A program made the position numbers and the translations under genes. DNA of 64,000 nt from a virus. The notes beneath the pieces are model-generated. The model worked only from the letters and a program-made list of their open reading frames with translations. It made no database searches and had not been told where the DNA came from. Positions 1 through 64,000 of the stretch are shown piece by piece. Positions within the stretch are counted from its first letter, which is position 1, and the number at the start of each line of letters is the position of its first letter. The stretch lies in IMG/VR virus record IMGVR_UViG_3300010885_040738, positions 1 to 64,000 of that record; one strand, 5' to 3'.

Positions 1-2
1 CA

Positions 3-506
3 GCGAAGGGTGAAATCACGATCAACACAATGGGGACGATAACAACGTGGCAGGCCGCAGACTGCTTGTGTCCGATCCTGCGAGGGCCGTCTGTATCGTC
101 CCCTGGCACCGGCAACATGCCAGAGGGGAACAAGTGCGTAGATCCAGTAGTTGATAACAAAACGGGCGTTTGGAGCGCGTACTCAATCAGAAAGAACATC
201 CCGCAGGCTCCTGACTGGAAACACAGAACGCCCGCTCAGCCGTATGTGTGCGACACGCTGCCTGAAGGCATGGCGCAGTGTTATTCGCTCGCCTGTAGTC
301 CCGCTGGCGAGGCAATCGGACCAGATGGCAAGCCGACGGGCGTGATGCTGGCGTCTTGCCGCTGCCCGATAAATGAATCGCCAAACGGGCAGGCAATCGA
401 CGTGGCGACAACACCGATAATCACTCAAGCCGCAACCTGCAACCTGCCGGTTGGCGGGCCGGCGCCGGAAGTGAAGAGTAAAGCGGCTTCGTTCATGGCG
501 CCTTAA
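3..506 (+). CDS. Cys-rich hypothetical protein, probably 5'-truncated by the window edge
   Basis: Frame is open from position 3; 9 Cys in the 158-aa ORF; followed by a terminator. Confidence 0.6.
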   Translation, partial: AKGEITINTMGTITTWQAADCLCPILRGPSVSSPGTGNMPEGNKCVDPVVDNKTGVWSAYSIRKNIPQAPDWKHRTPAQPYVCDTLPEGMAQCYSLACSPAGEAIGPDGKPTGVMLASCRCPINESPNGQAIDVATTPIITQAATCNLPVGGPAPEVKSKAASFMAP

Positions 507-540
507 ATGAATTAGCTTCATCCCCTGTTGTACGCTCCCT

Positions 541-567
541 GCCCCCGGCTCGTCACCGGGGGCTTTT
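541..567 (+). terminator. Intrinsic terminator
   Basis: GCCCCCGG-loop-CCGGGGGC then TTTT, between convergent genes. Confidence 0.7.
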
Positions 568-626
568 CACGTTTGCCTGTTTGACATTCAGCACAACCTC
601 ATGGCAGCCATGGCTCAGGCAGTGAC

Positions 627-878
627 TCATATGGCATCAATCAGCGTGCTACTTGGCGATTGCATTGACGACTCCCGCACGGCCTTATTGCGTCGACCCA
701 TTGTCTCGTTGTCCACCATCCGAATGTCTTTGTTTTGATAGGTCCAGCAGAGGCCGTCAGCGACCGAGAAGCAGACCCAGAGAAGATCATGGTCTGGCCC
801 GTAGTCCAGCATGACGTGGGCGTGGGCGAAGCCTTTTGGGGTCCAGAAGGGGAGTGGTGGATTGAGTTGGATGCTCAT
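627..878 (-). CDS. Conserved phage hypothetical protein
   Basis: QLNPPLP..TPKG..DYGPDHDLLWVCF pattern typical of small phage proteins; overlaps the upstream stop. Confidence 0.7.
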   Translation of the reverse strand: MSIQLNPPLPFWTPKGFAHAHVMLDYGPDHDLLWVCFSVADGLCWTYQNKDIRMVDNETMGRRNKAVRESSMQSPSSTLIDAI

Positions 879-1366
879 CGCCAGCCTTCCAGTTCAATCC
901 GATGCTTTCCTGTAGTCGTGACGCCGCAGATATAAGCCACTTCCCCGTTACGCAACATCCGCGCCAGCTTCAGCGGTATCTCGACCTGGCGTGCGCAGCA
1001 GCGACACTCCCATAGCGTCAGTCGCAGCTTGTCGGCTGGATCTTCTTTGGTCTGCATGGCGGCCCTCAGCTTTTGATGCTCACGGTGATCGCCAGTTCAT
1101 CCCGCATCTGAACGATGGAGAAGTTCTTGGCCAGCCTGAGCGTGATCCCGGCAATAAGCTCAGGGACGGCTCGGTCAAGTTCCTCGGCAATGGCGCTTCT
1201 GGCGGCGTCCATGTGCTTTTTCGTCACCCGGGCGACTTCGTCGTTTACCGCCCTGCGGATCGCATTTTCCAGGCTCGCGAGTGTCAGTTCGTTTAATCCT
1301 TGGCTCATCCGTTTCCGTCCAGTCCGTACATGTCGCGGTGCATGGCCTCCGCGGCTTCTTTCAACG

Positions 1367-2155
1367 TTATCCGTCTATCGCACATCCGCAGCCGCTCCCT
1401 TCGTCGGCAAAATTCAAACAGTCAAATTGCCTCGCTTCAACGCGCTCGCGAAGGACACGCAACGTAAGCGGCTTTGTCTTCCCGCCAGTTCGATCACGCA
1501 GGATCGCCACATCCTTGCCTACCATGGCGCGGAACTTTTGTTCGTTTGTTTCCCAGTAGTCAAACACGGCAGGACGCTTCACCAGGAGATTGATAAAGCC
1601 TTTCTGCCCCTGTTTGATACACCCCCCCCCGCAGTTGTCGTGGGCAAAGCCGTCATCATAACTATCGGACGGCTCAATCCCCTTGGCTCGCATGAATGCC
1701 AGCATGTCGGCCTTGGTCTCTTTTTGAGGACCCATTGCAGGAGCCTGCACTTTCCAACCCTTAGCTCGCATCCGCGCTCGAAATCTGACGTACCTGTCAC
1801 GCTCGCCGTATGAAAGCCCCGCACACAGCACCGTGTTCCGACGATTGCAGTTCTCATTGCACCACCGGTCAAGCAATTCCCGCTTCAGGATTCGGCTGCA
1901 AAGGTCTACGCGAGTATTCCCCATCATGCGGTTTTCAAAGAATACATCCCAAGGCGTACGCCCATCAGCAATACGAGTGACCACTACTCCAAGGTCTTCG
2001 CTGGCATCGCCGAGAAAGCGATAAAGGTCGTGGTGCTCAATCAGCGTATCAGCAAACAACAGCGTCACGCTTTTGGTCCCGTGACGGTCAATCAAACGCC
2101 TCGCAGCCACGTAGCTGCACATGCCGCCGCTGAAAGACATGACGAAGCGCGTCAT
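1367..2155 (-). CDS. PAPS-reductase-like PP-loop protein (phage family)
   Basis: SFSGG..S PP-loop, LLFADT..E..DLYRFL, HDNCGGGCIK Cys cluster; start reassigned to ATG 2155. Confidence 0.8.
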   Translation of the reverse strand: MTRFVMSFSGGMCSYVAARRLIDRHGTKSVTLLFADTLIEHHDLYRFLGDASEDLGVVVTRIADGRTPWDVFFENRMMGNTRVDLCSRILKRELLDRWCNENCNRRNTVLCAGLSYGERDRYVRFRARMRAKGWKVQAPAMGPQKETKADMLAFMRAKGIEPSDSYDDGFAHDNCGGGCIKQGQKGFINLLVKRPAVFDYWETNEQKFRAMVGKDVAILRDRTGGKTKPLTLRVLRERVEARQFDCLNFADEGSGCGCAIDG

Positions 2156-2177
2156 TTTCTTGGCTCCCCCATGCGCG

Positions 2178-3254
2178 TCACGGGTACACCCGCAGCACGC
2201 GGAACGGAAGGCCCTGGCGCTTGAAGAACTCGCCCGGCGGATAGGCTTCGTTGAAAGCGTCGAGCGCCGCTGGGTCAGTTGGCCGGAGCGCATCCCGCAT
2301 CTTCTCATACCGAAGCAGCATGTCCGCAGTCTCCCAGCTGGTGCGGCCATCCTGAGCGCGGAAGTAAATCTTGTGGTCTTTCTTCCCTCCGCTGCGGATC
2401 GCCACGCCGGCGCGCACCCCGACGGCTTCCTTGATGCGCTCCTTCACGTCCTCGTACAGAGCGTCCTCCTGCTCAAACCGCTCTTTCACCTGCACGTACT
2501 CAGTGAGCAGCGGCCGGAGATCGTCCGCGTAGGGAAGCTTGTCCTTGTCGCCGGTCTCGCCTTCGCTGCGGAAGATCCCGCCTTGGCAACCTTGCCGCCA
2601 CTGGCAAGTGCCACAACGCTTGTCGTCCGGCTCCAGCCGCTTTGGGGCTTTCTCTTCGTCGCCCAAGGTAGCCCAGAACCGCGCCCCGACGGCCGTGATC
2701 GCCTCGTGAATGTCCAGATTGCGATCTACGCACCAGGCCAGCGGCGGGTTCTTGATGTCGTGGCCATAGGCGCGGTTCCCGACGATGAACTTCCCCCACG
2801 ACAGCCCGCGGCAAAGCATGCCGTGCTGGACCTGGAGCTCGTAGTCCACGATAATCCCGTCGCGTTTCGTCTTGTAGAACATCTCGGGCCCCAGAGCCTT
2901 GATCTCGCCGGCGCCGGTAGTGTCGTGATTCCGGTCCTGCACCTCGCGGTCAATATTGACCAGCAACTCCGGATTGTTCGGGTGGCGGATGGTGCCGATC
3001 TCGGAGAGGATGTCGCCGGTCGCCTCCATGTGCCACTCCGCAATCACCGGCTCCAGAATGCGACCCAAGCGCATCGGCCCGGAGTCGTCCTGCGGGTAGT
3101 CGGCTGGGATGCCGGACTTGTCCAGCCATAATTTTCGCTGACAGCCGTACTTTACCTCCTTCTGCAGGTATGGCTGCAAAAGGCTGGCAATGTCGCTGCC
3201 CCCTATACCGGTCTTCCGGTTATTGAGAAATTCTTGGCGTTCTTGTGCGTTCAT
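2178..3254 (-). CDS. YqaJ-like viral recombinase exonuclease
   Basis: RKTGIGGSD, G..LEP.I, NIDR, EIK, YELQVQHGM motifs. Confidence 0.9.
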   Translation of the reverse strand: MNAQERQEFLNNRKTGIGGSDIASLLQPYLQKEVKYGCQRKLWLDKSGIPADYPQDDSGPMRLGRILEPVIAEWHMEATGDILSEIGTIRHPNNPELLVNIDREVQDRNHDTTGAGEIKALGPEMFYKTKRDGIIVDYELQVQHGMLCRGLSWGKFIVGNRAYGHDIKNPPLAWCVDRNLDIHEAITAVGARFWATLGDEEKAPKRLEPDDKRCGTCQWRQGCQGGIFRSEGETGDKDKLPYADDLRPLLTEYVQVKERFEQEDALYEDVKERIKEAVGVRAGVAIRSGGKKDHKIYFRAQDGRTSWETADMLLRYEKMRDALRPTDPAALDAFNEAYPPGEFFKRQGLPFRVLRVYP

Positions 3255-3308
3255 TTCCTTACCTTTCCGGGGATTTACTGTTTCCAGTCACCCTGTCTCA
3301 CATTCCCA

Positions 3309-3374
3309 ACTCTACACCCCAAAACTGCCCCGTGCAAGATTTTTCTTGCAATACTCAAAGCCGTCGGATAGACT
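3309..3374. promoter_or_regulatory. Back-to-back sigma70-type promoters with a central inverted repeat
   Basis: + strand TTGCAA(3346)-N17-TAGACT; - strand TTGCAC-N17-TAGAGT; TGCAAGA-N4-TCTTGCA at 3333-3350. Confidence 0.7.
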
Positions 3375-3381
3375 TCAAATT

Positions 3382-3546
3382 GTGAAACCTGCAACGAAAG
3401 AGCCGCTGGTTCCGATCGCGACTCGGTTGCCAAAATCCATGGTGGCGGAGATCCGGCGGATAGCCGAAACTACCGACGTCAAGATTCAGGCCCTCGTGCG
3501 AGGATGGATTGCGGTCGGCCTCACGGCTGCGAAAGGTAAAAAGTAA
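3382..3546 (+). CDS. Ribbon-helix-helix DNA-binding protein, probably leaderless
   Basis: VPIATRLPKSMVAEIRRIA..IQALVRGWI RHH pattern; GTG 7 nt after the -10 box. Confidence 0.65.
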   Translation: MKPATKEPLVPIATRLPKSMVAEIRRIAETTDVKIQALVRGWIAVGLTAAKGKK

Positions 3547-5043
3547 ATGACACCCACAATACTGCCCAAGCCCGAATACGGCCGGCTCTACGGCATCACC
3601 CATGACCCTGAAAGCAGATTGCCACTGGCGCGTGTAAAGCGCGTGCTGAAGGTCGGCATCGGCATCCCGAAGGGCCGCGCCATTCAGGTCTTTCTGCATG
3701 ACGACAAATGGCATATTCGACATGGCGCGTGGGAGGCGCAGCAGGGCAGCAATAAGCAGCGTCTGGTGATGAAGACCGTGTTTGTCGGCGGCAAGGACGG
3801 AACCCCGAACACGAAAGAAGCAGCCAAGGCGTTCCACGAGAAGTGGAAAAGCAAGGCAGCCGTCTCCAATCGGCCGCAAAAACAGCCGTGGTTCGGGTTC
3901 ACCGAGCGCAGTGTCACCGAGGACCCCGACACAGGCAAACCGGTTGAGACGTTTGAGCCTGATTTTGACGCGATTGAGGCCCACGGAAATCGCCCTCGCC
4001 GGATTCGCGTTGTCATTACCTCGGACAACCCATTGCGCCAGGCCGACGAGTGGTGGACCGCATCCGAACTGAAGTGCCGCGGCGACGGCCTGATCGCCGA
4101 GCGTGTCCTGTCTGCCGGGTCGGAAAAAGACGAATACTGGAAGATGGCGAAGGCTGCGGGGATGAAAGTCTTTCCGTACACCAAATGCCGTCTGGGCGGG
4201 TGCGAACACGCAGGCGTTGACTGCAAGCAGCACTCGACGCTGGAAATCCAGCTGGCGTACTCGCTCCGCCTCGGTGCCACCGCGTATTTCACGTCGACCG
4301 GCGGCGTCACAGCCAGCCAGTTGCATTCTTCTTTGATTGCGATCCGGGAACCCTTGGAGCGCATGGGCTACGGGATTGTCGGCGCCGAAATGGACCTCGT
4401 TCTCGGCAACTTCAAGGCCAACCACGAGGGCAAGCCGTCCATCCAGCCGTGCGTCAGCCTGGAGCTCACCGCCAATAGCGCCAAAGCTTTAATGGCGACG
4501 ATGAAAGACAGTTCGTGGACTCCGGCCAAACTTGGCTCTGGCGTCCGCATGATCGCCGCCGCCGAAGAGGAAACCATGGAAGACGCCAGCGTTCGCGCCA
4601 GCAGTGTCATGGCGGAGTTTTCCGACGTGCAGGAAGCTGACTTTGATGACGAAGAGCCTGTTGTGGCGGCTGACAATGACGCCTCCGAGACTGCGGCGAA
4701 GGCCGGGCAGGCGACAGTCTCCGGACTCGGGAGCACACTCAAAGCGGCTTTGGCGGCTGAAAGTGCGGGCCCGGTGGCGTCCGGTACCGCTGGCCCGGTA
4801 GCCTCTGCGCCCGCCTTGGTCGCCGACGCTCTCTGGGGCAGCAAAGAATCCATGGCCGCCTCGATGCTGGAGCAGAAGAACCGCGTCGGCTCCGAAGTCT
4901 TTAACGGGTGCCTAGCCACGCTCGGCATCAAACAGATTGACGATCTGGACCACCAGTCCGATACAGTGGTCGCGATGTACGCAGCCGTCAAAAAGCTGGC
5001 CGATGCACCGAAAGCTGGCAAGGCGAAGACAAACCTGTTCTAG
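3547..5043 (+). CDS. Phage Gp3/recombination-directionality-factor-like protein
   Basis: LKCRGDG..A, Cys cluster, CKQHSTLEIQL and YFTSTG..T motifs; lies among recombination genes. Confidence 0.6.
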   Translation: MTPTILPKPEYGRLYGITHDPESRLPLARVKRVLKVGIGIPKGRAIQVFLHDDKWHIRHGAWEAQQGSNKQRLVMKTVFVGGKDGTPNTKEAAKAFHEKWKSKAAVSNRPQKQPWFGFTERSVTEDPDTGKPVETFEPDFDAIEAHGNRPRRIRVVITSDNPLRQADEWWTASELKCRGDGLIAERVLSAGSEKDEYWKMAKAAGMKVFPYTKCRLGGCEHAGVDCKQHSTLEIQLAYSLRLGATAYFTSTGGVTASQLHSSLIAIREPLERMGYGIVGAEMDLVLGNFKANHEGKPSIQPCVSLELTANSAKALMATMKDSSWTPAKLGSGVRMIAAAEEETMEDASVRASSVMAEFSDVQEADFDDEEPVVAADNDASETAAKAGQATVSGLGSTLKAALAAESAGPVASGTAGPVASAPALVADALWGSKESMAASMLEQKNRVGSEVFNGCLATLGIKQIDDLDHQSDTVVAMYAAVKKLADAPKAGKAKTNLF

Positions 5044-5200
5044 GGGCGCACAAAAAACAACATCTGCACCTCTCTAAAGGGGCAGGAGGCTGGAGCATGG
5101 ACCGCATCCGTCTGGCGGACATGCTCGGGGCGCGTGTTCTTCCGAGCGTGCATGCCGATTCGGAAGGAAAAACCAAAACACAGGAAAGCGTAAGCCATAA

Positions 5201-6676
5201 ATGCGAATCAAATCAATCACCATCACGAACCTCGGGCCGTTTGAAAACTTTACGGCCAACTTCCCAGCGGTCGCCATTATCACGGGAGCCCACGGCGTCG
5301 GCAAGTCCAGCCTGGAGAACATTATCAAATACGCGATGGGTCGCCGGCCGCTTGCGACGAACTCTCGCGGGATCGAGCACGACCTGAAAATCCTGAAGAC
5401 CGGGACCGACAAAGGGGAGGCGGTCATCACGTTTGACGAGGGCGACATTGAAAGCCTCCGCGTGACCGTGACGAAGACATCCACAGATCGCAAGATCAAG
5501 ACTCGTGGCGGGAAGTCATGGCAGGCAGCTGGCTCTGGGATTGACGAAATTACGTCGGCGCTGGCGTATGACCCCATGCAGTTTGGGAAACTGGCGCCAA
5601 AAGAACGGCTCGAAGCCTTCCTTCGCGTGGTCCCGGTGAACGTCACAAAGCAGGAGATCGAGGCGGCCGTCGCCGGTGTCATGCCGGTGGGGGGAGATCC
5701 CGGGCTCGACACGATCAACTCCATGTACGAGGACATCTACGCAGCCAGAAGCCGATGCAACGCTTCTGCCGACACGCAGGAGAAGTACGCGCTCGGGCTG
5801 GAGTCTACGCTTCCGCCTCCGACGGCGTCGGGCCAAGACTGGACAAACGAAGCACGCAAGTTTCGTCAGGACCATATCGTCCTCGAAGAGTCCGAGCAGG
5901 AAGAACTCGGCCGCATCGCCGCAGAACTGCAGACAAAGCGCGTCAAAAATGCGGACAAGCAGGCGACGGAGAATGAGGGTATTGACGCCGAAGCCGCCGG
6001 GCTTATTGACGAGGTCGAGAAGCGGATTGCGGAGATGCGCGAGCAGCAGGCTCGGATTCGGACTGGCGTAGCGACGGCCAAGGGGCTGACAGCGAAAGAG
6101 AGATCCGACGCGGACGCCACGGCTCAGGCCGACGCGGACCGTGAGTCTCGCGAGATCCAGTCCAGCAACGCCCCGCGTAAAGCTGAACTTATGGCGCAGA
6201 TCACTACCGCAGAAGAGCGTGCGTCCGCCATGCAGCGTGCAGCCGGGGCCCGAGATGCCGCAGCCAGGGCACGGGCCGAGGCCGGTTTAGCTAAGGCTGA
6301 GTCTGCGGAGATGACGCAGGCTCTTGTGAGTCTGCAGGCGTTGAAGAGCACCGTTGCCGGCCGCATGTCCATCAAAGGCGTCACCATCGCCAGCGCTCGC
6401 GAGGGCTTGCCGGTCGACATCTGCCGGGAAGAAGATGGCGGCCTGGTGCCGTTTGAAAGCTGGAACGATGCAGACAAAGACACGTTCTGCCTTCGCATGG
6501 CGATTCTCCACAGTGGGCTGTGCGGTCTGGTCTGCATGGACAACATGGGAAACTGGTCTCCTGCCCGGCAGGACGCTATCATCGCCCAGTGCAAAGAATA
6601 CGCGGTGGAAAAAGGCATGCAGTTTCTTCTTGGGCGCGCTTCTGACGAAGGCTTGCTTCAGATTGTGGAGGTGTAG
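5201..6676 (+). CDS. SMC/RecN-like AAA ATPase with coiled coil
   Basis: MRIKSITITNL start, Walker A GAHGVGKS, long coiled coil, degenerate C-terminal Walker B (CMDN). Confidence 0.8.
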   Translation: MRIKSITITNLGPFENFTANFPAVAIITGAHGVGKSSLENIIKYAMGRRPLATNSRGIEHDLKILKTGTDKGEAVITFDEGDIESLRVTVTKTSTDRKIKTRGGKSWQAAGSGIDEITSALAYDPMQFGKLAPKERLEAFLRVVPVNVTKQEIEAAVAGVMPVGGDPGLDTINSMYEDIYAARSRCNASADTQEKYALGLESTLPPPTASGQDWTNEARKFRQDHIVLEESEQEELGRIAAELQTKRVKNADKQATENEGIDAEAAGLIDEVEKRIAEMREQQARIRTGVATAKGLTAKERSDADATAQADADRESREIQSSNAPRKAELMAQITTAEERASAMQRAAGARDAAARARAEAGLAKAESAEMTQALVSLQALKSTVAGRMSIKGVTIASAREGLPVDICREEDGGLVPFESWNDADKDTFCLRMAILHSGLCGLVCMDNMGNWSPARQDAIIAQCKEYAVEKGMQFLLGRASDEGLLQIVEV

Positions 6677-6678
6677 TA

Positions 6679-7920
6679 GTGGCTACCAATAAACGACGGA
6701 TGGTGCTGGCTTGCTTGCTGGCTCCCTTGGCGAACAGGAGGGAAGCTGATGCGCAGGATCTTCACCTTCAAACAACAATCGGCGTAAAGACTTTGGAGAT
6801 CCAGCCTTTTGGTCTGTCCATTGTGTTGCAAAACAACGGCCCCAATACGCCGATGCTGAGTGTGGAAGCCATCGGCCGCAAGGTCACCTTCACCACCAAA
6901 GAGGTCATGGATATTTTGGAGGGCGCGTAGGCTGTGCCGCACTTTCGCCCCGGTGACGTAGTAGACCACATTGACGGCTGGGAGGGCGTGGGCCGGCACG
7001 AACTCCCAGTGATTGAGCGAGTCAACTCAACAGAATTTCCGGATGATCCGGTGGCGTTTTTCGTCGGTGGTGGTTTCTGGCGTACGAGTCGGCTGGTGGT
7101 TGTGGAAAGGGCGGCAGCTTATTCAAACGTAGTGACGCACACGCCCGGCGACAGCAAACTGTCTATCGTCGGGCCAATCGGCCAAAGTCTGGACCGGGAG
7201 CAGCGTGTCATTCAACTTACCAACGCGGACGGGTCCGTCGAGATAGGGCTTGGCGATTTCAGTGGGCTGATAAAGTTCGGAGCAGTGGCGGGGAATCCGC
7301 CGGAAAGAGTGGAAAGTGATTCAAGCAAATAACGTACGACCGGTAACCAAACTCCGGGACGTGAAAAAGTGTACCGGCTCCATCATGTGCGAATTGCACG
7401 AGCGACACGTTGCCAACATGAAAGAGGATGCGGAGGCGGCCGTTGCCACTGTAACTCTGGCGTGGGAGGGTGCATTAAAAGACTACGCGGACGCAGTCGG
7501 TCGTGTTGCCCTGCGCGACAAAGAGATTGCAGCCCTTTATAACCTTGTTGATCGCCACAAGCACCGCTTTCAAATGGCCATGGGTGTCACCGGGCTGGTG
7601 ATTGCTTGGGCTTGGTATCAGGTTGGGGGTGGCAGGTGAGCGGGTCAATTCTAAATATCTTACTGGCGCTGCTCAACGTTGCCATACTCATCGCAACCAA
7701 CAGGATCGTCGCTGCCATCGACCGCCAGACTAAAGCAGTTTATCTGGACGACGACGTCACCAACGCGCTGAAGGAATGCGCCGCCGACCTCGAAGCGGAG
7801 ATTAAGGCGCGCAACAGCAACGATATGCTGGGCTACCCGACAGTGCGCCAGAAGTATGACCGGGACATGATCCCCGTCGTCAAGGCCCGGGCTGCACTGC
7901 GGAATGCGGGGGCACTGTGA
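6679..7920 (+). other. Four small hypothetical genes (6679-6930, 6934-7332, 7316-7639, 7636-7920)
   Basis: Tightly packed co-oriented ORFs; two have hydrophobic segments. Confidence 0.6.
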
Positions 7921-8086
7921 AGCACTGCCTGCGCGTTCTTGCTATTGACATGACTACAAACACGATGACACTGGAGGGTGTGCCAGACATCAAGAGTGGC
8001 GACATCATATCGTTTAACGAAGAAACGATGACGGTTTTGGTAATGCCAGGGACTGATGCCGTCACGAAGACCGACGGTTAATAGCC

Positions 8087-9628
8087 ATGGCCTTCATTCT
8101 CCGCCCTCACCAGGCCCATGACTTTGAACTGCTGCGCGAAAAGGTGGCAGAACACCGCGCCGTGCTACTGGTGGCTCCTTGCGGCTACGGCAAGGGCGTT
8201 GTAACGACCAAGATCATTGACGGCACGATGAAGAAGGGGAAGCACGTACTTTTTTTGGTACACGGCCGAGACAGAGTCGCGGACATGGAAGACCGCGTAA
8301 CGAAGCTCGGAATTCCCCATGGCATTCTGATGGGATCTCGCCGGCGGGAGCGTCACCACCTTGTCCAGATCGCCAGCAGCGACACCGTGTACCGAATGCC
8401 GCATAAGCCAAAGGCGGATTTGATCATCATTGACGAAACCCACCTTGCGATGAGCCCGACGTTCCGGGCCGTCCTGGACTTCTACCCTGACGCCAAGATA
8501 ATTGGGCTGACCGCTACGCCGGTCCTTGGCAACGGCAAAGGGCTGGGCAAGGCTTCCGGCGGGATCTATGACTCCATGATCGTCGGGCCGTCAGTGAAAG
8601 ACCTCGTAAGCGAAGGGTATCTGGTGGGCTCTCGGGTGATGGCTCCGCCGCCGCCTGCAGAGCTGAAGAATTTGAAGAAGAAAAAGACCGGCGACTTTGA
8701 CGGCGAACAAGGTGCTGCGATTTGCGACAACCGCAAGGTCATCGGCGACATAATCGAGCACTGGAAACTGTACTCCAGGGACCGAAAGACTGCTGTGTTT
8801 GCGTTCAATCAAAAGTACGCTTATCACATTGCCGAGCAGTTTCGCGAACAGGGCATCAACTGGGCCTACGTGGACGCGGACACGCCCGACGGCGACATTC
8901 ATACGCCCGGGACGCGCAAGTTTATCTGGCACCAGTACGACCATGGTGACTTAGTCGGGGTGAGCTCTGTAGGCTGTATTTCTATCGGCTGGGACCATAG
9001 CATCTGCAAAAGCCTGATTTTCGCTGCCAAGACTACCAGTTTCCCGCTGTACCACCAGCGCCTTGGGCGCGGCTCCAGACCGCACAAGGGGTACTCTGAC
9101 TTTCTTGTTTTGGATCATACCGGCAACCTGTACGAGCACGAGGAACAGGGTCCTTACTTTGAGTCCGACATCAAGTGGCAACTGAACGGTGATGGCGTCA
9201 AAAAGCACGACGAAGACGACCCGGCCCCGCGTGTCTCCACATGCAAGCGCCCGCAGCCCATACCTGACGGCGGGGTGCCTTCGTGGTTTAAGGGCCAGAC
9301 GACAAACGGCTACATGCTCTGCTGCTACCTGACTTTCAAGGCCGGACCCCGGGAGTGTCCACGTTGCGGCTTGCCGATTGCTGTTGATCAGCCAGACATC
9401 AAGGTTGAAGACGGTCACCTTGAAGAAATTACGGAGGGCATGAAGCAGGAGGCGGAGGAGAAGCGGGCGCGGATCGCCGAGCACAAGCAAAAATATCTGG
9501 AAATGTATCTGGAGGGCGTACAAAAAAAGTACAAAAGTGGCTGGGCTTCGATAAGATATAAAGCAGAGTTCGGCCAGTGGCCGGCGAGACAGTGGAAGGC
9601 GGAAGCCTTAGAAATGGTGACCGAGTGA
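8087..9628 (+). CDS. Superfamily II DEAD/DEAH helicase (RadD/YejH-like)
   Basis: APCGYGKG, IIDETH, LTATP, QRLGRGSR, LDHTGN motifs and a Zn finger. Confidence 0.9.
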   Translation: MAFILRPHQAHDFELLREKVAEHRAVLLVAPCGYGKGVVTTKIIDGTMKKGKHVLFLVHGRDRVADMEDRVTKLGIPHGILMGSRRRERHHLVQIASSDTVYRMPHKPKADLIIIDETHLAMSPTFRAVLDFYPDAKIIGLTATPVLGNGKGLGKASGGIYDSMIVGPSVKDLVSEGYLVGSRVMAPPPPAELKNLKKKKTGDFDGEQGAAICDNRKVIGDIIEHWKLYSRDRKTAVFAFNQKYAYHIAEQFREQGINWAYVDADTPDGDIHTPGTRKFIWHQYDHGDLVGVSSVGCISIGWDHSICKSLIFAAKTTSFPLYHQRLGRGSRPHKGYSDFLVLDHTGNLYEHEEQGPYFESDIKWQLNGDGVKKHDEDDPAPRVSTCKRPQPIPDGGVPSWFKGQTTNGYMLCCYLTFKAGPRECPRCGLPIAVDQPDIKVEDGHLEEITEGMKQEAEEKRARIAEHKQKYLEMYLEGVQKKYKSGWASIRYKAEFGQWPARQWKAEALEMVTE

Positions 9629-9928
9629 CTGCAGAAGCAGAAGTAGTACCAGCAACGCCCAAAAGACTTCCCAGGTGCAACCAGTGCGCCCACATGAGGG
9701 GCAAGTTGTACGAGGCGGAGTCTTTGCTCAAGGCCAAGACGTTGCCACTCAACAATCGAGCGCGTAAGCATCTGGACGCGATCAACGGCCGGATTGAGTG
9801 GCTGGAACAGCGGAAGTCGGCTGGCGGCGTTGGGCACAAGCTGGAGCGTGAGGAAAGCGCTTTGCGGTATGCGGTGAATGTGATTATTGCGTTCGGCTCA
9901 GTGCCGGAGAAAGTGGCAGAGGTGTTCA

Positions 9929-10102
9929 GTGGCAAATAAAGAAACTACCGCGGTAGTCAGCAGAGAGGGCGTTGATTACGTGATGGACGTAGCCAAGGCC
10001 GCCGGGCAGGACGCGCTCACAATCGGCCTGAGCGACGAGAAGTCCGCCGTCAATTTCAACGCCCCTGGGTTTGTGGCGGCCGTCATGCCGCTGAGGCTGT
10101 GA
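9929..10102 (+). CDS. 57-aa fragment resembling the C-terminus of the beta sliding clamp
   Basis: DYVMDV...LSDEKSAV...AAVMPLRL resembles DnaN YVLDV...VVMPMRL; GAGGT upstream of GTG. Confidence 0.55.
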   Translation: MANKETTAVVSREGVDYVMDVAKAAGQDALTIGLSDEKSAVNFNAPGFVAAVMPLRL

Positions 10103-10489
10103 TCCATGGGCCTCGCATGGTTGTTGTTTCCGCCGATCCACGACGTTGTGGTTGTTGAAGCGCCGCCGGTAACGTGCGCAACGTGTGGGCGTGACCTGGC
10201 CGGGCTGCTGGGGTGCCCGGAGTGCTTGGCTAAAGTGGTGGTTTTCGATTCGGGGGTGGTGCGTGAGTAAAGGCAGCCCCGTAATCCACATCGCACCTGA
10301 CCTGTCGTATTTATTTCCCAACACGAGAGCAGCCGCCACGGTTTTGTGCGGGCGGCTGTCGCAGAACAGCGCGGCGTCGGAGAGGAGCCAGAAGGCGAGG
10401 TTCGCCGCAGCGGGATTGTCCCGCCAATACCTTATCCCCGGTGGTCAAGACCGGCGTAGCCCCCGCGTGGGGCCGTGCGGCGAAATCCC

Positions 10490-10738
10490 ATGATAACGCA
10501 AAGAGGATCGCCCCGATTCGTCGGGGCTGAACTGAAGGAATCGTATTACAACCAGGCGACCAGCCGCGATCATGGACGCGATCTCGAAGGTGGGGAAATG
10601 ATACCGGAGTACCTGCATTGCCTCGGGGTTACCAAAACCGGGGAGCCGATTCATCCGTTGTACGTTTCGTATGCGGTTCAGCCGCAGGTGTGGAAAAGTA
10701 ATGTGGGCGAGAGCCCGGAGGTGTGTAATGCAAAGTGA
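10490..10738 (+). pseudogene. Remnant of a DUF1643-like gene
   Basis: Only the C-terminal CLGVTKTGEPIHPLY motif is present. Confidence 0.45.
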
Positions 10739-11169
10739 AGTATTTGTATCCTGGTGCCACGTGTGCGAGACAAAGTGCGAGTCTCCGTTCAAGGTGGTGA
10801 CGTGTAAGTGCGGCGCGGTTCATGAGCGGACCTGGCCGGCGCAGACTGCAGGTGCGAAATGAAATTGCCATCGGCGGCAGAACTGACTGGGTCAAATCCT
10901 GATCACCCGGAGACGCAAAATGCGCTACTTGCACGGCTGGAGCGGGAAATCCGCGAGGACAAGGCCGACGCAGAGGCGCTCCGGGCGCTGGGGGCGTGGG
11001 TAAACGCGGACAAAGGCTGGCGGCGCGTGTCCGGCATTTGCAGTGGCGAACGTTTTGAATTTGAGGTGACGATTCGATTTTGGCGCGGCACTGACGGGCA
11101 GCAAGAGGTCAGTGGCGAGGCCGACACTCTTGCGGGTGCCATTATGGACGCGCTCTCGAAGGCGGCACG

Positions 11170-11568
11170 ATGACCGCAAACCAGATCACCGCAGAGCTGC
11201 TGATTGAGATCCCGAAGCGATTCCCGAACTCTATTTGCTGGCGGAACAATACCGGCAGCGGCATTGGCATGGCCAGCGTTCGCGCCGCCATCGCCTGCCT
11301 AAAGCGACAGGACTGCAAGGGCGCGCTGGGTCACCTGAAACGTCCGGTTGGGTTTGGGCTGGTGGGAAGCTCGGACATCATCGTTATTATGGCGCCCGGC
11401 GGCCGCTTTGTCGCCGTTGAGGTCAAGGCCGAAGGCGATAAGCAGTCGAACGTACAGTGCTCGTTTGAGGCGAGCGTGACGGCCCTCGGTGGCGCGTATA
11501 TCGTAGCCCGTGACGTTGCGGAATGCCTGGCAGAAATGGAGGCGAAATGTGGATACACGTCCCGTTAG
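11170..11568 (+). CDS. VRR-NUC domain nuclease
   Basis: WRNNTG, GSSDII, FVAVEVK, QS..Q motifs. Confidence 0.8.
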   Translation: MTANQITAELLIEIPKRFPNSICWRNNTGSGIGMASVRAAIACLKRQDCKGALGHLKRPVGFGLVGSSDIIVIMAPGGRFVAVEVKAEGDKQSNVQCSFEASVTALGGAYIVARDVAECLAEMEAKCGYTSR

Positions 11569-13115
11569 AGTGCTCTCCCTCTTCAGTGGCGTCTCCGGAC
11601 TCGGCCTTGGCGTCCGAATCGCTTTACCAGAATCTCGCCACATTTGTTTCGTCGAGAGGGAATTTGCTGCCTGCGAAGTACTGGCAGCGCGCATGGCCGA
11701 TGGATCGCTTGACCCGGCACCCATCTTTACGGATATTACCCAGTTCGACGGCAAGCCGTGGCGTGGACGAGTGGATCTTATCGAAGGGGGCTTCCCATGC
11801 CAAGACCTGTCCGTTGCCGGAAAACGAGCCGGGATCACTGGAAGCCGGTCAGGGCTTTGGGGTGAGTACGTCCGCCTCATTGAAGAAAGCCAGCCCGAAG
11901 CAGCATTCATTGAAAACGTCGGCGGACTACTCTCAAGTCGCACTCTTCTCCACAGATCCGACATACTGGGACACTTCGACGCAATTCGCAGCGCCGCGCA
12001 AACTCCGCAAGAGCGCTGGCACGCTGAAGCTCACATCGAACGCCTTCACCGGCGACTTCTCAAAACACAAGGAATCTCGGCATTGCTCTATGTCCAGTGC
12101 TGCCTGGGAGCGCTGGGTTACGAAAGCGAGGCGGGATTTTTCACGGCGTCAGAAGTCGGGGCCAGTCACAAGCGAGAACGTGTTTTTGTCTTGGCGCATC
12201 GCACCGGCGGAAGGTTCCGGGATATCTGGCGAGACGCAGAGCGGGGTTTGGCGGAGTCCGAACACGAGGGACCATCATGCGGGAGGTCCGCGCCTGCACC
12301 ATCCTCAGCGGCAGGTGGCGCTGGTGGACCAGTCAACCGAGTGGCCGACACCCAGTGTCCCAAATGGCGGCCGGACGACCAACACGACAACAACCAGGGC
12401 GGACGGCAGCAAGCGCCAAGTGGATCTGGGGGCGATAGCTCCGTTGTGGCCAACTATCACGACAAGCGACGGCGGGGCGGAGACAACAACGCAGAAGCAG
12501 GGCCGGGGATCTGGCGGGGGCAATATCCAAGCGGCAGCGAGCCTTTGGCAGACGCCGGCGACGGACTCATTTCGGAGCCGTGGCGGGGACCGTCAGGACG
12601 AGATGGGGCTGGACCAAGAAGCGCGGCACTGGGGGACGCCGACGACGCGGGACTGGAAGGACGGCAGCAGCGCGGACGCGGACTGCGAGACGAACGGGCT
12701 GCTGGGACGTCAGGTGATCCGGAACTGGCCGACACCGACTCCATGGCAACAGGAGGAGTCGCCGGAATCATTCGAGGCGCGGCGGATTCAGCAAAAGGCG
12801 AGGGGGATCAACGGGAACGGGATGGGCGTGCCGCTGGACATGATGGCGACCTGCCTCTTTTCGCCCCAGGCCCCGGAGCAAGCGACTTCTGGCAAGACCT
12901 GCTGGTGCGGCACCCAGAACTGCGACCTGCCATCTCACAGGCGGAGATTGAACGCCTTGTTTGTAACCTGGATGATGAATTGGCCGCTGTTTTGGCTGGC
13001 TCCCGTACCGACCAACTCAGGGCGGCAGGGAATGGCGTTGTATCTCTTCAGGCAGCGTTCGCTTTTGTCACGCTTGCTCGGCAAATCTGCAAGCAATAAA
13101 GGAGCCGCACAATGA
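11547..13115 (+). CDS. Overlapping-frame methyltransferase partner (beta-like) with motif IX and tandem WxTP repeats
   Basis: Stop-free 522-codon frame; RRLNALFVTWMMNWP; SD GGAGG; its stop overlaps the next ATG (ATGA). Confidence 0.75.
   Translation: MWIHVPLECSPSSVASPDSALASESLYQNLATFVSSRGNLLPAKYWQRAWPMDRLTRHPSLRILPSSTASRGVDEWILSKGASHAKTCPLPENEPGSLEAGQGFGVSTSASLKKASPKQHSLKTSADYSQVALFSTDPTYWDTSTQFAAPRKLRKSAGTLKLTSNAFTGDFSKHKESRHCSMSSAAWERWVTKARRDFSRRQKSGPVTSENVFLSWRIAPAEGSGISGETQSGVWRSPNTRDHHAGGPRLHHPQRQVALVDQSTEWPTPSVPNGGRTTNTTTTRADGSKRQVDLGAIAPLWPTITTSDGGAETTTQKQGRGSGGGNIQAAASLWQTPATDSFRSRGGDRQDEMGLDQEARHWGTPTTRDWKDGSSADADCETNGLLGRQVIRNWPTPTPWQQEESPESFEARRIQQKARGINGNGMGVPLDMMATCLFSPQAPEQATSGKTCWCGTQNCDLPSHRRRLNALFVTWMMNWPLFWLAPVPTNSGRQGMALYLFRQRSLLSRLLGKSASNKGAAQ
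11549..13099 (+). CDS. C5 cytosine DNA methyltransferase, catalytic (alpha-like) polypeptide
   Basis: Motifs I (LFSG), IV (GFPCQDLS), VI (ENV), VIII (HKRERVF) and X (GNGVV); no motif IX in this frame. Confidence 0.9.
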   Translation: MDTRPVRVLSLFSGVSGLGLGVRIALPESRHICFVEREFAACEVLAARMADGSLDPAPIFTDITQFDGKPWRGRVDLIEGGFPCQDLSVAGKRAGITGSRSGLWGEYVRLIEESQPEAAFIENVGGLLSSRTLLHRSDILGHFDAIRSAAQTPQERWHAEAHIERLHRRLLKTQGISALLYVQCCLGALGYESEAGFFTASEVGASHKRERVFVLAHRTGGRFRDIWRDAERGLAESEHEGPSCGRSAPAPSSAAGGAGGPVNRVADTQCPKWRPDDQHDNNQGGRQQAPSGSGGDSSVVANYHDKRRRGGDNNAEAGPGIWRGQYPSGSEPLADAGDGLISEPWRGPSGRDGAGPRSAALGDADDAGLEGRQQRGRGLRDERAAGTSGDPELADTDSMATGGVAGIIRGAADSAKGEGDQRERDGRAAGHDGDLPLFAPGPGASDFWQDLLVRHPELRPAISQAEIERLVCNLDDELAAVLAGSRTDQLRAAGNGVVSLQAAFAFVTLARQICKQ

Positions 13116-13690
13116 ACGCCGTATTCCTACGTCTGCCCAATGGCAGCGAAACGAACATCTCCATCTGCACGTCATGCGGGGCCCCGGCGCGAGGCCGAAC
13201 GCAGTTTGACATCTCCGAGAAATGCTGCACATGCTGGGAGTGCGGCGGGCCGCTGACGGCGGAAGAGAAGAAGCACCCAGGGCATTATCATGCGGCGTGT
13301 GATCGGCTACGCAGAGGCACGATGGATCTGGCGCGCTTGGAGAAGGCCACGCTGGTCGAGAATTACGACGGGCCGGTTTACTGTGAGGGCGTCCCAGGCG
13401 GAAGCTACGGCGACGGGTATTTCTCAGACGTTGACGAACTTGAGGATTGTCTCGAAAAGGGCTGTGGCGTAGAGTTCGCCTACTGCTGCACGTCGTCCCG
13501 CGTTGTAGCACTTGACCTTGACGGCATCCTTGAAAACGCTACGCAGGAGTCTTTCGAGGACGCCATTGACCATATTAAAGGCCGCGACTATCTTCAGGCT
13601 GCTGTGGATGCGTTCAACGCAGCAAACGCGAAGTTGTTGAGCTGGGATGTGGACTACTCCCGGAAAGTGAAGGTGGAGCGTGGGAGCTAA
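13112..13690 (+). CDS. Hypothetical Cys-rich phage protein
   Basis: CxxC motifs; translationally coupled to the upstream gene. Confidence 0.65.
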   Translation: MNAVFLRLPNGSETNISICTSCGAPARGRTQFDISEKCCTCWECGGPLTAEEKKHPGHYHAACDRLRRGTMDLARLEKATLVENYDGPVYCEGVPGGSYGDGYFSDVDELEDCLEKGCGVEFAYCCTSSRVVALDLDGILENATQESFEDAIDHIKGRDYLQAAVDAFNAANAKLLSWDVDYSRKVKVERGS

Positions 13691-14345
13691 AATCGACCGC
13701 CCAATCCTGTATTCCGCGCCGATGGTGCGTGCGTGCCGGGCATATCTAAAGACCGAGACGCGGCGGGCCCGGGGGCTGAAGCGGATCAACGAAGCGCCTG
13801 GCGAATGGGAATGCCTTGGGGAACTATACGGAATTCCACGCGGTCAGTTCGACTTTCAGCATAAGGAAACTGGCGAGGTCATTACGGTTAGGTCGCCATA
13901 CGGAGTCTCCGGCGACGGGCTGTGGCATCGGGAGGCGTACCGGGCCAGTGCCTGCTACAACGATCTGCCGCCAAGTGAAGTGCCGGAAGGTTCGCCGATC
14001 TGGTACGAAGCTGACAGCACCCCGGCAATCGTCGGCGCGAGGTTTGGCAAACTCCGCCCGGGCATGTTCATGTGCCGGTGGATGAGCCGCGATTCTTCGG
14101 TGGTGGTGCGCTCTTACCCTGAGCGCCTGCACGAGATCACGGAGGAGGGGGCGAAGGCTGAGGGCGCACTGTTTCACGACGGCATGGGCGTCGGGCATAG
14201 CGGCTGGCGGCACGACAGGGACCACGGAACGGTCTATGTCAACGCCCGGACATCGTACTTCCATCTCTGGGACTCCGTCAACGGCCTCGGGGCTGCGGCG
14301 AAGAACGAATGGGTTTGGGTGACGAAGTTTAGTATGGTGGCGTGA
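13680..14345 (+). CDS. ASCH-like conserved phage protein
   Basis: RPILYSAPMVRA..KTETRR, SPYG..GD.LW.RE, ERL.EITEE.A.AEG, WVWV motifs. Confidence 0.75.
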   Translation: MGAKIDRPILYSAPMVRACRAYLKTETRRARGLKRINEAPGEWECLGELYGIPRGQFDFQHKETGEVITVRSPYGVSGDGLWHREAYRASACYNDLPPSEVPEGSPIWYEADSTPAIVGARFGKLRPGMFMCRWMSRDSSVVVRSYPERLHEITEEGAKAEGALFHDGMGVGHSGWRHDRDHGTVYVNARTSYFHLWDSVNGLGAAAKNEWVWVTKFSMVA

Positions 14346-14826
14346 AGGGGAGGGAATGGAAGAAGATGATCTATCAACAAAAGGATTTGGGGGTGACCTG
14401 TGAAATACGAAACACTTGAAGTCATAGCCGTGCTTGCGGCTGCGTATGTTGGGTTCAGGCTAATGTACCGGGCGATCACCGGTGGCTGGGATAAGTCGGA
14501 ACCGAAACTGGAAGATGCGGAAGCGCAGCATGGGACGTCGGAGCCCAATAACGCGGAGCCGTGGTCATGAACGAAAGCCAGCGCTCACAGTTGCGCGAAC
14601 TCATCGCCTACTGCCGGGCGCACGTTGAGACGCCGCTCGGAATCATCTCGAACTCCATGCTCAATGACCTGGCTGCTTTGTCAGGTCGCCAGCGCACGTG
14701 GAAGAAACTGCATCCAGCCGGGATGACCGCATGTGGTCACGCGACCAATAATCGTCACCTCGTCTTGGAACTTTGCGACCAAGCGGAGAAGGTTCTGGAT
14801 CTCCGACCTCTGCTGGTACTGGTCCC

Positions 14827-15555
14827 ATGATCTCAGCAGCCACAATCGAAGCCATCAAGGCGGCCGTGCCGACATACCAACTCGTGTCGGAGTACGTCCG
14901 CCTGCGTAAATCTGGCAACGATTACCTTGGCTGCTGCCCGTTCCACAACGAAAAGACGCCCAGCTTCCGCGTCCACGTGACCGGCGAACGGGCCGGGCTG
15001 TGCAAATGCTTCGGATGCGGGTTTGCCGGCAACCAGATTGATTTCCTGCGCGAGATCGAGCAACTCACGTTTTTGCAGGCGATCCGCCAACTTTCCGAAC
15101 GGTCCGGCATCCCGCTGGATGAGGAGAAGCCAGCGCAGGCGGTGCCGCCAAAGAGTCGAATGCGCCGGATTGCGGATCAGGAAGACGAGGAATGCTGTGA
15201 GTGGTGGTGGAAAACACGTACACAACATATAGTGGCCGAATTAAATCGTGCCGCAAGTGAGGCTGAATGGTTCCCGGTTTCAATATCATGGAGTGATGCT
15301 GGCGAACAGGAATTTGAGGCCCTCGCGCCGATGCCTGACTCGTATGCGTGGGCAGCATGTGTTGGCAGGATCTTTCAGTGGTGCGAGGGTCGGCTGGAAA
15401 GTGGTGACGGCGTGAAGCTGGACAAAGTGGAAAGGATGAGAATGTTCAAAGCGATGGTAACGGCAGGGGATCGGCGGGAGTTCCGAAAAGAGCGTTCAGA
15501 ATTGCGGATGATAGATGGGCTGATTATGGAAGCCTTGGCGGTGGTGCAGTCATGA
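14827..15555 (+). CDS. CHC2 zinc-finger (DnaG N-terminal domain) protein without TOPRIM
   Basis: GCCPFHNEKTPSF...CFGCG motif; unrelated C-terminal half. Confidence 0.85.
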   Translation: MISAATIEAIKAAVPTYQLVSEYVRLRKSGNDYLGCCPFHNEKTPSFRVHVTGERAGLCKCFGCGFAGNQIDFLREIEQLTFLQAIRQLSERSGIPLDEEKPAQAVPPKSRMRRIADQEDEECCEWWWKTRTQHIVAELNRAASEAEWFPVSISWSDAGEQEFEALAPMPDSYAWAACVGRIFQWCEGRLESGDGVKLDKVERMRMFKAMVTAGDRREFRKERSELRMIDGLIMEALAVVQS

Positions 15556-15914
15556 GAACAAAAGACGACGTCCTCGCGGACCCGATAGTTGGCGATCAGG
15601 CTGGGCACCGAGATAAACCAGACAAGCGCGTGACGTTGCGGTTTACTGATGCGACAGGCCAAGAATGTCTGTGGGTGACAACCACAAAAGTAATGACTGT
15701 TCAGAACTGGCGACGGATGATGCGCGGCGCTACCGTCTTGAAGGTGGCGCAGCCATGATGACCTACCCATCTCACGGGCTCAGCATGAAACGCAATTGGG
15801 GCACTGTCAAAAAGTGCCCGCACTGCGTAAAGACGAACATTACTATGACCTGCAAGGATCAGATCACCTGCGGCGGGATCACGTGCAGGGACCTGCAGAA
15901 CAAAAAAGCCGCAC

Positions 15915-17552
15915 GTGACCGAACGGCGGCCAGAAAAGCGCTGCGTGTCGCAGTTCAGGAAGCAGCGTAGACCCTTGACTGCCCTTCTCGAATCTCGCAT
16001 CCAATCTGCCATTGATGGCGGTCCGGAGGACTGCTACGACGGGGAACTGATCCGCGAACTGGCCATTATGGAAGCAGCGGACGAGGAAGACGTTCGACGC
16101 GATGGCCGGGCTGAGATGCAGCGCTGCGTCATGCGGTTCAGCGCGAAGTTTAAGCGGGATTTTTCTGCCAGCCGGTTCAAGAATCTTATAGGCGCGGAAG
16201 CGGCGAGGCTGAAATCAGAAGCACATCGCGCTAGGCAGGAAGAAAAACAGAACCGCGGCGAGGACTGGAAAGACTATCTGGTGATGAAGCCGTCGAAGGA
16301 CGGTGACGGTACCGTAGCACCCTGCGAAGAGTCGGCCATCATCTACTTTACGAATCACGATGACTGGAAGGGCGCTCTTGCGTGGGACGAGTTCACCGCA
16401 GAGCATTCGGTGGTGAGGCCATTGCCGATTGGCGTAAAGCCCGGGCAGCCGCTCGAAGACCATCACGACACACTCATTCAGGCGTGGTTGCAACGTGAGA
16501 CGCGGGAGCCGAAGTGGGCGCTCGACACGGTGCGCCGCGCAGTGGACGTTGTCGCAAAGGCCAGATCATTCCATCCAATCAAGAGATACCTCGAAGGGCT
16601 GCAGCCGTGGGACGGGCGCCAGCGACTGTCAACGTGGCTGGAAAAGTACTGCGGCGCCGGGCCGGCTGAAAGTGACGATTCCCGGGACGCACGAAATTTG
16701 TCAAACTTCATCGCCGCCATCGGCGAACGCTGGTGGATCTCTGCAATCGCCCGCATTTATGAACCAGGGTGCAAAGTTGATCACGTGCTCGTGCTCGAAG
16801 GGCTTAAGGGCATCGGCAAGACGACGCTGGTAGATGTCATCTTCGGCGGTAAATTCGCCATGATCACCGGCGACGTAGCCAGCAAGGACAACCAAATGCT
16901 GCTGTCCACTGGCGTCTGGGGTATTCTCATGGACGAGCTCGATGTTCTCGGCAAATCCGAGATGCGCGCCGTTAAGAGCTGGGTAACGGCGCAGGTCGAG
17001 CGCTTCCGCCCTACATGGGGGCACCGGCACGTCAGTCGCCCTCGGAAGTGCGTTTTCATCGCGACCGTCAATGGCGACGACTGGGCGATGGAAGAAGACC
17101 GGCGCTGGTGGCCGGTCGCATGTAAGGGCAGGTTCGACCTGGATGGGCTCCGCGAGAATCGGGATCAGCTGATGGCGGAGGCATTCCACCGCTACAGCGA
17201 GGGTCAGCGCTGGTACTTGGACCCGAACGAAGACGACCGCCTCATTGAGACGGCGAAAAAAGAGCAGGCGGCTCGTGTTCCGGAGAGCGCCAACGAAGCC
17301 AGCTACATGCGCATGGCCATTGTCGCCGCCTCCGAGAGTTCCACATATCCGAATACGTGTGGGATTGACGAGATCCTGACGAAGCTAAACGTCCCTGTCG
17401 GCGATCAGCGCGACCGTTTAAGCGCCAAGGTCGGCAAGTGCCTCCGCAAACATGGTTGGATACGCACGCGGCCTCGTGACACCGGCACGGGGCAGCAGGT
17501 CACTCGGTATGTTCGACCAGTAGAGGGTTTGGGATTCAGGGAGGTGGAGTAG
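15915..17552 (+). CDS. VirE/VapE-family P-loop helicase (start uncertain)
   Basis: FHPIKRYL..WDG..RL, PGCKVD, GLKGIGKT, MDEL, RRWW motifs. Confidence 0.9.
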   Translation: MTERRPEKRCVSQFRKQRRPLTALLESRIQSAIDGGPEDCYDGELIRELAIMEAADEEDVRRDGRAEMQRCVMRFSAKFKRDFSASRFKNLIGAEAARLKSEAHRARQEEKQNRGEDWKDYLVMKPSKDGDGTVAPCEESAIIYFTNHDDWKGALAWDEFTAEHSVVRPLPIGVKPGQPLEDHHDTLIQAWLQRETREPKWALDTVRRAVDVVAKARSFHPIKRYLEGLQPWDGRQRLSTWLEKYCGAGPAESDDSRDARNLSNFIAAIGERWWISAIARIYEPGCKVDHVLVLEGLKGIGKTTLVDVIFGGKFAMITGDVASKDNQMLLSTGVWGILMDELDVLGKSEMRAVKSWVTAQVERFRPTWGHRHVSRPRKCVFIATVNGDDWAMEEDRRWWPVACKGRFDLDGLRENRDQLMAEAFHRYSEGQRWYLDPNEDDRLIETAKKEQAARVPESANEASYMRMAIVAASESSTYPNTCGIDEILTKLNVPVGDQRDRLSAKVGKCLRKHGWIRTRPRDTGTGQQVTRYVRPVEGLGFREVE

Positions 17553-18149
17553 TAATGCAGGTTGCGGAGTGGCTGAGGGCAAAAGCGAGTGCGGACGTGA
17601 TTGTGATGGACGAGGGGTCGTACAATCTGAAACCTGAATCGGCGGTGCAGTGATGCCCAGACTGGCAGAGCGCAGATTCGATTATTGGGAGTGGGTCGGT
17701 GGTCGGCACAACGACTACATCGACTGGTACAACCTTAACGATGCGTGGGGATTGTGGCGCGAGGGGGCTGATTAAGATGCTGACAAGAACGGAATTAGAG
17801 AAGCTGCGGGCGTTTGTTGTTTTGGCGGTCAGGCTTACGGCGGGAACAACTGTGCAGGGTGGCGATGCCCTTGCCATTCTCGACGCGGCGCTGGCGGTGC
17901 CCGAGGCGCGGGAGTGGCGGCTTACGTGGCGTGGCGGAAAGTCATCACCGACGATTAACAAACAGAAGATTTACGACTTGAGCCGGTACCCGCCCGCCTT
18001 CATGGTGTCAATGCTGGCCGAGTTTGAATCACTGCCTGCCGGAAAAGTGCCGTCTATTGAGTCGCGCACTCCAGCCGGTCCGTGGGTAAAAAGATGAGGA
18101 GTGGCTGACAAAAATGGCTACAACATGCTTTGCTGAAGCGCTGGAGTGT

Positions 18150-18184
18150 AAAAAAGGGGCTCCCGTGATAGGAGCCCCTTTTTT
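18150..18184. terminator. Bidirectional intrinsic terminator
   Basis: A6-GGGGCTCC-loop-GGAGCCCC-T6 where two gene blocks converge. Confidence 0.85.
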
Positions 18185-20811
18185 ACCTTACGATCATCTT
18201 CCAGACTGCGACCAACACCACCAGCCAGAACGCTACCAGAAATAGGCGCTTCATGATCCGCCGCCAGTGGCACCAGTCGGCTGGCATGGCATTCTCGCTT
18301 TTTGGATGGCCTCGCGAACGGCCTGTGTGGTGGGCATTTTGACCGGCGGGAAGATCCGAATCCAGACGGTTTCCGCCGTCTCCGTCTCGTCAGCGTAAAT
18401 CTGATTCACCGTTGCTGTCCAGCCAGGGCCAAAAACATCAGGCAGGATCTCAATCGGCGTATCCCCCGCCGTGTCGTAGTTTGCTTCGCCAAAAAGCACG
18501 GTGAGGTCAATATCCGCCGGGTCCAGTTGTACCTCGCAGTAGTCGGCCTCAACTGCCAGCCCATCAGGCCCCACAAAAACGCCGATCTTCGCCAGACAGG
18601 CGCGGACGTTGACCGCCAGCGCGAATGCCTCGTGGCTTGCGAGTGTCCCCATCACGCCACCGCCTTGTCCATCGCCAGGCACCGCGCCAAGTGGTCACCT
18701 TCACGAGCCCCGGCACCAATCGCAAGCAGCCACGTAACGCCAGCCGCGTCGGCTTTGTCCTCGAAGTCGGTCTGGTAACGCGGGTCGCAGGACGTGTACC
18801 GGGAAACCTTGCACGTCATGCCAGCGACACCGCTATCCCCGGGAACCATCGCCGGGTCCGGCGTGATCGCGTCCTTGGTGGCGCACACACGCAGCCAGCG
18901 CTGAGGGCCGCTCAGCGTAAAGCCCCGAAGCGTCCGCTTTCCTTTCTCCATGTAAATCACCTTCACGGCGTCATTGTACTGGGCGTACTTGACGTTGAAG
19001 GTAACCTCCAGCGTCTTGCACGTCATCGCGTGAACCCCGCCAAGCATCTCGCCAGCGCGGTACATCGTCACGTTCTCAAACTTCTCACTGTTTACGTCGT
19101 TAGACATCATTGCACTTCCTTCTTTCCCGCCTTTAGAAACAACCAGCCCGACACCCACACGCCCTCATCACATACAGAGAAATCCGGCATATCGTCAATC
19201 TCAATATCATCGTCGCTGTCGGCGGCGTACATGGCCCGCGCCTGATCCCGCAGTGACTCGCGCTGTTCAGCAGTCAGGCCGTCCGGATCTTCTCCCGCAT
19301 TCAATCGTTCGCAGAGCTCGTCAATCTGGCCAACGGTCAGCGGCTCGTCTTCATCAAATTGCGGCATGGATGAAAAGGCACCGGGAATCCCTCCATTGGT
19401 GCCCTGCACCGTCCGCAGCGCCGCCAGCACCGTAGCCAACTCTCTCGAAGTAAACATCTTTATAGCCCCCTCAGTTTCAGCGCCGCCGGAATCGACACGC
19501 TGCCGGTCGTCATCTCGTCGGGGTCGTCGTCATCCGTCGAATGGATCACCACGTAGGCGTCCTGCCCATCGTCGCGGACCCTGGTCCATGCCCGGTACCG
19601 ACCAAACTTCAACTTCTCCAGCATGTCCGGCGTCACCGGCATCTCTTGCCACTTCGTTGGTGCTCTCATAACGCAGCCGCCACTGTCGGGATGGTGATAG
19701 TAATAAACTCGCCACGCGCCGTCGCGGCGGCAACTTCTTCGGCCTCGGCCATCGGTGCGAGTCGGTGCCACATTTCAAGTGACTTTTCGTCAAACTCTTC
19801 CAGCAGGTCAGTGAGATCCTGAAGTGAGGCACCGGTAGCGGCCATTTGCTCCAAAGTAGCGTAAATGGTTCGATATGCCAAACCCGCCACGTTTCCGGGG
19901 GCTTCAAGCCCCAATTTGCTGACATCCATGACTTTTCTCCTCAAGTCCGCCAGATCGGCGGAAACCCTGCCAGCGTACCGGCAGAGCTTCCGGCTACCTA
20001 GTAGTATTTCGCGTCCACAATCGCTTGACGCCGCGCCTGTTCCGCAGCGCCCACACCCTTCTCGCACGCCCAATCGTTCGCCTGTTCGCGAGTGAATCGG
20101 TCGGTGTCCATGTCTGGGGTGAATATGCCATCATCAAGCACTTCAACCTCCTCCTCCATCTCAGCCGGGAAAACCAAATACCCTTGGCTATCGGCGTCAT
20201 CCTGGATGCCGTCAAGAAAGTTGACAATGCCGTCCAAGTGCTCTTTTGCCGCGCCCTCGGCTAAAGTGTCAATCACATTGAGTAGCGACACCTTCTGCGT
20301 GGCCAGCAACGCCCAGTCTGTCTTGCTGTAGGCATCGCCAGCAGCCAAGATATCACGAGCCGCCAGAATCAGCCGGTTCATGATCTCCTCGGCGTCGTCG
20401 GGGTCGCTCGGCGTGAACTCAATCCCGTATAGCTGGCACTTTGCCAGCGTCTCAATCAGTGCTTTCATCGGCTCCCTCCATGTAGCAACTCAACCATCGG
20501 CTCCTCTGTGACGCAGACATCGCAATCATGCAGGTCAGGATCTCCCACGGACCCGCAATGAACACACATCGTCGTTTCCACCTCAACGTTCGCCAGCGCC
20601 GAACGTGTCAGATTCTCAGGAGTGAACCCTTGCTGAACGGCGTAATGCAGTAACGCCGCAATAGCGTCAGCAATAACGTAGCCCTCGGCCTTATCATCCG
20701 TTCCGACTCTCGCCGCCCGGATGTACGCACGCAGGGTCTTGGCCCCTTCCTCGCGTACCTGCTCAAGTACCGTCTGGGAAAGTGTCGGGCAGCCGCCAAC
20801 CATAATAACCG

Positions 20812-21297
20812 TCACAGTGTCTCCTCCCCGGCCAAATCAACCGCGTAAGCCGTCGCGCCAGACTCACAAGGAGGCATCACCGGCACCCTACCACGGATCG
20901 CGCACACAACCAGTGTGCCGTGCTCGTCCCGGTCGTCACTGTCGCGGACAGACCGCGAGACCGCAGCCATCGCAGCGTCGTGGTCTTTCTCCTGCACCAT
21001 GACCGCAACCATATTGCCGGTGGCATCGTCCATCGTGATTACGGTCCACCAGTCCAGCAGCGACGAAAACACGCCAGCCACATCTACCAGCGTCCGGCCA
21101 ACCTTGTCGGCATCGTCCAGTGACAAATACAGCATCACCGGCGCATCACTTTCCCTCGCTGCCGGGGCGCGCTTACTCCACGCCTCTAGGCAAACAGTAT
21201 CCTTGGCTCCGCAGCGGACGGCGGCACGCGCCGCCTGAAACACTCCGTTACGGCCCTTGCTCTTTACTCCCGTTTCTTTCAGTTCGATAAATGGCAT
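20812..21297 (-). CDS. Hypothetical protein, paralogue of 22043-22345
   Basis: Shared SKGRNGxFxAA and APVxLY motifs. Confidence 0.7.
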   Translation of the reverse strand: MPFIELKETGVKSKGRNGVFQAARAAVRCGAKDTVCLEAWSKRAPAARESDAPVMLYLSLDDADKVGRTLVDVAGVFSSLLDWWTVITMDDATGNMVAVMVQEKDHDAAMAAVSRSVRDSDDRDEHGTLVVCAIRGRVPVMPPCESGATAYAVDLAGEETL

Positions 21298-21301
21298 AAA
21301 A

Positions 21302-21322
21302 ACCCTTCCGGCCTCTCGGCCA
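21302..21322 (-). repeat. Leader repeat with GGCC-GAGA-GGCC hairpin (also 22354-22374; cores near 26885 and 31636)
   Basis: 21-bp exact repeat ACCCTTCCGGCCTCTCGGCCA, always just upstream of an RBS and ATG. Confidence 0.85.
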
Positions 21323-22042
21323 ACCTGCTGTTAAAAACCCGCTAACTCCAGCACCCGCCGCACGGTCCCCGGCATCAGATTGGCAACGTAGCCGGTCTCA
21401 AAGTTGCCTTCCCGCTCGGCAATGATCTCCGGTATATCCGCTTCGCTGTAATTGTCTTCCGCCAGCTCCACAATTTCGCAGATCATGTCCGCGCTCAGCC
21501 ACCGGGCAAGATCGCTCGGCACCGAAGCCCAAAATGCGTCAGTGAATGCCAGCGGTGCCTTGTGGCAGCAGTTGTTGTGATTGGTATCGTGAGACGGTGA
21601 CGGCAGAATCTTGACAGAGGCGCTTCTAACCACGTCTCACCGCCTTGTTTGCCTTCAGATTCGCTACCAGCAGGAAAGGCCCAAACTCGGCCAGCAACCC
21701 AGTATCCCGATTCTCGGCCATGAAGGCGTTCGCCGCGTCCATGTCGGTGAAGATCGCCCGCAGCGTGTAGCGCTCTTTCGGTGCCAGGTCCGACCAGACC
21801 AGCACCGGGTTGATATTGTCGCTTTCAGTGGCCACGTGGGCAAGTCGCTTCGGAAACAGCGGGCCTTCGCACTGGTCGCAGGTCGTGCCGTCAATCCACT
21901 CGGCGTTCATACCTGCCTTGACTGGAATATTGTCCGCCCCATAGTTCTCGGCGATGATGTTACGGCATTGGTCAGAACAAAAAAACAGCGTGTCGGTTGC
22001 CTCGCCAGCTTCGTTGAGTTGATAAAGTGCTCTCGCCTCCAT

Positions 22043-22345
22043 TTACGCAACCTCACTTTCGACCGGCTTCGCGAAATCCGCCAGCTCTTCAATCAGTGAC
22101 GTATCCCCCGCCGCGTGCGCCATCAGGACCGCCGCGAACGCTTGGGCGTCTTCCGGCGTGAAATACAACTGAACCGGAGCCGCGCCGCCAGCCTTCGCGC
22201 TGGAAATGTCTACGGCTATAAGAGACTTGTCGCCCGACACCAGATCGTCGTGGGAGATCGTGAATATCCCCACGTGCGCTGCCCGGAACCAGCCGTTGCG
22301 GCCCTTGCTCTGTTTTTTTGTGGTGAGTGTTAACTCGGTGTACAT
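22043..22345 (-). CDS. Hypothetical protein, paralogue of 20812-21297
   Basis: Shared SKGRNGxFxAA and APVxLY motifs. Confidence 0.7.
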   Translation of the reverse strand: MYTELTLTTKKQSKGRNGWFRAAHVGIFTISHDDLVSGDKSLIAVDISSAKAGGAAPVQLYFTPEDAQAFAAVLMAHAAGDTSLIEELADFAKPVESEVA

Positions 22346-22397
22346 CTACTTCCACCCTTCCGGCCTCTCGGCCACCGGCGCAAATAGCGCCTACCTC

Positions 22398-22444
22398 ACT
22401 CTACATCACGTGATAGCCAATTGCAACGATTATCACGTGATAAT
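22398..22444 (-). promoter_or_regulatory. Promoter TTGCAA-N17-TAGAGT with two ATCACGTGAT palindromic operators
   Basis: Palindromes at 22405-22414 and 22429-22444 (16-bp perfect) flank the -35 box. Confidence 0.75.
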
Positions 22445-24010
22445 TTACGACGGCCATAGTCCGGCAGGAGTCATGAACACAACAGGCGAACAGTCGCCAC
22501 ATTACGCATCCTCGTGCCCCTTTGTCTTGATCCACCACGTATCTCGTCCATGAACATTATGACCGCACCCCGCGCATTCGCTCTTCTTCGATCTGCATCT
22601 GACGACGCACCCACGCCCGCCGCTCGGCCTCGGCTCGAAGCTCCATTTCGGTCGCGGTCGTCGGCGGCACCGGATCTATCACCAGCTTTGCCCCAGCGCC
22701 TTGAATTGCCGCCACGGCAGCAGCCTCAGCCTCGGCAGTGAACGCACCGGAGCCAGCGGACGGCTCCAGAACCTTGGCAGCGTGCTCAAAGTCCGCTTGG
22801 CTAAACGGCTCAATCTGCTCAATGCCACCGCCCAGACCGCTCCCCCCCGTATCCAGATACCCACTTCGCCCAGGGCCCACCAGCGGGATATACCTCGAAT
22901 GGGAACACTCGCACTGCTCAGGCCCCCGCTTGCCCACCACCCGGCCACGAGTACACGTTGCACAACTCGCGCCGGCGCACGCGCCACATATCGCCAGCAG
23001 CGGCACCGGCCCTATCTGGGTCACCACGTACTGACCGTCCGCCAGCTTCACCGCCTCGCCCCGCTTGCGTTGCATCACCGGCGGCAGCACCATCTTGCGG
23101 CCATACTTTACTTTCAGCCCCGCCAGCGCCGCACGCAGAGCCCGAGACTCCTCGGCACCCTTCACTACCACCCGGTCGCCCTTGACCATCCCGGCGGCGA
23201 TTATTGGCCACACGTCCGGCAACGGCGGACGGCCTTTACTTTTCACGGCTCTCACTTACTGCCACCTTCCCACCGCAGATCTGCGGACGCAACCGCAGGG
23301 TACTCACCGTCGCGGAACGCCCTCGGCATCCGGCCAGGCCCCGGCGCAGCCGCTTCTTCAATCGTGCGGCAGTCACCGTCCGGCCCCGGCAATGGATACA
23401 CCTTGCCTACCCTCACATAGCCACCCAAAGCGGCAACCTCCAACTCCGAGATAGCCTTACGCGCCGCAGCCGTCGCCAGCGCCCGCGCCAGCTCGCACGC
23501 AGCCCGAAACACCGACACTGAGCAACGGATCGGCTCGGGGCGTGTCGCACCAGTCGCCGTGAACTCCAACAGGCCCCCGTAGGCGTCGTGAGATACCACG
23601 CCCTCCCAATGGTTGCCATACCTTGCTGTGATTTTGATGTTCACTTCCAATCCCTCCAAATCGCTACGCCGAAAATAAACAGTATGGCTCCGATTGCCAC
23701 CATTTCACACACCCGCCTCAATGTCGTCACCTTTTACCCTGCTTCCAACACATCCACCGCAACATGAACCGCCCATTGCACCCGCTCCAAATCGCCCACG
23801 TCGCCCCACATACGGGTTTCCCGCGTCCGGCGCTCATGCTCTTCCACCAGCGCGGCCAGTTTCTGAATCAGCAGCCCCGCCTTTAGGCTTCCCTCCTGAT
23901 ACGCACTCTCTACGACTCTCACTCCCAGCCCCCGAGAACCAGCGGCAGCAGCGGCACCGCCGCCACCGCCAAGCCAACCAGCACGGCCAGGATAACCAGC
24001 AGCCAGTCTC

Positions 24011-24658
24011 TCACCGCGAAGCCCCCGCCGCAATGCCAGCCACCAGCGGCAGCACATCCCGCGAATACATGGCCAGTAAGCTCTGATACTGGCAAGCCTC
24101 GGCCACGTGCTTCGCCTCCAGGTACGGAGCCCCGCCCAAATTCGCCACCGCACGCGCCACCTTCAGCACGCGCCCATACTGCCCCGCAGAGAATGCCATC
24201 CGGCGACAGGCCATCTCCATCGTTCTGTGCGCCGAATCATCCCGCAACTCCACCGACGTATGCGTCAGCCCAAACACGGCAGCCGAAGCAATCCGTTCCT
24301 CACGGTAATCGTCATCACACTCGGAATACTGTAATGGTGCCATCAGCTCCTTAGTCGGCGTCCCCGGCATCTCCAACACGATATCGTACTCGCGTGCCGT
24401 CCGTTCCAGCCGACGCCACCACCGGGCAATCTGGACCGGCGTACAGATGCACTCCTGCCTCACATCCATACGATGTCCGCACAAGCACGCCTCACGCTCG
24501 GCACTTTGCACAGTCGGGAATGCCTCGCGCAGCGTCGTCTTGCTGCAACTTAGCGGACCCACCAGCAAAACTGACAGGCCCCCGACGCTGGCAACCTCAA
24601 ACGCACGTTTCGCGGTCTGGTTGCCTTTGATCTGGTACGGCTGCAATGAGCTACGCAT
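24011..24658 (-). CDS. Truncated, degenerate ComM/YifB (Mg-chelatase-family) homologue
   Basis: IKGNQTAKRAFEVA.VGG..VLLVGP, CLCG...CICTP.QI and VLKVARAVANL...HVAEACQY. Confidence 0.8.
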   Translation of the reverse strand: MRSSLQPYQIKGNQTAKRAFEVASVGGLSVLLVGPLSCSKTTLREAFPTVQSAEREACLCGHRMDVRQECICTPVQIARWWRRLERTAREYDIVLEMPGTPTKELMAPLQYSECDDDYREERIASAAVFGLTHTSVELRDDSAHRTMEMACRRMAFSAGQYGRVLKVARAVANLGGAPYLEAKHVAEACQYQSLLAMYSRDVLPLVAGIAAGASR

Positions 24659-25918
24659 TTGGCACCACCGTCTTAACGTACTCCGTCCCGTTCCACTGGA
24701 ACCGCACGCCACTCTTGTAGCTCGCCTCGCCCTGCTCAATATACGGCGCTACCGGCGTGTGGCCCAGCAACCAGTGAATCGCGTCCAACTCCCCGGTCAC
24801 CCTGTCAACGCTATCCTGGCTTGGCTGGTCATAAGCCAACCAGCAGAGCTCCTCAATCTTGTCGGCAATCTCAACAGGGCTACGCATGTCCTTCACCACC
24901 TTCCGTAAGCTGACCATCCTCGGCATACGTCGCCGGGACGTGCTCAAACTGAATCCCGCGATTGCGAATCATCGCCAGATAGTCCGCCTCATCCTGCAAA
25001 GGCGAGATAACCTCACTCCCGCCGCCGAATCCCGGCCTCGCCCGTCGCTGAAACTGCGTCAACTGGACACCCAGCCACTTATCCCCCGGCAATTGCCGCG
25101 CCTCTACGAACAGGCCCATCTGGTTTATTGACGTTCGGATCTGCATCATCACGCCCCACCTTTCCCGGCGACCAACTTTTCTATTGCCTCCTGCATAAAA
25201 GTCAGCCAGTCGTTCTCCGAAATATCAGGCTGGAGTTGGTATCCGGCCTGGCCGTCAAATTCGATCAAACCAGCATCTTTCAGCCCGTCGAACATCTCCG
25301 CCGCTAATTCTGTCGTGCCTTCGGCGCCCAATAGGGTTTCGATCTCGCTAATCATGTTGCGTTTGTCGTTCATCATGCCCCACCTTTCCCGGCAGTTTGG
25401 CACGCAACGCCAGTTGCCAACTCGGCCATTTTCGCCTCACCCGCAACCGTCAGCCGGTCGTGGTTGTACTTGCACGTTGCGGACGGTCCGCCAAACTCTG
25501 TCAGCCCCGCAGCCTGTAGCCCCTCAATCGTGCGCTTGGCAACTATCGAGTGCCGTTTGACAGCGCGTAGCCGCGAAAGCAACGCCCGGTCCTGTTTCGC
25601 CTGTTGAGCCGCAATGTACTCGCGCTCCAGTGTGGCCGTCATGCCGTTTGCCCCCAGCTGCCGTCAACCTGCAACGCCTGGCCACGTTTCAGCATGGACA
25701 CAGCCCGGTCGAACTGCCGACGCATCGGCGTCAGGCGTCGATCACCGTGCCAGAACAACCGGCGCATGTTGGTGTGGTCGAACGCCTTCGCCTGATACGC
25801 GCCGTGCTCCATTTCCAGAACCACGCTAACGCCCCCGGCCTCGAACTGCTCAACGTAGCCGCACCCGAATGAATACGGTGTCAGCCTCCCCGCAGCCGTG
25901 CGGAACACCGGCGTAACG

Positions 25919-26878
25919 CTACGCATTCGCCACCGCCAGCGCAGCAGCCCCTGCCAGCGCAGCAGCCCTGCTCGGATACTCGCGAACCACAATCTCCGAA
26001 TCCCTGACCGAAACCACCACGCCGAAAAACTCCGACTCGTGGCGGCGCTTGCCGTTGTATTTCTTCTCGTAGCCACCGCCCTGAATGCGGTCCCCGACTT
26101 TCAGCCCAGCAACACCGAAAGCAAACTCACCCCTCGGCGAATCCAAAAAACGGTCGATGCCTCGCGCCTCAGTGAAAGTGCCAACCCAGCGCACGGTCTG
26201 GCCACCCTGCCACAGATTCCGCCCCCTGAACTCGCACATCCCCGCAGAAACCGGAAACACAAACCCGCCATGCTCCGCAATCTCAGCCGCGATCTTGTCG
26301 GCAGCCTCACGCGCCACCTGAGCCTTGCGCTCAGCGGATGCCTTACTCCTGCCAGCGATGATATCGTCCAGTACCGCGACATCCTCTCGCGACACATACA
26401 GCAGGTCCGGCAGCACGCCAAACACCGCCACCGGCAGCAAACGGACGGCGTGAGGGTCGTTGCGGTAGATAGAGATCCCGGCACCGGCATCGCAGTCCAG
26501 AGCCCGCAGGATGTCCAGCGCAGCATCAAACACCTGCTTATGCTCCCCGACCAGAGCCAGTTTCGCATCCTGCTCGGCCTTGGCCTTTGCGCCAGCGGCA
26601 TCATGCGCGGCCTGACGCTGTGCTCTGATGGCGTCCACCACCACAACCACGTCGGCCAAGCACGTCGGCGGCGCGTCCAACTTCGGGCGATTACTCTGTA
26701 TCTGATGCTCGGCCCCGTCAAACTCCAGCGTGCCAGATGCGGATACTCGGCACCGGGCAATCAAATTCCCGACCTCCAGTGCCTCGGTCACGTACTGTGT
26801 CGCCGTCCGTCCGGCCTGTATTGCTGCTAACTGCCCAGCCTGGCTCAATTCGTATTTCACGTTCGCGTTCATGTTCAT
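25919..26878 (-). CDS. Hypothetical protein
   Basis: Long ORF with SD GGGAG and the leader hairpin. Confidence 0.7.
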   Translation of the reverse strand: MNMNANVKYELSQAGQLAAIQAGRTATQYVTEALEVGNLIARCRVSASGTLEFDGAEHQIQSNRPKLDAPPTCLADVVVVVDAIRAQRQAAHDAAGAKAKAEQDAKLALVGEHKQVFDAALDILRALDCDAGAGISIYRNDPHAVRLLPVAVFGVLPDLLYVSREDVAVLDDIIAGRSKASAERKAQVAREAADKIAAEIAEHGGFVFPVSAGMCEFRGRNLWQGGQTVRWVGTFTEARGIDRFLDSPRGEFAFGVAGLKVGDRIQGGGYEKKYNGKRRHESEFFGVVVSVRDSEIVVREYPSRAAALAGAAALAVANA

Positions 26879-26909
26879 TTCTCCCGGCCTCTCGGCCAAC
26901 AAACCACAT

Positions 26910-26968
26910 TCTCTCGCCCCGTTTTCTTCCTCCCGCACTTCGGCAGCGGGCATCGGCACGTTAAGAGA
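26910..26968 (-). ncRNA. Candidate twister-like ribozyme variant
   Basis: P1-UAA-P2-GC-C(GAU)G-P4-L4 topology with both pseudoknots possible; departs from consensus at some conserved positions. Confidence 0.4.
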
Positions 26969-27240
26969 GGCGGTAATATCAGTCCCGCCCTCTGTCAGAA
27001 CATAGACCGGAGTTTATCCCGGCACCATAGACGCCTCCGTATAAGCCACCGGCACCGTCAGCCAACGCTGAGCCACCGGAGCGAACCCATAGATGCAGTT
27101 ATGGACCAGCACGCTAACCGGCCCGTCCAAATTGGCCCGCGCCGCCCAGCGTTCCGCCTCTTGGTGATAACTGAACCGCACCAGCCCCGCTTGTGGCGCG
27201 TGGTCCTCGAAGTAGTCAGGGTACTGGTATGGGGCAGGGC

Positions 27241-27840
27241 TCACGCCATCCTCCGCCAGGTCAACCAAGTCACCGCCTGTAACTGGTGAGGCACCAGCCC
27301 CAGCTCCGAAGCCACAGCCGCAATAGCCGCAGCCACCACATCATACAGCCCATCCGGCGTCTCGCGCCCGATAGCCATCCGCGAAGCGTGCCGATCCACA
27401 ACCACCAGATCACACCCAGGGTCCAGAATGCACGCCCGAAACGCCCGAACCTTCACGCTGGTTTCAGGCACCACGTCCAGCCACGCATCACCGGCCAGCA
27501 GTCGCTCCGCCTTCTCCATATTCCGGCGGCCATACGTCCCGACCAGCGGCAGCGCCCGTCCGGCGTAGTGTGCCGTCAGCACCCGATGAGTATCCAGCAG
27601 ATTCGCCTCCCACACCCGCCCCGGCGACAACACCGCCAGCACACCCGCGACGATCTCAGTCTTAACCCGGTACCGCCGCGCCATCTCGCGCACCAGCCTA
27701 CCAGCCTCCCGGTACCATTCCCGACCGTGGGTTTCTTCCTGCTCTGTGCGTGCGTCCCAGACTTTCAGGATGCGGCGCCGCATCGCCTTGTGCTGACGAT
27801 TGCCAGCTACCGTAAAGCCGTCTATGCGTGCTTTGATCAC
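27241..27840 (-). CDS. Phage protein of the DUF7178 / HhH-glycosylase-like type
   Basis: G.EWY, AVLSP...W..N, VVDRHA, LQAVTW motifs; GTG overlaps the upstream stop. Confidence 0.6.
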   Translation of the reverse strand: MIKARIDGFTVAGNRQHKAMRRRILKVWDARTEQEETHGREWYREAGRLVREMARRYRVKTEIVAGVLAVLSPGRVWEANLLDTHRVLTAHYAGRALPLVGTYGRRNMEKAERLLAGDAWLDVVPETSVKVRAFRACILDPGCDLVVVDRHASRMAIGRETPDGLYDVVAAAIAAVASELGLVPHQLQAVTWLTWRRMA

Positions 27841-28769
27841 TTCGCGCCTCCTGTGCCAGCGCCGTCCTTGCCAGCCACTGAGCCAATCCCTGTGCAATCC
27901 ACAATGATCCCCGCAGCCATCGCCCGCGCATCGCACGAGTTACACAGCGGTCCGGTCTGAGCTACCACAACGCCCTTGCGGCGGTCCGGTCTGGTCCCCC
28001 AAACGGCATGCTTCCCACACTGCTTCGCGATCACTGCCAGCCGGTCGATTTCTTCAGCCACGTCTGGCGCGTACTGCCGAATCATGGCAATCTCATTCGG
28101 TCGCGCAAACGCCCCACAGAAGCACTCGCCGCTCATGCCTATCGGCGTCATCTTGATCGGATTGCGCGGAATATCGAACGCATCCATAAACGCCTTCTGG
28201 TCCTCGGTGCTGAAATCGTGGCACGGCGCAACCCAGAACCTGTGTTTGTTCGTCGCCTTGCCATTCGCCCCCGGCTCACCAATCTTGAGGGGCTCAACGG
28301 TACCCATGCGCCGCGCAGACTCCTGCTTTCGGCACCCGGTAATCAGGGCCACGTTTTTTTTCGCCTCAAACACGTTGCCATTCTTCCGCAGGGTCCGGCG
28401 AGTGTGCATGTCGCACATCATGCGAACGCAGCGTTCTTTCAGCCGAATGTATGCCCATTGGTGCATCCCAGGGCCAGGGAAGCCGCGCTCACGAATGAAC
28501 TGCTCATACGTGCTGGCGCTCTGGAACGTCTGGAGATCCCACCCGTACTCCCGGCAAACGTCCTGCACGAATGCGTAGGTCGCCTTGCTGCCAATGCCGG
28601 TACGGATATGGTACACACGCCCATCAAACTTCGCGTGCGCACTCGCAGCGTACACCGCAGTCAGGCTGTCATGGCCACCCGAGAGCATCGGCACCATAAC
28701 CTCGGCCCCGGCGGCGAACGCTTCATCTATCACCCGGCAAGCTCTTGAGATAAGCTCAGCTCCGATCAT
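27837..28769 (-). CDS. PAPS-reductase-family protein (second copy, different subfamily)
   Basis: LSGGHDS, TGCRKQESARR, SGECFCGAFA motifs. Confidence 0.85.
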   Translation of the reverse strand: MIGAELISRACRVIDEAFAAGAEVMVPMLSGGHDSLTAVYAASAHAKFDGRVYHIRTGIGSKATYAFVQDVCREYGWDLQTFQSASTYEQFIRERGFPGPGMHQWAYIRLKERCVRMMCDMHTRRTLRKNGNVFEAKKNVALITGCRKQESARRMGTVEPLKIGEPGANGKATNKHRFWVAPCHDFSTEDQKAFMDAFDIPRNPIKMTPIGMSGECFCGAFARPNEIAMIRQYAPDVAEEIDRLAVIAKQCGKHAVWGTRPDRRKGVVVAQTGPLCNSCDARAMAAGIIVDCTGIGSVAGKDGAGTGGAK

Positions 28770-28983
28770 CTGCACGCCACCCACTTCTGAAGGTCATCAA
28801 TCAGGCTCAGCACCTGCTCCTCATTGAGTGACACCTTGACCGACCGAGTAGCGCCCTCGTCATCAACAAACTGAATAGCCAGACGTTCTCCGATCCCGAC
28901 CGTGATAATACTCAGATCCTCGTCGCCCTCGCGCCCAGCTTCAGAAAGCCCGCCCAGCGTGCTCTTGTACCCGTCTCGTGTTA

Positions 28984-29310
28984 TCACAAGCTGCCACCCT
29001 TGCCAGCGCCGTCCGCAGCGCACACACCGCAATCGCAGACATCCACCGTGTTATCACCCGTCCGCTTCTTACCTTCAGGCCCTGACACGGTAATGCACTC
29101 CGCATGTCGATCTACTTTGCAGTAGTAGCAGACCCCGGTACGCCCCACCGGAGCAACAGGCACCACCGGCGCAGCCGCAACCGTCAACGGACGCACCCTG
29201 CAATACGCCTCAATAGCCTCACGAATGAAGCCCGACCGCGTTTCGCAGTCCTTCAAACGCTCGTCAATCTTAGCTATGTGACCATCCGACACAATCAATG
29301 CGATTCTCAT
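28984..29310 (-). CDS. RHH (CopG/NikR-like) regulator with Cys-rich tail, probably leaderless
   Basis: TRSGFIREAI pattern; TTGGCA-N18-TACGAT-N7-ATG. Confidence 0.6.
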   Translation of the reverse strand: MRIALIVSDGHIAKIDERLKDCETRSGFIREAIEAYCRVRPLTVAAAPVVPVAPVGRTGVCYYCKVDRHAECITVSGPEGKKRTGDNTVDVCDCGVCAADGAGKGGSL

Positions 29311-29499
29311 ATGCCTGATCGTACCATAGCTAAAAACCGAATGCCAACGAATTGTGCGCCCCTGTCACATGACGCCAGCGCAGCGTATGCCGACACTTAA
29401 AATGAGACACCCACGAATAGCGCAAGCCATCAGCGTAGCGTATGCCTTCTCAAAGCCCCACGCACCACCATCTCACCCCTCGGCCAGCGAAAGCCAGCG

Positions 29500-29860
29500 G
29501 CGCCGCACCCTGCTCAGCCCGTTTAGCTTTCACTCATTCTAAAGCACTTACCTTGCACTTACCTCGAACCCTGCTCACCCTGCTCACACCCTTCTCAGCT
29601 GTAACCTGTTGATTCTAATACTCAAACTGGGTGAGTGTAGGTATAATTCATATAATGATCTTTATGAAATAAAACACTGTAAATCACCGACTACACTTGT
29701 AGGCACAAAACGCATATTTTCTCTGTTGTGAAGTACAGCCGACAGGTTTTTTCGTGCTCACCCTGCTCAGTGAAATAAAGCCAATGGAATGAACGGATTA
29801 CAGGTGAGAATGGGTGGCTGAGTGAGGTTGAGTAGGGGTAGACACCCCTGCTCAGAGGCT
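29500..29860. repeat. Iteron cluster (CCCTGCTCA) around an AT-rich core; candidate replication origin
   Basis: Exact copies at 29508, 29569, 29578, 29761 and 29846, plus variants. Confidence 0.6.
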
Positions 29861-30110
29861 CCGAAAAAGGAAATGGGGTCCGAAGCGGCCTAAGCCAAGC
29901 CTCGAACCCCACCACCCCCACAGGAACGCCCAAACGGAAAGGAGGGATAAAGTATCCGACACACCAGCAGCATGGGCTAACGGACCCAGACCACCAACAC
30001 ACCAGACAGAGCCAAAATAGCAGAGCCAGCGCCCGGTCGTCAAGTGGCACCACCACACACCCCGTAGCACCCCCACCACATCCTCCCCGAACCAGGCGAT
30101 AATAGGACCA

Positions 30111-30977
30111 ATGCCAGTAGTCGCCGTCGAAATTACCGGCCTCAAGGGTCACCCGATGGAACAGCGAGCCCTTGAAGCAATCATGAATGGTGAATCATCC
30201 AGATCTGTTGCACGCTGGTTAGACCCCCCTGTTTCAGCCGCAACCGTCTGGAGATACGTCGATAAACACGTCAAACCGACGCTAAAGAACGCAGCCGTCC
30301 TGTCTCACGTTTTGGAAAGCCAACAAAACAAACGATCTCCAATCAAGCGAAACACTGTTTCACCTGTTTCACCCTCTGTTTCACCTGTTTCACTCGAAAG
30401 TGATGCAAACGGACCACAACAGGTCACAACCAGACCCGGATGGCGCAATATGAACCCCGTTCAGCATTGTGGCGCTGAATCAGAAGCCGGGAAAATTACC
30501 CGACAGGCCCTGGCAGCGGCTCCAATTCTCCGAATCCGAGAGAATCGTATCGCGTTTCAGCAGGAGCTGGCGGACCGTCTCGCATCGGTAATTCAGGAGC
30601 GCGGGGAGGAAATGGCGGTCTGTGAGGCGTGCGGCAGGGAGAAATCCGAGCACCCGGCAGTAGGCGCGGCGGACGGCCTGAAAGACTGCTCGAAGTTCCG
30701 GCGCATCCCCGGCGGGTCGTCCGGCCTCATGACTCGTCGGCTCAAAAAGGACGGGGTAGAGTACCACTACGACAACGCCATCGTTGCGTCGGCGCAGGAG
30801 CTCATGAAGCAAACTGCCATCGAGCAAGGCCAATGGCAGGAGAACATGGGTACAGGCGCCCCCACAATCCAAATCATTTGCCCCCAGGTCCCCGGCGAAC
30901 TGCCAAGGGTCAGTTTTCACTCAGATGACGCGCTTGAGGCCGATTTCGCGGATATTGGCCTCGATCAGGGCCGCTAG
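30111..30977 (+). CDS. Putative terminase small subunit-like protein
   Basis: N-terminal HTH, ELMKQTAIEQGQW segment; oriented toward the late genes. Confidence 0.5.
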   Translation: MPVVAVEITGLKGHPMEQRALEAIMNGESSRSVARWLDPPVSAATVWRYVDKHVKPTLKNAAVLSHVLESQQNKRSPIKRNTVSPVSPSVSPVSLESDANGPQQVTTRPGWRNMNPVQHCGAESEAGKITRQALAAAPILRIRENRIAFQQELADRLASVIQERGEEMAVCEACGREKSEHPAVGAADGLKDCSKFRRIPGGSSGLMTRRLKKDGVEYHYDNAIVASAQELMKQTAIEQGQWQENMGTGAPTIQIICPQVPGELPRVSFHSDDALEADFADIGLDQGR

Positions 30978-31036
30978 GACGCGCTGACGGAGCTCGTCTG
31001 ATACCTGAGTGCCCGGCTTTTTAGCCTGTCGGCAGC

Positions 31037-31077
31037 AAAAAAGAACGGCCAGGCCCCTTTCGGGTTACCTGGCCGTT
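31037..31077 (-). terminator. Intrinsic terminator ending the leftward block
   Basis: AACGGCCAGG/CCTGGCCGTT stem followed by a U tract on the minus strand. Confidence 0.75.
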
Positions 31078-31178
31078 TGCCGTGCTCGGTGCCTGTTACC
31101 GCCACCACTTCCCCGCGCCGGATCGTCGGAGGTAGCGAATGTGTCCCCGGTACTTCGTTGTGATTGCCTTCATGGTCG

Positions 31179-31616
31179 TTAACCTTCTTCCTCGTCTTCG
31201 GTCTTCATTTCAGTCTTGGCCATGTCGGCCAGAATCTCGGCGGCTTCGCTGCATTGCACCGTTACGGCCACGTAGCCATCAATTTCTTTGTCGTGCGCCA
31301 GCTCAATGGCACGAGCCATAGCGTCGTCATCGCACCTTTCGGCGCAGGTGTAGCGGCTCGGTCCGATACCGCCATCTGTCAGCGTCAGGCTGACCGGCTC
31401 GGCCTCGCGTGCCTCTTGGTCGCAGGTAAACAGGATCAGGCACCAGTTGTGCATCCCGCCCCGATCAAAAGCGTATGCCCTGTACTCACTCCCTGTACGC
31501 ACAGCCAGCGCGTTGACCGCCAGAATATAGGCTGTCCTGTAGTGCTCGGCACCTGACGGCACGGCTTCACCGTCGGCGAATCCCCACTTGGTTTGCATCT
31601 CGTCGAAATACTTCAT
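31179..31616 (-). CDS. Hypothetical protein flanked by 22-bp direct repeats
   Basis: ORF with SD; identical repeats at 31168-31189 and 31611-31632. Confidence 0.7.
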   Translation of the reverse strand: MKYFDEMQTKWGFADGEAVPSGAEHYRTAYILAVNALAVRTGSEYRAYAFDRGGMHNWCLILFTCDQEAREAEPVSLTLTDGGIGPSRYTCAERCDDDAMARAIELAHDKEIDGYVAVTVQCSEAAEILADMAKTEMKTEDEEEG

Positions 31617-32283
31617 GGTCGTTAACCTTCTTTCTCGGCCTCTCGGCCATCCTTCTTATGCGTAGTCGTAGAAAAAGCTCTGTTCGGGTTCAGGTGCAAA
31701 ATCAAAACGCCCTGCCATGCTCGGAGGCTTAAGCGTTCGGTGGTACTCTGACGGCCCCTCGCGATGGCCACGGTAGCGGATGGCATCGAAGAAGTACCGG
31801 GCAGGGTGAATCAGGATCTCATCCAGTACGGGAGTGTCGGCCCTGATGGTAAGGGTGCGTCCGCAGTTCCAGCACTCGGACGGGATAGCGTCGTCGCCCT
31901 TGTAGTCGGTCTCGGCACACTGGCAGTCAGTCACCGGCGCGGCTCCTGATCGGATACCCGCATCTGGATGTATTCCACTTCCGCCTTGATCTGGCGAATG
32001 CGCCTGATGCGGTCCCAGTGTTCGTCCTGGGCGCGTCCGGTCGCGCTCGGGTCCGGCTGTACGTAGTAGTCTCGGCCATTCGGCGCATTGGCGGCCATCG
32101 CCTTAATCGTGGCGTTGAGCGCATCCAGTACGGCGTCGTTGTATTCGTACAGATCTTTCCATCCGGTGCCATTCATGTGAACCGTTGGCGCAGCTGGCGG
32201 CACCTTGCAGTGTTGCAGGTCGCAACGCTCGGAGTGCTTCGCGAATGGCTCAAAGCAAAACGGACATTCTGTTGTGTCGGTCA

Positions 32284-32931
32284 TTAGTTTCCCTCTCTCT
32301 TCAAAATCGGTGACAACGTGGCGGCAGTCCAAGGTTTCCCGGTCCGGCTCGGCATGGTGTCATTGGCGTTCAGGATCTCGGCGATCTCGGCCAGGGTCTT
32401 GCCATTTTGGCGCAGGAACTGGATAGAGTTCAGCGTCCGGTCCTCGCCGGGGCGGAACCCGAAAGGCTTGCGGCCCTCACAACGTCCGGTCTGTTCTTTC
32501 TTCCTTTGGCGTGCGCCTCGGAGTTTCAGGACAATGGATTGGCGCTCGTACTGGGCGAATCCGGCGAGAATGACGCGAAACAGCTGGCGCTCTGGCGATT
32601 GGTCGTCGGTGTCGTCGCCGTTCGTGCTGACGATCCGCACGTCCTTCTTCGCGAGATCCGCAAGAATGAGTTCCTGCACGAGCACCGCACGCGCTACCCT
32701 GTCGAATTTCTCGACAACGATGGTCCTCGTGCTGGACATCCCGGCGAGCATGGAAACCCACCCAGGGCGGTCTTGCCATTCGTCTTTCCCGGTCTGAGTG
32801 TCTTGGTACCAGTTCGTGATGGTCAGGTTGTGGGCGGCGGCGTGGGATTCGATGGCCTTGCGTTGTCGCGCAAAGCCATCTCCTTCTTCCTGCCCCTTGC
32901 CGCTGACGCGCATGTAGGCTACTGCGTTCAT
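32284..32931 (-). CDS. Serine recombinase (resolvase/invertase family)
   Basis: AYMRVS..Q, RPG, DRVAR, ER..I, G..PFG motifs and a C-terminal helical DNA-binding part. Confidence 0.9.
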   Translation of the reverse strand: MNAVAYMRVSGKGQEEGDGFARQRKAIESHAAAHNLTITNWYQDTQTGKDEWQDRPGWVSMLAGMSSTRTIVVEKFDRVARAVLVQELILADLAKKDVRIVSTNGDDTDDQSPERQLFRVILAGFAQYERQSIVLKLRGARQRKKEQTGRCEGRKPFGFRPGEDRTLNSIQFLRQNGKTLAEIAEILNANDTMPSRTGKPWTAATLSPILKREGN

Positions 32932-33605
32932 TGGCCACGCTCCGTAACTTCCCAGAGCGAGACAAAAGCCACGAGCCAGGCACGCTGATATCCCGTCAGA
33001 TCGTCGCGGTATAGCATCTCGTCTGCTGATTGGAGTGTGAGCGATTGAGACTCACACCACTTGACGTATGGACCTTGGAGCAGATCCCAGGCGTTTGGTT
33101 TCATGCGGCACCCCATCCGGCGAGTGCGTTGGCCTTGTCCTGTGTCTCTTTGGTGACGTTCACTCGAAACTCAACATCTGGTCTTACCATCTCGCACCGC
33201 AATCCACGCAAACCGGAGTTCCGGCAGACGTTGTGGTGGTATTCGCGTGACCACGGAGGCAAACCGGCGGCAGGTCCGGCGTCTGGCAGCATGTGCAGTC
33301 ATGGTTCCATGTCCACCGCAGCAAAGCTTGCTCCATTGTGTGCTCGGTCGCACCGCAGAACGCGCAGGACGGACGCCAAGCGTTAGCCATCGACCGCCGG
33401 AAGCTTTCCCAGGTGTGCGGGTTTCCCGGCGTCCATATCGCCCAACCACGGATACCTGGAACGTCGTTGAGCATTTCGGCGAAGCCGCGCATGTTGGGCG
33501 AGCGTTCCAACCGCTTGAAAGCTTCCTCAATGGTGTAGCAGTCATGTTGGCTCTGCTCTCGCCTTGTGTCGAAGTATTGTGTGACTCGAATCATCGTCTT
33601 TCCTT

Positions 33606-34078
33606 CTTCTTCCAACCAGATCGGTGGAACCCGTCTCTCCTTAGAGAGACAGGCACCAGCTACCTATTCGGGTATGTTCGCATCTTTCCTCTCTCCTCGC
33701 GGGTCACAGAGTAACCGCCCATGCGCCGTTGCGGTCAGCGACGACGCAGAATAGGCCGTCAATTTCCGCTAGGTACATTCGGTCAGTGTTCCCGCCGCTG
33801 CTGCCCTCGTAGACCGTGCGGAGGATAGTGCCGTCCGCACTTTCGATGGCAGCTGCAATGCCGCGCTCGTCGCCCTCGCCGGGTGCCCATCCGTCGCCGG
33901 AATCATTGCCTTTGTTCCACGCGGCGTTGAGTTCCGTGTCGGTCAGGCTCATCGCTTCAGTTTCGGTAATCATCGTCATTTCTTTTCCTTCTTCCAACCA
34001 GATCGGTGGAACCCGTCTCTCTACCTCTGTCAGCAGGTCAGAGAGACAGGCACCAGCTACCTATTCGGGTATGTTCGC
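33606..34078 (-). repeat. Duplicated structured leader element (33606-33681 and 33988-34078)
   Basis: Identical except the apical loop segment (3 vs 18 nt); brackets gene 33704-33979. Confidence 0.85.
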
Positions 34079-34138
34079 CCACGCGATCAGCACCGCCAGC
34101 ACCGTGAGCCACGCGAGAATGTTGGCGATCAGGCGCAT
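34061..34138 (-). CDS. 25-aa hydrophobic peptide MRLIANILAWLTVLAVLIAWANIPE
   Basis: Translated by hand; one TM-like helix; overlaps the end of the upstream gene. Confidence 0.5.
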   Translation of the reverse strand: MRLIANILAWLTVLAVLIAWANIPE

Positions 34139-35160
34139 GGAGTAGCAACCTCTTCCAAGTACCCAACCTCATGGCGATCACCAGCAAGGCCACCGCAGAC
34201 GCCACAATCGCGATGCGTGAACCCGGTTTCCTCCCCGACGATCAACCACTGGCCGATTTTTTTGATACCGGCCCTGACGCGCTGCTCGGTCTCGTCGTCC
34301 ATACCGGAGTAGTCATCGTATGCGATGGCACTCACGCAGTCCTCGCACGCGCCACCGAGGATGGACACATAGTTGTCCGGCTTCTGGTCGTCCTCGTCCT
34401 CGTCCTCGTCGTCCTCGTCCATCTCGCAAGGCCCGGTGTGGTCAGCACGGAGCGTGCATCGGACGTCATAGCACTCCCGAGTGTCGGCCTCAATCTCGCA
34501 GCATTCCGCACCCTCTTCCACGCCACAACCGCATTCCCGGCACTTGAGGAAGAGAACCCAACCCTGATCGGCAACCCAGGTCTTCTTCATGTTCGGGCAA
34601 CCAGTTTCGTGGCAGTTCACGCCGTTGATGGCGATGTAGTTGCATTGGTCGCACTTGGGAACGTCCTGCCATACCGCGACCGCCTCATATAGAGGTTCTG
34701 CGCCACCACCCCAAGCGAAGCGTTCGCCGGGTGCCAGCTTGGAGACCTCGGCAATCAGGTCGATACCGTCCTGCCCTGCGTCGTTGTCGGCCTCCATCTC
34801 GGCAAGGCTCAGTGTCATTGCCAGTTTGCTGTTCTCGTAGAAGTTGAATACAAGGCTCATTTGGACACCGCCAGGCTGCAATCGCGAACGTAATCGGCGT
34901 GCTCGGCGGCAGGGTTAGCCTTGGCGTAGCCCTCAATGCACGCGATGAAGTGCAGGACATCCTGTGCTGGTGCGGAGAATCGACCGCCACCGCAGCGGAC
35001 TAGTATCTGGGTCAGTCTGGTATTTGGGTCAGCGGCGATGGCCTCAATCTGGTGGAGGCGGAGAAACCAGCCCATCGTCTTGGCGTCTGCAATAGCGTCA
35101 GCGCCAGTGTATTCGGTCTCGTTGATCTCTGCTTGGGTAATCTGTGACATACTCTTCTTT

Positions 35161-35217
35161 CTCCTCATCAGTGCCGGATTAACCGGACATACGGACCCGG
35201 TAAGGTCCGTTTCGGAG
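35161..35217 (-). ncRNA. Hammerhead ribozyme, type II
   Basis: CUCC-GAAA-[stem III CGGACC/GGUCCG]-UA-[stem I]-CUGAUGA-GGAG; complete core; intergenic. Confidence 0.9.
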
Positions 35218-35790
35218 TGTTTACTTGTCGCGCAAAGGACCATCCGGTGCAGGCATCGCCCTGAGCGCCGCGTAGTCCTCAGCCGTCCAGGGATCACCCT
35301 CGTTGAAGTTGAAATCAACAATTCCCTCCCCGCGCTCATAGACCACCGTGGCGCGATGCCATAGCGGGATACCCGTCGCTGGATGCCCGAGTTCGAGTTC
35401 AACGATGTCGCCGTGATTCAGTAGTGCGGGGTCCCCGCCGGGAACCATCTTCAGTCGCCGTCGCCCCGGTCCAAAGTCTTCGACTGCTTCAATCACAAAC
35501 TTGACCATCGTGGCACCGCAGCTTTCGCAGGGGAACGGGTAAGATTTCTCGCCATCGTTGCCGCAGTTTTGGCTCGGGCAGATGTAGCTGTCATCAGTCA
35601 GCGGGTAGAGTACAACGTCCATGCAGCCTGATTCTTTGTCAATGGTGACCTTGCCACCACGGTCATGGAGGATGCCCGTCGAGGGGTCTCTCAGTTCCAG
35701 CGATACCAAGTCGCCGTCGTTCCACTCTGTTGTACTTCCACCTTCAATACGCTTGATGAGTTTCATGTTTGGGTAATGCTCCTTTCTTAT

Positions 35791-35819
35791 AGAGTATTAG
35801 ATTACCTAGCCACCTGCAA
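35791..35819 (-). promoter_or_regulatory. Promoter of the leftward block
   Basis: TTGCAG-N17-TACTCT followed by SD AAGGAG and ATG 35766. Confidence 0.65.
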
Positions 35820-36329
35820 GCATATTCTGCGGAAAAGCCTACATTGGTCGATTTTTGGCAGTTTGGGGCAAAAAGTGACCTCGTAGAAGCCGCTAGGACG
35901 CGCTGACACAGGTCGTCTGATACCTGAGTACCCGGCAAATCGGACCCGAAAACCAGATTTTTGACGATCCCGGCGACACTATAGAAGGACGGCGGCACCG
36001 CCGGACACCGCACTACTGGCCGGATTTTTTGACGGCGGCACCGCCGGACCCTGCCCTGGTCCTGCCCAAAACCTGCCCGGCGGAAGCTGGAAAACCCGAA
36101 CCCTCGTCGGTGGAACCCTCACCTGGGCGAGTAACTTGGTGGAGGATGGACCACCTCAGCCATCCAAGAGGAGGACGGCGGCACCGACGAGGGCGCGGTC
36201 GCGCCACTACCACCGCGGACCTCGGTGCCTTTTTTCAACGAGGCCACCCCTCCCCCTATGCCCTAAACGTTAGGTACTTTCGGGTAATCGGAGTAAAGTG
36301 ATGCCCACGTACGAGAGCGCAATCACGTT

Positions 36330-36359
36330 TTGACGTTTTCGCCCTTTACCCTGTATACT
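36330..36359 (+). promoter_or_regulatory. Promoter for a leaderless gene
   Basis: TTGACG-N18-TATACT, ATG 7 nt downstream. Confidence 0.65.
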
Positions 36360-36366
36360 GCTGTAT

Positions 36367-37047
36367 ATGGTGAACAGGTCTTTGGTGGTTAAGGGTATAG
36401 TTGGCGATTATTGCGAGATGGTGGCTGCGGCTGCGTTTATTGCTGGGGGGGCACAGCTTGCGAAGGCATGGGGCACGTCGCCGGACTGGGACTTTCTGGT
36501 GAAGGAGGACGGTGAGCAATGGCGAAGTGTTCAGGTGAAGACGGTTGGCCGGCTAAATGGGCATGGTGACTCGCCGTATGTTGATTTGACAAGGACCGCT
36601 GGCGCCGGCTGTTATCAGGTAGGTGATGTCGACATGGTTGTTGGGGTGTATCCCGAGACTGGGGCAATGTGGAAGGTGATGCCGGAGGCGTTTGCTGGAG
36701 CGCGGCTACTGAGGCTGGATGACGAGTGGCTATGGGTAGGGAACGTGGATAGGCGATCGCTTCCGATGAGCAACGTGCTGGCGCTAAAGATTGAGCGAAA
36801 GAGCCGTGCCGGGTGCATATCTGCAGTGCGTGAGAAGTTACAGGAGGAGAGGCGCGGCTTGTGGCTTGGGGATCTCAGCGAGCGGCCGGATAGTGTGTCT
36901 GCCGGTACGTGGGACGTGTTTGTGATGTGGATGGGTGGGCACGGGTACAAGTCGATAGCGGACAAGCACGGGCTGACTGCCCCGGGCGTGAGGGATCGGA
37001 TGGTTCGTTTGTGCCGGCGGCTTGGGATCAAAGGTGGGCCTATTTGA
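36367..37047 (+). CDS. PD-(D/E)XK endonuclease with C-terminal HTH
   Basis: KG..G...E, WDFLV, VQVKT motifs; GYKSIADKHGLT..GVRD HTH. Confidence 0.75.
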   Translation: MVNRSLVVKGIVGDYCEMVAAAAFIAGGAQLAKAWGTSPDWDFLVKEDGEQWRSVQVKTVGRLNGHGDSPYVDLTRTAGAGCYQVGDVDMVVGVYPETGAMWKVMPEAFAGARLLRLDDEWLWVGNVDRRSLPMSNVLALKIERKSRAGCISAVREKLQEERRGLWLGDLSERPDSVSAGTWDVFVMWMGGHGYKSIADKHGLTAPGVRDRMVRLCRRLGIKGGPI

Positions 37048-37215
37048 AAAACATGCCAAGAGCCTCCTACCCCCTTCAGCGGCTGAGACTCAGATTCGAG
37101 TTCAAAAATTTTATATACATGGTTTTGGAGAGTTGCCAAGGCCCACTTGTGTCGTATGCTGGAGGTGTTCTTTGGGACATGGGTGCGGGTTGAGAGCCGG
37201 CCGTGGAGTTGAGTT

Positions 37216-37740
37216 ATGAGTAAAGCGACAGGTAGAGTGACAGAGAAGATGAGGCAGGAAGGTATGAAGGATGGGCACGAGGCGCTTGCGGCAATTTACA
37301 GTGATGAAGCGCTTAACGAGATGTCAGGAGATGACTTTCGGGCCACGCTTGCCGCGGAGGCGCAGGAGTATTTGGCGGGGCAGGAGACTGTAGATCAGCA
37401 GGAGGTTGCAGCTGGGCAGGTTGGAAAGTATGATCATGATCAGCTTGTATTTGGTGAACTGTTGAAGGTGGTGGAGTGCGGATTGAATCGGTTGCGGGCA
37501 AGGTTATTGAATCTGGCGGAGACGAGCACGCGGGACAAGCAGCAGGCTGAGGCGATGAAAGGTCTGATAAAAGATTTTTGTAATCTGGCGCTGGATGAGA
37601 TTGATCCGCAGGTCTGGGTTGCGCTGGTGCGGTTTGGGGTTCCGCCGCAAATGATGAAGGGTGATTATCCAAGGTCATGCCAGTTGACAGCGCAGTCGGT
37701 GGACGGCGTGACGGTGTTTGACAATAGGCCGGTGAAGTAG
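37216..37740 (+). CDS. Hypothetical protein
   Basis: ORF followed by a terminator. Confidence 0.65.
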   Translation: MSKATGRVTEKMRQEGMKDGHEALAAIYSDEALNEMSGDDFRATLAAEAQEYLAGQETVDQQEVAAGQVGKYDHDQLVFGELLKVVECGLNRLRARLLNLAETSTRDKQQAEAMKGLIKDFCNLALDEIDPQVWVALVRFGVPPQMMKGDYPRSCQLTAQSVDGVTVFDNRPVK

Positions 37741-37761
37741 GCTGGCGCAGGCAGGTAAGGA

Positions 37762-37793
37762 GCCCCCGCGGGAGACCGTTGGGGGCCTTTTTT
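37762..37793 (+). terminator. Intrinsic terminator
   Basis: GCCCCC...GGGGGC stem followed by a T tract. Confidence 0.7.
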
Positions 37794-38072
37794 GTGGCCG
37801 GAGAGGGCAGTGAGATGGAGACATTAAGACAGGTGGTGGGCTACGAGGTGGTAGTGCGGGGGACGAAGAGCCAGAGGGCGTTTTTGGTGAAGAGGGCTGC
37901 GCTGGCGTATTCGGGTGGGGCGCTGTTGTGCGCGTGGAAGTTGCCTTGTAATAGGAGGACTATGGTGGTAGTGGCGCAGCTTACCGGCGCTGATAGGCTG
38001 GCGCAGGCAGGTTTGCTGTTGGCCTGCAGATAATACTGGACACAATCGGACACAAATGGATATAGTGAGGAC

Positions 38073-38231
38073 ATGCCGATGAAATACGTTTTGGTGGAAA
38101 GATCTACTCCCGAGCTTTTGTCCGCCGAAATTTTGGGGATGCTTGCTGAGGGTTTTGCTCTGTACGGGAGCCCATTTTACAGTGGGAATCACGAGGAGGC
38201 ATTTTACTGTCAGGCGGTCACAAAGGCATGA
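38073..38231 (+). CDS. DUF1737-like small protein (not in the ORF track)
   Basis: L.EGFALYGSPF...YCQAVTK pattern. Confidence 0.6.
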   Translation: MPMKYVLVERSTPELLSAEILGMLAEGFALYGSPFYSGNHEEAFYCQAVTKA

Positions 38232-40018
38232 ATATTAAGCCCGCGTGTGGCCTGCAGGATTCTGAGGTCAGGTTGATGGTGAGGGCTGGAGTTGGGCCTG
38301 TGTCGCCGCCGAGCTTCATGGCTGCAGATGTGGAGATGTGCCGGTGGGCAGTTGGAGAGATTGGGGCGCTGCGCGAGGCTGTTTATAGGCAGTATGCTTA
38401 TTTGGCTTTGAGCTTGCGCCCGGGTGACCCACGGACTGACGGTGAGGTGTTGTGGCGAACAGTGACGCTGACGACGCAGGAAGTGATGGACGCGCTGGAG
38501 GGCAAATGAACCGGTATTTTGAAACCCTTTTTTTGTCGGAGTACGGAGGGAACCCGTATGCGCTGGCTACAAACATGCTGTTGGGCGTGGTCTTGTCTGT
38601 GGTGGCATACCGTCGAACTGGCGGGAAAGTTTCGATCATGTTTGTTTGGGCTTTATACATGGCATTTTCCAACGTCACGAGGCTGCTGAAATGACGCCCG
38701 AACTCCTCGCCCTGCTGACGCCCGAGCAGGTGGGGGAGATCCGCAACTTCTATGCGATATCTAGTGGGTTGCGGGGTGCGGCTGACGTAAACGCCCTGCT
38801 CTCAGACCGTGCCGAGATCGCGGCAGAGAACGCAGAACTGAAAAAGCTTGCCGCCGGACTGGAACTCAACCTCGCGGCGGTGATTCAGCGGGCCGAGGCG
38901 GCAGAGAAGGCGCTGGCGGAAGCAAAATTCAGGTTGCTGGATGCCCAAGCTGCCCGGACGATTTGGATGGAGCGCAGCAAGGCCAACGCCCGCGAGTTGG
39001 ACGAGGCCTACGACGCCATGTGCGAAATGGCGAAAACGCTGGACTGCGCAGAGGACTGGGCCGCGATTAAGGGCAAGCTGGCGGAAGCGGCGGAGGGCAC
39101 GGCGGATTTAAACTGGCTGCTGGAGAATGCCGCGACGGGATTCTTCGTCATGTCGAATTCCGGCAAGTTCGCAGGGTACGAACGCAACCGCAGGGTTACC
39201 GAATGGGTGGATACACAGCGGGCCGCAATTCGTGCGGCGAGGGAGAAGAAGCAGTGAAAAGCACTTGCATGAGATGCGGCGACGGGACATTGCTGGAGCA
39301 GTTCAGCATTCAGCTTGCCGAGGTCACCGAGGAGCGGGATCGGCTGCGGGAGGCGCTGAAGGCTGCCTCACACGCGAAGATGACCGCAAACTCTACCCTT
39401 TCCGCCCACCCCGAGCAGGGGCCTCTCGCTCCAGCCGACCGCGTGCTGCTTGCCTTTCCTGGCCGAGACAAGGCCGATGCAATGAGCCACGAACCGCTGA
39501 CCGATGCCGAACTGGCCGAACTGGAGCGCAAGTACGGTGACGCTAAAGGAATTTACGCCATCGACATCATGACCAAGAAATGCCAGATGCGGATATCAAC
39601 GATGCACGAAGCTATCCCTCGGCTGCTGGCGACGATCAGGGATGCGCGGATTGCGGCACTGGAAGGTAAAAGTTCTGGGGAGAGCGAGACGAGCGAGTGC
39701 CAGGACCCTAACTGCCTCGGGGCGGAAGCAACGCCGTCCGCATCCCCGGAGGTAGCGGCGCGAGGGGGCCAGCGATGATGCGAAACGAAACGCGGTTCTA
39801 TCCGATGGGCGAGCGGAAGCCAGCGCTCAACTTTGGTGGGGCTTGGCCTAAGATGGCGCCGTGTGCTTGCGGGTGCGGCACGGAGTTCATGAAGAGAAGT
39901 TGGAGCGCCAAGCTGCCAGAGTGCGCTGCTCGCGGCAAGGCGGCGTCGGAATCAAAAGCGAAGAAGAAGAACAGGGCTGCGACGGCGGCACTGGCCGCAG
40001 GGAGGCAGTCAGGTATAA

Positions 40019-40183
40019 ATGAAACCAGTTAACTCAGCAGTGATTCACGTCAGGCTGGACAAAGACGTCAAGAAGAAGATCAGCAAGATGGCGGAGGCGG
40101 ACGGCCGCACGGTCAGCGCGTTTGTGGCATTGGCGTTACGCCGGCTGGCTGGGATGGATATTGGAGCAGGGGCAGCACCGTGA
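40019..40183 (+). CDS. Arc/RHH DNA-binding protein (not in the ORF track)
   Basis: IHVRLDKDVKKKISKMAEADGRTVSAFV. Confidence 0.7.
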   Translation: MKPVNSAVIHVRLDKDVKKKISKMAEADGRTVSAFVALALRRLAGMDIGAGAAP

Positions 40184-40383
40184 CATGGGCGAGCATCAAG
40201 CGGCTGGCGCGCCGCATTTCCCTGTTCTTCTGCCTGCATGCTCACCTAACGTTTATCCGGAACATCTACGGCGATGAAATCTTTTTCTGGGGCGGCGATC
40301 GGTCGGTATGGAAATGCAGGAGGTGTGGGCAGACCGTGACGCAGCCGCATCTTTCCCAGTACACTAAGGACTGAGGTATTTAA

Positions 40384-40965
40384 GTGCCTGTAGATACAAA
40401 GCCGTCTGTTGTGGCGCAATCAAGGTGGACGAGGACGCCAATATCTTTCGGAACAGGTCAGGCATATAGCGGAGTCACACTGGAGAAGCCAAAGGGGAAA
40501 GCCGTAATGATTGAGGCTAACCTTGGGCCAGACCAAGTGAAAAACAGCCGCATGCTGCGGCACGAATCAATTCATGCGCTGCTGGGTGATGCCGGCAGCG
40601 CTGCGTCAAAAGATCGTAGCGTAAGGCAGGCAGCGGCACCGATCGTAAACCAACTTTCCCAAAATGGCATGTCTGGCTATCTGGACGATGAGATGCCTGC
40701 GTATATGGGGTCTTTTTCTGATTCGCCTGATGAATGGACCGAAGGCGTCGGGCGGGATGCCCGGAGCAGATACATTACGGCGTACTCAGAAGCGCTTAGA
40801 AAACAGAACCCGGCGATAGCTGACAAGTATCAAAGGATGTCTCAGGATTCGTCTCCCGGGACGCTGGCGGGCGCTGTTGATATTTACCCAGGGGCGAAAT
40901 ACAGGGCAGTGCCGGGCGGAAACTCTGTTAAAGTCGTCCCGCACGGGCCGGGCAGGGGCAGGTAG
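40384..40965 (+). CDS. Hypothetical protein with HExxH motif
   Basis: LRHESIHALL plus a downstream DE. Confidence 0.55.
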   Translation: MPVDTKPSVVAQSRWTRTPISFGTGQAYSGVTLEKPKGKAVMIEANLGPDQVKNSRMLRHESIHALLGDAGSAASKDRSVRQAAAPIVNQLSQNGMSGYLDDEMPAYMGSFSDSPDEWTEGVGRDARSRYITAYSEALRKQNPAIADKYQRMSQDSSPGTLAGAVDIYPGAKYRAVPGGNSVKVVPHGPGRGR

Positions 40966-40968
40966 CTA

Positions 40969-43002
40969 ATGGGCCTCGTTTCCCCAGAAGAACTTCTAAA
41001 GTATCCGCCGCCGAAGCCGCCGGCGTGGATCACCAGCTCGCGGATGATGCGGTACCCGCTGCCGTGCCCGGAGTATCAGGTTCAGATTCTTGAGGCGCCG
41101 ACGCGGTCAGGGAAGCCGGGGAATCCGTACTGGACATCCAACCCAGGGCCGCAAACATGGTCACTTTTAGCCCCTTTTGATGAGATTGTCTGCGGCGGCA
41201 GCCGTGGCGGAGGGAAATCGGCTGTGCTTATATCCTGGTTCGCGATGGGGGACCAGAGACTGGACCCCGACGACCCGGCGCACTACTCGTATTTGCTGGA
41301 GCCGAGCTACCGCGGGCTGATGCTTAGAAAAGAATACCAGTCCATGGCGGAGTTCGTTGATGAAGCCAGTGACTTCTTTGGACCGCTCGGGGGGAAAAAG
41401 AAAAACGAGCCGACGGAGTTTCACTTCAAAAGCGGCGCTATCATTTACACAAACCACCTCGGGGACGCGAAGGCATTCGAGAAGTATAGGGGGTGGGGCA
41501 TCTCGCGGATCGGCATTGAAGAGCTTACGCAGATTGAGGAAGAGCGCTGGTACCTGAAACTGCTCGGATCTCTTCGTGCCAAAAAGCAGATTCGCATTCA
41601 TGCCGGCAAAGAGTTTGCAGCGCTGCGGTCGCAGATCATGTCGACCACTAATCCTGACGGACCAGGCCGCTCTTGGGTGCGTAAGCGTTTCGTCAAAGTT
41701 CTTGATTCCAAAGGGAATATCATCCCGACAAACACGCCGATGAAGGACAAGATTACTGGCCTGTCGCGGATCTTCATTCCGATGTCGCGGATGGATAACC
41801 GGTACCTGCGGAACGACAAGCAGTACGAGGGCATGCTTTTATCGCAGGACGAGGTTACCAGAAAGCAGTGGATTGACGGCGACTGGGATGCCGGTAGCGG
41901 GGCCTTCTTCTCCGAGTTTCGACCGCAAGGGCCCCTCGGACCAATCGAGCAGGAGAAGTATCCGTGGGCAAGGCACGTGGTCCCGCCGGTGGACCTGCAG
42001 CCGTGGTGGTACCGGTTTGGAGGCGGCGACTGGGGGTATAGTCACCCGGCGGCATTTCACAAGTTCTGCCGAAGCGAGCGCGACGGTCGCATCAACGTCT
42101 ATGACGAATTGGTTCTCCGCGGGTGCGGTTCGTTTGAGATGGGCGTGCGTCTGGCTCACTGGTGGATGCCGGATCTTGAAGGGCTGCCGAACAAAAGTGT
42201 GACGATTGCATTTTCGCCTGATGCGTTTGCAACAACAGACTCAGGGAAAACAAAAGTTGAGCAGATGGCTGACGGCATTGCCAGTGTTCTCGGACCATAC
42301 GGCGCTTTCCTGTTGAAGTACACGGACGATGAGCGCAAGGCGATGGAAAGCAACCCGGCAAATGCGCAGAGAATGATCGAAGGGCGGATTGCTTCCGCCG
42401 CTCAAGGCAAAATGCAGATTGTCCTGAAGCGTGCCAGCACCGACACAGTTGCCAGGTGGAGCTACGTTCGCGAGTTGCTGCGGTTCCGCCCAATTGTTCA
42501 GGAGACCGAGCAGGAATTACGGGAAAGGGTGACAGAGCGTTTCCAGCGCTCCGGGTTGGAGGCGTACGAGCGTGAGCTGCTCAAGATTCGCCGGCCGCAG
42601 GATGAGCATTTGCCGAAGCTTCATATCTGGAAAGATCGGTGCCCGGGGCTCGTGCGGTGTCTTGAAGAAGCAATGGAGGATGAGACCAACTCTGAGAAGG
42701 TGGCAAAGAAGGATGCCGTGGACGGCGTCGGTGGCGACGATCCGCTTGACAGTGCTTGTCATGGCCTGCACCACTTCAAAGAGATCGAGAAGGTTATGCC
42801 GAAGTCGTACTTCGTGTCGGAGCGGATGGAACAGATTCAGGCTGGATTTGAGCGCGACTTCGGGGAGCGCCTGACAGATCCAAACCGGTTGATCATGATC
42901 CAGCAGACTCAGAGCGCTCGGTACGACAACGCGCACCCGTCACAGTCTGGCGGCTTTACTCCGGCGCGGATGTCCAGCAGTCGGCATCGAAAGCCTAATT
43001 AG
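40969..43002 (+). CDS. terL: Terminase large subunit
   Basis: GGSRGGGKS, IEELTQ, TTNPDG, WVRKRF, DWG and DD.LD nuclease motifs. Confidence 0.92.
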   Translation: MGLVSPEELLKYPPPKPPAWITSSRMMRYPLPCPEYQVQILEAPTRSGKPGNPYWTSNPGPQTWSLLAPFDEIVCGGSRGGGKSAVLISWFAMGDQRLDPDDPAHYSYLLEPSYRGLMLRKEYQSMAEFVDEASDFFGPLGGKKKNEPTEFHFKSGAIIYTNHLGDAKAFEKYRGWGISRIGIEELTQIEEERWYLKLLGSLRAKKQIRIHAGKEFAALRSQIMSTTNPDGPGRSWVRKRFVKVLDSKGNIIPTNTPMKDKITGLSRIFIPMSRMDNRYLRNDKQYEGMLLSQDEVTRKQWIDGDWDAGSGAFFSEFRPQGPLGPIEQEKYPWARHVVPPVDLQPWWYRFGGGDWGYSHPAAFHKFCRSERDGRINVYDELVLRGCGSFEMGVRLAHWWMPDLEGLPNKSVTIAFSPDAFATTDSGKTKVEQMADGIASVLGPYGAFLLKYTDDERKAMESNPANAQRMIEGRIASAAQGKMQIVLKRASTDTVARWSYVRELLRFRPIVQETEQELRERVTERFQRSGLEAYERELLKIRRPQDEHLPKLHIWKDRCPGLVRCLEEAMEDETNSEKVAKKDAVDGVGGDDPLDSACHGLHHFKEIEKVMPKSYFVSERMEQIQAGFERDFGERLTDPNRLIMIQQTQSARYDNAHPSQSGGFTPARMSSSRHRKPN

Positions 43003-43038
43003 GGTACACTTGTTGTTGAAATCGCAGGAGCACAAAAT

Positions 43039-43452
43039 ATGGCCGCACCGATGTCGTACAGACCGCAGCAGCGCAAAACTCCGGGCATGGACCCCAGAAA
43101 GATGCGCGCCCCCCACATGATGGCCGATGGCGGCCTGATCCCGGGCCCCGGGCCGATTGGCGGGGGCGGTCCAGCGAAAGGTGCGATGCCACCGAAGAAG
43201 CCGGCCGCGCCGCCGATGCAGGACCCCGACATGGACGGCGACGTTGACACACCAGTCATTCGCCCGGAAGCGGTGAACTACCACGACGAACCGCACAGCT
43301 GCGGCGCGTGCAAGTACAACACGGACGGCCAGTGCGGAGTGCTGCAGATGCAGATTAGCTTGGAGGGCGGATGTAATGCCTTTGAGGCTGGCGAGCCGGA
43401 GAATCCGGATATGGCGGAAGACATGGGCATGGAGCCGGAAGAGGCATACTAA
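43039..43452 (+). CDS. Protein with a HiPIP-like four-Cys motif
   Basis: SCGACKY...CGVL...I...GGCNAF. Confidence 0.5.
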   Translation: MAAPMSYRPQQRKTPGMDPRKMRAPHMMADGGLIPGPGPIGGGGPAKGAMPPKKPAAPPMQDPDMDGDVDTPVIRPEAVNYHDEPHSCGACKYNTDGQCGVLQMQISLEGGCNAFEAGEPENPDMAEDMGMEPEEAY

Positions 43453-44000
43453 TGCAGGCATACAGGCAAAAGGCGACGAGCTTTGCCGTTCAATACACCG
43501 GTGAGCCGATTGAGGGCGTCACGTGCGGCGGCAGTTCGACGGACGAAACGGTCCGTCAGGCAGCGCGGCAACTGAACGGCTGCGATCCTTCGAGGGCTCA
43601 TTTGCCGCACGTTCATACGGCGCAGGTCGGCGGCCTTGGCATTGTGACGCCCGGTTGCTGGATTATGCCGGTTCGCGGCGGTCCGTTTTGCGTTGTGGAA
43701 GATGCTCAGTTTCGGGCGCACTTTGAGGTGCCGCTGCTCGTTGAGCCTGATGCCGCGCCTGCCGCGCTATCTGGACATCCGCCTGTCGTAGTTGATCCGA
43801 CTGAAGATCCGGCTCCGCCCGCGCCCGCTGACGAGCCGACCGACACTGTCACCGCTACTGATGAGCCTGTATTGCCGGAGCCCGCCTCTGAAGTGGAGCC
43901 CTCTACTGAAGTCGCTTCCGCTGCCAATGAACTAGCCGCGCCGGCTGAGGAAGCCGCACCGCCCAAGCGCGCACGAGCGACAAAGAAAGCTCGCCAGTAA
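43452..44000 (+). CDS. Conserved phage protein with Pro/Ala/Glu-rich tail
   Basis: AVQYTG ... PGCWIM ... F...FE pattern. Confidence 0.6.
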   Translation: MQAYRQKATSFAVQYTGEPIEGVTCGGSSTDETVRQAARQLNGCDPSRAHLPHVHTAQVGGLGIVTPGCWIMPVRGGPFCVVEDAQFRAHFEVPLLVEPDAAPAALSGHPPVVVDPTEDPAPPAPADEPTDTVTATDEPVLPEPASEVEPSTEVASAANELAAPAEEAAPPKRARATKKARQ

Positions 44001-44521
44001 TGCTTTGGCTTCTGAGCCTTATTCCTGCGTTCCGGAACCTGCAGAATCTTTGCCAGATGCAGGCCCGGCAGATAGAAGAGCTTCGGCACGATGCCGCTAC
44101 GGCTGGCTCCATGCAGGACTCACTGGCTGACTGCAGGATTCGCGAAAGCGTATTGCAGGACGAAGCGATTACACTTCGCGAGCAAATTGGGCAACTCAGC
44201 ACCGAGAAGCTTATCCTGCAGGACCGCTTGGACAGTTCTCTTCAGGATCATGATCAAATGTGGTCAATGATAAGGGAGTCTCTCGACGGGGAGCGTATGG
44301 CTCTACGAACGCAGGTCAATCACGCAGTTGCCCGCGCCGGCGGTGGCGTTCCGTATCCGGATGCGCACCAGATGCCGGCGTCGGCCGTACCGCAAAAGCG
44401 CGAGGTCGGTCCTGTAGGTCGCCGAAGCCGATTGCTGTATTCAGAAGCATCAGCGGCGCATGACCGAAGGTTCATTCAGGACATGATGACGCCGCCGCAA
44501 GTTGAGGAAATGCCGACCTAG
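44000..44521 (+). CDS. Coiled-coil protein with hydrophobic N-terminus
   Basis: Sequence composition. Confidence 0.55.
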   Translation: MLWLLSLIPAFRNLQNLCQMQARQIEELRHDAATAGSMQDSLADCRIRESVLQDEAITLREQIGQLSTEKLILQDRLDSSLQDHDQMWSMIRESLDGERMALRTQVNHAVARAGGGVPYPDAHQMPASAVPQKREVGPVGRRSRLLYSEASAAHDRRFIQDMMTPPQVEEMPT

Positions 44522-44592
44522 CCTGCACGCAGGCATCAGGTTGGAATAGAATCAATTCATGGGCTTCGTGAAGCAATCCCCGAGAGACAATA

Positions 44593-46920
44593 ATGGCTGA
44601 AATCCTCGGTGAGGCTCCGGAAGCCCTTTCCAATTCCGAAATCATCAAACGGTACGGCAGTCATTTGGACGTGGTTACCAAGGCGGCGACCGACCCAACG
44701 TATGACTTTGAACGAAGCATTCTGATCTCGCAGGCGCGCCAGCAGTGGCTGATGGTCAAGGGAAACCCGAACCCTGTCCTTGGCTGGGGGCCCAGCGACT
44801 ACGGCGGGCAGCAGGCGTCCTGGATTCCGTTTGACTACACGTCTTCGCAGGAAGAGACCGGCGCGGACGTCAAACTCTGTCCTCCGATCAACTTCATTGG
44901 CGGCGACTGCTTTAAGTTTATGGCCGTGATGGGGTCATCCTCTCCCAGGGTCAAAGGTGTGGCTGACGATCTCCGCGATCAGGGCGATATTGCAACAGCT
45001 TACTGTGCCGACACCAACATCCGGGACCTGTGGATCAAGAACAAGATTGACCGGCTCTGGAAGATTGCCGCATTCCATATGTACACCACGGGGCCGTGCT
45101 TCATGCGCGGCTACTGGAATACCGACAAGGTGAAGTACGGCGAGACGCAGGAACCGAAGATCGAGATTGTCTTTGGCGAGGACGGCGTTCCGATACCAAA
45201 GGTCGTCGGGACGCAGTCTTATGCGAACGGCGATGCCGAAGTAAGCTTTCACAGCGTCCTGGAAGTCACGATTCCGTGGGAAGCGAAAGAGCTTCGTGGG
45301 AACTTCCTCTGCTGCGAGCGCATGCTGTCCAAATGGGCGCTTCTTGCAAAGTACCCGGGAAAAAATGATGAGCCAGGGCCTTTGGATCAGTATCGCGGTG
45401 GCGACGTTCCTGACGACAAGATGAGCGGGGCGACGGTTGCGGCGCAAGAAGCGAAGACGGCGACGTCAAACCCATCAATGACGGCGCAGAGCAAGCGGCC
45501 GGACACGTGGCGGTTTACGGAGTGGTGGGTTCCTCCGTATCTCTACGAGGCGGTAACGTCAGGGGAGGCGCGGGAGGTTCTGAAGCGCCAGTTTTCCCGC
45601 GGGCTGTATATTGCACGAGTAGGATCTGTTGTTGTCGAGATTGAAGAGCGCGAAGTCACCGACGAATGGACGGTTTGTGGCGTCAACCGCGGTGAGAAGA
45701 TCATGGAGCGGCCGGTGTGCGCCGACAACGTCCCAATCCAGCGCGCCATCAACGACCTCATGGGGATGGCGATCGAAACCATTCTTCGGGCGATCACCCA
45801 GACCATTATTGATAACCAGCTCATTGACCGCCAGGCGATGAGCACCCGGGAGGCAATCCCGGCGGAAATGATTCTGACGGCGATGCCGCCGGAAGGTGAT
45901 CTTCGAGCCAAGATCTTCCAGATCCCGCCGGCCCACCTGAGCGATCAGGCATTGCCGCTGCTGAATCTGATGCGGTCCATGGGGCAGGATATTTCTGGCG
46001 TGCGTCCGGAACTGTCTGGCGGTGGCCAGCCGACCAGCACGTACCGCGAGGCGAAGCAGCGGAAGGATCAGGCGTTGGCCCAGCTGGCGCCACAAGCGCA
46101 GGCAATGCGGGATGCGGCTGAGGATCTGGGGAAGATTCTTGTGAATCTCCGGGCAAAGTACGGCTCCGGAATTGTCAAGTCTCAGCGACGTGGCGCGTAT
46201 GGCGTCGAGACTGACGTCGCGAACATGGAAGACCTGAAGGAAACTGGTTGGCATCCGGAATCGGATGACCAGTTTCCGTTGACGCTTTCCGACAAGCGCG
46301 ATTCGGTTTACAGTCTAATCAAAGAGATGCCGCCGGAAGTTCAGGCGTTCCTCGGCGTTCTCGATGTTCTCAACGTTGAGGAGCTTTGCGAACTGCTGCA
46401 GGTCCCCGGTTTCCAAAGCGCGATCGCGGACCAAAAGAAGAAGACGCTGGCCGAGATTGACGAGCTTATGGCACAGGAGCCGGTTATGCAGGAACCTGGC
46501 CCCGACGGTCAGGTTCCGCCGGCAAAGTCATCTATTCCGATTGACCCGTACGATAACCATCAGGTTGCGGCGGCCGTTAAGTCGCGCTGGCTGATTGCGA
46601 ACCAGCAGGTGAAGGGTACGCCTGGCTTTGCCAACGTGGAAGCGTCGTGGACCGAGCAAAATGAAATGGCGCAACCGCCGCAGCCGCCTCCGCCTCCGCC
46701 GGTAAAGGGCAGCTTGTCAATGAGCGCCAAGCTTGAGGACTTCCCGAACCTAATGCCGCAGGTGATGGAGGCGGCCGGCATGCAGCCACCGCCTCCGCCA
46801 GCACCAACGCCGCAACAGCCGCTGGCTGGTGGGCCACAAAACCTGACTGGAGCAATGACACCGGATGCAAACCTACAGCCGCTCCCCGCGGGCCCCCAAC
46901 CTCCCCAGGGGGCGATGTAA
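44593..46920 (+). CDS. Portal protein
   Basis: 775 aa after TerL; Q..IN and DISGV...SG motifs; Pro/Gln-rich tail. Confidence 0.8.
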   Translation: MAEILGEAPEALSNSEIIKRYGSHLDVVTKAATDPTYDFERSILISQARQQWLMVKGNPNPVLGWGPSDYGGQQASWIPFDYTSSQEETGADVKLCPPINFIGGDCFKFMAVMGSSSPRVKGVADDLRDQGDIATAYCADTNIRDLWIKNKIDRLWKIAAFHMYTTGPCFMRGYWNTDKVKYGETQEPKIEIVFGEDGVPIPKVVGTQSYANGDAEVSFHSVLEVTIPWEAKELRGNFLCCERMLSKWALLAKYPGKNDEPGPLDQYRGGDVPDDKMSGATVAAQEAKTATSNPSMTAQSKRPDTWRFTEWWVPPYLYEAVTSGEAREVLKRQFSRGLYIARVGSVVVEIEEREVTDEWTVCGVNRGEKIMERPVCADNVPIQRAINDLMGMAIETILRAITQTIIDNQLIDRQAMSTREAIPAEMILTAMPPEGDLRAKIFQIPPAHLSDQALPLLNLMRSMGQDISGVRPELSGGGQPTSTYREAKQRKDQALAQLAPQAQAMRDAAEDLGKILVNLRAKYGSGIVKSQRRGAYGVETDVANMEDLKETGWHPESDDQFPLTLSDKRDSVYSLIKEMPPEVQAFLGVLDVLNVEELCELLQVPGFQSAIADQKKKTLAEIDELMAQEPVMQEPGPDGQVPPAKSSIPIDPYDNHQVAAAVKSRWLIANQQVKGTPGFANVEASWTEQNEMAQPPQPPPPPPVKGSLSMSAKLEDFPNLMPQVMEAAGMQPPPPPAPTPQQPLAGGPQNLTGAMTPDANLQPLPAGPQPPQGAM

Positions 46921-46921
46921 G

Positions 46922-47473
46922 GTGGTCGGGAAGTACGGGCAGAAGAAGCCGAAGACCGAGCACAGCTTTTCTTCGACGCAGGTAAACCTGACAGGCCCGG
47001 CGAAGGATGCTGTGATTGCGATGGCCAAGGCTATCCCGAGCAGGGAGCTGGCGGAAGATGGCCGCGAGGACACTCCCCACACAACAGTAAAGTACGGGTT
47101 GCATTTTCGCAGCCCCAGCGCAAGACTGCGGCGAGTGATTCAGGAGTTCGGCGTCATTACGGCGACTCTCGGGAAGACGAGCTTGTTCCAGAACGATGAT
47201 GCGGACGTGCTGAAAGTAGACGTTGACTCTACAGATCTTCACCGGCTGAATGCGCTGGTGTCGAAGGTGATTCCGACACACACGACTCACCCGACCTACA
47301 TCCCGCACGTGACGATTGCGTACCTCAAGCCCGGGCTGGGCAAGAAATATGCTGGGCGTGACGATCTCGCCGGGCGCAAGTTGCAGTTCGACAGTGTCCT
47401 GTTCTCAGGTAAAGACGGGCACGTGGAAGAAATTAAGCTGGGCAGTAAACGTGCTTATCGAGCGGTCGCGTAA
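46922..47473 (+). CDS. 2H phosphoesterase, Acb1/T4 57B-like
   Basis: Two HxT motifs: PHTTVKYG and YIPHVTIAY. Confidence 0.8.
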   Translation: MVGKYGQKKPKTEHSFSSTQVNLTGPAKDAVIAMAKAIPSRELAEDGREDTPHTTVKYGLHFRSPSARLRRVIQEFGVITATLGKTSLFQNDDADVLKVDVDSTDLHRLNALVSKVIPTHTTHPTYIPHVTIAYLKPGLGKKYAGRDDLAGRKLQFDSVLFSGKDGHVEEIKLGSKRAYRAVA

Positions 47474-47778
47474 TGCCAGAGATCAAGAACACGAAAAAGC
47501 AAGCCTGCGGCAACTTTCACTGCGATGCCCGTGCATGGGATGCCTACATTCAGTGCTGGCCCTTCGACGCGAAGATGTGTTCTCATTGCGGCGACGTCTG
47601 GGTTGGTTGGGGCTGGCTAAAGCAGGCGGTATTTAACGTGTTTTTCAGCTGGTGGTGGTCCGGTGCCGTGCTGGTTAATTGCGGTGAAAATGAGATTGAT
47701 GTTGACGCCGGGCAGGATTAGGACACTACCCCCTTTCTTTTGTGCAAGATTGTAGTAGACTCTCAGTAACGACCATTT

Positions 47779-49299
47779 ATGGAATTCAATAGCACATCAG
47801 ACATGCTTTCGGCGATCCCGGCAGACATCATGGGGGACCTCGCGGCCCCGCCTGTTGCAGATGCCGGCGGTTCCGGCCAGGATGAAGGGTATCTTGGCAA
47901 TGAGCCTGATGATGCCGCTGACCCCGTAGATGACGGCGTAATTGACGACTCGCCGGTTGACGATGAGACTGAAGACGAAGCCGACGAGCCGACTGACGAT
48001 GAGCCTGCCGAGGAGCCTGCTAATGAAGAGCCGGTTGCGGATGCGAAAGTTGCGAAAGATGACGCGAAGCCGGCGGAAGATCTCCCGGAAGGTGTAAGCC
48101 GCGGGAAGGACCGCTCGGGCAAACCCGGCCTGTTCGTTAAAGAAGCCCGATGGGAAGTGATCCACGGGAATCATAAGCTGGCGCAGGATGCTGCGGCCCT
48201 GATCGGTGAGCCATTGACGCTGGACGCGCTCAAGACGCGGGAAGCCGCGCTGGTGGCAAACGATCGGCTATGGAATGACTTGGCGTCCGGAGATGCCACG
48301 GTTCAGGGCAATGTCGTAGACGCTTTCCTTGAGCAGATGAAGTCGGCCGTTGAGTCTGGCGAAGTTGCGGGAGACCCATCGGTTTCATTTGCAACCGTGA
48401 TGTACGAGAAGCTTCGCGATAGTGCGCCGGATGCGTATGCGTCCCTGCGTCTGCAGGCCGCTAAGGATTTGATGTCGGAGATGTACGCTGAGGCTGCTTC
48501 TCTGGGCAATGTTGACCTGTCACGGTCGATGAACTATCTCGCCATGCAAATGGCCGGCGTAAAACCAAAAGACGCCAGCATGACTCCTGAACAGTACGTT
48601 GACTACGCAAGGTCGACGGTGAAGGATGCTGGCCTGCCGTTTTACGGTGACGACGAATTACCCGCTCTGGCCGCAAAGCCAGGGCCCGCTGCTGACCCGC
48701 GGGACCGGCGCATTGCCGAGTTGGAAGCCAAGGTTAATCAGGGTACACAGGGCGATCCTGCTGCACAGCATAAAGCCTGGCGTGATACCCACGTGAAAGA
48801 AGTAAATACTGCGCTTTTTGACGACGCCATAACACCGGCCTTGGCGACCGTCCAGAAGTCGTGGGAGAAATTCCCGCAAGATTATGATCGCCTCGTGGTC
48901 AAGCCGCTGCACAGCGAAGTCCGCGACGTGATTCGTAAAGATGCGGCATTCAACCAAAGGGTTGGCGAGTTACAGGCCCGAGCTCAGCGTGCGGCATCTG
49001 CAGAGGTGCGCACCAGAATCGGCGACCAAATCCGTCAGGCTTTTGTAAATCGTGGCAAGCTGGCAGTGGAACAGGTCAAAGGACCAATTCTGCAGTTTGC
49101 CGTGGACTCGCTGAAGGGCCGAAGCGAAACAACTCACCAGCGCCGTGAAGGCGCTCAACAACGCACCGCCCCGAAGGGCAGTAGCGCACCGGTTCGCACC
49201 TCGGCCGTCCCTGATATTCCGCAGTTCGCGAATAACACGTTCGACCCAAAGGTAGCAGCAAGTCAGGCAGCAAAGTACTTGGCTTCACTGCGAAACTAA
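47779..49299 (+). CDS. Putative capsid scaffolding protein
   Basis: Acidic disordered N-terminus, helical body, directly before the capsid gene. Confidence 0.65.
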   Translation: MEFNSTSDMLSAIPADIMGDLAAPPVADAGGSGQDEGYLGNEPDDAADPVDDGVIDDSPVDDETEDEADEPTDDEPAEEPANEEPVADAKVAKDDAKPAEDLPEGVSRGKDRSGKPGLFVKEARWEVIHGNHKLAQDAAALIGEPLTLDALKTREAALVANDRLWNDLASGDATVQGNVVDAFLEQMKSAVESGEVAGDPSVSFATVMYEKLRDSAPDAYASLRLQAAKDLMSEMYAEAASLGNVDLSRSMNYLAMQMAGVKPKDASMTPEQYVDYARSTVKDAGLPFYGDDELPALAAKPGPAADPRDRRIAELEAKVNQGTQGDPAAQHKAWRDTHVKEVNTALFDDAITPALATVQKSWEKFPQDYDRLVVKPLHSEVRDVIRKDAAFNQRVGELQARAQRAASAEVRTRIGDQIRQAFVNRGKLAVEQVKGPILQFAVDSLKGRSETTHQRREGAQQRTAPKGSSAPVRTSAVPDIPQFANNTFDPKVAASQAAKYLASLRN

Positions 49300-49339
49300 C
49301 CGGCCTACGTCTCACGAGCAGGTGCGTGAGGATACTAAA

Positions 49340-50617
49340 TTGGCTTCAAATACGCTTTGGCAGCAGTCCGAGATCGTTCGGACAAAGCTTTTTCCTTTCT
49401 GGGCAACTGCGGACTTCAAGGTCCTCACCGATTTCATCGCAAAAGGCGAAGTGGAAATCGTCGGAGAACGCGATTACCGCATCCCGTTTAAGACCACGTT
49501 TGGTGGCCGAGTAGGTCACTACGACAATCAGCTTGGCGACATGGGGCGCGGTTCGTCTCCCCAGGGCAACGTCATGCTGCAGTCGTTCTACAGCCTGCGC
49601 ATCAACTTCGAGTTTGACATGATGCAGATCAAGGCAACGACCAGCAAGAAGCAGGCTGTTCAGAATCCTTTCGTTCAGTGCATCTCGGAAGGCTTCCGCG
49701 AATTCGAGCTGATCTGGGACAAGATCATTCACGGCAACGGCACCGCCGTCCTCGGGACTTCCAATGCCTACTCAACCGGCACCGGCGTTTCGGTCTACAC
49801 CCTGACCAACACGTTTGGCGTCCAGTTGCTCCGTCGCGGCCAGTTCTACACGATCTACGATTCGACCCTCACCACGGTCAAGTCCAACGGCGTGCTTTAC
49901 GCGGCTCAGATCAACACTCAGGCGCGCACGCTGACCATGAGCGGCATCGTTCCCGGCGGCGCGTCCGGCGATCTGATCTGCTTTGAAGGTGTCACCGGTG
50001 CGACTCCGGCCGGCCCCCGCGGCTTGGCTTACTGGGTCTCTGCGGCCGCTTCCGGAACCACGGCCGGCATCAACCGGGCGACGGAAAACCAGATCATCTC
50101 GAAGTCGGTCTCCGGCACCAACGGGCTGACGGTCGACGTGGTCATGGCGCTTCACGATCGCATCCAGATGGATCGCGGCGAAGTTCCCAACTTGATGGGT
50201 GTCGTCGGCAACGCGCAGCGCGCCTACGCCTACACCCAGATGGAAGCCATCCAGATGTCGCTGATCGAAAACGGCGACAAGCAGGCCGGTCTGTTCGACC
50301 GCTTGCCCAAGCTGAAGGGCAAGAAGTTCTTCATGTGGGGTGACGTTCCGCACTACGTTGACATCCATGCGGATGCGACCACTGCGTACTACGTCTGCCC
50401 CGAAGACTTTGGCCGCGCCCAGCTCGCTCCCACCGGGTTCTTCGAGACTCCCGGCAAGAGCGGTCAGGATGCTCGCTTCATCCAGCTTTACGGCTCGTCC
50501 GGTGGCCCGGCAGCGGGTGTCTGGTTCGGCATGACCAAGGACCAGGACATTTACTGCACAAATTCCGGCCAGCAGGGTTTAGTCACATCCCTTCCGCTCG
50601 GGTCGCTTTACGCCTAA
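49340..50617 (+). CDS. Major capsid protein
   Basis: About 425 aa, position after scaffold, strongly biased codons, G.G.G motif, terminator after. Confidence 0.75.
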   Translation: MASNTLWQQSEIVRTKLFPFWATADFKVLTDFIAKGEVEIVGERDYRIPFKTTFGGRVGHYDNQLGDMGRGSSPQGNVMLQSFYSLRINFEFDMMQIKATTSKKQAVQNPFVQCISEGFREFELIWDKIIHGNGTAVLGTSNAYSTGTGVSVYTLTNTFGVQLLRRGQFYTIYDSTLTTVKSNGVLYAAQINTQARTLTMSGIVPGGASGDLICFEGVTGATPAGPRGLAYWVSAAASGTTAGINRATENQIISKSVSGTNGLTVDVVMALHDRIQMDRGEVPNLMGVVGNAQRAYAYTQMEAIQMSLIENGDKQAGLFDRLPKLKGKKFFMWGDVPHYVDIHADATTAYYVCPEDFGRAQLAPTGFFETPGKSGQDARFIQLYGSSGGPAAGVWFGMTKDQDIYCTNSGQQGLVTSLPLGSLYA

Positions 50618-50629
50618 GCGGTTTCTCTC

Positions 50630-50663
50630 GGGAGGGGGTCGCAAGGCCCCCTCTCTTTCTTTT
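50630..50663 (+). terminator. Terminator after the capsid gene
   Basis: GGGAGGGGGTC-GCAA-GGCCCCCTCTC followed by a T-rich tail. Confidence 0.75.
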
Positions 50664-50806
50664 GATTTGGAAAGGCACCATGCAGTCAGAAACGCCACTC
50701 TCGGAACAAGTAACGGAAGCGATGCAGGTCGCTGATGCGGCCATGGCGGCCGACATGCAGAGCGTAATCACTCGCGCAAACGCTGAGGACGGGGAGCAAC
50801 CGGATA

Positions 50807-52209
50807 ATGCGTAACGCAATAGTAGACCACCTGAACCGTCGCCTTGGCGAATCGCTGGGGTACGTCAACTGCGGCACGCTTCCGCGCTTTGCCTGGAAGT
50901 GGGCCCCTGACGAATCTCATTTTGTTTACGACAGCGACAATCGTACTGTAGTCAGGAAGACGTGGGCGGACCGACTGGCGGCCGACGGGAAGCCGATTGG
51001 ACGGGCGTGGGTCTTGGCGCAGTGGAAGCCGACAAAGATTGCGGACCATTGCGGATTCGGTGAAGGCATTCGCCTGGCTGTCACGGCGAGCGCAAAGTAT
51101 CAGCCTCAGTTTGAAACGGTTCTGCCCATAGGCGTGACGCCGACGGAAGAACTGAACCAGAATTATATCTGGGCTCTGGACTTTCAACTACAGAACTCGG
51201 CTGAGCACAACCCTTACGCCATGGCGAATGCACTGGCGGAGGAGAAGTACGAGGACGATGTGAACGAAGCTCAGAACGCGAAAGAGTTCCGCGAATCGTC
51301 GCTTGCGCAGTACGACAACTACGTCGGCGCGTTTGGAAACTGTTCACCTGGTACCGCCGGCGGCTTCATGTCATTTGGCGGATTCGACAACAAAAACCCG
51401 GCTGCTGCGGCGGCCTAGAGAAAGAGTAAACGTCTAATATGACCTGCAAAATCGCATCAGTACACTTCGTACCAGTTCTTGCTGTCCGGAACTACAGGGG
51501 AGACCCGTTCATGCTGGGTGCTATTGACAAGCCTGGCGCAAACCCGGTCATTCTGGAGCTTGATGACATGGCCCAGCGGGATTCTCAGCCGTACAATGGC
51601 CAGCCGTATCGCATGCCAATCACGTATCCGGTCATGGGTGAGGAGATTGCACGCGATCTGGTTCAGGAATGGACGGAGCGCGGCCTGATGATGAGCCAGG
51701 GTTGCCACCCGGGAATCTGGGTCGTGCGCCAGCATATCCCTATCATGAATGAGGACCCGCAAAGCGGCGCCGCGATTGCCGCATTGGATGTTTTTGGCAA
51801 GCAGAAGTTTCGTCCGGCGACGCTCGAAGAGATTCAGCAGATGTGGGACGAGGATCTGGCTGCGGCACGCGCTGCAGATCTTGCCTACGCGAACGAGTGC
51901 TTCATTGCCGGGCAGAAAATTGCATCTGACGTCCGCACGGCTCACCTTGTTCCGAAGACGTACAAAACAGCGGCGATTTTCTACGGCATGGAAGCTAACT
52001 GGTCTCGGCTTGGCGCGACGGCGCTGAACACCAGTTGCCCACATTGCGGCAAGCCGACGTCGAAACTGAACTTCATTTGCGCAAGCTGCAGCCAGCCGAC
52101 GGATCTGGAACGGTGGGCTGAGTTTACGGCAAGGAAGCAGGCAGCGCTGGACGCTGTGGCTTCCCGCTTTATGAGCGCTCCGGCAGCGCAGCCAGCGATG
52201 GCCCAGTAA
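50807..52209 (+). other. Two hypothetical late genes (50807-51418, 51439-52209)
   Basis: Co-oriented ORFs; the second has a CxxC...CxxC Zn ribbon. Confidence 0.7.
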
Positions 52210-52210
52210 A

Positions 52211-53221
52211 ATGGCATTTCCAACCAGGCTACAGGTTAAGCAGAGATTTTGGTCTTTGCTGGACGACCCTGCCGGCGTTGTCTACACGGACGCGCCGGGG
52301 CCTGGTGGGAGCCCCAGCCTATTTCAGAATGCGTTCAGCGAGGCGTACGACGTTCTGTACAGCACTATGCTGGGGCAGCAGGTCACTCGGGTTGAACAGG
52401 TAGTTGACGGCATCATTGTCCCCGTTGGGACGACTTCTATGTCGCCAGCGGAAATGGGGATTACGGATTTCGCGGATTTTGACTGGATCTCAGAACGCTC
52501 GGCTGGCAGCACTGAGAAGTTTATTGACCTCGTGGGTGAGGACCGCCTGACGCAGCGTGCGCAGACAGATCGTCTGATCGAGACAGTGTTTCAGGATGGC
52601 GCGTTCAAGTTTGTTGGCGCCACGACCGTTCGCGAGCTCCAAATGAAGTACATTGCGTCAGGTTCGGCCCCGACCCTTGATGCGACCGAGATCCGGATTG
52701 ATTCGTCGCTCAACTTCTTGGCGAACTATGCAGCTGGCACTGTCGGCAGCAATAAAGGGTACGAGCAAATGGCGGCCAAGTGCATGCTCAATGCTGTCGG
52801 GCCACGGTTTGCAAATGGCGGGGGCCCGGGCGGGATGTTGTTCTATTTGATCCAGCCCTTGGTCCGGAGCCGTCAGAACGTACCCGTGGCTCACAAGCCC
52901 TACACGACAGCGCGCCGGATCGGTGTCGGGCGCAGGACTGTCCCCTACGTGGCCGCGCAAGCCGGCACCACCGGTGGAGGCGCGCAGAACGTGCCGGTGC
53001 AGTATTCCAGCGTTGGTGGCGGCATCAGTGGTGACATTGACGGCGTGAACGCGACGTTCTGGTTGCCGGTCCCCGTGCTGAGTTTCAATCTCTACCTGAA
53101 TGGTGATTTCCAGCCGCTGAACGTGGCGTACACAGCTCTCAACAACCAGTTCACTTTCGTCGGCTCCGTTCCGCAAGTCGGAGATACAATTACCGCCGAA
53201 GTTTGGGTTGCTTACCAGTAA
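52211..53221 (+). CDS. Putative head-tail adaptor with a C-terminal repeat module
   Basis: Position; helical N-terminus; GDIDGVN..F module. Confidence 0.55.
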   Translation: MAFPTRLQVKQRFWSLLDDPAGVVYTDAPGPGGSPSLFQNAFSEAYDVLYSTMLGQQVTRVEQVVDGIIVPVGTTSMSPAEMGITDFADFDWISERSAGSTEKFIDLVGEDRLTQRAQTDRLIETVFQDGAFKFVGATTVRELQMKYIASGSAPTLDATEIRIDSSLNFLANYAAGTVGSNKGYEQMAAKCMLNAVGPRFANGGGPGGMLFYLIQPLVRSRQNVPVAHKPYTTARRIGVGRRTVPYVAAQAGTTGGGAQNVPVQYSSVGGGISGDIDGVNATFWLPVPVLSFNLYLNGDFQPLNVAYTALNNQFTFVGSVPQVGDTITAEVWVAYQ

Positions 53222-53268
53222 GGCGTAGTCCCGTGGCGTCTGCCTGTTTTCGCTGGTAGAATAGGCCC

Positions 53269-54753
53269 ATGATCAAACGCACGATTTTGGCGCTGACTGC
53301 CATGGCCGTCAGCCTGTTCGCACAGACATCAACCTTCCCGACGGCCGTCGCCACTGACGCTGACCTCAAGGTTCAGGTAAACGGCACTCAAACCACTCTG
53401 ACCGCGGCACTTAGCGCCGTAGCCACTAGCACGACAGTCTCCAGTTGCACTCGCATCGGGCCGAATATGCTGGCGACCATCAACACCGAGATCATCGCAA
53501 TTGCCAACTGTCTCGGGACCACGCTCACTTTCGCGACTACCTCGCCTGGCTGCACGAATGGCAGGGCCTGCGACAATTCGACGGCCGCCGCACATGCCTC
53601 TGGAGCCAACGTCAGCCTGTTTGCCGATGCGTGGCACCACAACGCCTTGCGCGTGCAGGTGGAGGCTATCCAAACCGCTTTGTACAGAGGTGCCAGCCCG
53701 ACGTGGGCCAATATCACGTCGAACGCGAATGTCAACGCAAAGGCTTTCAACTTTTACGACAACACAGGGGAGGTGATCGATTTTGGCCACTTCGGCATGG
53801 ACGCGAAGGTTAACGCTATTGACAAAGAACTATATATCAGAGACACTGCCGGAGCGGTAATGTTGACGTTGAGGTCTAGCGGCAGCGCTTACATTGGTTC
53901 AGTGCTAAACTTCGTTGTCGGCAGCAACCTCAGTGAGAAAAACCTGCAGGTTTACGGCACGGTCACGGCGACAGGTACGGTTTCTTCATCACGCAGTACG
54001 GCCGGTAGCGCTATATCCGGGACAACGACCTATGCGGACCCGGCGGCGTACGGCGTGTATGGGTCATCGACAAACGGCGCCGGTATTTACGGCGTTTCAC
54101 TTTATGGAACTGGCGTCAAGGGTTCTGGCTCGACTTATGGCGTGTATGGGTCGTCCACATCAGGCAATGGCGTTTTTGGTATAGACACTGCAGGCGGAGC
54201 AGGCGTAACTGGAAGCAGCGATGCTGGCTATGGCCTTCGCGGCCTGTCTGATTCCGGGGTAGCGATCATTGCCTCAAGCGTTTCAGGTGTGGCCCTTTCT
54301 GTCACCAGAAACAATAGCGGCCCAGCCGTAACGATTACGACAACTGCAAGCGGCAGCGGCATTTTAGTAAACGCTGCAAATAGCACGGTAATTACCGGCA
54401 CTACAGGTTCATCGACATCCGCAGTTCTGATTGATAGCGGCGGCACTTGCACGATCCGTGCGTCGGCAGGTATTGCCTGCGTTTCCGACGGGCGGAACAA
54501 AAAAGATGTGCGACCAGTCCCATCTTCCCTCGCCAAGGTTCTCCGCTTAAAACCGGTTGAGTACAACATGATAAGCGATGGCCAGCATGCCGTCGGGCTT
54601 ATTGCGCAGGAAGTGCAGAAACAGTTTCCCCAAGCTGTGCAGGAGACAGAAGACGGGAAACTGACTCTTTCCTACCAGCAATTGTTTCCGTACCTGTTGA
54701 AGGCAGTGCAGGAGCAGCAGGTTGAGATCAACAGGCTGAAGGCTCGCAAATGA
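53269..54753 (+). CDS. Tail fibre with Peptidase S74 intramolecular chaperone and signal-peptide-like N-terminus
   Basis: GVYG repeats; SDGRNKKDV...LKPVEY...GLIAQEV; MIKRTILALTAMAVSLFA-Q. Confidence 0.8.
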   Translation: MIKRTILALTAMAVSLFAQTSTFPTAVATDADLKVQVNGTQTTLTAALSAVATSTTVSSCTRIGPNMLATINTEIIAIANCLGTTLTFATTSPGCTNGRACDNSTAAAHASGANVSLFADAWHHNALRVQVEAIQTALYRGASPTWANITSNANVNAKAFNFYDNTGEVIDFGHFGMDAKVNAIDKELYIRDTAGAVMLTLRSSGSAYIGSVLNFVVGSNLSEKNLQVYGTVTATGTVSSSRSTAGSAISGTTTYADPAAYGVYGSSTNGAGIYGVSLYGTGVKGSGSTYGVYGSSTSGNGVFGIDTAGGAGVTGSSDAGYGLRGLSDSGVAIIASSVSGVALSVTRNNSGPAVTITTTASGSGILVNAANSTVITGTTGSSTSAVLIDSGGTCTIRASAGIACVSDGRNKKDVRPVPSSLAKVLRLKPVEYNMISDGQHAVGLIAQEVQKQFPQAVQETEDGKLTLSYQQLFPYLLKAVQEQQVEINRLKARK

Positions 54754-55043
54754 AGGTAGTGGCCCTTGCTTTGCTGGCTATGGTCTTATATGCGCAGACA
54801 CCAGCGCCTGCCCCCAAAAACGTCCCGACGGATCTTTCAAACGATTACTTTGCCGCCTACGCTGAGACGTTGAGCATCCGCGAAATGCTGTCGAGGTCGG
54901 ATGCGGAAATGCGCGCCGCCTACGCAGCCATGCAGGCGTACTGCAAAGGCGACGTAATCATGAATCCGGAGAACAAGCGGCGGTTCGTGTGTAAGCCCGA
55001 GCCAGCAGCCGCACCCCCCCCGCCGGAGCCAGCCAGGAAATAA
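54750..55043 (+). CDS. Small protein with signal peptide
   Basis: MKVVALALLAMVLYA-Q. Confidence 0.7.
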   Translation: MKVVALALLAMVLYAQTPAPAPKNVPTDLSNDYFAAYAETLSIREMLSRSDAEMRAAYAAMQAYCKGDVIMNPENKRRFVCKPEPAAAPPPPEPARK

Positions 55044-55044
55044 A

Positions 55045-55761
55045 ATGCCAGCTTACTTGCCAGGGACAGGGCTACCGGGGCAGATCGTCCCCGGGTTTGA
55101 CCCGTACGACACGCCGGTTATCCCGGGCGAGTACGTGCCTGCAGCGCAGGTTGCGACGATATCAACGCCGCTGGCCTCGCCGCCGCAGCAGTTCACGAAC
55201 GTTGAAACGCTGATCAACGGTGGCTACCTCAGTCCACGGGTTCTGCTCTTCATCAACAACAGGCCCATCACGGCGACGGCCGTATTGCCTGGACAGTCGC
55301 TGCCCGGGACATCGCTCCCAGGGTACGCACCAGTGCCGTACGGACGCCTTCTGACCGAAGGTCTTGACTACACAATTACCGGTGGAGTTGTGACGATGGC
55401 ATTTCCGCCGACAGGGGCTGATATGCTGACAGCCGTTGTATTTTCGCCGGGCAAAGCGCTTGGCGGCCCACTGCCGACGCGGTTTATTGCTCCATGGCAG
55501 TTGCCACTACCGCTTTCCGGGCTCTATGACGGAGTCTCGACGCTTTACCGCGTAGTCTTTAGCCGCACTATCTTCGGCGTTCTGGATGGCGTGAACAAAG
55601 TGTTTACGTGGGGCGTGCAGGTCCGCAAGGCTTCAATCTTTGTGAATGGGAAAATGCAGACAATGACACGCAGCGTGTCCATGGGGCCGACGGCGATGGT
55701 CTTCGCAGCCACGAACATCCCGCAGCCAGGCGACATCATTTCCATGCTGGGGTACCTGTGA
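55045..55761 (+). CDS. Virion protein with repeat modules
   Basis: LTEGLDYT and DGVNKVF modules. Confidence 0.65.
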   Translation: MPAYLPGTGLPGQIVPGFDPYDTPVIPGEYVPAAQVATISTPLASPPQQFTNVETLINGGYLSPRVLLFINNRPITATAVLPGQSLPGTSLPGYAPVPYGRLLTEGLDYTITGGVVTMAFPPTGADMLTAVVFSPGKALGGPLPTRFIAPWQLPLPLSGLYDGVSTLYRVVFSRTIFGVLDGVNKVFTWGVQVRKASIFVNGKMQTMTRSVSMGPTAMVFAATNIPQPGDIISMLGYL

Positions 55762-57656
55762 TGACGCCGCTTCCGATCCAGTACACAACTTCTGACGCCT
55801 CCCTGATCGGCGACGTTGACGGTGCAAACCGTAGCTATTACTTTGTCCCTGTACCGAATCTTTTGCTTTGCAGCGCGACCGGCATTCGGTCATTTCTGAT
55901 GTTCTGGAACGGACTACTGGTTGACCAGCCCGGCGACTACGTGGCGCACAACGGGTACTTCGTCTTTAACTCCTCGGTCCAGTTCGACACTGCGACGGCG
56001 CTGGCGTACACCGACACCGCGCCGTCAATTCTTCGCCTCTCTGACACGTCGATCACTGCCTTTGGAAGCAACTCCCTCCGGATCTCATTCGGCAACGCCG
56101 CATTCGTTGCGCAGCGGCAGTTCGTCCTGTTCCGCAACGGGCTTCGCCTCACCGACGGGCTGGACTACACGTCGTCGGGTCCGTGGATCAACCTTGTTGC
56201 CGGGCAGGAGATTTTGGACGGCGACCAGTATTCGGTTCTCATCGGTCCAGTCGGAACGGCCTGCAGTACCGCCAACGGAACGATCACTGGCTTGATAGAT
56301 GGGCTCAATCTCAACTTTGAAGTTCCTAACACCGGGCCGCTCTGGCTGTTCAAGAATGGCATTTTTTTGACTGAAGGGCTGGACTTCAGCAGGTACGAGA
56401 CGACAGTGAGCCTGCGCGGGCAAGCACCATTGCCGGGGGATACACTGACCGGGCAACTTTTGCCTGCCGGTTATTCATTCACCGAGCTTTCAACCTTCAG
56501 TGATGCTTTCATTTCGAGTCCGGTTGCCACGCAAAGTAACACAGTCGATGGGTCGATAACAGGATCAATAGACGGCTACAACGCTGCCTTTACAATCCCG
56601 GAAGGGTCTCAGAATTTTTGGCTGTTCCGTGATGGGCAGCTTTTGACTAACGACCTCGATTATTCAAGACTTGGTCAGATTGTTACTCTGGCAGGAGATC
56701 AGGTCCCGATCCCGGGCGATCTCCTGACCGGCCAATCATTCGCCTCCGGGAACATGCTGCAGGCGTCAACGTATGCAGGTTCCATCACCGGAACCATTGA
56801 TGGCGTCAACCCTGACTTCGTCGTCCCTTCGGGGGCCTCAAGCTTATGGCTCTTCAGAAACGGGCAACTGCTTACCCGGGGGCTGGACTACACACTGGCT
56901 GTGGATACCGTTACTCTTTTAGGCACGGCGATCCCCTCTGGCGATGATGTTTTGACGGCCAAATACACCAGCGCCACCTTCTCTGCGCAAATTTCAACCT
57001 TCGACAACTCAATCACTGGGACCATCAATGGCGTCAATGATACATTCACCGTCCCGGATGGATCTGCCGGGATATGGATTTCCCGTAATGGGCAATTCCT
57101 TACCGAATTGGTGGACTACATAAGGGCGGGAGCGGTCATTATCATGTCCCCTTGGCAGATCCCGATAGTTGGCGATGTGCTCACAGGGCAGGCATATCAA
57201 TATGGCCCGTCTGCGGTGTTTTCGGTTTATGGCGGAGGGCTGACATTTTCCGTAGCTGCCGCGTCATGGGTATTCGCCGATGGGCTGATCCTGCCGCAGC
57301 TCGGATCAGCGCAGGCAGACGGGAATAGCATCACGCTAACGGATGCGGCAATCTCAGGCAGCACCATCACTGCAGAGTCATGGGTGCAAATTGCATCCGA
57401 GCCTGAACAGCCGGCGCTCAATTTTGGTACGCAGTACAGTTCAGACGATGGCGGGATCTCCGGCGACATGAATAGCTCAAATGCGGTGTTCACCATCAAC
57501 GACAGCGGACTGATCACGCAGGTCATGCTTTTCGTGAATCGCAGGTTTCTGGTTCAGAATCGCGACTACGCTTGGACAGGAAACACAATTACCATGCTGG
57601 CAGGCAGTATCCCTGACGCCGGCGACGTCTTTACCTCGATCGTATTCAGCGATTGA
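55761..57656 (+). CDS. Virion protein built of tandem ~70-aa repeats
   Basis: Repeated G.IDG.N..F...LFRNG..LT...DY...P..GD.LT. Confidence 0.75.
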   Translation: MTPLPIQYTTSDASLIGDVDGANRSYYFVPVPNLLLCSATGIRSFLMFWNGLLVDQPGDYVAHNGYFVFNSSVQFDTATALAYTDTAPSILRLSDTSITAFGSNSLRISFGNAAFVAQRQFVLFRNGLRLTDGLDYTSSGPWINLVAGQEILDGDQYSVLIGPVGTACSTANGTITGLIDGLNLNFEVPNTGPLWLFKNGIFLTEGLDFSRYETTVSLRGQAPLPGDTLTGQLLPAGYSFTELSTFSDAFISSPVATQSNTVDGSITGSIDGYNAAFTIPEGSQNFWLFRDGQLLTNDLDYSRLGQIVTLAGDQVPIPGDLLTGQSFASGNMLQASTYAGSITGTIDGVNPDFVVPSGASSLWLFRNGQLLTRGLDYTLAVDTVTLLGTAIPSGDDVLTAKYTSATFSAQISTFDNSITGTINGVNDTFTVPDGSAGIWISRNGQFLTELVDYIRAGAVIIMSPWQIPIVGDVLTGQAYQYGPSAVFSVYGGGLTFSVAAASWVFADGLILPQLGSAQADGNSITLTDAAISGSTITAESWVQIASEPEQPALNFGTQYSSDDGGISGDMNSSNAVFTINDSGLITQVMLFVNRRFLVQNRDYAWTGNTITMLAGSIPDAGDVFTSIVFSD

Positions 57657-57789
57657 CTTGACTAGGTATGACCCAGTTTCCCTTCGGCCCGCCGGGCTGA
57701 TACGCTCCGGGAATTCCGCCGCGTTTGAGCCATCGGTAAACCGTCTTTAATGCCACCCCGGCTCGCGCCGCATATTCTTTCGCAGTCAT
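57646..57789 (-). CDS. 47-aa excisionase-like (MerR-type) HTH protein (not in the ORF track)
   Basis: MTAKEYAARAGVALKTVYRWLKRGGIPGAYQPGGPKGNWVIP; TACAAT just upstream. Confidence 0.75.
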   Translation of the reverse strand: MTAKEYAARAGVALKTVYRWLKRGGIPGAYQPGGPKGNWVIPSQVNR

Positions 57790-57915
57790 CAAACGTCATT
57801 GTATCCCAAATTGAGACATAAGCGGACAGCGGCATGCGCGGCTCGCCGAAATGGTTCTATGCTGAATTCGAGGGTACAACTTTCTGTGCCCAAGTTCAGA
57901 TAAGGAGTTTTCCTC

Positions 57916-58398
57916 ATGGCCGCAGCTACACTCACCACCAACGCGCCTGGTCGGCAATCCTCGCCAATCAATGTTGCCACCTTCATCCCTGTCACGGTCA
58001 CCCTGACTGCAACCGTTTACGCGGCGGCCAGCGGCGGCGCTCCGATCGACCTCACAACCGTCCTCCAGCAGGCAGCGCCTTCTGGCTGGGATGCGCCCAA
58101 CTATGTTCAGGCGATCAACCCGGCTGACGTCGTTGGCATTTTCGCCCCAAACCTTTCGACAAACGGATTCCTGCCGATGTCGCTCGTGATCGGGACCCCG
58201 ACGTACACGGCGGTTCCCGGGCAGTCCGCCAACGGCGTGTCTGCCACTCCCGGCATTCTTGCCACCTGCCCTGCAACGTTCCGCCTCTTCGGGACTGGCG
58301 CAGGTAACGCCCTCGCTCTCGCTCAGGTGGCTGACGGTGCCGTCACCGACGCCGTCACCTTCTGGCTTGTCGTCATGCGCAACGGCGCGAACAACTAA
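57916..58398 (+). CDS. Putative structural/decoration protein
   Basis: Strong SD TAAGGAG; Ala/Thr/Gly-rich. Confidence 0.65.
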   Translation: MAAATLTTNAPGRQSSPINVATFIPVTVTLTATVYAAASGGAPIDLTTVLQQAAPSGWDAPNYVQAINPADVVGIFAPNLSTNGFLPMSLVIGTPTYTAVPGQSANGVSATPGILATCPATFRLFGTGAGNALALAQVADGAVTDAVTFWLVVMRNGANN

Positions 58399-58427
58399 GC
58401 GGCAACTGAGGCTCAAGGACAACTACC

Positions 58428-59168
58428 ATGGCCATAATTGCAAGCACCGGCAAGCGCCGGAATTTCAGAGAATCGCTCTGGGCGATCGTCAATCAGTGCT
58501 GGTTCGGCGTTGATTCAACTGGCATTGACCTGCCTCCCCTCGCACTTAACGCTGCATTCATCACGGGCGTCAATGCGGCAGGTACGGGGGTCGTCAATCT
58601 GATCGGCCCGAACGCAGCCGACGGGGCAACTATCCCTGTCGCGCTCACCGTCACTGGTGCATTTACCCCTACCGGTGGGGCTGTTCAAACCTCCGCCACC
58701 ACATGGAAGCATCAGTATGCCGGTGGCATCACGCCAATTGCGACGACCAGCGGGACAGACACGGCCGGCATTAACGGCACGGTTTTTATCTCCGAAATAT
58801 TCGTCCCGGCGAATATGACACTGACCGGCCTCAGCTTCCTCATTGGCACAGTTGGCGGCACCGACAAGGCCATCGCCATGTTGTTCAGTTCAGCTGGCGC
58901 TCTTCTGGCGAACTCCGCGCTGGCCGGCGTAACTGTCAGCACTGCGGCGACCTTCCAGCGGCTTCCGTTCACCGCGACTTATGCTGCGATTGGGCCCGGC
59001 AAGTATTACGTCGGCGTTCAATACAACGGCGCAACGGCGAAGATCCGGACCCAGCCAGCCGGGGACCACGACGCGGTCTCCATCTCGCAGACATTCGGGA
59101 CGCCGGTGGCAATTACCGCGCCATCGACGTTCACTGCGTCTACCGGGCCGATTTCAATGCTGTACTAA
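58428..59168 (+). CDS. Putative structural protein
   Basis: Thr/Gly-rich, beta-rich C-terminal domain. Confidence 0.65.
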   Translation: MAIIASTGKRRNFRESLWAIVNQCWFGVDSTGIDLPPLALNAAFITGVNAAGTGVVNLIGPNAADGATIPVALTVTGAFTPTGGAVQTSATTWKHQYAGGITPIATTSGTDTAGINGTVFISEIFVPANMTLTGLSFLIGTVGGTDKAIAMLFSSAGALLANSALAGVTVSTAATFQRLPFTATYAAIGPGKYYVGVQYNGATAKIRTQPAGDHDAVSISQTFGTPVAITAPSTFTASTGPISMLY

Positions 59169-59176
59169 GGGAGCCA

Positions 59177-59506
59177 ATGGAACTGACAGTCGCAGAGCGC
59201 CTGCTTCTGTTTCGCGTGATACCGCCCGCCGAAGGAGACTTTCTCTTTCTGCGGGCGGTGCGTGCGTTACGTGAAAGCCTTGCTCTTTCCCCGGAAGAGA
59301 TCGCCGAACTTTCCTTTGAGCAGCGTCAAGTTGGCGATGGCGTTCGTTACAGCTGGAACCCGGAAAAAGCCGTCGGCCATGTTCGCGAGATTGAGATCCC
59401 GGCCGTAGTGGCTCCGTACATCTCTCGCAGCATCCTTGCGGCAAAGGGGCTGCAGGAAGAGCACTTGGACTTTTATGGCCGATTCGTTTTAGAGGAGCAA
59501 AAGTGA
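59177..59506 (+). CDS. Hypothetical protein (possible assembly chaperone)
   Basis: SD GGAG; lies between structural genes. Confidence 0.6.
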   Translation: MELTVAERLLLFRVIPPAEGDFLFLRAVRALRESLALSPEEIAELSFEQRQVGDGVRYSWNPEKAVGHVREIEIPAVVAPYISRSILAAKGLQEEHLDFYGRFVLEEQK

Positions 59507-61767
59507 GAGTCCTGGTATTGTTAACATTGGCTATTTCGGCGTTCGGCCAAACCGTTACGCAGGTTGACTACAACACGCAGGTCAAGAACAGGCCGATTGT
59601 TTCCGATGCGGGCGCCGCAACTTTTGCAGTTGCTTGTGCTCGGGGCTCTGGTGGCGCAACTGTTTCAGTCACAGTAGCGTGGCTCAACGTACCAACACAG
59701 TCATGCTCGGCCAATCTGGCGTTTAACGGCGGGAGTATCCAGCCTGCCGCTGGCGCGACTGTGACGCTTACTGGGTCTATTACCGCGCCACCAAACAAGA
59801 TTCTGGACTACTCAGCAGGCGGAACTGTTAATTTGAGCGGCTCGAAGCTGTCACTTGGGGTACTGCCGCAGTGGCTGGGAGTGACCGGAAGCGGAGCCAA
59901 CGAGACCGTCAACCTGCAAAACGCGCTTGATATCTCTGTTGCATCTGGAAAACCTTTGTATGTTCCCACAGGGACCTATGCGATGTGCAACATTTCCACC
60001 ACTACAACGGGGGCTGTGACTATTACTGGTGCGGGAATGAATCAGTCGAAGTTTATTCGCCACAGTTCCTGTCTGCACAGCACCGATACCATGCTAACCG
60101 CAACCTTTACTGGTTCCAGCGGAACGGCTGAATTGCGAAACTTTAGCATAAGTAATGTATCGAGCAATGGTTCGCTAAATTCTGATGACATTGACATCTT
60201 TGGAGCTTCGCGGGTTCTGGTAGATGGCTTGTACATTGCCAAAGCGGAAACTGCCGGACTGGGTATTCAGTCTTCCTCAAACGTAACCATCACAAATTCC
60301 ACCATATTTGAGAACTACTGGTTCGGCATATCCGTCGCAAACGGTAATGACTGCTGTGGCGGAACAGCCACGCCAGCGTACCTCTACAACTACAACTTCA
60401 GCGGCAATACCTACGTCAATCAGCCTATCGGTTTGGGGCTGAACTTCTTCATGCAGATTATCAATATCTCTGGAGAGACGTTCGACCGTAGCAATCTTTC
60501 TCTGGTACAGATGCCGCACGCGAAGGCGACGATCTCCAACATCACCATCAAAGGAGTTCCGACACAGGGATGTACCGCCGCATGTGGTTTACCTGCTACG
60601 CAAAACGGCCTATTCCTCGAAGGTGTTGCGGATCTCGATTTATCCGCATTTCACATTAGCGATCTGAGCGGCATCGAGGGTGGTATTTTTTGCGTTGCTT
60701 CCACACTTACTATCCCAAATCCGGGAACAATGATTCAACTCCCCTGCTCAAATATCCACATAACGGGCGGAACCATAACCGATGTCACCGCAGGTTACTC
60801 AATTTCTATCGCTGGGCAAAGCCCTGGCCCAGGACCCGTAATTGGCCAGAACAACACCATTAAAGGCACCGTGTTGAAGGGCGTAAACCAGTGCCCTATA
60901 ATTTCAAGCACGGATGGTTTTGAAATCTCGGATGTTTCCTGCGAGAATGCTGCAAATGGCGGTTTTAGCTTAGGATCTGTGCTTAACGGCGTTTTCCAAA
61001 ACAATCGCTGCCGTAATTGCAATACAGCAGGTGGAGGTGGGAACTACCCAGGATTAACTCTCAGCGGGGCCACCTTGCGGCGGGTGAAAGTCTTCAATAA
61101 CACATTCGAGAACAACGGAAGTTCCCTCAACTACGGGATTAGGGACACAACCGGAGTAGCAAATAACGGGGCCGAGATTCAATACTCTGGTAACATCTGC
61201 GCCACTGGATGCCCCACATTGTACAATCCAGCACCAGCCGCTCCATTAGCGGGTACTTGGGCTGTCGGTAGTGTGGTTGAAAACAATTATTCCTCCGGTG
61301 GTATAACGGGTTGGCGCAATACAGTCGCGGGAACTCCCGGAACATGGCAGACAATGGGCTACCTTGACCCAGATTCCCGCTACACCACCATAGCCAGTAA
61401 TCCTGTTCTGCTAAAAGGGACAATAAGCAATGTTTCCCAAACCGCCGCTTTCGGCCCAGCCCCTATCAATAGCGGCACTCTGTCTACGGGACTGTACAGA
61501 GTTTCGTATCGGGCACGTAGCACAGCGGCATGTGCGACACCGGGGCCAGGTTCACTTCAGGTTAATCTGGCATGGATAGATGAATTATTCGGCGTTTCGA
61601 CTACTGTAATTACAATGGCTTTGGGGTCAGTAGTTACTAACCCAGTGCAAGGAGTGTACATTCTATACGTAGGCAACACCTACGTTAATTATCAGGCATA
61701 CTACACTGCCTGTACAACAGGAACCGGGACGTATAGCCTGCAACTTACTTTAGAGAAGTTGCAATGA
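59503..61767 (+). CDS. Tailspike, pectate-lyase-like beta-helix, with signal-peptide-like N-terminus
   Basis: PQWLG..G.G..ET..LQ.ALD, LYVP.GTY, Asn-rich beta-helix repeats; MRVLVLLTLAISAFG-Q. Confidence 0.8.
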   Translation: MRVLVLLTLAISAFGQTVTQVDYNTQVKNRPIVSDAGAATFAVACARGSGGATVSVTVAWLNVPTQSCSANLAFNGGSIQPAAGATVTLTGSITAPPNKILDYSAGGTVNLSGSKLSLGVLPQWLGVTGSGANETVNLQNALDISVASGKPLYVPTGTYAMCNISTTTTGAVTITGAGMNQSKFIRHSSCLHSTDTMLTATFTGSSGTAELRNFSISNVSSNGSLNSDDIDIFGASRVLVDGLYIAKAETAGLGIQSSSNVTITNSTIFENYWFGISVANGNDCCGGTATPAYLYNYNFSGNTYVNQPIGLGLNFFMQIINISGETFDRSNLSLVQMPHAKATISNITIKGVPTQGCTAACGLPATQNGLFLEGVADLDLSAFHISDLSGIEGGIFCVASTLTIPNPGTMIQLPCSNIHITGGTITDVTAGYSISIAGQSPGPGPVIGQNNTIKGTVLKGVNQCPIISSTDGFEISDVSCENAANGGFSLGSVLNGVFQNNRCRNCNTAGGGGNYPGLTLSGATLRRVKVFNNTFENNGSSLNYGIRDTTGVANNGAEIQYSGNICATGCPTLYNPAPAAPLAGTWAVGSVVENNYSSGGITGWRNTVAGTPGTWQTMGYLDPDSRYTTIASNPVLLKGTISNVSQTAAFGPAPINSGTLSTGLYRVSYRARSTAACATPGPGSLQVNLAWIDELFGVSTTVITMALGSVVTNPVQGVYILYVGNTYVNYQAYYTACTTGTGTYSLQLTLEKLQ

Positions 61768-63986
61768 GCATAAGCGGATTCGCCCCCGGGAAAGAGATTA
61801 CCGTACCGCGTGGGGCGTGGCCCGTCATCGCGCAGCGCCGCAAAGGTACGCCTTCTCGCGCCAGCGCCATGCAGAACGCCCGAATACAGTTCGGCACCGC
61901 CAGGAGCCGTGCGGGGACATCGGCGGTCTTCGCCGCGACCGGGAAGGTGAAGGCGATCAGCAATTGGATCACCCCGGGCGACGTGAACCTTGTGCTCTAT
62001 CAGGATGGCGACATCCTAAAGTCGTACCGGCAGGATACGGTGACGTCAGCCACCATCCTCACTGGCCTGACGACAACCCGGTCGCCGGTCTTTGCGCCGC
62101 TCAACGTCTGGAATTACATTTGTGGGTACGACACGTCTGGCAACGGCACTATTCAAACCCGCGTGTTCGACGGAACAAACGCGGACAAAGCATTTCGCGG
62201 GGCCCCGGTCGTGACTACTTGGGACGCGGTGGACTCCGGTGCCGGGCAATGCACCGCAGGGCAGCACTTCATTGGCTTCGTGTACCAGAACAGAACAGGG
62301 TACTCTGGCATTCCGGTCACCGGCTCATCGTTTACGATCTCGGCCGCCACCAACGCGGCACCGTGCGTCCTGACTGCTGTTGGCAATAATCTTATTGACG
62401 GCCAAACCGTGACGATCGCCAGCGGCACAGGCAACACCGCAATCAACGGCACCCGGATTGTCACCAACCGCGTTGGCTCGAACTTCGAGCTTACCGACAC
62501 CGACGGCAACGTCATCAATGGCAATGGAATCTATACCGGTGGCGGGACTGTCACAAACCCGATGCAGGTGACACTGACAGCCGGCCTTCGCAGCATTTCA
62601 GTGACGATCGACTTTCCGGCGCAAACTGACGGCGGTGCTGGTGCTGGCGGCGTTCAATCCACTTTGTTCCTGATCATGACCCGGGCCGACAACCCAAACA
62701 TTCAGTACTTCATCCCAACCGACACGCAGAGTGGCAGCGTCGGCACGCAGCCGGTGCCATACAATACGCCAGCCACACTGACCTTCGTCGCCAGTATTTC
62801 GGACGAGGACATGGCGAACTCGCTGGCTGGTGACACTGCGCAGGCAAACTTTAACCTTCTCGCGCAGGACGCCGCCGGTAACGGCCCCTTCAATCCAAAC
62901 TTTGTCGTCGCCTACGGGAACCGCATGTGTTACGGCGTCGGGACCACGATGTACGCCAGCGACATCAACAATCCTCAGCAGATCGCCGCCGACCTCAACG
63001 CGGTCCGGATGCAGAACCAGCGCAAGATGGGCGCTGCGTTCCAGTTGCCAGGGAACACGAACTTCTACATCACCGGTGACCAGTGGACCGGCTACGTCAC
63101 GGACACCGGCGATTACCCGTCGACGTGGGCTCCTCCCGTCGGCGTGTCAGACAGCCTTGGCGCGCCATTCCAGAACTGCGTTTGCGCTCAAACCGGCGGC
63201 AACTGGGTGTGGATCGTGACGTCTGCCGGACCTTACCTCTACGACGGCGCCTATGGTGAGCAGCCGATCACTTACCTTTACTCCGGCTACGCTCCCGACG
63301 AGTCTCCGATCGGATGGAAGCGTGTCAACTGGAACGCTGCCTACGCCATCCAGATCAAGGACAATGTCAAGGAAAGCAAGCTCTACATTGCAGTGCCCCT
63401 CGACGGCGCAACCGAGCCAAACTTCATGTTCTGCATTGACTACCTGCAGGGCAAGACTTTTGACACCTGCGACATCAGCTTGGACGTCTACAACCCAGCG
63501 CAGTTCTCCAGCATCGGCATCGTGAAAGAGATTGCAACCGGAACCGCGAATCTTTGGATCGGCCCGGCTGCAGCTGGCAACGTTCGCCGCGTGGACGTGG
63601 CGACTCACAACGATGAAGGCTTGGCGATTGATTCGTACTGGGAGTCCGGGCTGTGCCGCGGCGCTGAGTTCCGGACATCAATGATTCGCGTCGGCGCGGT
63701 TGACATCTGGGCCCGCGGGAATGCGCCTTTAGATGTCAACGGGAACCCGACGTTTACCGTGACACTGTATAGTCCAGATCATCAGGTGAGCGTCCCGTTC
63801 ACCTTGCTCAGCACCCAGGGCGTGCCGGCTGCTTTAGTGCCTCAACCGGGGATTGGATACCAGAGCAAATCTGACATCTCAAAAATCGAGAACTACTCTA
63901 TAAGAGTTGGAACGAACGTTATCAACGGATGGTGGGAGCTCAGCATGCTTCGGCCGTACGCTAAGGCTGACCTTTACAACAGGTAA
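61764..63986 (+). CDS. Putative tail tubular/nozzle protein with an FCCH-like insert
   Basis: 740 aa beta-propeller-like composition; ISAATNAAP..T..G..L.DGQTV insert. Confidence 0.6.
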   Translation: MSISGFAPGKEITVPRGAWPVIAQRRKGTPSRASAMQNARIQFGTARSRAGTSAVFAATGKVKAISNWITPGDVNLVLYQDGDILKSYRQDTVTSATILTGLTTTRSPVFAPLNVWNYICGYDTSGNGTIQTRVFDGTNADKAFRGAPVVTTWDAVDSGAGQCTAGQHFIGFVYQNRTGYSGIPVTGSSFTISAATNAAPCVLTAVGNNLIDGQTVTIASGTGNTAINGTRIVTNRVGSNFELTDTDGNVINGNGIYTGGGTVTNPMQVTLTAGLRSISVTIDFPAQTDGGAGAGGVQSTLFLIMTRADNPNIQYFIPTDTQSGSVGTQPVPYNTPATLTFVASISDEDMANSLAGDTAQANFNLLAQDAAGNGPFNPNFVVAYGNRMCYGVGTTMYASDINNPQQIAADLNAVRMQNQRKMGAAFQLPGNTNFYITGDQWTGYVTDTGDYPSTWAPPVGVSDSLGAPFQNCVCAQTGGNWVWIVTSAGPYLYDGAYGEQPITYLYSGYAPDESPIGWKRVNWNAAYAIQIKDNVKESKLYIAVPLDGATEPNFMFCIDYLQGKTFDTCDISLDVYNPAQFSSIGIVKEIATGTANLWIGPAAAGNVRRVDVATHNDEGLAIDSYWESGLCRGAEFRTSMIRVGAVDIWARGNAPLDVNGNPTFTVTLYSPDHQVSVPFTLLSTQGVPAALVPQPGIGYQSKSDISKIENYSIRVGTNVINGWWELSMLRPYAKADLYNR

Positions 63987-64000
63987 CATTATGACAAAAT

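Follow-up and report, generated by a model that had tools for sequence, protein, structure and literature searches.

Overlapping reading frames of a phage methylase gene probably encode the catalytic and DNA-recognition chains of one cytosine methyltransferase

Two open frames behind one Shine-Dalgarno sequence

The stretch of DNA analysed here (the window) comprises positions 1 to 64,000 of the IMG/VR virus record IMGVR_UViG_3300010885_040738, of which the gene of interest takes up ~1.57 kb. Its start region reads GGAGGCGAAATGTGG, and, as the original prediction had it, a GGAGG is followed by an ATGTG that supplies both ATG 11547 and GTG 11549. We refer to the GTG frame as alpha (frame A of that prediction) and to the ATG frame, which is the +1 frame of alpha, as beta (frame B). 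The genes and start signals are as follows.

11170-11568 (+): upstream VRR-NUC nuclease gene
11538-11542 (+): Shine-Dalgarno (SD) sequence GGAGG, shared by both start codons and located within the VRR-NUC gene
11547-13115 (+): beta ORF (ATG frame, 522 aa; TGA stop 13113-13115), proposed DNA-recognition chain
11549-13099 (+): alpha ORF (GTG frame, 516 aa; TAA stop 13097-13099), C5 cytosine methyltransferase catalytic chain
13112-13690 (+): downstream ORF, 192 aa, without family match

The translations agree with the earlier description of two ~520-aa proteins from frames that both stay open for about 1.55 kb; the third forward frame of the same gene contains ~20 stops. In a scan of 11507-12360, the GGAGG was the sole strong SD ahead of any alpha- or beta-frame start. 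The final 22 nt of the VRR-NUC gene overlap both starts, so that all three forward frames are coding in 11547-11568. At the other end, the beta stop and the ATG of the downstream ORF (13112) share the sequence ATGA, which is the coupling to the next gene that had been noted for frame B. The gene caller used on this contig missed the methylase and called only a truncated, family-less beta ORF.

The alpha chain carries the catalytic elements:

11549-12220 (+): alpha catalytic domain, motifs I-VIII (pLDDT >90)
11579-11599 (+): motif I (LFSGVSG)
11789-11806 (+): motif IV (GFPCQD)
11912-11920 (+): motif VI (ENV)
12167-12187 (+): motif VIII (HKRERVF)
12275-12845 (+): alpha linker, aa 243-432, ~190 aa, low-complexity and predicted disordered
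12854-12934 (+): segment LFAPGP...W...PELRPAIS, conserved in the alpha frame, predicted beta docking site
12998-13078 (+): motif X (SRTDQLRAAGNGVVSLQAAFAF)

Motifs I, IV, VI, VIII and X (GNGVV) are present in canonical order, and the assignment of motifs I-VIII and X to frame A is borne out by the Pfam match to PF00145 (E 2.3e-30), by the match of an alpha profile to residues 10-180 of M.HhaI (E 4e-30) and by the Foldseek match of the predicted structure to M.HhaI and M.HaeIII (E 4e-12). Absent from alpha are a target-recognition domain and motif IX between motifs VIII and X, and the motif IX pattern occurs nowhere in the alpha frame. Residues 243-432 are instead rich in G, R, D and E and are modeled by AlphaFold2 without secondary structure (pLDDT 32-42).

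The beta chain is organised quite differently:

11547-11564 (+): N-terminal hexapeptide MWIHVP (family consensus MW[LI][YH][VI]P)
11565-12341 (+): N-terminal part, ~255 aa, stop-free with no other constraint, modeled mostly at low confidence
12342-12866 (+): five WxTP modules, putative target-recognition cassettes
12342-12446 (+): WxTP module A
12447-12545 (+): WxTP module B
12546-12629 (+): WxTP module C
12630-12725 (+): WxTP module D
12726-12866 (+): WxTP module E
12936-13004 (+): motif-IX-like segment SHRRRLNALFVTWMMNWPLFW, a pattern match
13014-13082 (+): C-terminal amphipathic helix (MALYLFRQRSLLSRLLG), over alpha motif X (pLDDT 90-93)

The TG of the alpha GTG comes from the Trp codon of MWIHVP. 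Beyond this hexapeptide, the N-terminal part differs from that of a close relative (L081, on an independent metagenome contig) by nine substitutions, 9/9 of which are non-synonymous in beta. The rest of the translation contains the WxTP modules and RRRLNALFVTWMMNWPLFW. Across the family there are 2-10 WxTP-type modules per beta chain, in differing orders and combinations, as judged by comparing them with the modules of the window (single-linkage clustering had merged nearly all of them into one cluster). As anticipated, alpha is of low complexity just where beta is structured: the AlphaFold2 order and disorder of the two chains are complementary. The beta modules dictate the sequence of the alpha linker, and the same DNA reads, for instance, as ELAD in alpha and as WPTP in beta.

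The original prediction also placed motif IX in frame B, and this held in part. The pattern R-R-L-N-x-x-F-V-x-W-M-M-x-W-P-x-x-W varies hardly at all among family members, and on that pattern the segment may correspond to motif IX, but the Pfam C5-methylase model does not detect it: no PF00145 match was found in ten beta C-termini at E values up to 10. A Pfam search of beta returned no match for either motif IX or the modules, a beta profile searched against PDB sequences gave spurious matches only (E 0.08 or above), comparison of the predicted beta structure with 48,161 chains gave no usable fold match (best Z 3.4), and an ESM Atlas search returned unnamed viral clusters only.

Conservation of both frames in related loci

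We counted stops over the first 200 alpha codons in 47 viral relatives (duplicates removed): the +1 frame contains 5 vs 120.5 expected, whereas the +2 frame of the same loci contains 251 vs 307 expected. The reciprocal count, over the beta module region of 29 loci, gives 3 stops vs 93 expected for the alpha frame and 126 vs 116 for the third frame. As controls, the window's 21 other ORFs of at least 300 aa have 5-36 +1 stops each; flanking ORFs of the related loci have a mean of 2.4 per 100 codons and lack them entirely in 1/82 cases; and shuffling synonymous codons in the window's first 200 alpha codons left zero +1 stops in 2% of trials. Among 80 related loci from bacterial genomes, the +1 frame is interrupted in 44, by 1-6 stops in 170 codons, and these C5 methylase loci have almost no beta features. 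Because the depletion is confined to one alternative frame, and because the +1 frame is not open in C5 methylase loci that are more distant but similar in composition, we reject a compositional artefact. Conserved dual openness is thus a family trait rather than chance. Both of the features singled out as unusual in the window extend to its homologues, in which the two frames are conserved: the first 200 alpha codons are stop-free in the +1 frame in 42/47 viral relatives, in line with the whole-gene overlap, and the alpha and beta starts lie 2-5 nt apart in nearly all loci, in line with the shared initiation site.

The position of variability within codons indicates which frame is constrained, and along the gene this switches alpha-beta-alpha-beta-alpha. 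Motifs IV, VIII, LFAPGP and X vary most at alpha position 3, and the motif IX segment at beta position 3, as does module C (0.40/0.28/0.89 at beta positions 1/2/3). Amino-acid identity agrees, at 0.85 in beta vs 0.47 in alpha for module C and 0.57 vs 0.38 for motif IX. The beta N-terminal MW[LI][YH][VI]P is likewise kept at the protein level: its beta third positions vary, and the overlapping alpha residues change radically.

L081 carries insertions of 9, 114, 132, 9 and 3 nt (267 extra bases), yet both of its frames remain open, at 605 and 611 aa, and its cassette insertions are in frame. The family also has short members such as L056, in which alpha measures 262 aa and beta, with the sequence MSWHYLP, 259 aa. 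The same layout on this independent contig rules out an assembly error in the window. Some relatives do have broken frames (L008, L012, L047 and L071). We considered L071 as a possible single-chain form and rejected it; lacking motifs VIII and X, it more plausibly represents a broken copy in which the frames have fused. Among the best 120 beta homologues, no single-chain PF00145 protein with the WxTP module type was found. Close relatives were found neither in viral contigs with a single beta protein as query nor in GTDB genomes with a single alpha protein as query; a beta profile matched 40,989 protein clusters. The two-frame layout is the norm of a very large phage/prophage clade and is not peculiar to this window.

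A proposed two-chain enzyme and the alternatives

Heterodimer structure prediction, proposed earlier as a check, gave an alpha-beta model with an ipSAE of 0.86 vs 0.02 for the best of three controls, a score that may be raised by likeness to solved single-chain C5 methylases. For calibration, the ipSAE mark was met by 58/80 solved complexes and 2/110 mismatched pairs. At least 48% of contacts agree between runs, and the partner's pLDDT is at least 49; the model was made from our own alignments, and the partner's own fold is uncertain. The near-invariant motif-IX-like pattern is placed at the alpha interface, and the beta C-terminal helix contacts alpha residues 24 and 500-508.

Taken with the conservation of both frames, this model leads us to regard the two frames as, most probably, the catalytic and DNA-recognition chains of one cytosine methyltransferase, initiated from one SD. 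One stretch of mRNA would give two polypeptides and these a single orphan phage DNA (cytosine-5) methyltransferase. Alpha would begin at GTG 11549 and be interrupted by a disordered loop of ~190 aa, whose sole role may be to keep the frame open. Beta would begin at ATG 11547 and pass through ~255 codons of unconstrained sequence before reaching a small DNA-recognition part, made up of the five WxTP modules, the motif-IX-like segment and the C-terminal helix, that is predicted to dock onto N- and C-terminal elements of alpha. Translation of both chains, initiation of beta at 11547 and binding of beta to alpha are what the pattern of conservation and the model suggest. The modules would then determine target specificity, and the enzyme would presumably shield phage DNA against restriction by the host. 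It is speculation that, as first suggested, subunit stoichiometry is set by the shared start.

A fuller picture combines four elements: an obligate, fully dual-coded gene whose two ~520-aa chains start 2 nt apart on one SD; a translated leader of ~255 beta residues constrained by stop avoidance and MW[LI][YH][VI]P only; swappable WxTP recognition units giving multispecificity against host restriction; and tens of thousands of phage/prophage methylase genes that conceal this second gene and are annotated as a single protein (methylase or "hypothetical protein"). We give this combination, as a whole, slightly less than an even chance.

Roughly 255 translated but unconstrained beta residues would be costly, which counts against two full-length chains. 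The best-surviving alternative, which we nonetheless consider unlikely, keeps both chains and has beta initiate internally just ahead of the modules, as in M.EcoHK31I. In that case the conserved N-terminal hexapeptide and the openness of the +1 frame across the catalytic domain would serve another purpose, or long and short beta would coexist. The beta chain of M.EcoHK31I does start internally and tolerates N-terminal truncation (PMC2836561), the first ~255 residues of our beta are unconstrained and mostly low-confidence in the model, and a few called beta homologues (e.g. P0153 and P0165) are without the long N-terminal part. However, SDs are missing from all beta-frame starts between 11586 and 12324, whereas ATG 11547 has one, and an internal start would leave unexplained both the avoidance of stops in the N-terminal part (42/47 loci) and the conservation of the first six beta codons.

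Far less probable is a single chain made by programmed ribosomal frameshifting, the alternative raised in the original prediction, in which alpha would be read through motif VIII, beta for the modules and motif IX, and alpha again for motif X. The segments taken in that order do restore the canonical sequence of motifs I-VIII, recognition region, IX and X, but an X XXY YYZ heptamer is found neither at 12150-12350 for the shift into beta nor at 12900-13030 for the shift back, and the required junctions have no homopolymer of 6 or more. Frameshifting would also need no openness outside the parts used, yet both frames are open throughout, family-wide. Moreover, the alpha-constrained stretch at 12854-12934 sits between two beta-constrained parts, so a single chain containing every constrained segment would need four shifts.

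Marginally less probable still is that alpha alone is real and the second frame a by-product of composition or alpha constraint, a frameshifted pseudogene or an assembly error: many motifs of the beta N-terminal part are indeed shadows of alpha motifs (alpha ENVPGLL is beta RTSQVSLL) and Pfam matches nothing in beta, but this is at odds with the frame-specific loss of stops, the beta-phased variability and higher beta identity of module C and motif IX, the closed frames of more distant methylase loci of similar composition, and the survival of both frames in L081 despite its 267 extra bases.

To our knowledge, hardly any same-strand overlaps of 1.5 kb with two functional products have been described in bacteria or phages, and experimental proof of a layout of the kind proposed is limited to a single, much smaller example from E. 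coli. Should both chains be produced, the gene would rank with the longest conserved cases of dual coding and, given the 40,989 clusters matched by the beta profile, would be an abundant one. It bears on how one ribosome-binding site can supply two frames, on how disordered filler may leave a second gene free to evolve, even to gain or lose entire cassettes, on routine annotation, which overlooks the second frame or, as on this contig, the methylase itself, and on predicting the specificity of phage methylation and how phages evade restriction by the host.

Comparison with known methyltransferases

A full-text literature search found no paper on this full-length two-frame family, which is not proof of absence. 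The same layout is present in Burkholderia phage phi1026b (NC_005284), where the annotated coding sequence of gp67, a "DNA methyltransferase", is the alpha frame only. Its +1 frame begins MVWLFIP and has WxTP modules and RRRLNPAFACWLMGWPTWW; it then continues in frame into the annotated ParB-like gene as a 706-aa ORF, unlike the beta frame of the window, which ends at the start of the unrelated 192-aa ORF.

The C5 methyltransferases of Bacillus phages SPR, phi3T and rho11s are orphan, multispecific enzymes, each a single chain read in one frame whose short recognition modules, several in a row, lie between motifs VIII and IX. The tandem arrangement is shared, but here the WxTP modules, as putative recognition cassettes, are in the beta frame. 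As in M.HhaI and M.HaeIII (PF00145), all catalytic motifs are in alpha; in those enzymes, however, one chain comprises the large domain, the recognition domain and motif IX, whereas here the small-domain part is in the +1 frame.

The closest precedent, and as the original prediction described it, is M.EcoHK31I of E. coli HK31, a natural alpha/beta C5 methyltransferase that recognises YGGCCR, obtains motif IX from a second polypeptide in another frame of the same DNA and needs both chains for activity (PMC2836561). Compared by published layout, both have a second chain, a predicted one in the present case, that is read from a different frame of the alpha gene. In M.EcoHK31I, beta is nested entirely within alpha and starts internally, and the target-recognition domain stays in alpha (PMC2836561); here, alpha and beta overlap along the full gene (522 codons over 516) and a single SD precedes their starts, which are 2 nt apart. 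Between motifs VIII and X our alpha consists of disordered filler, and it is beta that carries the recognition-type modules. Our best reading by this analogy would be a two-chain enzyme of the M.EcoHK31I kind, but one with full-length overlap and with its recognition modules in the second chain.

Layout of the two frames and their starts

The sequence at 11538-11551, GGAGGCGAAATGTG, bears out the original prediction that a GGAGG Shine-Dalgarno element (SD) precedes an ATGTG supplying two start codons. As predicted, both frames then stay open for about 1.55 kb: beta, the proposed DNA-recognition chain, for 522 codons (ATG 11547 to TGA 13113-13115), and alpha, the proposed catalytic chain of a C5 methyltransferase, for 516 codons (GTG 11549 to TAA 13097-13099). 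The third frame of the locus contains about 20 stops. We place the alpha start at GTG 11549 because the resulting N-terminus, VDTRPVRVLSLFSGVSG, lines up with homologues that begin MD(S/T)...; an in-frame GTG farther upstream, at 11510, lacks an SD. From 11507 to 12360, a strong SD precedes ATG 11547 and GTG 11549 and no other alpha- or beta-frame start; none of the beta-frame starts between 11586 and 12324 has an SD. The surroundings are as follows.

8087-9628: helicase, a neighbour
11170-11568: VRR-NUC nuclease, a neighbour
11547-11568, forward: VRR-NUC tail, beta start and alpha start, with all three forward frames coding
14773-15555: primase zinc-ribbon protein, a neighbour
15849-17552: VapE-like primase/helicase, a neighbour

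The VRR-NUC share of the triple-coding stretch is its last seven codons, ending in TAG 11566-11568, and the SD shared by alpha and beta sits within the VRR-NUC gene. At the other end, the beta stop overlaps ATG 13112 of the next ORF, the coupling that had been proposed. That ORF (13112-13690, 192 aa) has no Pfam or PHROG match; its cysteine pairs (CTSCG...CCTCWECGG) suggest a zinc ribbon. Given the replication-type neighbours, a source that is a virus record, and no evident restriction endonuclease gene adjoining the methylase, we therefore regard it as an orphan methyltransferase of a phage replication module.

Motifs I, IV, VI, VIII and X are present in alpha, which matches the Pfam C5-methylase family (PF00145, E 2.3e-30), in keeping with the predicted placement of motifs I-VIII and X in this frame. 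Between its motifs VI and VIII, alpha has an extra stretch of about 45-60 aa (HRSDILGHFDAIRSAAQTPQERWHAEAHIERLHRRLL..., aa 136-180, window 11955-12090) that is modeled as long helices and is shared by only some 40-50% of the aligned homologues. Beta matches nothing in Pfam: its first ~255 residues are serine/threonine/proline-rich, and they are followed by five units starting W-x-T-P (modules A-E, 12342-12866), then SHRRRLNALFVTWMMNWPLFW, then a helical tail. The beta segment at 12936-13004 is a putative motif IX.

About 30 loci share the window's NTGTGG start arrangement, and most of the others have the alpha start 4 nt before or 5 nt after that of beta; in every case the TG of the alpha start codon belongs to a conserved tryptophan codon in beta. 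The beta N-terminal consensus is M(x)W[LIV][YHF][VIL]P, with which 145 of 219 beta homologues open as called by gene finders. Its codons are free at third positions (CTC/CTG/CTA/CTT, TAC/CAC, GTC/ATC/CTA, CCN), and the alpha residues on the same bases differ radically (A/D, L/T/V, R/P/H). The whole-gene overlap with a shared initiation site that had been described is present as starts 2 nt apart behind a single SD, with adjoining starts kept in relatives. Both chains would be translated, beta from the putative start ATG 11547.

Openness and selection in the two frames

The 21 other ORFs of at least 300 aa in the window have 5-36 +1-frame stops each. Among 79 related viral loci, with alpha N-domains 34-64% identical, nearly all have a +1 frame that runs uninterrupted along essentially the entire alpha ORF and encodes WxTP units plus an LNPxF..W[LM]M segment; the +2 frame is broken throughout. 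For alpha codons 1-200 in 47 non-duplicate loci, a synonymous-codon shuffle predicts 120.5 stops in the +1 frame and 307 in the +2 frame; the observed counts are 5 (with none at all in 42 of the 47 loci) and 251. Two of the five +1 stops were checked (loci L056 and L069), and each is a TGA directly before the beta start, where alpha starts 4 nt upstream of beta. The converse count over the beta modules, in 29 loci, gave 3 alpha-frame stops (93 expected) and 126 in the third frame (116 expected). On these contigs, the mean for flanking ORFs is 2.4 +1 stops per 100 codons, and 1 of 82 lacks any.

Scanning 185,579 species genomes yielded 80 loci for C5 methylases. Of these, 36, among the closer relatives, are free of +1 stops over 170 codons; about 28 of them carry beta features (a hand count from the table), and they span Sphingomonadales, Acidobacteriota, Myxococcus, Pseudomonas, Paraburkholderia, Bradyrhizobium, Geobacter, Leptospira, Treponema and others. 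In the remaining 44, mostly lower-ranked and more distant, the +1 frame is interrupted by 1-6 stops and beta features are nearly absent (one locus has a single WxTP hit); these loci look like ordinary single-frame C5 methylases and form a natural control. The open +1 frame is a trait of this clade and is not due to PF00145 genes in general or to composition; a chance open frame is ruled out by the +1 stop depletion, the flanking ORFs and the distant-locus control.

The layout is broken in a minority of viral relatives, through either decay or assembly errors: an indel swaps the frames mid-gene in L008 and L012, L047 has a stop within the alpha linker, and L071 has the alpha N-part joined to beta modules, with motifs VIII and X missing.

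Projected onto window coordinates, conservation is higher in alpha at 11547-12220, 12852-12941 and 12987-13076 (motif X), and higher in beta at about 12260-12850 and at 12942-12986 (motif IX), with a beta peak at 12537-12626 (0.83-0.87 versus 0.37-0.43 in alpha). Since the two alignments come from different homologue sets, the test was redone on identical DNA segments. In these segments, whose choice by own-frame similarity biases the identities but leaves the wobble position unbiased, nucleotide entropy at beta codon positions 1/2/3 was 0.40/0.28/0.89 for module C (mean amino-acid identity 0.85 in beta versus 0.47 in alpha) and 0.89/0.90/1.21 for motif IX (0.57 versus 0.38), and alpha motifs IV, VIII and X and the LFAPGP segment were most variable at alpha position 3 (identity 0.50-0.58 in alpha versus 0.26-0.32 in beta). 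Protein-level selection acts on both frames, in alternating segments; two-frame conservation in homologues was a check named beforehand.

A close relative, metagenome contig L081, is nearly identical to the window in its N and C parts and has insertions of 9, 114, 132, 9 and 3 nt in the middle, each a multiple of three, with both frames open (605 and 611 aa). All nine N-part substitutions are non-synonymous in beta, several radically so; their effect on alpha is silent in three cases and conservative in the others. Because all nine change beta, its N-part (~255 residues) would be kept open but otherwise unconstrained.

Frameshifting across the two frames to give a single chain, the alternative originally allowed for, is very improbable: the junctions have no slippery heptamer or homopolymer run, a chain with every codon-constrained segment would take four shifts, and frameshifting would leave the unused part of either frame free to close, whereas both are open beyond the parts used. 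We favor two separate chains.

Modules, annotation and structure models

Beta homologues carry 2-10 WxTP-type units (median 6). Units like the window's A-E recur reordered elsewhere (E-A-C, C-E-A-D-IX, C-D-A-IX, B-C-A-E-IX), and L081 differs from the window by insertions of whole units; read in alpha, the module DNA gives ELAD/GDGL-type filler of variable length. This cassette behavior is reminiscent of multispecific Bacillus phage methylases, whose recognition domains lie in tandem; each unit may set a target. In some called beta homologues, P0153 and P0165 among them, the N-part before the modules is very short or absent; these may come from loci with a separate or only partly overlapping beta gene.

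Among 1.84 billion cluster representatives, the beta profile had 40,989 matches at E up to 1e-3 and 6,228 at E up to 1e-30. The 120 best homologues have no Pfam domain and, where named, are called "hypothetical protein". On the window's contig, public gene calling gave a 450-aa beta-frame protein without a family (P0123, 11763-13115, internal GTG start), and no alpha methyltransferase is on record among the called proteins. In phage phi1026b (L080, NC_005284), alpha alone is annotated as a methyltransferase, and the beta frame (MVWLFIP...) continues stop-free into an annotated ParB-like partition gene as a 706-aa ORF (1498-3618); in sister phage records this stretch is entered as "chromosome partitioning protein" and the methylase is overlooked.

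AlphaFold2 models were built with 52 aligned sequences for alpha and 60 for beta. For alpha, pLDDT is above 90 at residues 1-240 and 67-97 at 433-516, and the model matches M.HhaI, M.HaeIII and DNMT1 (Foldseek E about 4e-12). Residues 243-432 have pLDDT 32-42 and no secondary structure, which agrees with the proposal that alpha is low-complexity where beta is structured. For beta, pLDDT is below 50 over most of 1-277, 45-68 at 280-400 and 79-93 at 401-510; its best structural match (Z 3.4) gave nothing usable.

The heterodimer prediction, also a check named beforehand, paired full alpha with beta 250-522 and gave an ipSAE of 0.86 versus 0.02 for the best of three controls, passing a mark that 58 of 80 solved complexes and 2 of 110 mismatched pairs pass (own alignments used, counts rough). 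At least 48% of contacts agree between runs, with partner pLDDT at least 49. The modeled interface places alpha 15-53, 197-208 and 435-508 against beta 461-514, a stretch comprising the putative motif IX and the C-terminal helix. The model supports alpha-beta binding, although the pass may stem from likeness to solved single-chain C5 methylases, because alpha and beta together resemble them.

Comparison with M.EcoHK31I

The original observation is confirmed and its interpretation supported. The precedent it invoked is as described: in M.EcoHK31I, beta lies wholly inside alpha in another frame and provides motif IX, alpha contains motifs I-VIII and X plus the recognition domain, and activity depends on both chains (PMC2836561). 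Full-text searches turned up no paper describing a full-length two-frame methylase family. The window gene would work as a two-chain C5 methyltransferase of the M.EcoHK31I type with a different layout: the overlap is full-length and its two starts adjoin, recognition-type modules belong to beta, and the alpha VIII-X interval is predicted disordered filler.

Follow-up and report, generated by a model that had tools for sequence, protein, structure and literature searches.

Mini-ComM, a catalytically dead ComM derivative encoded by an uncultured freshwater phage

ComM and the mini-ComM gene

Several elements of ComM have been assigned functional roles, namely the Walker B residue E302, the sensor 3 residue R316, the arginine finger R463, the helix-2 insert (H2i, residues 281-289) and the pre-sensor-1 hairpin (Ps1β, residues 324-336) (PMC11612176). 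In the absence of ATP and DNA, ComM is a monomer. According to the synopsis of PMC11612176, its Lon domain is required for oligomerisation. ComM binds the small PD-(D/E)XK nuclease YraN, as indicated by bacterial two-hybrid assays, non-additive mutant phenotypes and co-occurrence; the yraN and comM genes are adjacent in 34% of genomes (PMC13663708). An independent study of domain-level coevolution predicts a contact between PF02021 (YraN) and PF13335 of YifB, for which the authors judged the functional information too scant to allow an assessment (PMC6822775).

As reviewed in 2025, comM is the commonest target of mobile elements that act against transformation. The described means comprise AbaR islands and serine-recombinase prophages that insert into comM, the sRNA RocRp, ComI, DNases, regulators, and blockers of the uptake machine (PMC12378983). 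No protein inhibitor or mimic of ComM appears in that review (PMC12378983). We also found no description of a truncated phage ComM in the literature. AAA+ proteins that keep the fold with decayed nucleotide motifs and act by contact are represented by the clamp-loader subunits δ and δ′ and by subunit D of Mg-chelatase.

The protein described here, mini-ComM, is encoded by an uncultured freshwater phage. The analysed window covers 64 kb from the start of a 93,184-bp IMG/VR virus record with a CheckV completeness of 96%. Mini-ComM is homologous to ComM/YifB (TIGR00368; L. pneumophila structures 8RXD and 8RXT) in the α0-β1-P-loop segment, the Cys4 zinc finger, strand β5 and the Mg_chelatase_C lid. 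It comprises 215 aa, whereas ComM/YifB has ~500, and such short forms are mostly viral, whereas ComM/YifB is cellular.

The coding sequence spans positions 24011-24658 on the minus strand and is translated free of internal stops into 215 aa followed by the stop codon. The assignment is supported by Pfam, TIGR00368 and the 8RXD alignment. The gene is intact in contigs of four other freshwater runs, with no indel inside it and one 3-nt deletion just upstream. Its ATG (24658-24656) lies within ATGCGTAG (24651-24658, minus strand), where 8 nt are shared with the upstream ORF and the start overlaps the TAG of that ORF, an arrangement typical of translational coupling; GGTGGTG is located 5 nt upstream of the start. 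The ATGCGTAG-type overlap is also found in the metagenome contig L004, there with a different upstream gene. An alternative TTG start at 24739 was disfavoured, since close relatives share the first residues counted from the ATG.

The upstream gene (24651-24887, minus strand; 78 aa) is a presence/absence cassette. It is absent in L004 and in one X3 contig, where the joint runs from 24646 to 24876, and present in the X4 and X5 contigs. Two GGTGGTG-N-ATGCGTAGC repeats (~24650-24669 and 24879-24900) flank the cassette, and each copy holds a ribosome site, a start codon and the stop of the preceding gene. The 78-aa gene is not a fixed partner of mini-ComM. At the other end, an ORF at 23734-24153 (minus strand) runs into the 3′ end of mini-ComM; a protein-like appearance is confined to the last ~60 codons of this ORF.

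Parts of ComM kept and lost

Pfam recognised PF01078 (Mg_chelatase) in mini-ComM at profile positions 4-46 and 158-202 of 207, and PF13335 (Mg_chelatase_C) at positions 42-93 of 94, the latter with 41.3 bits against a cut-off of 26. The TIGR00368 (YifB) model covered the protein at model positions 346-498 only, with 58 bits against a cut-off of 362.4. Among the features that mark TIGR00368 members, mini-ComM has the embedded Cys4 zinc finger and PF13335, and lacks the whole-protein score, the Lon/ChlI domain and a complete AAA+ core. When a profile of close relatives was aligned to L. pneumophila ComM (PDB 8RXD), residues 4-48 of mini-ComM corresponded to ComM 192-236, and residues 49-196 to ComM 343-504.

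Three clean deletions separate mini-ComM from ComM in a multiple alignment with seven full-length ComM proteins. The first removes the Lon-like N-domain and linker (ComM 1-190, ~190 residues) and leaves no residue before helix α0; the N-terminal Lon-protease-like/ChlI domain (PF13541) was not present in mini-ComM by Pfam or by alignment to full-length ComM. The second removes ComM 237-342, ~106 residues from the middle of the AAA+ core, including PF01078 positions 47-157, and stops just ahead of the CxCG motif. The third takes ~17 residues from the lid. Since E302, R316, H2i and Ps1β all fall within ComM 237-342, the catalytic base and both DNA-gripping hairpins are gone.

The retained parts begin with residues 9-50 (24509-24634, minus strand), which form helix α0, strand β1, the P-loop and α1 (equivalent to ComM 192-236), as supported by the first PF01078 segment, 8RXD and the structural model. 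The translation and the family alignment place a degenerate Walker A, GPLSCSKT, at residues 34-41 (24536-24559, minus strand). It departs from the canonical GxxxxGK[ST], having Ser at two of the three Gly positions, including the Gly before Lys, with the Lys and Thr retained. The Cys4 zinc knuckle CxCG...CxC occupies residues 58-72 (24443-24487, minus strand) and is the equivalent of the embedded zinc finger of ComM. The Mg_chelatase_C lid helices, residues 140-191 (24086-24241, minus strand), are the most conserved part. Other sites have been replaced: in the short forms, Glu or Asp takes the place of the sensor-1 Asn of the NPCPCG motif, the SGPLLDR motif with R381 is substituted, and the equivalent of R463 is Gly in mini-ComM and most relatives.

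The sequence-only reading from which this analysis started had described an intact, coupled 215-aa ORF, and both translation and the start/stop overlap bear it out. Pfam and the ComM alignment likewise agree with that reading on the retained parts (the region before Walker A, the Cys cluster and the C-terminal lid), the translation agrees on the degenerate GPLSCSKT, and the alignment to ComM on the absent Walker B, central AAA segment and N-terminal domain.

We compared the short forms with ComM at 65 columns in which ComM itself is conserved to 80% or more; 32 of these columns were retained in the short forms and 16 were lost. C58, C60, G61, C70 and C72 are invariant in 56/56 aligned short forms and conserved in ComM too. 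The α0 motif residues K17, R18, A19, E21 and A23 are retained, as are D92 and R122. In the lid, I171, A172, H184, E187, A188 and Y191 are 90-100% conserved, and the motifs around R169 and these six residues 75-100%. The P-loop Gly and Lys are retained at 82-95% in the column comparison, with the Lys present in 48/56 short forms; the Mg-binding Thr/Ser that follows it occurs in only 30/56, and a few family members have no P-loop at all. The lost columns include the sensor-1 Asn (97% to 1%), R463 (95% to 18%), the SGPLLDR block with R381, and several residues near the edges of the deletions.

As judged from these alignments, mini-ComM is non-catalytic, because the residues that hydrolyse or sense ATP are absent, replaced or decayed. 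Nor can it act as a motor, since both DNA-gripping pore hairpins are missing. With the trans-acting arginines lost and the ATP residues decayed, the family can neither hydrolyse ATP nor provide a neighbouring subunit with arginines. Despite the loss of catalysis, strong constraint has preserved the zinc knuckle and the lid. This conservation could reflect folding alone.

An AlphaFold2 model based on the 56-sequence alignment had a mean pLDDT of 94.9 and a pTM of 0.90. It consists of helix α0, three strands (residues 30-34, 52-56 and 93-96) and the helical lid, with helices at residues 14-26 and 40-46, and the zinc knuckle sits between strands two and three of the model. The alignment identifies the three strands as β1, β4 and β5 of the AAA+ sheet. 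The strand order of AAA+ proteins is 5-1-4-3-2, so the deletion removes the edge strands β3 and β2 together with the inserts, and the three-stranded sheet stays contiguous, which explains folding despite the large excision. The delta, delta-prime and chelatase D subunits resemble mini-ComM in retaining the AAA+ fold with decayed nucleotide-handling motifs. Unlike mini-ComM, they keep the full five-stranded core and form defined complexes with active paralogues, whereas mini-ComM lacks strands β2 and β3 and has no paralogue in the window phage. Even without any decoy role, mini-ComM indicates that an AAA+ core can be reduced to three strands, a zinc knuckle and a lid and still fold.

The top Foldseek match of the model was ComM. 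In VIA-align, ComM (8rxt_A) gave Z 14.8 with an rmsd of 2.3 Å over 177 residues, followed by ChlI/BchI and MCM with Z 12-14 and rmsd 3.3-3.9 Å; these Z values are too close to separate ComM from ChlI/BchI or MCM by structure, and the ComM assignment comes from sequence. In the BFVD viral structure library we found only full-size AAA+ proteins and no short analogue. The structural similarity extends to MCM, ChlI and RavA. BrxL carries an AAA+ module of the MCM/ComM/Lon-associated kind, and a counter-defence decoy for another host AAA+ protein of this kind, for example a BrxL-like factor, would fit both this wider similarity and the location of the gene in an accessory early region. However, no PADLOC model matched significantly, and the CxCG zinc knuckle and PF13335 give the sequence a specific likeness to ComM, which makes such a target very improbable.

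A family of short forms

A word-indexed search returned 12 near-length homologues (188-216 aa, 51-99% identity). An exhaustive search of 1.84 billion cluster representatives gave 2,478 matches, and among the best 150 of these, at least 77 clusters (at 50% identity) were short forms aligned as a single collinear match, down to ~28% identity. Family members were defined as proteins of ~190-230 aa, collinear with ComM 192-236 and 343-504, with the Cys4 kept and a central segment shorter than 40 residues; mini-ComM of the window has this architecture. Some relatives of 277-324 aa bear N-terminal extensions in which no Pfam domain was found, and these extensions may be miscalled starts.

The ESM Atlas contains three clusters of ~200-216 aa, with 142, 94 and 133 members, 65-83% of which are labelled viral. 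All ten family members that we looked up were known from metagenomes only, and the sole names attached to them were generic, e.g. 'predicted ATPase with chaperone activity'. PHROGs has no family for mini-ComM. A tblastn search of GenBank phages (INPHARED, ~50,000 records) with three family members did not find the short form, only full-length comM or prophage-end comM fragments. The close clade was also not found in 185,579 GTDB species genomes, in a pattern-dependent scan whose 80 retained matches were all full-length comM. By its sequence relationships, mini-ComM is a member of a large, mostly phage-borne, unstudied family, and the comparison supplies a name for several hundred unannotated viral proteins that carry the labels 'magnesium chelatase' or 'ATPase with chaperone activity'.

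A tree built from the shared columns grouped 39 of 40 full-length ComM proteins on one side and placed the window protein within a clade of 48 short forms (SH-aLRT 96). Only two changes of the short/long label are required on this tree, a topology compatible with one old origin of the short forms.

Compared with the 95%-identical copy in L004, the gene has a dN/dS of 0.16, calculated from 21.5 synonymous and 11.5 non-synonymous differences; the more distant pairs, in which synonymous sites are saturated, are consistent with this value. The sequence-only reading had set a unique decaying fragment against its own proposal. The architecture shared by the clusters counted above and the dN/dS found here point to a maintained gene, and the large family, the purifying selection and the confident compact fold rule out a unique decaying fragment. 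Mini-ComM is a catalytically dead ComM derivative that is under selection and compactly folded.

The position of the central deletion, which stops immediately ahead of the CxCG motif, might be seen if the gene were a leftover of integration, either a comM fragment beside an attachment site that rebuilds comM after insertion at the NPCPC hotspot or simply a dead remnant. The mini-ComM gene is, however, complete, has a coupled start of its own and evolves under purifying selection, and its family has diverged to ~28% identity with the architecture retained and is found in integrase-free complete phages. We consider such an origin of the present gene scarcely credible, and rejected an attP or gene-restoring comM fragment on the grounds that an intact, selected gene is present in complete phages devoid of integrase.

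We must also note that many IMG/VR contigs (L169-L182, L185-L186 and others) end in a comM 3′ fragment that matches only residues ~50-190 of the query. The comM gene is a known integration hotspot, and these contig ends look like prophage calls that reach into a split host comM.

Genomic context and possible roles

Mini-ComM belongs to a long string of small leftward genes whose functions are unknown. DUF7178 and PAPS-reductase-like genes lie on one side of this string, and on the other is a rightward replication block that encodes a CHC2 primase, VapE-like and ResIII helicases and an SbcC-like ATPase. The DUF7178 protein (E 5e-40) and the PAPS-reductase-like protein (phrog_424) are encoded upstream in the leftward string, at 27241-28784 on the minus strand. 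This pairing is often seen in phage DNA-modification modules.

The short form was found on at least seven viral contigs (41-138 kb, GC 46-61%). Across seven mini-ComM contexts no neighbour was conserved, with the exception of the primase and VapE-like helicase, which are 7-9 kb away in both the window and contig L003. In the 60.9-kb complete IMG/VR phage L167, a full RuvB gene (9451-10389, plus strand; domains RuvB_N, AAA_lid_4 and RuvB_C) lies three genes downstream of mini-ComM, which places two branch-migration-related genes close together in this single phage.

The early or replication-side strings in which the gene resides, the primase and helicase at a distance, and the RuvB of L167 would suit a stand-alone accessory of phage DNA replication or recombination. 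In such a role, independent of ComM, the zinc knuckle and lid would serve as a scaffold for binding DNA or for recruiting a helicase of the phage or the host. Residues 366-373 of ComM, beside the zinc finger, have been proposed to touch DNA (PMC11612176), and the equivalent Arg-rich helix is retained in mini-ComM. Nevertheless, the RuvB adjacency was seen once and the remaining neighbours vary. Moreover, the short forms carry less positive charge than the corresponding segments of ComM (mean net charge +3.4 vs +8.2), so that the enhanced basic charge expected as a sign of DNA binding was not seen. We regard an accessory role as unlikely, although less so than the other alternatives to our preferred reading.

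No tyrosine integrase was found in the genome of the window phage, nor were RecA or RecT. The sole recombinase found in the 93-kb genome is a serine enzyme of the resolvase/invertase type (215 aa, 32284-32931, minus strand; PF00239, E 4e-27), which may serve in inversion, dimer resolution or integration. Two complete carrier genomes with direct terminal repeats have neither type of recombinase. The mini-ComM family does not behave like a prophage gene, and its carriers look virulent.

These observations bear on the function that the sequence-only reading had proposed, in which mini-ComM joins the host ComM hexamer as a dominant-negative subunit and so prevents the prophage from being cured by transformation, in place of an insertion into comM. 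Mini-ComM is indeed homologous to a hexameric motor and has its catalytic parts removed. Mobile elements often disrupt comM (PMC12378983), as the contigs that end in its 3′ fragments also illustrate, and ComM matters most for recombination across heterologous DNA (PMC13663708). However, curing by transformation threatens only integrated elements, so a family that is not prophage-like undercuts this rationale: the window phage has only the small resolvase-type recombinase and no integrase, the terminal-repeat carriers have no recombinase at all, and the close clade was not seen among the 185,579 species genomes. Mini-ComM also lacks the Lon domain, stated to be needed for oligomerisation, and has lost the trans-acting arginines, which makes its simple incorporation into the ComM ring doubtful. 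Of the earlier proposal, the dead, non-decaying ComM derivative is upheld by family, selection and fold, whereas the anti-curing rationale is weakened, and we consider the block of curing rather improbable.

Our preferred reading, which we hold tentatively and regard as plausible but short of probable, is that mini-ComM is a non-enzymatic ComM mimic, a decoy for YraN or for ComM itself. During infection, it would occupy a contact that is normally made by ComM. The likeliest such contact would be with the nuclease YraN through the retained Mg_chelatase_C lid, whereby YraN would be kept away from ComM. PF13335, the domain of the predicted YraN contact, is the lid that is best conserved in mini-ComM, which favours a YraN decoy. 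No YraN is encoded by the carrier phages.

Alternatively, the retained P-loop face of mini-ComM might bind the arginine-finger face of a ComM protomer, acting as a chain-terminating cap that stops ring growth. Retention of the cis P-loop face together with loss of the trans arginines is the asymmetry expected of a cap. An ATP-bridged cap is, however, weakened by the presence of the Mg-ligand Thr/Ser in only about half of the family and by the members without a P-loop. Either contact, in a host assumed to carry ComM and YraN, would uncouple the ComM-YraN D-loop helicase/nuclease system and might thereby protect phage recombination and replication intermediates or, in temperate relatives, the prophage. 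We know of no benefit that blocking ComM would bring to a lytic phage, which counts against the decoy reading. The more specific proposal, that mini-ComM sequesters YraN, caps assembling ComM, or does both, and that ComM-YraN is a barrier that even virulent phages must neutralise, seems to us somewhat doubtful.

If the mimic reading is right, mini-ComM would target the same host pathway as the mobile elements that act against transformation. Unlike insertion into comM, it would act in trans as a protein, and from phages that look virulent. It would then be the first protein inhibitor of the ComM-YraN pathway, and ComM-YraN would have an anti-phage or anti-mobile-element role beyond transformation. 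Mini-ComM could also reveal interference in trans by phages with the branch migration of their hosts. As a protein that keeps only the contact surfaces of ComM, it would be a natural probe for ComM partners, including the recently found YraN, and it bears on the questions of why mobile elements in competent bacteria destroy comM more often than any other gene and what ComM does outside transformation.

Two further features of the phage record were observed. Positions 23919-23990, between mini-ComM and the next gene, hold a simple GC-rich repeat of the GCC/ACC type that is Gly/Ala-rich in one frame; unrelated metagenome contigs pile up on it to very high depth and with many loose ends. Beyond the window, at ~86.5 kb of the same record, the resolvase search met a 5,793-aa open frame that encodes a giant phage protein.

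Follow-up and report, generated by a model that had tools for sequence, protein, structure and literature searches.

In phage T7, intercistronic hairpins that process and stabilize the early messages are textbook knowledge. Beyond the model phages, few such hairpins have been defined in phage messages. The substrates of RNase III typically comprise about two helical turns, and internal loops or mismatches can limit the cutting to one strand, in which case the resulting 3' hairpin protects the upstream RNA; reactivity requires at least 11 bp of helix from the cut to the tetraloop (PMC1540722). In Cluster K mycobacteriophages, a conserved sequence, SAS, is located at some gene starts, where a role in translation is suspected, and about half of the SAS copies are preceded by imperfect 17-bp inverted repeats with a variable spacer, forming the ESAS (PMC3203893).

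The hairpin described here belongs to an uncultured phage that is available as a 93,184-bp IMG/VR virus record of 96% completeness. The window, i.e. the whole stretch of 64,000 nt that was analyzed, comprises the first 64 kb of this record. A search of sequencing runs showed that near-identical DNA is present in freshwater and lake metagenomes; no RNA run was among the matching runs listed. A search of the JGI metagenomes yielded one true contig, L003 (6,915 bp, ~92% identical), which carries two hairpin copies of its own, LA and LB. In the window, the genes around the hairpins W1, W2 and W3 are all encoded on the minus strand, and hence the element is to be read on this strand. W1 and W2 and the open reading frames next to them are located as follows.

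33606-33673, minus strand: core of hairpin W1, 68 nt, with the loop UAAG; the repeat extends over 33589-33681
33988-34070, minus strand: core of hairpin W2, 83 nt, with a 19-nt apical part; the repeat extends over 33968-34078
34061-34138, minus strand: ORF for a hydrophobic peptide of 25 aa, its stop being the first UAG in the 5' strand of W2; 84% conserved in L003
33704-33979, minus strand: gene B, 91 aa, without known family; it follows W2, with 18 nt between the hairpin and its ATG
33660-33683, minus strand: stub ORF of 7 codons with a strong Shine-Dalgarno sequence, stopping at the second UAG of W1
33184-33594, minus strand: gene C, 136 aa, with a Cys-rich C-terminus and without known family, downstream of W1; absent from L003, which has unrelated genes there

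Positions 33643-33681 are identical to 34040-34078 (39 nt, 100%), and 33606-33639 to 33988-34021. The two copies differ in the apical loop, with 4 nt in W1 versus 19 nt in W2, and, by small indels, in the purine-rich spacer that precedes the start codon. In an earlier note on this DNA they had been described as identical except for the loop; both copies are present where it had placed them and the loop difference holds, but the sense strand is the minus strand and the spacer varies as well. As they are near-identical and have eight extra flanking bases in common, W1 and W2 form a young pair, which is the result of a recent duplication or conversion. The loop of LB, the orthologue of W2, has only 4 nt; W2 has thus gained 15 nt by insertion in the lineage of the window. 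This insertion (34022-34037, minus strand) is self-complementary with its surroundings and may be a template-switch product at a DNA palindrome that arose without selection. The longer loop was also expected to be able to pair, and the 19-nt apical part of W2 can indeed extend the stem.

Each copy folds into one long imperfect hairpin, with a free energy of -33.2 kcal/mol for W1 (z = -3.2) and -43.7 kcal/mol for W2 (z = -4.2), both z-scores being relative to dinucleotide shuffles. An exceptional stability was considered and rejected: with a mean of -18 and a standard deviation of 5.5 for 70-nt windows of the genome, the hairpins lie in the tail of the distribution but are no outliers. As ~30 places in the genome fold equally well or better, stability alone is not the argument for the hairpin. 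The antisense strand of W1 folds much worse, reaching only -21.7 kcal/mol, since the helix relies on G-U pairs.

The position of the hairpin relative to the genes is the same in all copies. UAG is found at element positions 8 and 12, in two frames, in five out of five copies, and in each of them the upstream ORF ends at one of these two stop codons of the 5' strand. The next ATG, preceded by a Shine-Dalgarno sequence, follows 18-21 nt past the 3' strand in all five copies, leaving only ~10 nt between the hairpin and the Shine-Dalgarno sequence. The hairpin fills the gap from the stop codon to the Shine-Dalgarno sequence between the genes. This agrees with the initial observation of a tiny ORF at the 5' end of W1 and W2 and a ribosome-binding site at their end: the 7-codon and 25-aa ORFs stop in the 5' arm, and a Shine-Dalgarno sequence and an ATG follow. 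At the ribosome-binding site corresponding to that of the 7-codon stub, a full gene, gene X, starts in L003, and a homologue of gene C with 93% identity (P0001) is encoded on a 66-kb contig. A cassette of stops in three frames was rejected, as the loop stop present in four copies is missing in W3, and so was a read-through or hopping of the stop that would fuse the flanking ORFs, as the frames agree in only some copies. A scan for promoters and terminators detected no sigma-70-like or terminator-like consensus site in or next to any copy. In place of the U-tract that follows the GC-rich stem of an intrinsic terminator, two or three U at most follow the stem.

A more distant copy, W3, was found with a covariance model that had been built from W1, W2, LA and LB, i.e. 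without W3 itself. It lies between two further genes of the same orientation.

19940-20007, minus strand: W3, a diverged copy of the hairpin, 68 nt, with the loop UACG; 40 of the 68 bases are identical to W1
19998-20468, minus strand: gene of 156 aa, its stop being the first UAG in the 5' strand of W3
19530-19925, minus strand: gene of 131 aa downstream of W3, with 20 nt between the hairpin and its Shine-Dalgarno sequence and ATG

The model detects W3 over its full length with 38.2 bits and an E-value of ~1e-8 to 1e-10 (2.6e-8 in one run), compared to 4 bits for the opposite strand. With a second model that included W3, run over the whole genome with the filters switched off, no further copy was found. 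The invariant blocks of the element, 5' UAGGUAGCYGG and 3' CCRCCGAUCUGG, are present in W3 at identical spacing. They pair with each other except for an A-G and a C-C mismatch (both 1x1), and the consensus structure is a nearly continuous helix of ~24 pairs. Between the blocks, only 13 of 28 bases are identical in W3 and W1, yet all 11 pairs of the 11-bp upper stem hold, for which the random expectation is ~2e-5. In four of these positions a Watson-Crick pair is flipped or exchanged in W3, two are changed on both sides to G-U and one is changed on a single side, while the Y-R pair of the lower stem is changed on both sides.

Across the alignment, pairing is observed in 97.9% of the cells with eight double-sided pair changes, which was reached by 0 of 500 shuffles, and it drops to 35-51% if the partners are slid by 1-3 columns. 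RNAalifold independently gives the same helix, and W3 folded alone adopts the same architecture (z = -2.7, compared to -1.3 for its antisense strand). The loops of the copies are UAAG, UGAG, UACG or the 19-nt extension, and W3 lacks the 4-bp helix that W1 and W2 have at their base. The 11 bp of the upper stem and the loop can vary freely provided that pairing is kept. All covariation comes from one diverged copy, there being four distinct sequences among the five copies, and formal tests such as R-scape are therefore without power. The alignment of W3, on the other hand, is unambiguous due to the indel-free spacing and the anchor blocks.

W3 also distinguishes between different versions of the fold. 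The long hairpin proposed in the earlier note is reproduced by folding, but its register with opposed 3-nt bulges is not, as two of its pairs break in W3; the minimum-free-energy register, with 1x1 mismatches, gains a compensatory pair with W3. The alternative, small 5' hairpin that had been considered is kept neither in LA of the relative nor in W3 and was dropped. A K-turn, a bulged-G motif and a tRNA-like minihelix in the lower stem were rejected by inspection, the needed bases being either paired or unconserved. The earlier note had also named the outcome that would reduce the element to just a recent duplication, namely that homologues show no covariation. This outcome is removed by W3, which keeps the helix through the eight double-sided changes and on the sense strand only. 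Judged by these changes, the element is a selected, lineage-specific, cis-acting mRNA hairpin that occurs three times per genome and is more than a recent duplication.

Further copies were searched for in several collections. Exact and gapped DNA patterns yielded no further copy in IMG/VR, and protein searches in the same database with gene B, gene C, the terminase and the gene upstream of W3 yielded no relatives. Among the isolated phages of INPHARED, megablast and tblastn gave either no match or a match to the terminase only, which is ~25% identical at most to that of any isolated phage (tblastn). The sole match in the GTDB genomes, L004, is a chance match within unrelated sequence and was discarded. 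By these searches, the hairpin appears so far to be confined to one phage lineage, with five copies and four distinct sequences.

A comparison with L003 shows that the genes next to the hairpins differ. The order in L003 is peptide ORF, LB, gene B, gene X, X2, LA, gene Y and gene Z, and the order in the window is peptide ORF, W2, gene B, stub ORF, W1 and gene C. The L003-type arrangement is also found in the Logan (SRA) contigs X3 and X4 from two further lake metagenomes. LA is 100% identical to W1 over 68 nt, with both flanks being non-homologous, which marks the element as a discrete unit. The swap boundary between gene C and gene Y is located at the 3' end of the element, while the remaining boundaries are not at an element edge. 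W1 has the 8-nt 5' flank of W2 and the loop of LA, and this mosaic suggests an exchange within the element. W1 and W2, together with the shared sequence of ribosome-binding site and start, would provide the homology at which small genes are swapped. At 33120-33183 (minus strand), compared to 2990-3460 of L003, no more than the first codons of gene Z are left in the window, where they run into the end of a later ORF; this looks like a ~400-nt deletion between short ACGTC repeats. The hairpin arms show no change between the window and L003 in ~74 nt; as the nearby coding sequence diverges by just 1-4% and the local divergence is patchy and low, this excess of conservation is not significant.

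The hairpins are part of a leftward operon of accessory genes, in which most of the gene junctions are overlaps of 1-8 nt. The 72-nt gap at W3 consists solely of the hairpin and the Shine-Dalgarno sequence, and the remaining gaps from stop to start contain different RNA structures, i.e. a hammerhead and a recurrent 12-nt GNRA hairpin. The following features belong to this setting.

35155-35217, minus strand: type II hammerhead with a complete core, 36.5 bits versus a gathering score of 37, E = 1.8e-4
21310-21321, 22362-22373, 26886-26897 and 31637-31648, all minus strand: four occurrences of a 12-nt hairpin with a GC stem and a GAGA (GNRA) loop, GGCCGAGAGGCC
31168-31194 and 31611-31637: 27-nt repeat, 26/27 identical, spanning the Shine-Dalgarno sequence and the first two codons (ATG and the one after it) in each of two successive genes
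30970-31017 and 35889-35936: 48-bp direct repeats, 44/48 identical, both also present in L003
31007-31087, minus strand: match to the c4-2 antisense RNA family, 31.3 bits versus a gathering score of 41, followed by a U-run
32284-32931, minus strand: serine recombinase ORF, 215 aa, with a resolvase domain and the beginning of a Recombinase domain

The hammerhead, which the earlier note had mentioned as lying close by, is located between a stop codon and the following start in the same operon, 1.1 kb upstream of the hairpin element. In the contigs from the runs X3 and X4 it carries small deletions at 35194-35206, where L003 is the same as the window. The 12-nt GNRA hairpin, of which 0.78 occurrences are expected by chance and four are found, is each time immediately 5' of a Shine-Dalgarno sequence and a start codon, and the 27-nt repeat flanks a 145-aa gene (31179-31616) on both sides. 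The 48-bp repeats enclose a leftward block of 4.9 kb with W1, W2, the hammerhead, the c4-like RNA and the serine recombinase. As W3 lies outside this block, the motif is a feature of the entire phage. The c4-2-like RNA overlaps one of the 48-bp repeats with its 3' end; the idea that this RNA targets the hairpin was dropped, as there is no specific complementarity. The serine recombinase ORF is overlapped by a 133-aa ORF in another frame (31931-32332, minus strand), and the two may constitute a split or frameshifted large serine recombinase. Past the end of the window, at genome positions 72753-73528 (L005), a ~32-nt sequence occurs three times with a spacing of ~350-400 nt, and a 67-nt tandem overlap is found at 73288-73405.

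For the function of this RNA module of the leftward operon, we tentatively prefer an intercistronic processing or stability signal, with a cut by the RNase III of the host as its likeliest form. The hairpin would act on the polycistronic mRNA as a signal for processing as well as stability. The double-strand-specific RNase III of the host would cut near the junction of the lower and the upper stem, so that the upstream message would end in a protective 3' hairpin and the downstream gene would begin with a short, open leader, as at the early-region sites of T7. By the RNase III rules of the T7 R1.1 type, which may differ from those of the enzyme in this phage's host, the helix with its 24 pairs has the required length of two turns (20-22 bp or more), and the 11-bp upper stem with a tetraloop is present, the only interruptions being the 1x1 mismatches A-G and C-C and no larger internal loop. 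Domains of RNase III, dsRBD or ProQ/FinO type are not encoded in the 93-kb genome, and the enzyme would thus be the host's. A T7-like RNA polymerase gave no match in the phage, but the control of this search was silent as well. The ~22 invariant nucleotides of the lower stem exceed the usual need of RNase III, which points to a sequence-specific binding protein instead.

Such a protein is the main rival, for which the sequence conservation of the lower stem would argue. The hairpin would then be the operator of a sequence-specific RNA-binding protein of the phage or the host, i.e. of a translational repressor or activator of the downstream gene or an antitermination-type factor, which we consider somewhat unlikely but to be taken seriously. 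The protein would read the conserved, mismatch-containing lower stem, and of the upper stem only the fixed length of the helix would matter. Protein-binding sites typically show such a pattern of a lower stem that is invariant, here including the A-G and C-C mismatches, and an upper stem that covaries freely, and the constant distance from hairpin to start (18-21 nt) and the placement of the copies before unrelated genes point in the same direction. However, no candidate binder was identified, and the domains named above are not encoded in the genome; with the Shine-Dalgarno sequence located beyond the hairpin, there is no evident simple occlusion, and two copies are just 400 nt apart in one operon, unlike nut or put sites. 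Rather unlikely in our view is a passive structural insulator or coupler that is not cut and holds the upstream stop and the next ribosome-binding site side by side at the hairpin base. The Shine-Dalgarno sequence would be kept free of upstream pairing and ribosomes could re-initiate across the hairpin, making expression independent of the neighbors. The stop is always in the 5' strand and the start always shortly past the 3' strand, the rest of the operon uses overlapping, coupled junctions, and the 7-codon stub with its strong Shine-Dalgarno sequence delivers ribosomes into W1, all of which is consistent with an insulator. The sequence conservation of the lower stem is left unexplained by it, the third-frame loop stop is missing from W3, and the copies differ in how the frames of the upstream and downstream ORFs relate. 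There is a slim chance of a shunt-like hand-over of a kind so far undescribed in bacteria, in which a ribosome terminating at a UAG of the 5' strand would be passed over the hairpin base to the ribosome-binding site, located 10-20 nt past the 3' strand, with a dedicated factor perhaps reading the lower stem. If true, this mechanism would make shuffled accessory genes independent of their context.

A further reading is a role at the DNA level only. It appears distinctly unlikely that the element is solely a recombination module for the exchange of small genes, either by PeSL-like homology or as an attC-like folded site, with the RNA hairpin being incidental and the nearby serine recombinase (32284-32931) possibly being involved. 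L003, X3 and X4 do carry other genes beside the same hairpin, with one swap boundary at its 3' end, the combination of the W2 flank and the LA loop in W1 suggests exchange within the element, and further Shine-Dalgarno/start repeats bracket genes in the operon. Against this, the other breakpoints are off the element, the helix needs G-U pairs and is far weaker on the opposite strand, and W3 is located within a tightly packed gene array with no known variation. No PeSL-type promoter, no tyrosine integrase and no attC R-box pattern were found. Loops of 4 nt and 19 nt contradict the fixed spacing of the double-stranded sites on which serine recombinases act. An insulating or coupling role and a role in DNA cassette exchange would be compatible with each other and with the other readings. 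A functionless, recent duplication of an intergenic segment is very improbable: the near-identity of the young W1/W2 pair, with its eight shared flanking bases, and a conservation relative to L003 that is no higher than in the neighboring sequence would fit, but W3 is old and diverged and keeps the helix and the two blocks at identical spacing. Finally, we attach practically no credence to a new self-cleaving ribozyme, as had been suggested in the earlier note. What favors it is the neighborhood only, namely the hammerhead 1.1 kb upstream in an equivalent gap from stop to start, whereas the element is a nearly continuous helix of ~24 bp with two conserved 1x1 mismatches and lacks a multi-helix junction, a pseudoknot and a conserved unpaired core, and its loop varies. 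On the same grounds a riboswitch is unlikely. In Rfam 15, including hammerhead, twister, pistol, hatchet, HDV-like RNAs and riboswitches, no family matches the element at gathering level; at E-values up to 10, short stretches match only generic hairpin models of miRNA precursors with 12-16 bits versus thresholds of 70-110, and no ribozyme model is among the matches. The scan thus bears out that the element corresponds to no known ribozyme or riboswitch. The broader idea of a new structured, cis-acting RNA gains support from both the lack of an Rfam family and the helix that W3 keeps on the sense strand only.

Whether it acts as a processing signal, as we prefer, or otherwise, the element is a lineage-restricted intercistronic hairpin of a phage polycistronic mRNA, and its fixed coupling of the upstream stop to the downstream start is unusual. 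An orphan freshwater phage, with no close relatives in IMG/VR or among isolates, carries stop codon, hairpin and ribosome-binding site combined into one compact module. The hairpin, the hammerhead and the GNRA hairpin in the gaps of the operon suggest a phage that gives many of its accessory genes an RNA 'insulator' of their own, and such insulators would be nature's equivalent of the parts used in synthetic biology. With the cut site or the binding partner identified, the module could be used as a portable expression part and as a marker of cassette exchange in uncultured phages, its reach being limited by the single lineage in which the motif has been seen so far.

Compared to known systems, the element shares with integron attC sites a mismatched hairpin that has a conserved base and a variable terminal part differing in length and that is located between promoterless cassettes, but this is a resemblance only. 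attC sites act as folded single-stranded DNA, are recombined by a tyrosine integrase and contain R'/R'' boxes, none of which were found here: the basal helix is not conserved in W3, no R''/R' boxes or IntI were detected and the sole nearby recombinase is of the serine resolvase type. SAS and ESAS differ in sequence and host clade, with 11-19 copies per genome compared to three, and the ESAS does not include the stop of the preceding gene; the 13-bp SAS consensus is absent from the element, and the spacers before its start codons differ. The PeSL of T4-type phages are closer in layout, being a repeated stem-loop followed by a Shine-Dalgarno sequence and a start codon, in variable regions of small unknown genes, and being associated with genes gained or lost among close relatives (PMC2839356; PMC4122927). 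In the PeSL, the stem-loop, which is read as a terminator, is separated from the Shine-Dalgarno sequence by a sigma-70 early promoter, whereas the element has a much longer hairpin without U-tract or promoter-like site, and no early promoter (-35/-10) follows its stem-loop. As in the PeSL, a Shine-Dalgarno sequence and a start follow at the 3' side of all copies, and the gene content next to W1 and LA differs between the window and L003, X3 and X4, though only one boundary coincides with the element. To the RNase III sites of the T7 early region there is no sequence relationship; the element has 1x1 mismatches where R1.1 has an asymmetric internal loop, and its lower stem is far more conserved in sequence than RNase III requires. 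What it has in common with these sites (R0.3-R1.3, with R1.1 as the model) is an irregular hairpin of about two turns that is intercistronic, repeated and mutually similar between copies, with mismatches or internal loops, and an upper stem of ~11 bp with a tetraloop, and the result to be expected would be a 3' hairpin that protects the upstream message (PMC1540722).

Follow-up and report, generated by a model that had tools for sequence, protein, structure and literature searches.

A type II hammerhead motif whose stem II includes the Shine-Dalgarno sequence of the next gene in a phage gene block

What might a self-cleaving RNA motif do between two genes of a phage when one strand of its stem II is also the Shine-Dalgarno (SD) sequence of the second gene? 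Known bacterial and phage hammerheads number in the thousands. Those of type II are frequent among bacteria and are also found in the intergenic regions of phages (Perreault et al. 2011, PMC3088659), and reviews of 2019 and 2026 still describe the roles of bacterial and phage hammerheads as unresolved. The locus considered here lies in an IMG/VR virus record of 93 kb with an estimated completeness of 96%, of which the window, the whole 64,000-nt stretch of DNA that was analysed, forms part. The plus strand of this phage carries a large terminase, a P22-like portal and tail-fibre genes, and the motif is located in a leftward block of small genes. The closest cultured-phage match of the large terminase is 25% identical, and GenBank phages give no DNA match to the 3-kb region of the locus or to the 79-nt element. 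Elsewhere in the window, a tail-fibre-like protein (53269-54753, plus strand) ends in a Peptidase_S74 intramolecular chaperone domain (E 7.6e-13), and a 215-aa protein (32284-32931, minus strand) matches serine recombinase and invertase-resolvase models (XisF, Mpi, YneB) with a best E of 9e-14, all of these matches being under the model cut-offs. A weak PhotoRC-I RNA match on the plus strand (56801-56836; 22.2 bits, gathering score 45) is probably only a GC hairpin.

A hammerhead motif between two small genes

A complete type II hammerhead motif occupies 35217-35161 of the minus strand, within the gap of 70-76 nt that separates the stop codon of the upstream gene, P0001, from the AUG of the downstream gene, P0002. 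From 5′ to 3′ this strand reads UAA, ACA, CUCC, GAAA, the hairpin CGGACCU-UACC-GGGUCCG, UA, the hairpin UG(U)CCGG-UUAAU-CCGGCA, CUGAUGA, GGAG, AAAGAAGAGU and AUG. Stem II opens with CUCC (35214-35217, positions 11.4-11.1), which is complementary to the SD and is preceded by the unpaired A35218, and it is followed by G12, A13 and A14 of the core (35211-35213), placed from the sequence and the Rfam alignment. The stem III hairpin (35191-35210) comprises A15.1-U16.1 (A35210-U35191), C15.2-G16.2 (C35209-G35192) and six further pairs, closed by the loop UACC. A17 of the GUA triplet, in keeping with the rule that H17 is not G, lies at 35190, and the hammerhead numbering rule predicts scission 3′ of it, between 35190 and 35189. 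The stem I hairpin (35172-35189) is formed by U35189-A35172, G35188-C35173, a bulged U35187 and CCGG/CCGG, with the loop UUAAU at 35182-35178. It is followed by the core CUGAUGA (35165-35171; C3, U4, G5, A6, U7, G8 and A9) and by the second strand of stem II, GGAG (35161-35164, positions 10.1-10.4), in which G10.1 pairs with C11.1 (G35164-C35214). Every canonical core position (C3-A9, G12-A14, A15.1-U16.1, C15.2-G16.2 and G10.1-C11.1) is therefore present, and the type II permutation is seen in stems I and III being loop-capped while stem II is open. A preliminary description of this DNA had reported a complete type II core between the stop at 35221 and the ATG at 35150; our inspection agrees at all core positions, and all of its coordinates are correct, including the predicted cut at 35190/35189 and the GAGGAG at 35166-35161.

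GGAG is read as GAGGAG when G8 and A9 are counted, and an A-rich spacer of 10 nt (35151-35160) separates it from the start codon; in relatives this distance is 5-9 nt. Elsewhere in this phage, genes have GGAG-type SDs at 5-12 nt from their start codons, so that GAGGAG 10 nt before the AUG is a normal ribosome binding site (RBS) here. The sequence before AUG 35150 contains no SD other than the GGAG of stem II, which bears out the earlier proposal that this strand serves the next gene as its SD.

The gene upstream, P0001 (35221-35766, minus strand; stop UAA at 35223-35221), encodes a 181-aa protein of no assigned family with a CxxC...CxxC arrangement that resembles a zinc ribbon. It is an ORFan, with no relatives found in viral contigs and a single near-identical protein (97% identical) overall. 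Compared with a variant contig that is 92% identical, 11 of the 18 differences in P0001 fall on third codon positions, which marks it as coding. About 600 nt (35767-36366) without a convincing gene separate P0001 from a rightward gene at 36367, and a sigma-70-like promoter match on the plus strand (36330-36359) lies inside this stretch. P0001 may be the first gene of a leftward operon.

The gene downstream, P0002 (34857-35150, minus strand), encodes a 97-aa member of a conserved family of small phage proteins to which Pfam, PHROG and NCBIfam give no assignment. The family is marked by LVRCGGGRF..APAQDV.HF..DYVRDVS; in its 79 matches LVRCGG.RF, PA..V and DY.RD are invariant, the invariant residues being R45, L50-V-R-C-G54, R57-F58, P61-A62, V65, D86-Y87 and R89-D90, and the closest homologues of P0002 include P0003 (76% identity). 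Genes of this family occur in 19 viral loci and hammerheads accompany them at only one, L005, so the ribozyme is no fixed companion of the family. L005 carries a 47% identical P0002 homologue and two type II hammerheads (1834-1888 and 204-259), both with CUGACGA. The one at 1834-1888 lies between an upstream stop and the P0002-like gene, which has a separate SD, and may be impaired by the A at position 10.1 opposite C11.1.

At its gathering threshold Rfam gives no match anywhere in the window, because the score for Hammerhead_II (RF02276, clan CL00010) is 36.5 bits and the gathering score 37 bits. The half-bit shortfall comes from the bulged U of stem I, which is read as a C.C mismatch, and from a non-consensus 3′ tail. 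With the Rfam hammerhead models, a check that the preliminary description suggested, the element falls just short of the curated cut-off; RF02276 gives the only ribozyme-family match in the window, with an E value of 2.7e-6 for a 181-nt search and 9.4e-4 for the 64-kb window. We also built a covariance model, R1, from eight diverse phage type II hammerheads of equal length, one of which (L025) is kin of the element; R1 scores the element at 36.9 bits (E about 3e-11, a rough value), places U35187 as a bulge and pairs all stems. The 93-kb record holds a single hammerhead, with one match to RF02276 and one significant match to R1. A further R1 match at 20941-20984 (10.2 bits) was rejected because it consists of hairpins and lacks the core.

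The hammerhead fold is the minimum free energy structure of the gap (-23.5 kcal/mol, z = -2.3), with all three helices formed. It persists in a 200-nt context, where stem II pairs have probabilities of 0.87-0.88 and the stem I pairs adjoining the cut are weak (0.37-0.49). A reading of stem III as a terminator was discarded, there being no following U-tract and no hit of the terminator scan at this place. A score slightly under the curated Rfam cut-off could be taken as a sign of chance resemblance in a GC-rich intergenic hairpin region. We consider this extremely improbable, in view of the E values obtained with both models, the exact filling of the intergenic gap by the motif, and the compensatory changes found in close and distant relatives, by which homologues contradict it. 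The element is very probably a genuine ribozyme, and the placement of a type II hammerhead between two phage genes, as proposed earlier, is confirmed for P0001 and P0002.

Homologues, covariation and loop I

A broad pattern that fixed only CCGAAAC, GUH and CUGAUGAGG matched at least 120 stretches of viral contigs. Among the matches listed, 119 of the 137 parsed form both hairpins stably; with shuffled hairpin interiors the share falls to 1.8%, and nearly all of the pattern matches are therefore taken to be real hammerheads. A narrower CUCC...GGAG pattern found 6 viral and 42 metagenome stretches, which after parsing comprise about 18 distinct true hammerheads and about 14 non-folding chance matches. 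An A stands directly before CUCC in 18 of 18 relatives, and the roughly 13 catalytic core nucleotides are intact in the element and in every relative.

When 27 hammerheads (25 distinct) are aligned to R1, 98.6% of cells are paired, and both partners have changed in 11 of the 15 pairs. Covariation scores 0.513, compared with 0.119 for shuffled alignments (none of 500 as high) and at most 0.096 with slid partners. The alignment is model-based; MAFFT alignments misplaced stem III. As the search pattern fixed the core (and stem II in most rows), only folding sequences were kept and the alignment was fitted to the model, these values are evidence of covariation for stems I and III only. In these two stems double changes occur in 9 of 11 pairs across the 25 distinct relatives, and all six stem I pairs covary. 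CCGG/CCGG of stem I becomes GCGG/CCGC in L175, for example, and stem III occurs as CGCC-UUCG-GGCG, as CGGGU-CUAG-GCCCG and in the 8-bp form of the window. Stem II covaries in the broader sample, with GGC/GCC, GGCC/GGCC, GGUC/GACC and GGAU/AUCC.

Several contigs, among the matches listed, hold between three and eight type II hammerheads each. These arrays (eight in about 4 kb in L052, four in L073, three each in L040 and L051, and five R1 matches in L197) have a hammerhead at roughly every junction of small genes. In L040 the only possible SD for each AUG is the core GAGG, followed by U, at a distance of 6-8 nt upstream.

The element shares with RF02276 the same core, the same circular permutation and the unpaired A before stem II, and like other phage type II hammerheads it is intergenic in a phage operon and lies directly after a stop codon; as in most phage examples, its stem II is of 3-4 bp. 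It departs from the type II consensus in its score half a bit under the Rfam cut-off, in the doubling of CUCC/GGAG as the SD of the next gene and in the absence of a pseudoknot between loop I and the 3′ tail. Such a pseudoknot is present in the majority of type II hammerheads, though not in all (PMC3088659). The UUAAU of loop I has no AUUAA-like partner in AAAGAAGAGU, directly 3′ of stem II, and no consistent partner was seen in kin. Inspection by eye for a pseudoknot with the tail or the 5′ flank, in the window and its kin, gave only scattered 4-nt matches inside coding sequence, and these were rejected. The loop I pseudoknot gives most type II hammerheads their speed at low Mg2+. As it is missing here, the cut could be slow in vivo. 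A U-N-A-A-U loop is retained in the kin, as is a bulge at position 1.3 in 8 of the 9 closest; this retention hints at another tertiary contact.

A conserved junction between exchanged genes

A BLASTN comparison of 33500-37000 with kin loci confines the similarity at 11 loci (82-87% identity) to a span beginning at 35153/35160 and ending at 35218/35223. This span is exactly the ribozyme, and the flanking genes are unrelated. The proteins on either side belong to at least three upstream and at least five downstream families in varying combinations. By their endings, the upstream families are ...SNPLIQISL* (L147, L148, L160, L172, L176 and L177), ...WYFSAYPEAREQ* (L025 and L150) and ...GGFVQIGG..* (L158 and L175). 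A resemblance of the downstream gene of L169 to P0002, noticed by eye, was dropped when BLASTP showed no relation. The hammerhead of about 55 nt is the only conserved DNA at these junctions and has the appearance of a linker at a mosaic boundary. Two of the kin are syntenic relatives: L177 and L172 share 34391-34548 with the window, to which L177 adds 33697-33989 and further blocks. In both, the ribozyme is retained at the same junction and is directly followed by a different gene.

Across 35050-35302, a stretch of 253 nt that comprises the ribozyme, the last 80 nt of P0001 and the first 100 nt of P0002, the window matches the 92% identical variant (L173, contig Ga0181357_1002839) at every position. 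As this stretch adjoins 34813-35049 (237 nt), in which about 17% of positions differ, a recombination breakpoint near 35050 is suggested by the comparison.

These junctions recall the hammerhead clusters of prophages, which are arranged around single genes whose identity varies and have been shown to cleave both in vitro and in E. coli, and for which transcript processing has been suggested (PMC3088659). In the clusters described from A. tumefaciens (ardA), C. scindens and A. caulinodans the proposed role, the cutting of phage transcripts to gene length, is the one we favour here, and the identity of the flanking gene is likewise not constant. The clusters differ from our element in that at least two hammerheads bracket a gene or a short block, whereas ours is a single copy in 93 kb.

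The same observations admit an element that is ribozyme-shaped and catalytically idle in vivo, acting as a coupling hairpin set, as an mRNA stabiliser or as a recombination linker of mosaic phages. The absent pseudoknot, the weak pairing of stem I by the cut site, the joining of so many unrelated families by the one ribozyme sequence and the suggested recombination boundary all speak for it. A mere hairpin, however, would not need the core nucleotides that are intact here and in every relative. Its stems covary around an invariant core, and phage hammerheads of the same kind that have been tested do cleave (PMC3088659). We regard an idle element as improbable.

Stem II, ribosome binding and a model for cleavage

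The overlap of SD and stem II recurs. Of about 18 distinct CUCC/GGAG hammerheads, 16 have an ORF-opening AUG 5-10 nt after GGAG, and a likely 17th (L181) has its AUG 5 nt after GGAG, in an ORF that runs off the contig end. L156 and L164 have their own GGAGG further on, and L152 is an ambiguous case. In most CUCC/GGAG relatives, CUCC follows the upstream stop codon at a distance of 0-5 nt. Start codons at such distances also occur among the roughly 14 non-folding matches, with an ORF-opening ATG at 6 nt in L189 and GTG starts in the 5-10-nt range in L157 and L183.

A comparison sample of 105 distinct phage type II hammerheads, in which positions 10.3-10.4 were unconstrained, gives a different picture of how common the layout is. 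Here 76 of the 105 retain a separate downstream SD-like motif, a stem II strand GGAG occurs in none, and a start codon comes within 12 nt of the core GAGG in at most 14, so the SD within stem II is a minority solution. In a second search, which demanded GGAG and left the opposite strand free, about half of the true hammerheads with GGAG as SD pair only G10.1-G10.2 (L024/L027, L196, L197, L200 and L201), from which it follows that full masking of the SD is not conserved. Together, the separate SDs and the pairing of GG only make it less likely that masking of the SD drove the evolution of the overlap. The kind of ribozyme is already known; its built-in SD is a recurrent and little-described feature. 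A full-text literature search found no description of a natural hammerhead whose stem II is an SD, which is an absence rather than a proof, and Perreault et al. (2011, PMC3088659) describe no RBS inside a ribozyme, the word "translation" being used 0 times in their main text.

We propose a model in which a genuine type II hammerhead in a leftward polycistron has the separation of messages as its main job and a modest coupling to the SD in addition, and to which we assign a probability of about 0.55. As the type II order places the SD strand last, the ribozyme can fold only after that strand has been made; once the last element, CUGAUGA-GGAG, is transcribed, we infer that the RNA folds and cuts itself after A35190. 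The P0001 message would then end in the stem III hairpin with a 2′,3′-cyclic phosphate, and the P0002 message would have a 5′-OH at its start and the stem I hairpin placed 8 nt ahead of the SD. Two messages would thus be separated, each with a hairpin-capped end. Decay of bacterial mRNA proceeds by the 5′-end-dependent action of RNase E and RppH and by 3′ exonucleases, and on this basis the hairpins, the cyclic phosphate and the 5′-OH should protect both messages.

The same GGAG is SD and stem II strand, which makes folding of the ribozyme and binding of the 30S subunit mutually exclusive and implies some coupling between cutting and translation. After the cut the products would be held by 4 bp only and should part. 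The duplex is computed at -6.2 kcal/mol, with a predicted Kd of tens of micromolar, in keeping with the earlier suggestion that cleavage separates the anti-SD CUCC from the SD. The fragment with CUCC would leave and the SD would be permanently free. In RNA that is still uncut, a ribosome terminating at the UAA of P0001 would cover CUCC, as the stop codon is 3 nt away, and is expected to melt stem II and free the SD transiently. Cleavage may in this way turn a coupled gene pair into two independent messages.

The preliminary description went further and had cleavage switch on translation, with P0002 remaining essentially untranslated until the SD is unmasked from CUCC. The pairing of the SD strand in stem II (probability 0.87 in the 200-nt context) and the use of GGAG as the sole SD in 16 of the 18 CUCC/GGAG relatives favour such gating. 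There are also precedents in other systems. Masking of the SD in a ribozyme helix is the standard design of engineered hammerhead and twister switches, which control E. coli expression through SD accessibility (twister platform, Felletti et al. 2016, PMC5052635; hammerhead switch, Wieland and Hartig 2008, as cited there). Our element resembles them in having an SD/anti-SD helix within a ribozyme in a 5′ leader and in the predicted freeing of the SD by the cut; the engineered switches are artificial, usually bear an aptamer and have longer masking helices (PMC5052635), whereas ours is a natural one that lacks a ligand domain and has a mask of only 4 bp. In fungal and plant RNA viruses, 5′-UTR hammerheads enable cap-independent translation by self-cleavage, which in fungal RNA viruses is required for initiation (Lopez-Galiano et al. 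2026, PMC13725137). These too are viral hammerheads just 5′ of an ORF, and their cleavage is tied to translation, as is proposed for the element, but they are of type I, serve eukaryotic cap-independent translation in RNA genomes and involve no SD (PMC13725137).

Against gating stands the small computed effect of the cut on the SD. Opening GAGGAG costs 1.84 kcal/mol in the uncleaved RNA, 1.39 in the cleaved 3′ product and 1.26 with a ribosome over the UAA region, values that consider secondary structure only and may understate the masking. In the family as a whole, cleavage is not consistently predicted to make the SD more accessible: five members are unchanged or worse. A 4-bp helix would be a weak barrier to a 30S subunit, and a terminating ribosome would unmask the SD without a cut. 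Moreover, the pairing of GG only in about half of the GGAG-SD hammerheads undermines masking as the basis of a switch, and the prevalence of separate downstream SDs among ordinary phage type II hammerheads points the same way. Strict gating is thus, to our minds, doubtful, and the switch as first described is a reasonable but probably overstated reading of the locus. On these calculations we expect the coupling of cutting and translation in our model to be real but modest, with no on/off switch.

A tentative further reading would make the locus a natural ribozyme-operated RBS, one of a subclass of phage type II hammerheads in which the placing of the SD in stem II lets downstream translation and self-cleavage control each other. 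In its coupled mode, translation from uncleaved RNA would require stem II to be melted by a ribosome that terminates on P0001, and the cut would irreversibly yield an independent message with hairpin protection. If true, this would be the first regulatory function assigned to a phage hammerhead and a natural counterpart of the engineered SD-masking ribozymes.

The ribozyme is conserved where its flanking genes are swapped, which bears on how mosaic phage genomes are assembled. Furthermore, as its stem II is the only SD of the next gene, the locus offers a clean test of whether such a ribozyme acts on translation, on mRNA stability or on both. A built-in ribosome site could in this way give phage hammerheads a testable job.

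Follow-up and report, generated by a model that had tools for sequence, protein, structure and literature searches.

The particles of tailed phages are assembled in the cytoplasm, and host export is used by phages for Sec-exported or signal-anchor-release endolysins, for spanins and for lipoprotein exclusion factors. To our knowledge, no mechanism has been described for adding periplasmic parts to tailed-phage particles, and exported host-recognition parts have no place in the textbook picture of cytoplasmic phage assembly. In Pantoea stewartii, the gene cluster for the exopolysaccharide stewartan encodes WceF, a trimer of tailspike fold that is exported by Tat (PMC7949094). Under the Q rule, described for Bacteroidetes in an analysis outside which Acidobacteria lay, the cut by signal peptidase I exposes a Gln that glutaminyl cyclase converts to pyroglutamate (Bochtler 2018, PMC5837995), and Q-rule ORFs of Porphyromonas prophages have been interpreted as an adaptation to the host secretion system (Matrishin 2023, PMC10367356). 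In Cellulophaga phage phi18:3 (NC_021794, Pachyviridae), gp085, gp086 and gp087 are adjacent large proteins with host-type leaders ending in Ser or Ala before Gln; in the record, MS/MS is the basis for calling them virion or tail proteins, and the other nine MS/MS virion proteins are leaderless. The three proteins could co-purify with virions.

In an uncultured freshwater phage with a genome of about 93 kb, whose first 64,000 nucleotides form the window, leaders of the ordinary bacterial export type are present on a tail fibre, on its small partner and on a pair of tailspikes that cut sugars. The ORF at 53269 begins with MIKRTILALTAMAVSLFA-Q, that at 54750 with MKVVALALLAMVLYA-Q and that at 59503 with MRVLVLLTLAISAFG-Q. 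These three leaders, ending before Gln, had been claimed in an earlier note made from the same DNA, and all of them are found at these positions. A fourth ORF, a paralogue of the first tailspike, opens with MTKYLALAFLAVAAFG-Q at the ATG at 63991. All four leaders are short, resemble Sec/signal-peptidase-I leaders and end in Ala or Gly before Gln, and an h-region of 13-14 residues, as they have, is not long enough for a membrane anchor. The start codons of these ORFs are well supported; 59503 is a GTG that overlaps the preceding stop (GTGA), with AGGAG some 6 nt ahead of it, 54750 overlaps the fibre stop (ATGA), and 53269 is preceded by a 47-nt gap.

Leaders were scored with a rule-based heuristic scan that required a positive n-region, at least 10 uncharged residues in a row including a hydrophobic core, and a small residue at both -1 and -3. 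Exactly four of the 94 genes pass, namely those at 53269, 54750, 59503 and 63991, and all four have Gln at +1, against 0.02 genes with a leader and Gln at +1 expected by chance. Among 744 non-gene ORFs of the phage genome, 11 pass and none has Gln at +1; of 18,800 shuffled N-termini, the rule accepts 0.6%, and 0.02% when Gln at +1 is demanded as well. From the scan and the conservation in homologues described below, the four leaders are predicted to be genuine signal peptides of the host's Sec/signal-peptidase-I type. The presence and conservation of the leaders, the pattern of cysteines and the domains are read directly from the sequences.

All genes considered here lie on the plus strand. 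The fibre (494 aa; 53269..54753) matches Pfam PF13884 (49 bits against a cut-off of 22) and PHROG tail fibre families (down to 4e-21). Its predicted signal peptide (aa 1-18, 53269-53322; cut predicted before Gln19) is followed by an N-terminal domain (aa 23-140, pattern [FY]P..ATD ... DAWHHN), a Gly-rich shaft, a C394/C404 loop and a Peptidase_S74 self-cleaving chaperone (aa 406-457, 54484-54639). In the partner protein (97 aa; 54750..55043), a predicted signal peptide (aa 1-15, 54750-54794) precedes a single long helix (aa 27-65); C65 and C81 close a beta-hairpin, and the tail is rich in Pro and Lys. Its AlphaFold2 model (pLDDT 88.8) found no match in a Foldseek search; its look-alike clusters in the ESM Atlas are viral, and in L018 a leader-bearing 892-aa fibre protein is followed by a similar leader-bearing protein of 95 aa.

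Between the partner and the first tailspike lie five leaderless tail-module genes (55045..59506) with 0-2 Cys each, coding for proteins of 238 aa (55045-55761), 632 aa with internal repeats (55758-57656), 160 aa (57916-58398), 246 aa (58428-59168) and 109 aa (59177-59506). The 246-aa protein, with its conserved N-terminus and variable C-terminus, is a leaderless candidate receptor-binding protein. Tailspike 1 (754 aa; 59503..61767; Pfam Beta_helix, 41.9 bits against a cut-off of 25.9) consists of a predicted signal peptide (aa 1-15, 59503-59547), a conserved N-module (aa 16 to about 115, motif DYNTQVKNRPI), a right-handed beta-helix (about aa 120-560) and a C-terminal domain. The beta-helix core is modelled confidently by AlphaFold2, and its best Foldseek matches are phage tailspike depolymerases, AlgE and GH87. 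A leaderless core tail protein of 740 aa (61764..63986), with no Pfam match, separates the two tailspikes. Tailspike 2 (654 aa; Pfam Beta_helix 36.9 bits, NosD 32.3 bits) starts 4 nt past the stop of this gene, with 63991..64000 in the window and the remainder extending to genome position 65955; it has a predicted signal peptide (aa 1-16) and the same N-module as tailspike 1, with a different beta-helix. Leaders are carried by all three proteins of the phage genome that have a recognisable fibre or depolymerase domain. The four ORFs are best explained as accessory receptor-binding-type proteins of a tailed phage: an S74 fibre with its small partner, and two beta-helix spikes, paralogues of each other, that act as polysaccharide depolymerases.

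The leaders of homologues retain their properties while their sequence drifts. Differing leader sequences are seen in the tailspike family (P0002, P0005-P0009) and in the 97-aa family (P0024-P0031), where seven homologues of 85-101 aa all carry leaders differing in sequence and retain the same two Cys; in the fibre family, the leaders of P0011-P0015 also differ in sequence, and all of them end in Ala before Gln. P0004 and P0023 are leaderless. Such free drift with retained properties is the behaviour of real signal peptides. The fibre N-terminal domain was found in 80 viral contigs, with a Sec leader in 21 copies, a Tat-like leader, under purifying selection, in four, and no leader in 65. The types are never mixed in one contig, and contigs with two or three copies have leaders on all of them. 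In the leaderless copies the domain starts 2-7 or about 20-30 residues past the start codon, and in the Sec-type copies the predicted cut gives the same domain end. Judged from these predicted cuts, the leader is grafted exactly ahead of a domain that forms the extreme N-terminus of ordinary leaderless tailspikes.

The mature proteins all have even Cys counts: 6 in the fibre, 2 in the partner, 18 in tailspike 1 and 12 in tailspike 2. Tailspike 1 is indeed Cys-rich, as the earlier note had claimed, with 2.4% Cys against 0.8% in the leaderless proteins of the structural region, and its cysteines are arranged in neighbouring pairs. Counts are even in 18 of 20 leader-bearing homologues (the exceptions are P0006 and P0007); the leaderless P0004 and P0023 have 9 and 5. 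The members of the tailspike pairs 162/190, 357/361, 464/480, 503/506 and 566/570 occur or are lacking jointly, and all are absent from P0004; in the fibre family, C60/C81 is substituted in P0023. Across the 80 viral loci, the count is even in 13 of 14 complete leader-bearing proteins as against 23 of about 46 leaderless ones, and it is even in 21 of 22 neighbouring ORFs with a leader and Gln. Pairing of cysteines is a usual feature of proteins folding outside the cytoplasm, and published work has used evenness of the Cys count to recognise Dsb substrates (PMC7678975, PMC2823432).

By capsid protein, the nearest relatives are L100 (77%) and L102 (72%). Both retain the core tail genes, including homologues of the 160-aa and 109-aa proteins, of the N-terminus of the 246-aa protein and, at 50-55% identity, of the 740-aa protein. 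All four leader-bearing genes are absent from both, which suggests that these genes are dispensable add-ons. P0003, an exported enzyme within a Wzy/Wzx/glycosyltransferase exopolysaccharide locus of a Bryobacteraceae (Acidobacteriota) MAG, is 43% identical to tailspike 1 over 73% of its length, the beta-helix of the tailspike being the matching part. Of 49 leaders in that MAG, 10 have Gln at +1, more than have any other residue (background 3.4%), and a capsid search of 401 Acidobacteriota genomes gave one remote match. From this one homologue, the one capsid match and the style of the leaders, the host is likely to be a Bryobacteraceae-like member of the Acidobacteriota with abundant exopolysaccharide.

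Secretion signals together with paired cysteines argue that these host-recognition parts are exported, and export of the four proteins from the cytoplasm is regarded as very probable. The earlier note's claim of export is strengthened by the homologue leaders kept by property, by a +1 Gln that fits the likely host family, and by even and paired cysteines, the pairs being lost in leaderless homologues. From sequence comparison we infer a route of export, cleavage, disulfide formation and docking. Late in infection, the leader-bearing proteins would be made alongside the leaderless tail genes, pass unfolded through SecYEG and be cut before Gln, which might then cyclise to pyroglutamate. They would fold and trimerise in the periplasm, where disulfides would lock the neighbouring cysteine pairs; the remaining folding would rely on aids that work without ATP: the S74 chaperone at the C-terminus of the fibre and, perhaps, the partner of 97 aa. 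When holin lesions merge cytoplasm and periplasm, mature trimers would dock by their conserved N-modules onto otherwise finished cytoplasmic particles, a two-compartment assembly, and any surplus would act as free depolymerase. This whole chain, including docking on particles at lysis, is put forward tentatively, as something short of probable.

Docking is supported by the leader sitting exactly before the N-terminal tailspike domain, an arrangement kept in 13 independent loci (35-45% identity), with the cut restoring the same end; by the finding that phages with leader-bearing copies of this domain show none that are leaderless; by the leader-bearing proteins in the phi18:3 virion proteome; and by the conserved N-module with swapped C-terminal modules in the tailspike family, a pattern typical of virion receptor-binding proteins. 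The same observations, and the translational coupling of leader genes within the tail module, speak against a possible but doubtful alternative in which the proteins are exported and never enter the particle. The beta-helix proteins would then be free depolymerases in the periplasm or outside, with N-modules conserved for trimerisation instead of docking, and the fibre and its partner would be a receptor mask or adhesin. Trimming of the cell's own exopolysaccharide or O-antigen would leave progeny untrapped and deprive late-coming phages of their receptor. This requires no novel assembly route. The case for docking is weakened by the 246-aa protein as a leaderless candidate for receptor binding. 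The absence of the leader genes from L100 and L102, despite their retained core tail, weakens it further and suits accessory free enzymes; so does the enzyme domain homologous to the exported Bryobacteraceae enzyme of an exopolysaccharide locus, which fits a free-enzyme role equally well. Precedents for such a role are WceF, which trims exopolysaccharide (PMC7949094), and the Porphyromonas prophage proteins with Q-rule leaders, interpreted as host-modifying (PMC10367356).

It is improbable that the leaders are unused for export during infection. In that case the proteins would fold and join the tail in the cytoplasm; the tail or an adaptor would enclose the hydrophobic N-terminus, or a phage protease would remove it, and oxidation of the cysteines would have to wait for release into oxic water. 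Tailed phages as a rule assemble in the cytoplasm, and predicted leaders on Porphyromonas phage capsid proteins have been taken as prohead-protease substrates (PMC10367356). The phi18:3 virion proteins gp085-087 likewise have leaders and almost no Cys, which indicates that leaders and disulfides are separable. Against this stand the full n/h/c anatomy with host-type +1 Gln in all four genes and nearly all homologues, the free drift of the leader sequences, the independent Tat-type leader on the same N-domain, and the cysteine pairs and even counts that track the leader, contrary to what oxidation after release predicts. Less probable still, and very unlikely, is expression by lysogens of the fibre operon from its own promoter, with the exported products serving as adhesins or superinfection blockers. 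Its sole support is the extended -10-like motif TGGTAGAAT (53254..53262, plus strand), which the earlier note had pointed out and which does lie exactly 6 nt ahead of the fibre ATG, with no Shine-Dalgarno sequence between them. TGNTANAAT occurs once in the window, at this site, where 2.6 occurrences are expected anywhere in the window. TGGTAGAAT is possibly a promoter for a leaderless transcript, but it has no -35 partner, a generic promoter scan did not list it, and promoter-like sites in that scan are not above chance. Moreover, none of the other three genes, which are coupled to late tail genes, has its own promoter-like site; a search of 185,579 species genomes and of the 401 Acidobacteriota genomes turned up no prophage with the N-domain family; and a Sec leader alone takes a protein only to the periplasm in a diderm cell.

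Like the exported endolysins, spanins and exclusion factors, the proteins described here would be late products that use host Sec; those factors act in the envelope in lysis or exclusion and do not have the fibre, tailspike and S74 architecture seen here. The Porphyromonas Q-rule genes have no assigned function and are not described as tail fibres, whereas those of the window are of fibre and tailspike types. Phage phi18:3 is cultured and short-tailed and its host belongs to the Bacteroidota, in contrast to the likely acidobacterial host here; its gp085-087 have no detectable sequence similarity to the window's proteins and, with 0-3 Cys, show no disulfide signature, unlike the Cys-paired proteins of the window. 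WceF, a beta-helix enzyme that is exported and acts on exopolysaccharide made by the same cell, resembles the window's tailspike by description, and P0003, the closest cellular homologue of that tailspike, lies in a comparable Wzy/Wzx locus. The Tat export of WceF has a parallel in the Tat-like leader on four phage proteins of the fibre-domain family. However, WceF is chromosomal, Tat-exported and without phage N- and C-terminal modules, whereas the window's proteins are of Sec type and belong to a phage tail module. With the classical tailspikes and fibres of podoviruses and myoviruses (P22 gp9, Sf6, CBA120 TSP3, phi29 gp12 and the Klebsiella K2 depolymerases) they share the right-handed beta-helix core (Foldseek), the conserved N-module with swapped distal modules and the position in the tail module, and with endosialidase-type fibres the fibre shares the S74 self-cleaving C-terminal intramolecular chaperone. 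Signal peptides are missing from the classical proteins, which complete their folding in the cytoplasm, whereas the proteins of this phage have a predicted Sec leader, even Cys counts and conserved Cys pairs.

Export leaders can be recognized at the N-termini of four proteins encoded in the tail region of this phage. The three N-termini described in the earlier note, those of the 494-aa fibre (start 53269), its 97-aa partner (54750) and the 754-aa tailspike (59503), match exactly when the sequence is read again. A fourth leader-bearing gene, outside the range of that note, runs from 63991 to genome position 65955 (91-2055 of locus L001) and encodes a 654-aa tailspike. The start codon of 54750 overlaps the preceding stop as ATGA, and that of 59503, a GTG with AGGAG upstream, overlaps as GTGA. 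Leaders of the Sec/signal peptidase I type have a positively charged n-region, then a hydrophobic h-region of some 7-15 residues, and residues at -3 and -1 that are small and uncharged. By a heuristic, rule-based test of our own, 4 of the 94 genes pass, and these are exactly the four, all with Gln immediately after the cut (+1). Among 744 non-gene ORFs 11 pass, none with Gln at +1, and 0.02% of shuffled N-termini pass with Gln at +1. The start-codon context and these control pass rates rule out chance or misplaced starts. The h-regions of the four leaders are 13-14 residues long, with uncharged stretches shorter than 15, and the -3/-1 residues are L/A, L/A, A/G and A/G. A lipoprotein reading is rejected, because Cys at +1 is absent from all four, and so is a membrane-anchor reading, because the h-regions are too short. 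Therefore, the leaders are of the Sec/signal peptidase I type.

The Gln at +1 that characterizes the 'Q-rule', a type of leader expected to give a pyroglutamate N-terminus, is found in all four proteins and in nearly all of their homologues. The leaders of the tailspike homologues are of unrelated sequence and end in G before Q, and the following 100 residues are 68-78% identical. The fibre homologues likewise retain leaders ending in A before Q, and the 97-aa protein has seven homologues, all with leaders, cut before Q, E or T. Export of the four proteins is considered very probable. The observation behind the earlier claim thus holds, and extends to a fourth gene and to many other phages; the further proposal, that the exported proteins join particles at lysis, is favoured but unproven.

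The N-terminal domain of the fibre was followed in 80 IMG/VR loci. Sixty-five copies are leaderless, with the domain at or near the start codon. Twenty-one copies, in 13 loci, carry a Sec-type leader that ends in A, G or S before Q, 3-6 residues before the first motif of the domain. Four more, in tailspike genes (L057, L071, L074 and L077), carry a Tat-like extension of the form PTRR[SD][IL]L...ALALGS. The 22 codons of this extension show 7 synonymous and 8 non-synonymous changes, and the next 32 codons show 4 and 21, respectively; purifying selection is stronger on the extension than downstream of it. With it, phage tailspikes would have export signals of two independent types. Leader-bearing and leaderless copies never occur together in one locus, and in the four loci with two or three copies every copy bears a leader. 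In the tree of the domain, the copies with the Tat-like extension form a well-supported clade placed within the leaderless ones. For the Sec label five changes are required, of which the well-supported branches force only one, and a single origin of the Sec-type leaders is possible.

The cysteines of these proteins follow the leaders. The mature fibre has 6 Cys, the 97-aa protein 2, and the tailspikes 18 and 12, against 0-2 in the neighbouring leaderless tail proteins. The count is even in 18 of 20 leader-bearing homologues and odd in both leaderless ones (9 in P0004, of the tailspike family, and 5 in P0023, of the fibre family). P0004 lacks both members of the pairs 162/190, 357/361, 464/480, 503/506 and 566/570, and these five pairs are present or absent as wholes across the tailspike alignment (A1); the homologue P0005 has lost 503/506 and 566/570 as whole pairs, and P0023 is without C60/C81 of the fibre. 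Among the complete leader-bearing proteins of the viral loci, the count is even in 13 of 14, L069 being left out as a false leader call, compared with about half of the leaderless ones; it is also even in 21 of 22 other ORFs adjacent to them with a leader and Gln. By accepted criteria (PMC7678975, PMC2823432), even counts and pairwise gain or loss of Cys mark exported proteins with disulfide bonds, and the four proteins show the even mature counts and joint gain or loss of pairs expected of Dsb substrates. The Cys pattern, the property-wise conservation of the leaders and the wider viral sample together are evidence that the leaders are probably functional.

The 494-aa protein matches many PHROG tail-fibre families and has a Peptidase_S74 domain (PF13884, aa 406-457, 49 bits versus a cut-off of 22) at its C-terminus, with S405-D-G-R-N-K-K at the expected cleavage site. 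By its sequence it is a fibre with an S74 self-cleaving intramolecular chaperone, the cleavage itself being predicted. Cultured phages match it through the S74 end only, and none matches its N-terminal domain. The fibre of a related strain, from a different lake metagenome (run X2), remains close to that of the window in its leader and N-terminal domain, but two stretches of the shaft (53811-53950 and 54056-54409) have unrelated sequence of comparable length in their place. The shaft thus appears hypervariable.

The 754- and 654-aa proteins are right-handed parallel beta-helices (PF13229, 41.9 and 36.9 bits versus a cut-off of 25.9). The AlphaFold2 core of the former is confident (pLDDT 80-95), and in Foldseek it matches phage tailspike depolymerases at E ~1e-7, as well as polysaccharide enzymes of the AlgE, GH87 and RbmB types. 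The 654-aa tailspike is its paralogue, with the same N-terminal module, a different beta-helix and the 12 Cys. Scans of the tailspike against viral contigs, genome contigs and cultured phages found no relatives. The 97-aa protein is modelled as the leader helix followed by a single long helix and a hairpin, with C65 and C81, its only cysteines, on either side of the hairpin; Foldseek returned no structural match to it beyond noise, and its look-alike structure clusters are viral. In another viral locus (L018, 9965-12931), an 892-aa leader-bearing fibre protein with 18 Cys is directly followed by a helical protein of 95 aa that also bears a leader and has two Cys; this is the gene order of the fibre and the 97-aa protein in the window. 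A further locus (L037, 10004-13647) has three tandem paralogous leader-bearing fibre genes of 402-403 aa, with 6 Cys each and nearly identical leaders and N-termini. Searches of the leader-bearing neighbours in other loci against PHROG brought no informative match.

The virus is represented by a single record of 93,184 bp, of which the window is the initial 64 kb; a number of freshwater and lake metagenomes, as well as a lake RNA library, contain near-identical DNA. The large terminase (40969-43002), the portal (44593-46920) and the capsid protein (49322-50617) are followed by the tail region, which ends in a 5,792-aa internal protein outside the window. Between the capsid gene and the tail region lies a strong hairpin (50630-50655) resembling an intrinsic terminator, with 11 pairs, 8 of them G-C, and then a T-run. 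A 202-aa protein (46865-47473), between the portal and the scaffold-region genes, matches the 2H phosphoesterase family PF13563 (32.4 bits versus a cut-off of 27) and, weakly, the anti-CBASS Acb1 family (21 bits, under that family's cut-off). A Pfam search of 10 candidates revealed no lysis, Dsb or signal-peptidase gene. Shine-Dalgarno use is moderate (27% of genes by a strict rule versus 6% at random positions).

The fibre gene had also been credited with its own promoter for a leaderless transcript. The element TGGTAGAAT is present at 53254, in the 47-nt gap before the gene, is well placed for such a transcript and is unique in the window, but it lacks a -35 element. A scan of the window for promoters and terminators yielded nothing above chance, and the element thus stands alone. 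RNA-library contigs identical to the phage cover the fibre, the 160- and 246-aa genes and the tailspike, with DNA carry-over possible; these data are assembled contigs, which cannot show transcript starts or prove transcription.

The fate of the exported proteins may be considered in the light of their setting. The four genes lie inside the tail module, with the capsid gene on one side and the genes of the internal proteins on the other, and stop codons there overlap the starts that follow. All four are absent from the nearest relatives by capsid protein (L100 and L102; 77% and 72%), which keep homologues of the 336-, 160-, 246- (N-terminus only), 109-, 740-, 806- and 484-aa proteins. The four genes are thus not conserved among close relatives but accessory, as is often the case for tailspikes, and appear as insertions into a conserved tail. 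The 109-aa leaderless protein (59177-59506), translationally coupled to the 754-aa tailspike, directly precedes the 740-aa homologue in L102, so that the tailspike looks inserted between two core genes. The conserved tail already has a candidate leaderless receptor-binding protein; no fibre or depolymerase domain was found in any of the leaderless tail-region proteins. A module of about 85 aa, with many repeats, is present in the leaderless tail proteins at 52211-53221 (C-terminus), 55045-55761 and 55758-57656; five different segments of the last, a 632-aa protein, match one region of L100, and in the relatives without leader-bearing genes the module occurs just once or twice. The module may resemble an N-terminal domain of podovirus fibres, and might serve as a docking array.

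In the favoured reading, the head and core tail would be built in the cytoplasm, while the fibre, its partner and the depolymerase spikes would be exported via Sec (via Tat in some relatives), disulfide-bonded and trimmed in the periplasm, and would join the particles only once the holin opens the inner membrane. In the assembly of P22, addition of the tailspike is the final step and works in vitro, and holin lesions are of a size that joins cytoplasm and periplasm while the outer membrane is still intact; late docking would thus be physically plausible. Docking is favoured by several features: the leader is placed exactly ahead of the domain with which ordinary tailspikes begin, and this domain is still conserved in the leader-bearing lineages; the leader trait is all-or-none in each phage; the tailspikes keep the usual conserved N-module and swap their distal modules; and the genes are translationally coupled within the tail module. 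It is favoured, too, by the leader-bearing proteins of the cultured Cellulophaga phage phi18:3 that are annotated as virion proteins. These three (gp085, gp086 and gp087) have leaders ending in S or A before Q and are virion/tail proteins from MS/MS according to the GenBank note, whereas the nine other MS/MS virion proteins of this phage are leaderless. As gp085-087 are not homologous to the proteins of the window, their support for a place of the latter in the particles of this uncultured phage is indirect.

The main rival is that the exported proteins act as free depolymerases or blockers. The lack of all four genes in L100 and L102, with a candidate leaderless receptor-binding protein already in the conserved tail, speaks against docking, as does the enzyme domain of the tailspikes, which is common to a cellular exported enzyme; we also know of no description of such an assembly route, which is counted against it as well. 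The conserved N-terminal domain and the all-or-none leaders stand on the other side, and free action is regarded as somewhat less likely than docking. For docking at lysis, the whole chain, export included, is given a probability slightly short of even. Two-compartment assembly as a general scheme, with an accessory recognition set exported and the trait recurring in many uncultured phages whose hosts use Q-rule leaders, is put forward with somewhat greater reserve.

Among cellular proteins, the tailspike has its best homologue in the MAG of a member of Bryobacteraceae, with 43% identity over 73% of the length. This protein, at 10001-11764 of locus L002 (from JAICJH010000005.1), has an N-terminal hydrophobic leader, and its neighbours, judged by eye from translations, look like Wzy-like, Wzx-like and glycosyltransferase genes and a NusG-like regulator. 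From this exopolysaccharide-locus homologue only, we infer that the substrate of the tailspike may be an exopolysaccharide. A second leader-bearing, beta-helix-like protein is encoded at 14336-16438 (minus strand) of the same locus. Within 297 kb of the MAG, heuristic leaders have Gln at +1 more often than any other residue (10 of 49, versus a background of 3.4%), and many leaders end cleanly in A before Q. The Q-rule was described for Bacteroidetes in an analysis that did not include Acidobacteria (PMC5837995). A remote capsid homologue is found in one of 401 Acidobacteriota genomes. The fibre N-terminal domain was not found as a prophage in these 401 genomes or in genome contigs, and we therefore infer the host indirectly: the tailspike homologue, the leader style and the remote capsid match make an Acidobacteriota host likely.

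If receptor-binding proteins of tailed phages do mature outside the cytoplasm, the textbook view that virions are assembled in the cytoplasm alone would have a systematic exception. This would account for disulfide-stabilised fibres in some phages, and possibly for glycosylated ones in Bacteroidota, and would make Sec, signal peptidase I and Dsb host factors for infectivity. Since signal peptides now serve to exclude virion proteins, annotation practice would need revision, and phage engineering would be affected, as such fibres would need periplasmic expression to fold. Even in the tamer reading, phages that secrete tailspike-like depolymerases into the infected cell's envelope would be using a new tactic of release or exclusion. 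The cultured pair of phi18:3 and Cellulophaga baltica makes the question testable.

Literature searches revealed no tail fibre or tailspike reported to carry an export signal. The nearest report is of Q-rule leader proteins, of function not known, in Porphyromonas prophages (PMC10367356). Among cellular systems, WceF of Pantoea is a Tat-exported, tailspike-like exopolysaccharide enzyme (PMC7949094), and the locus of the Bryobacteraceae homologue is similar in situation.
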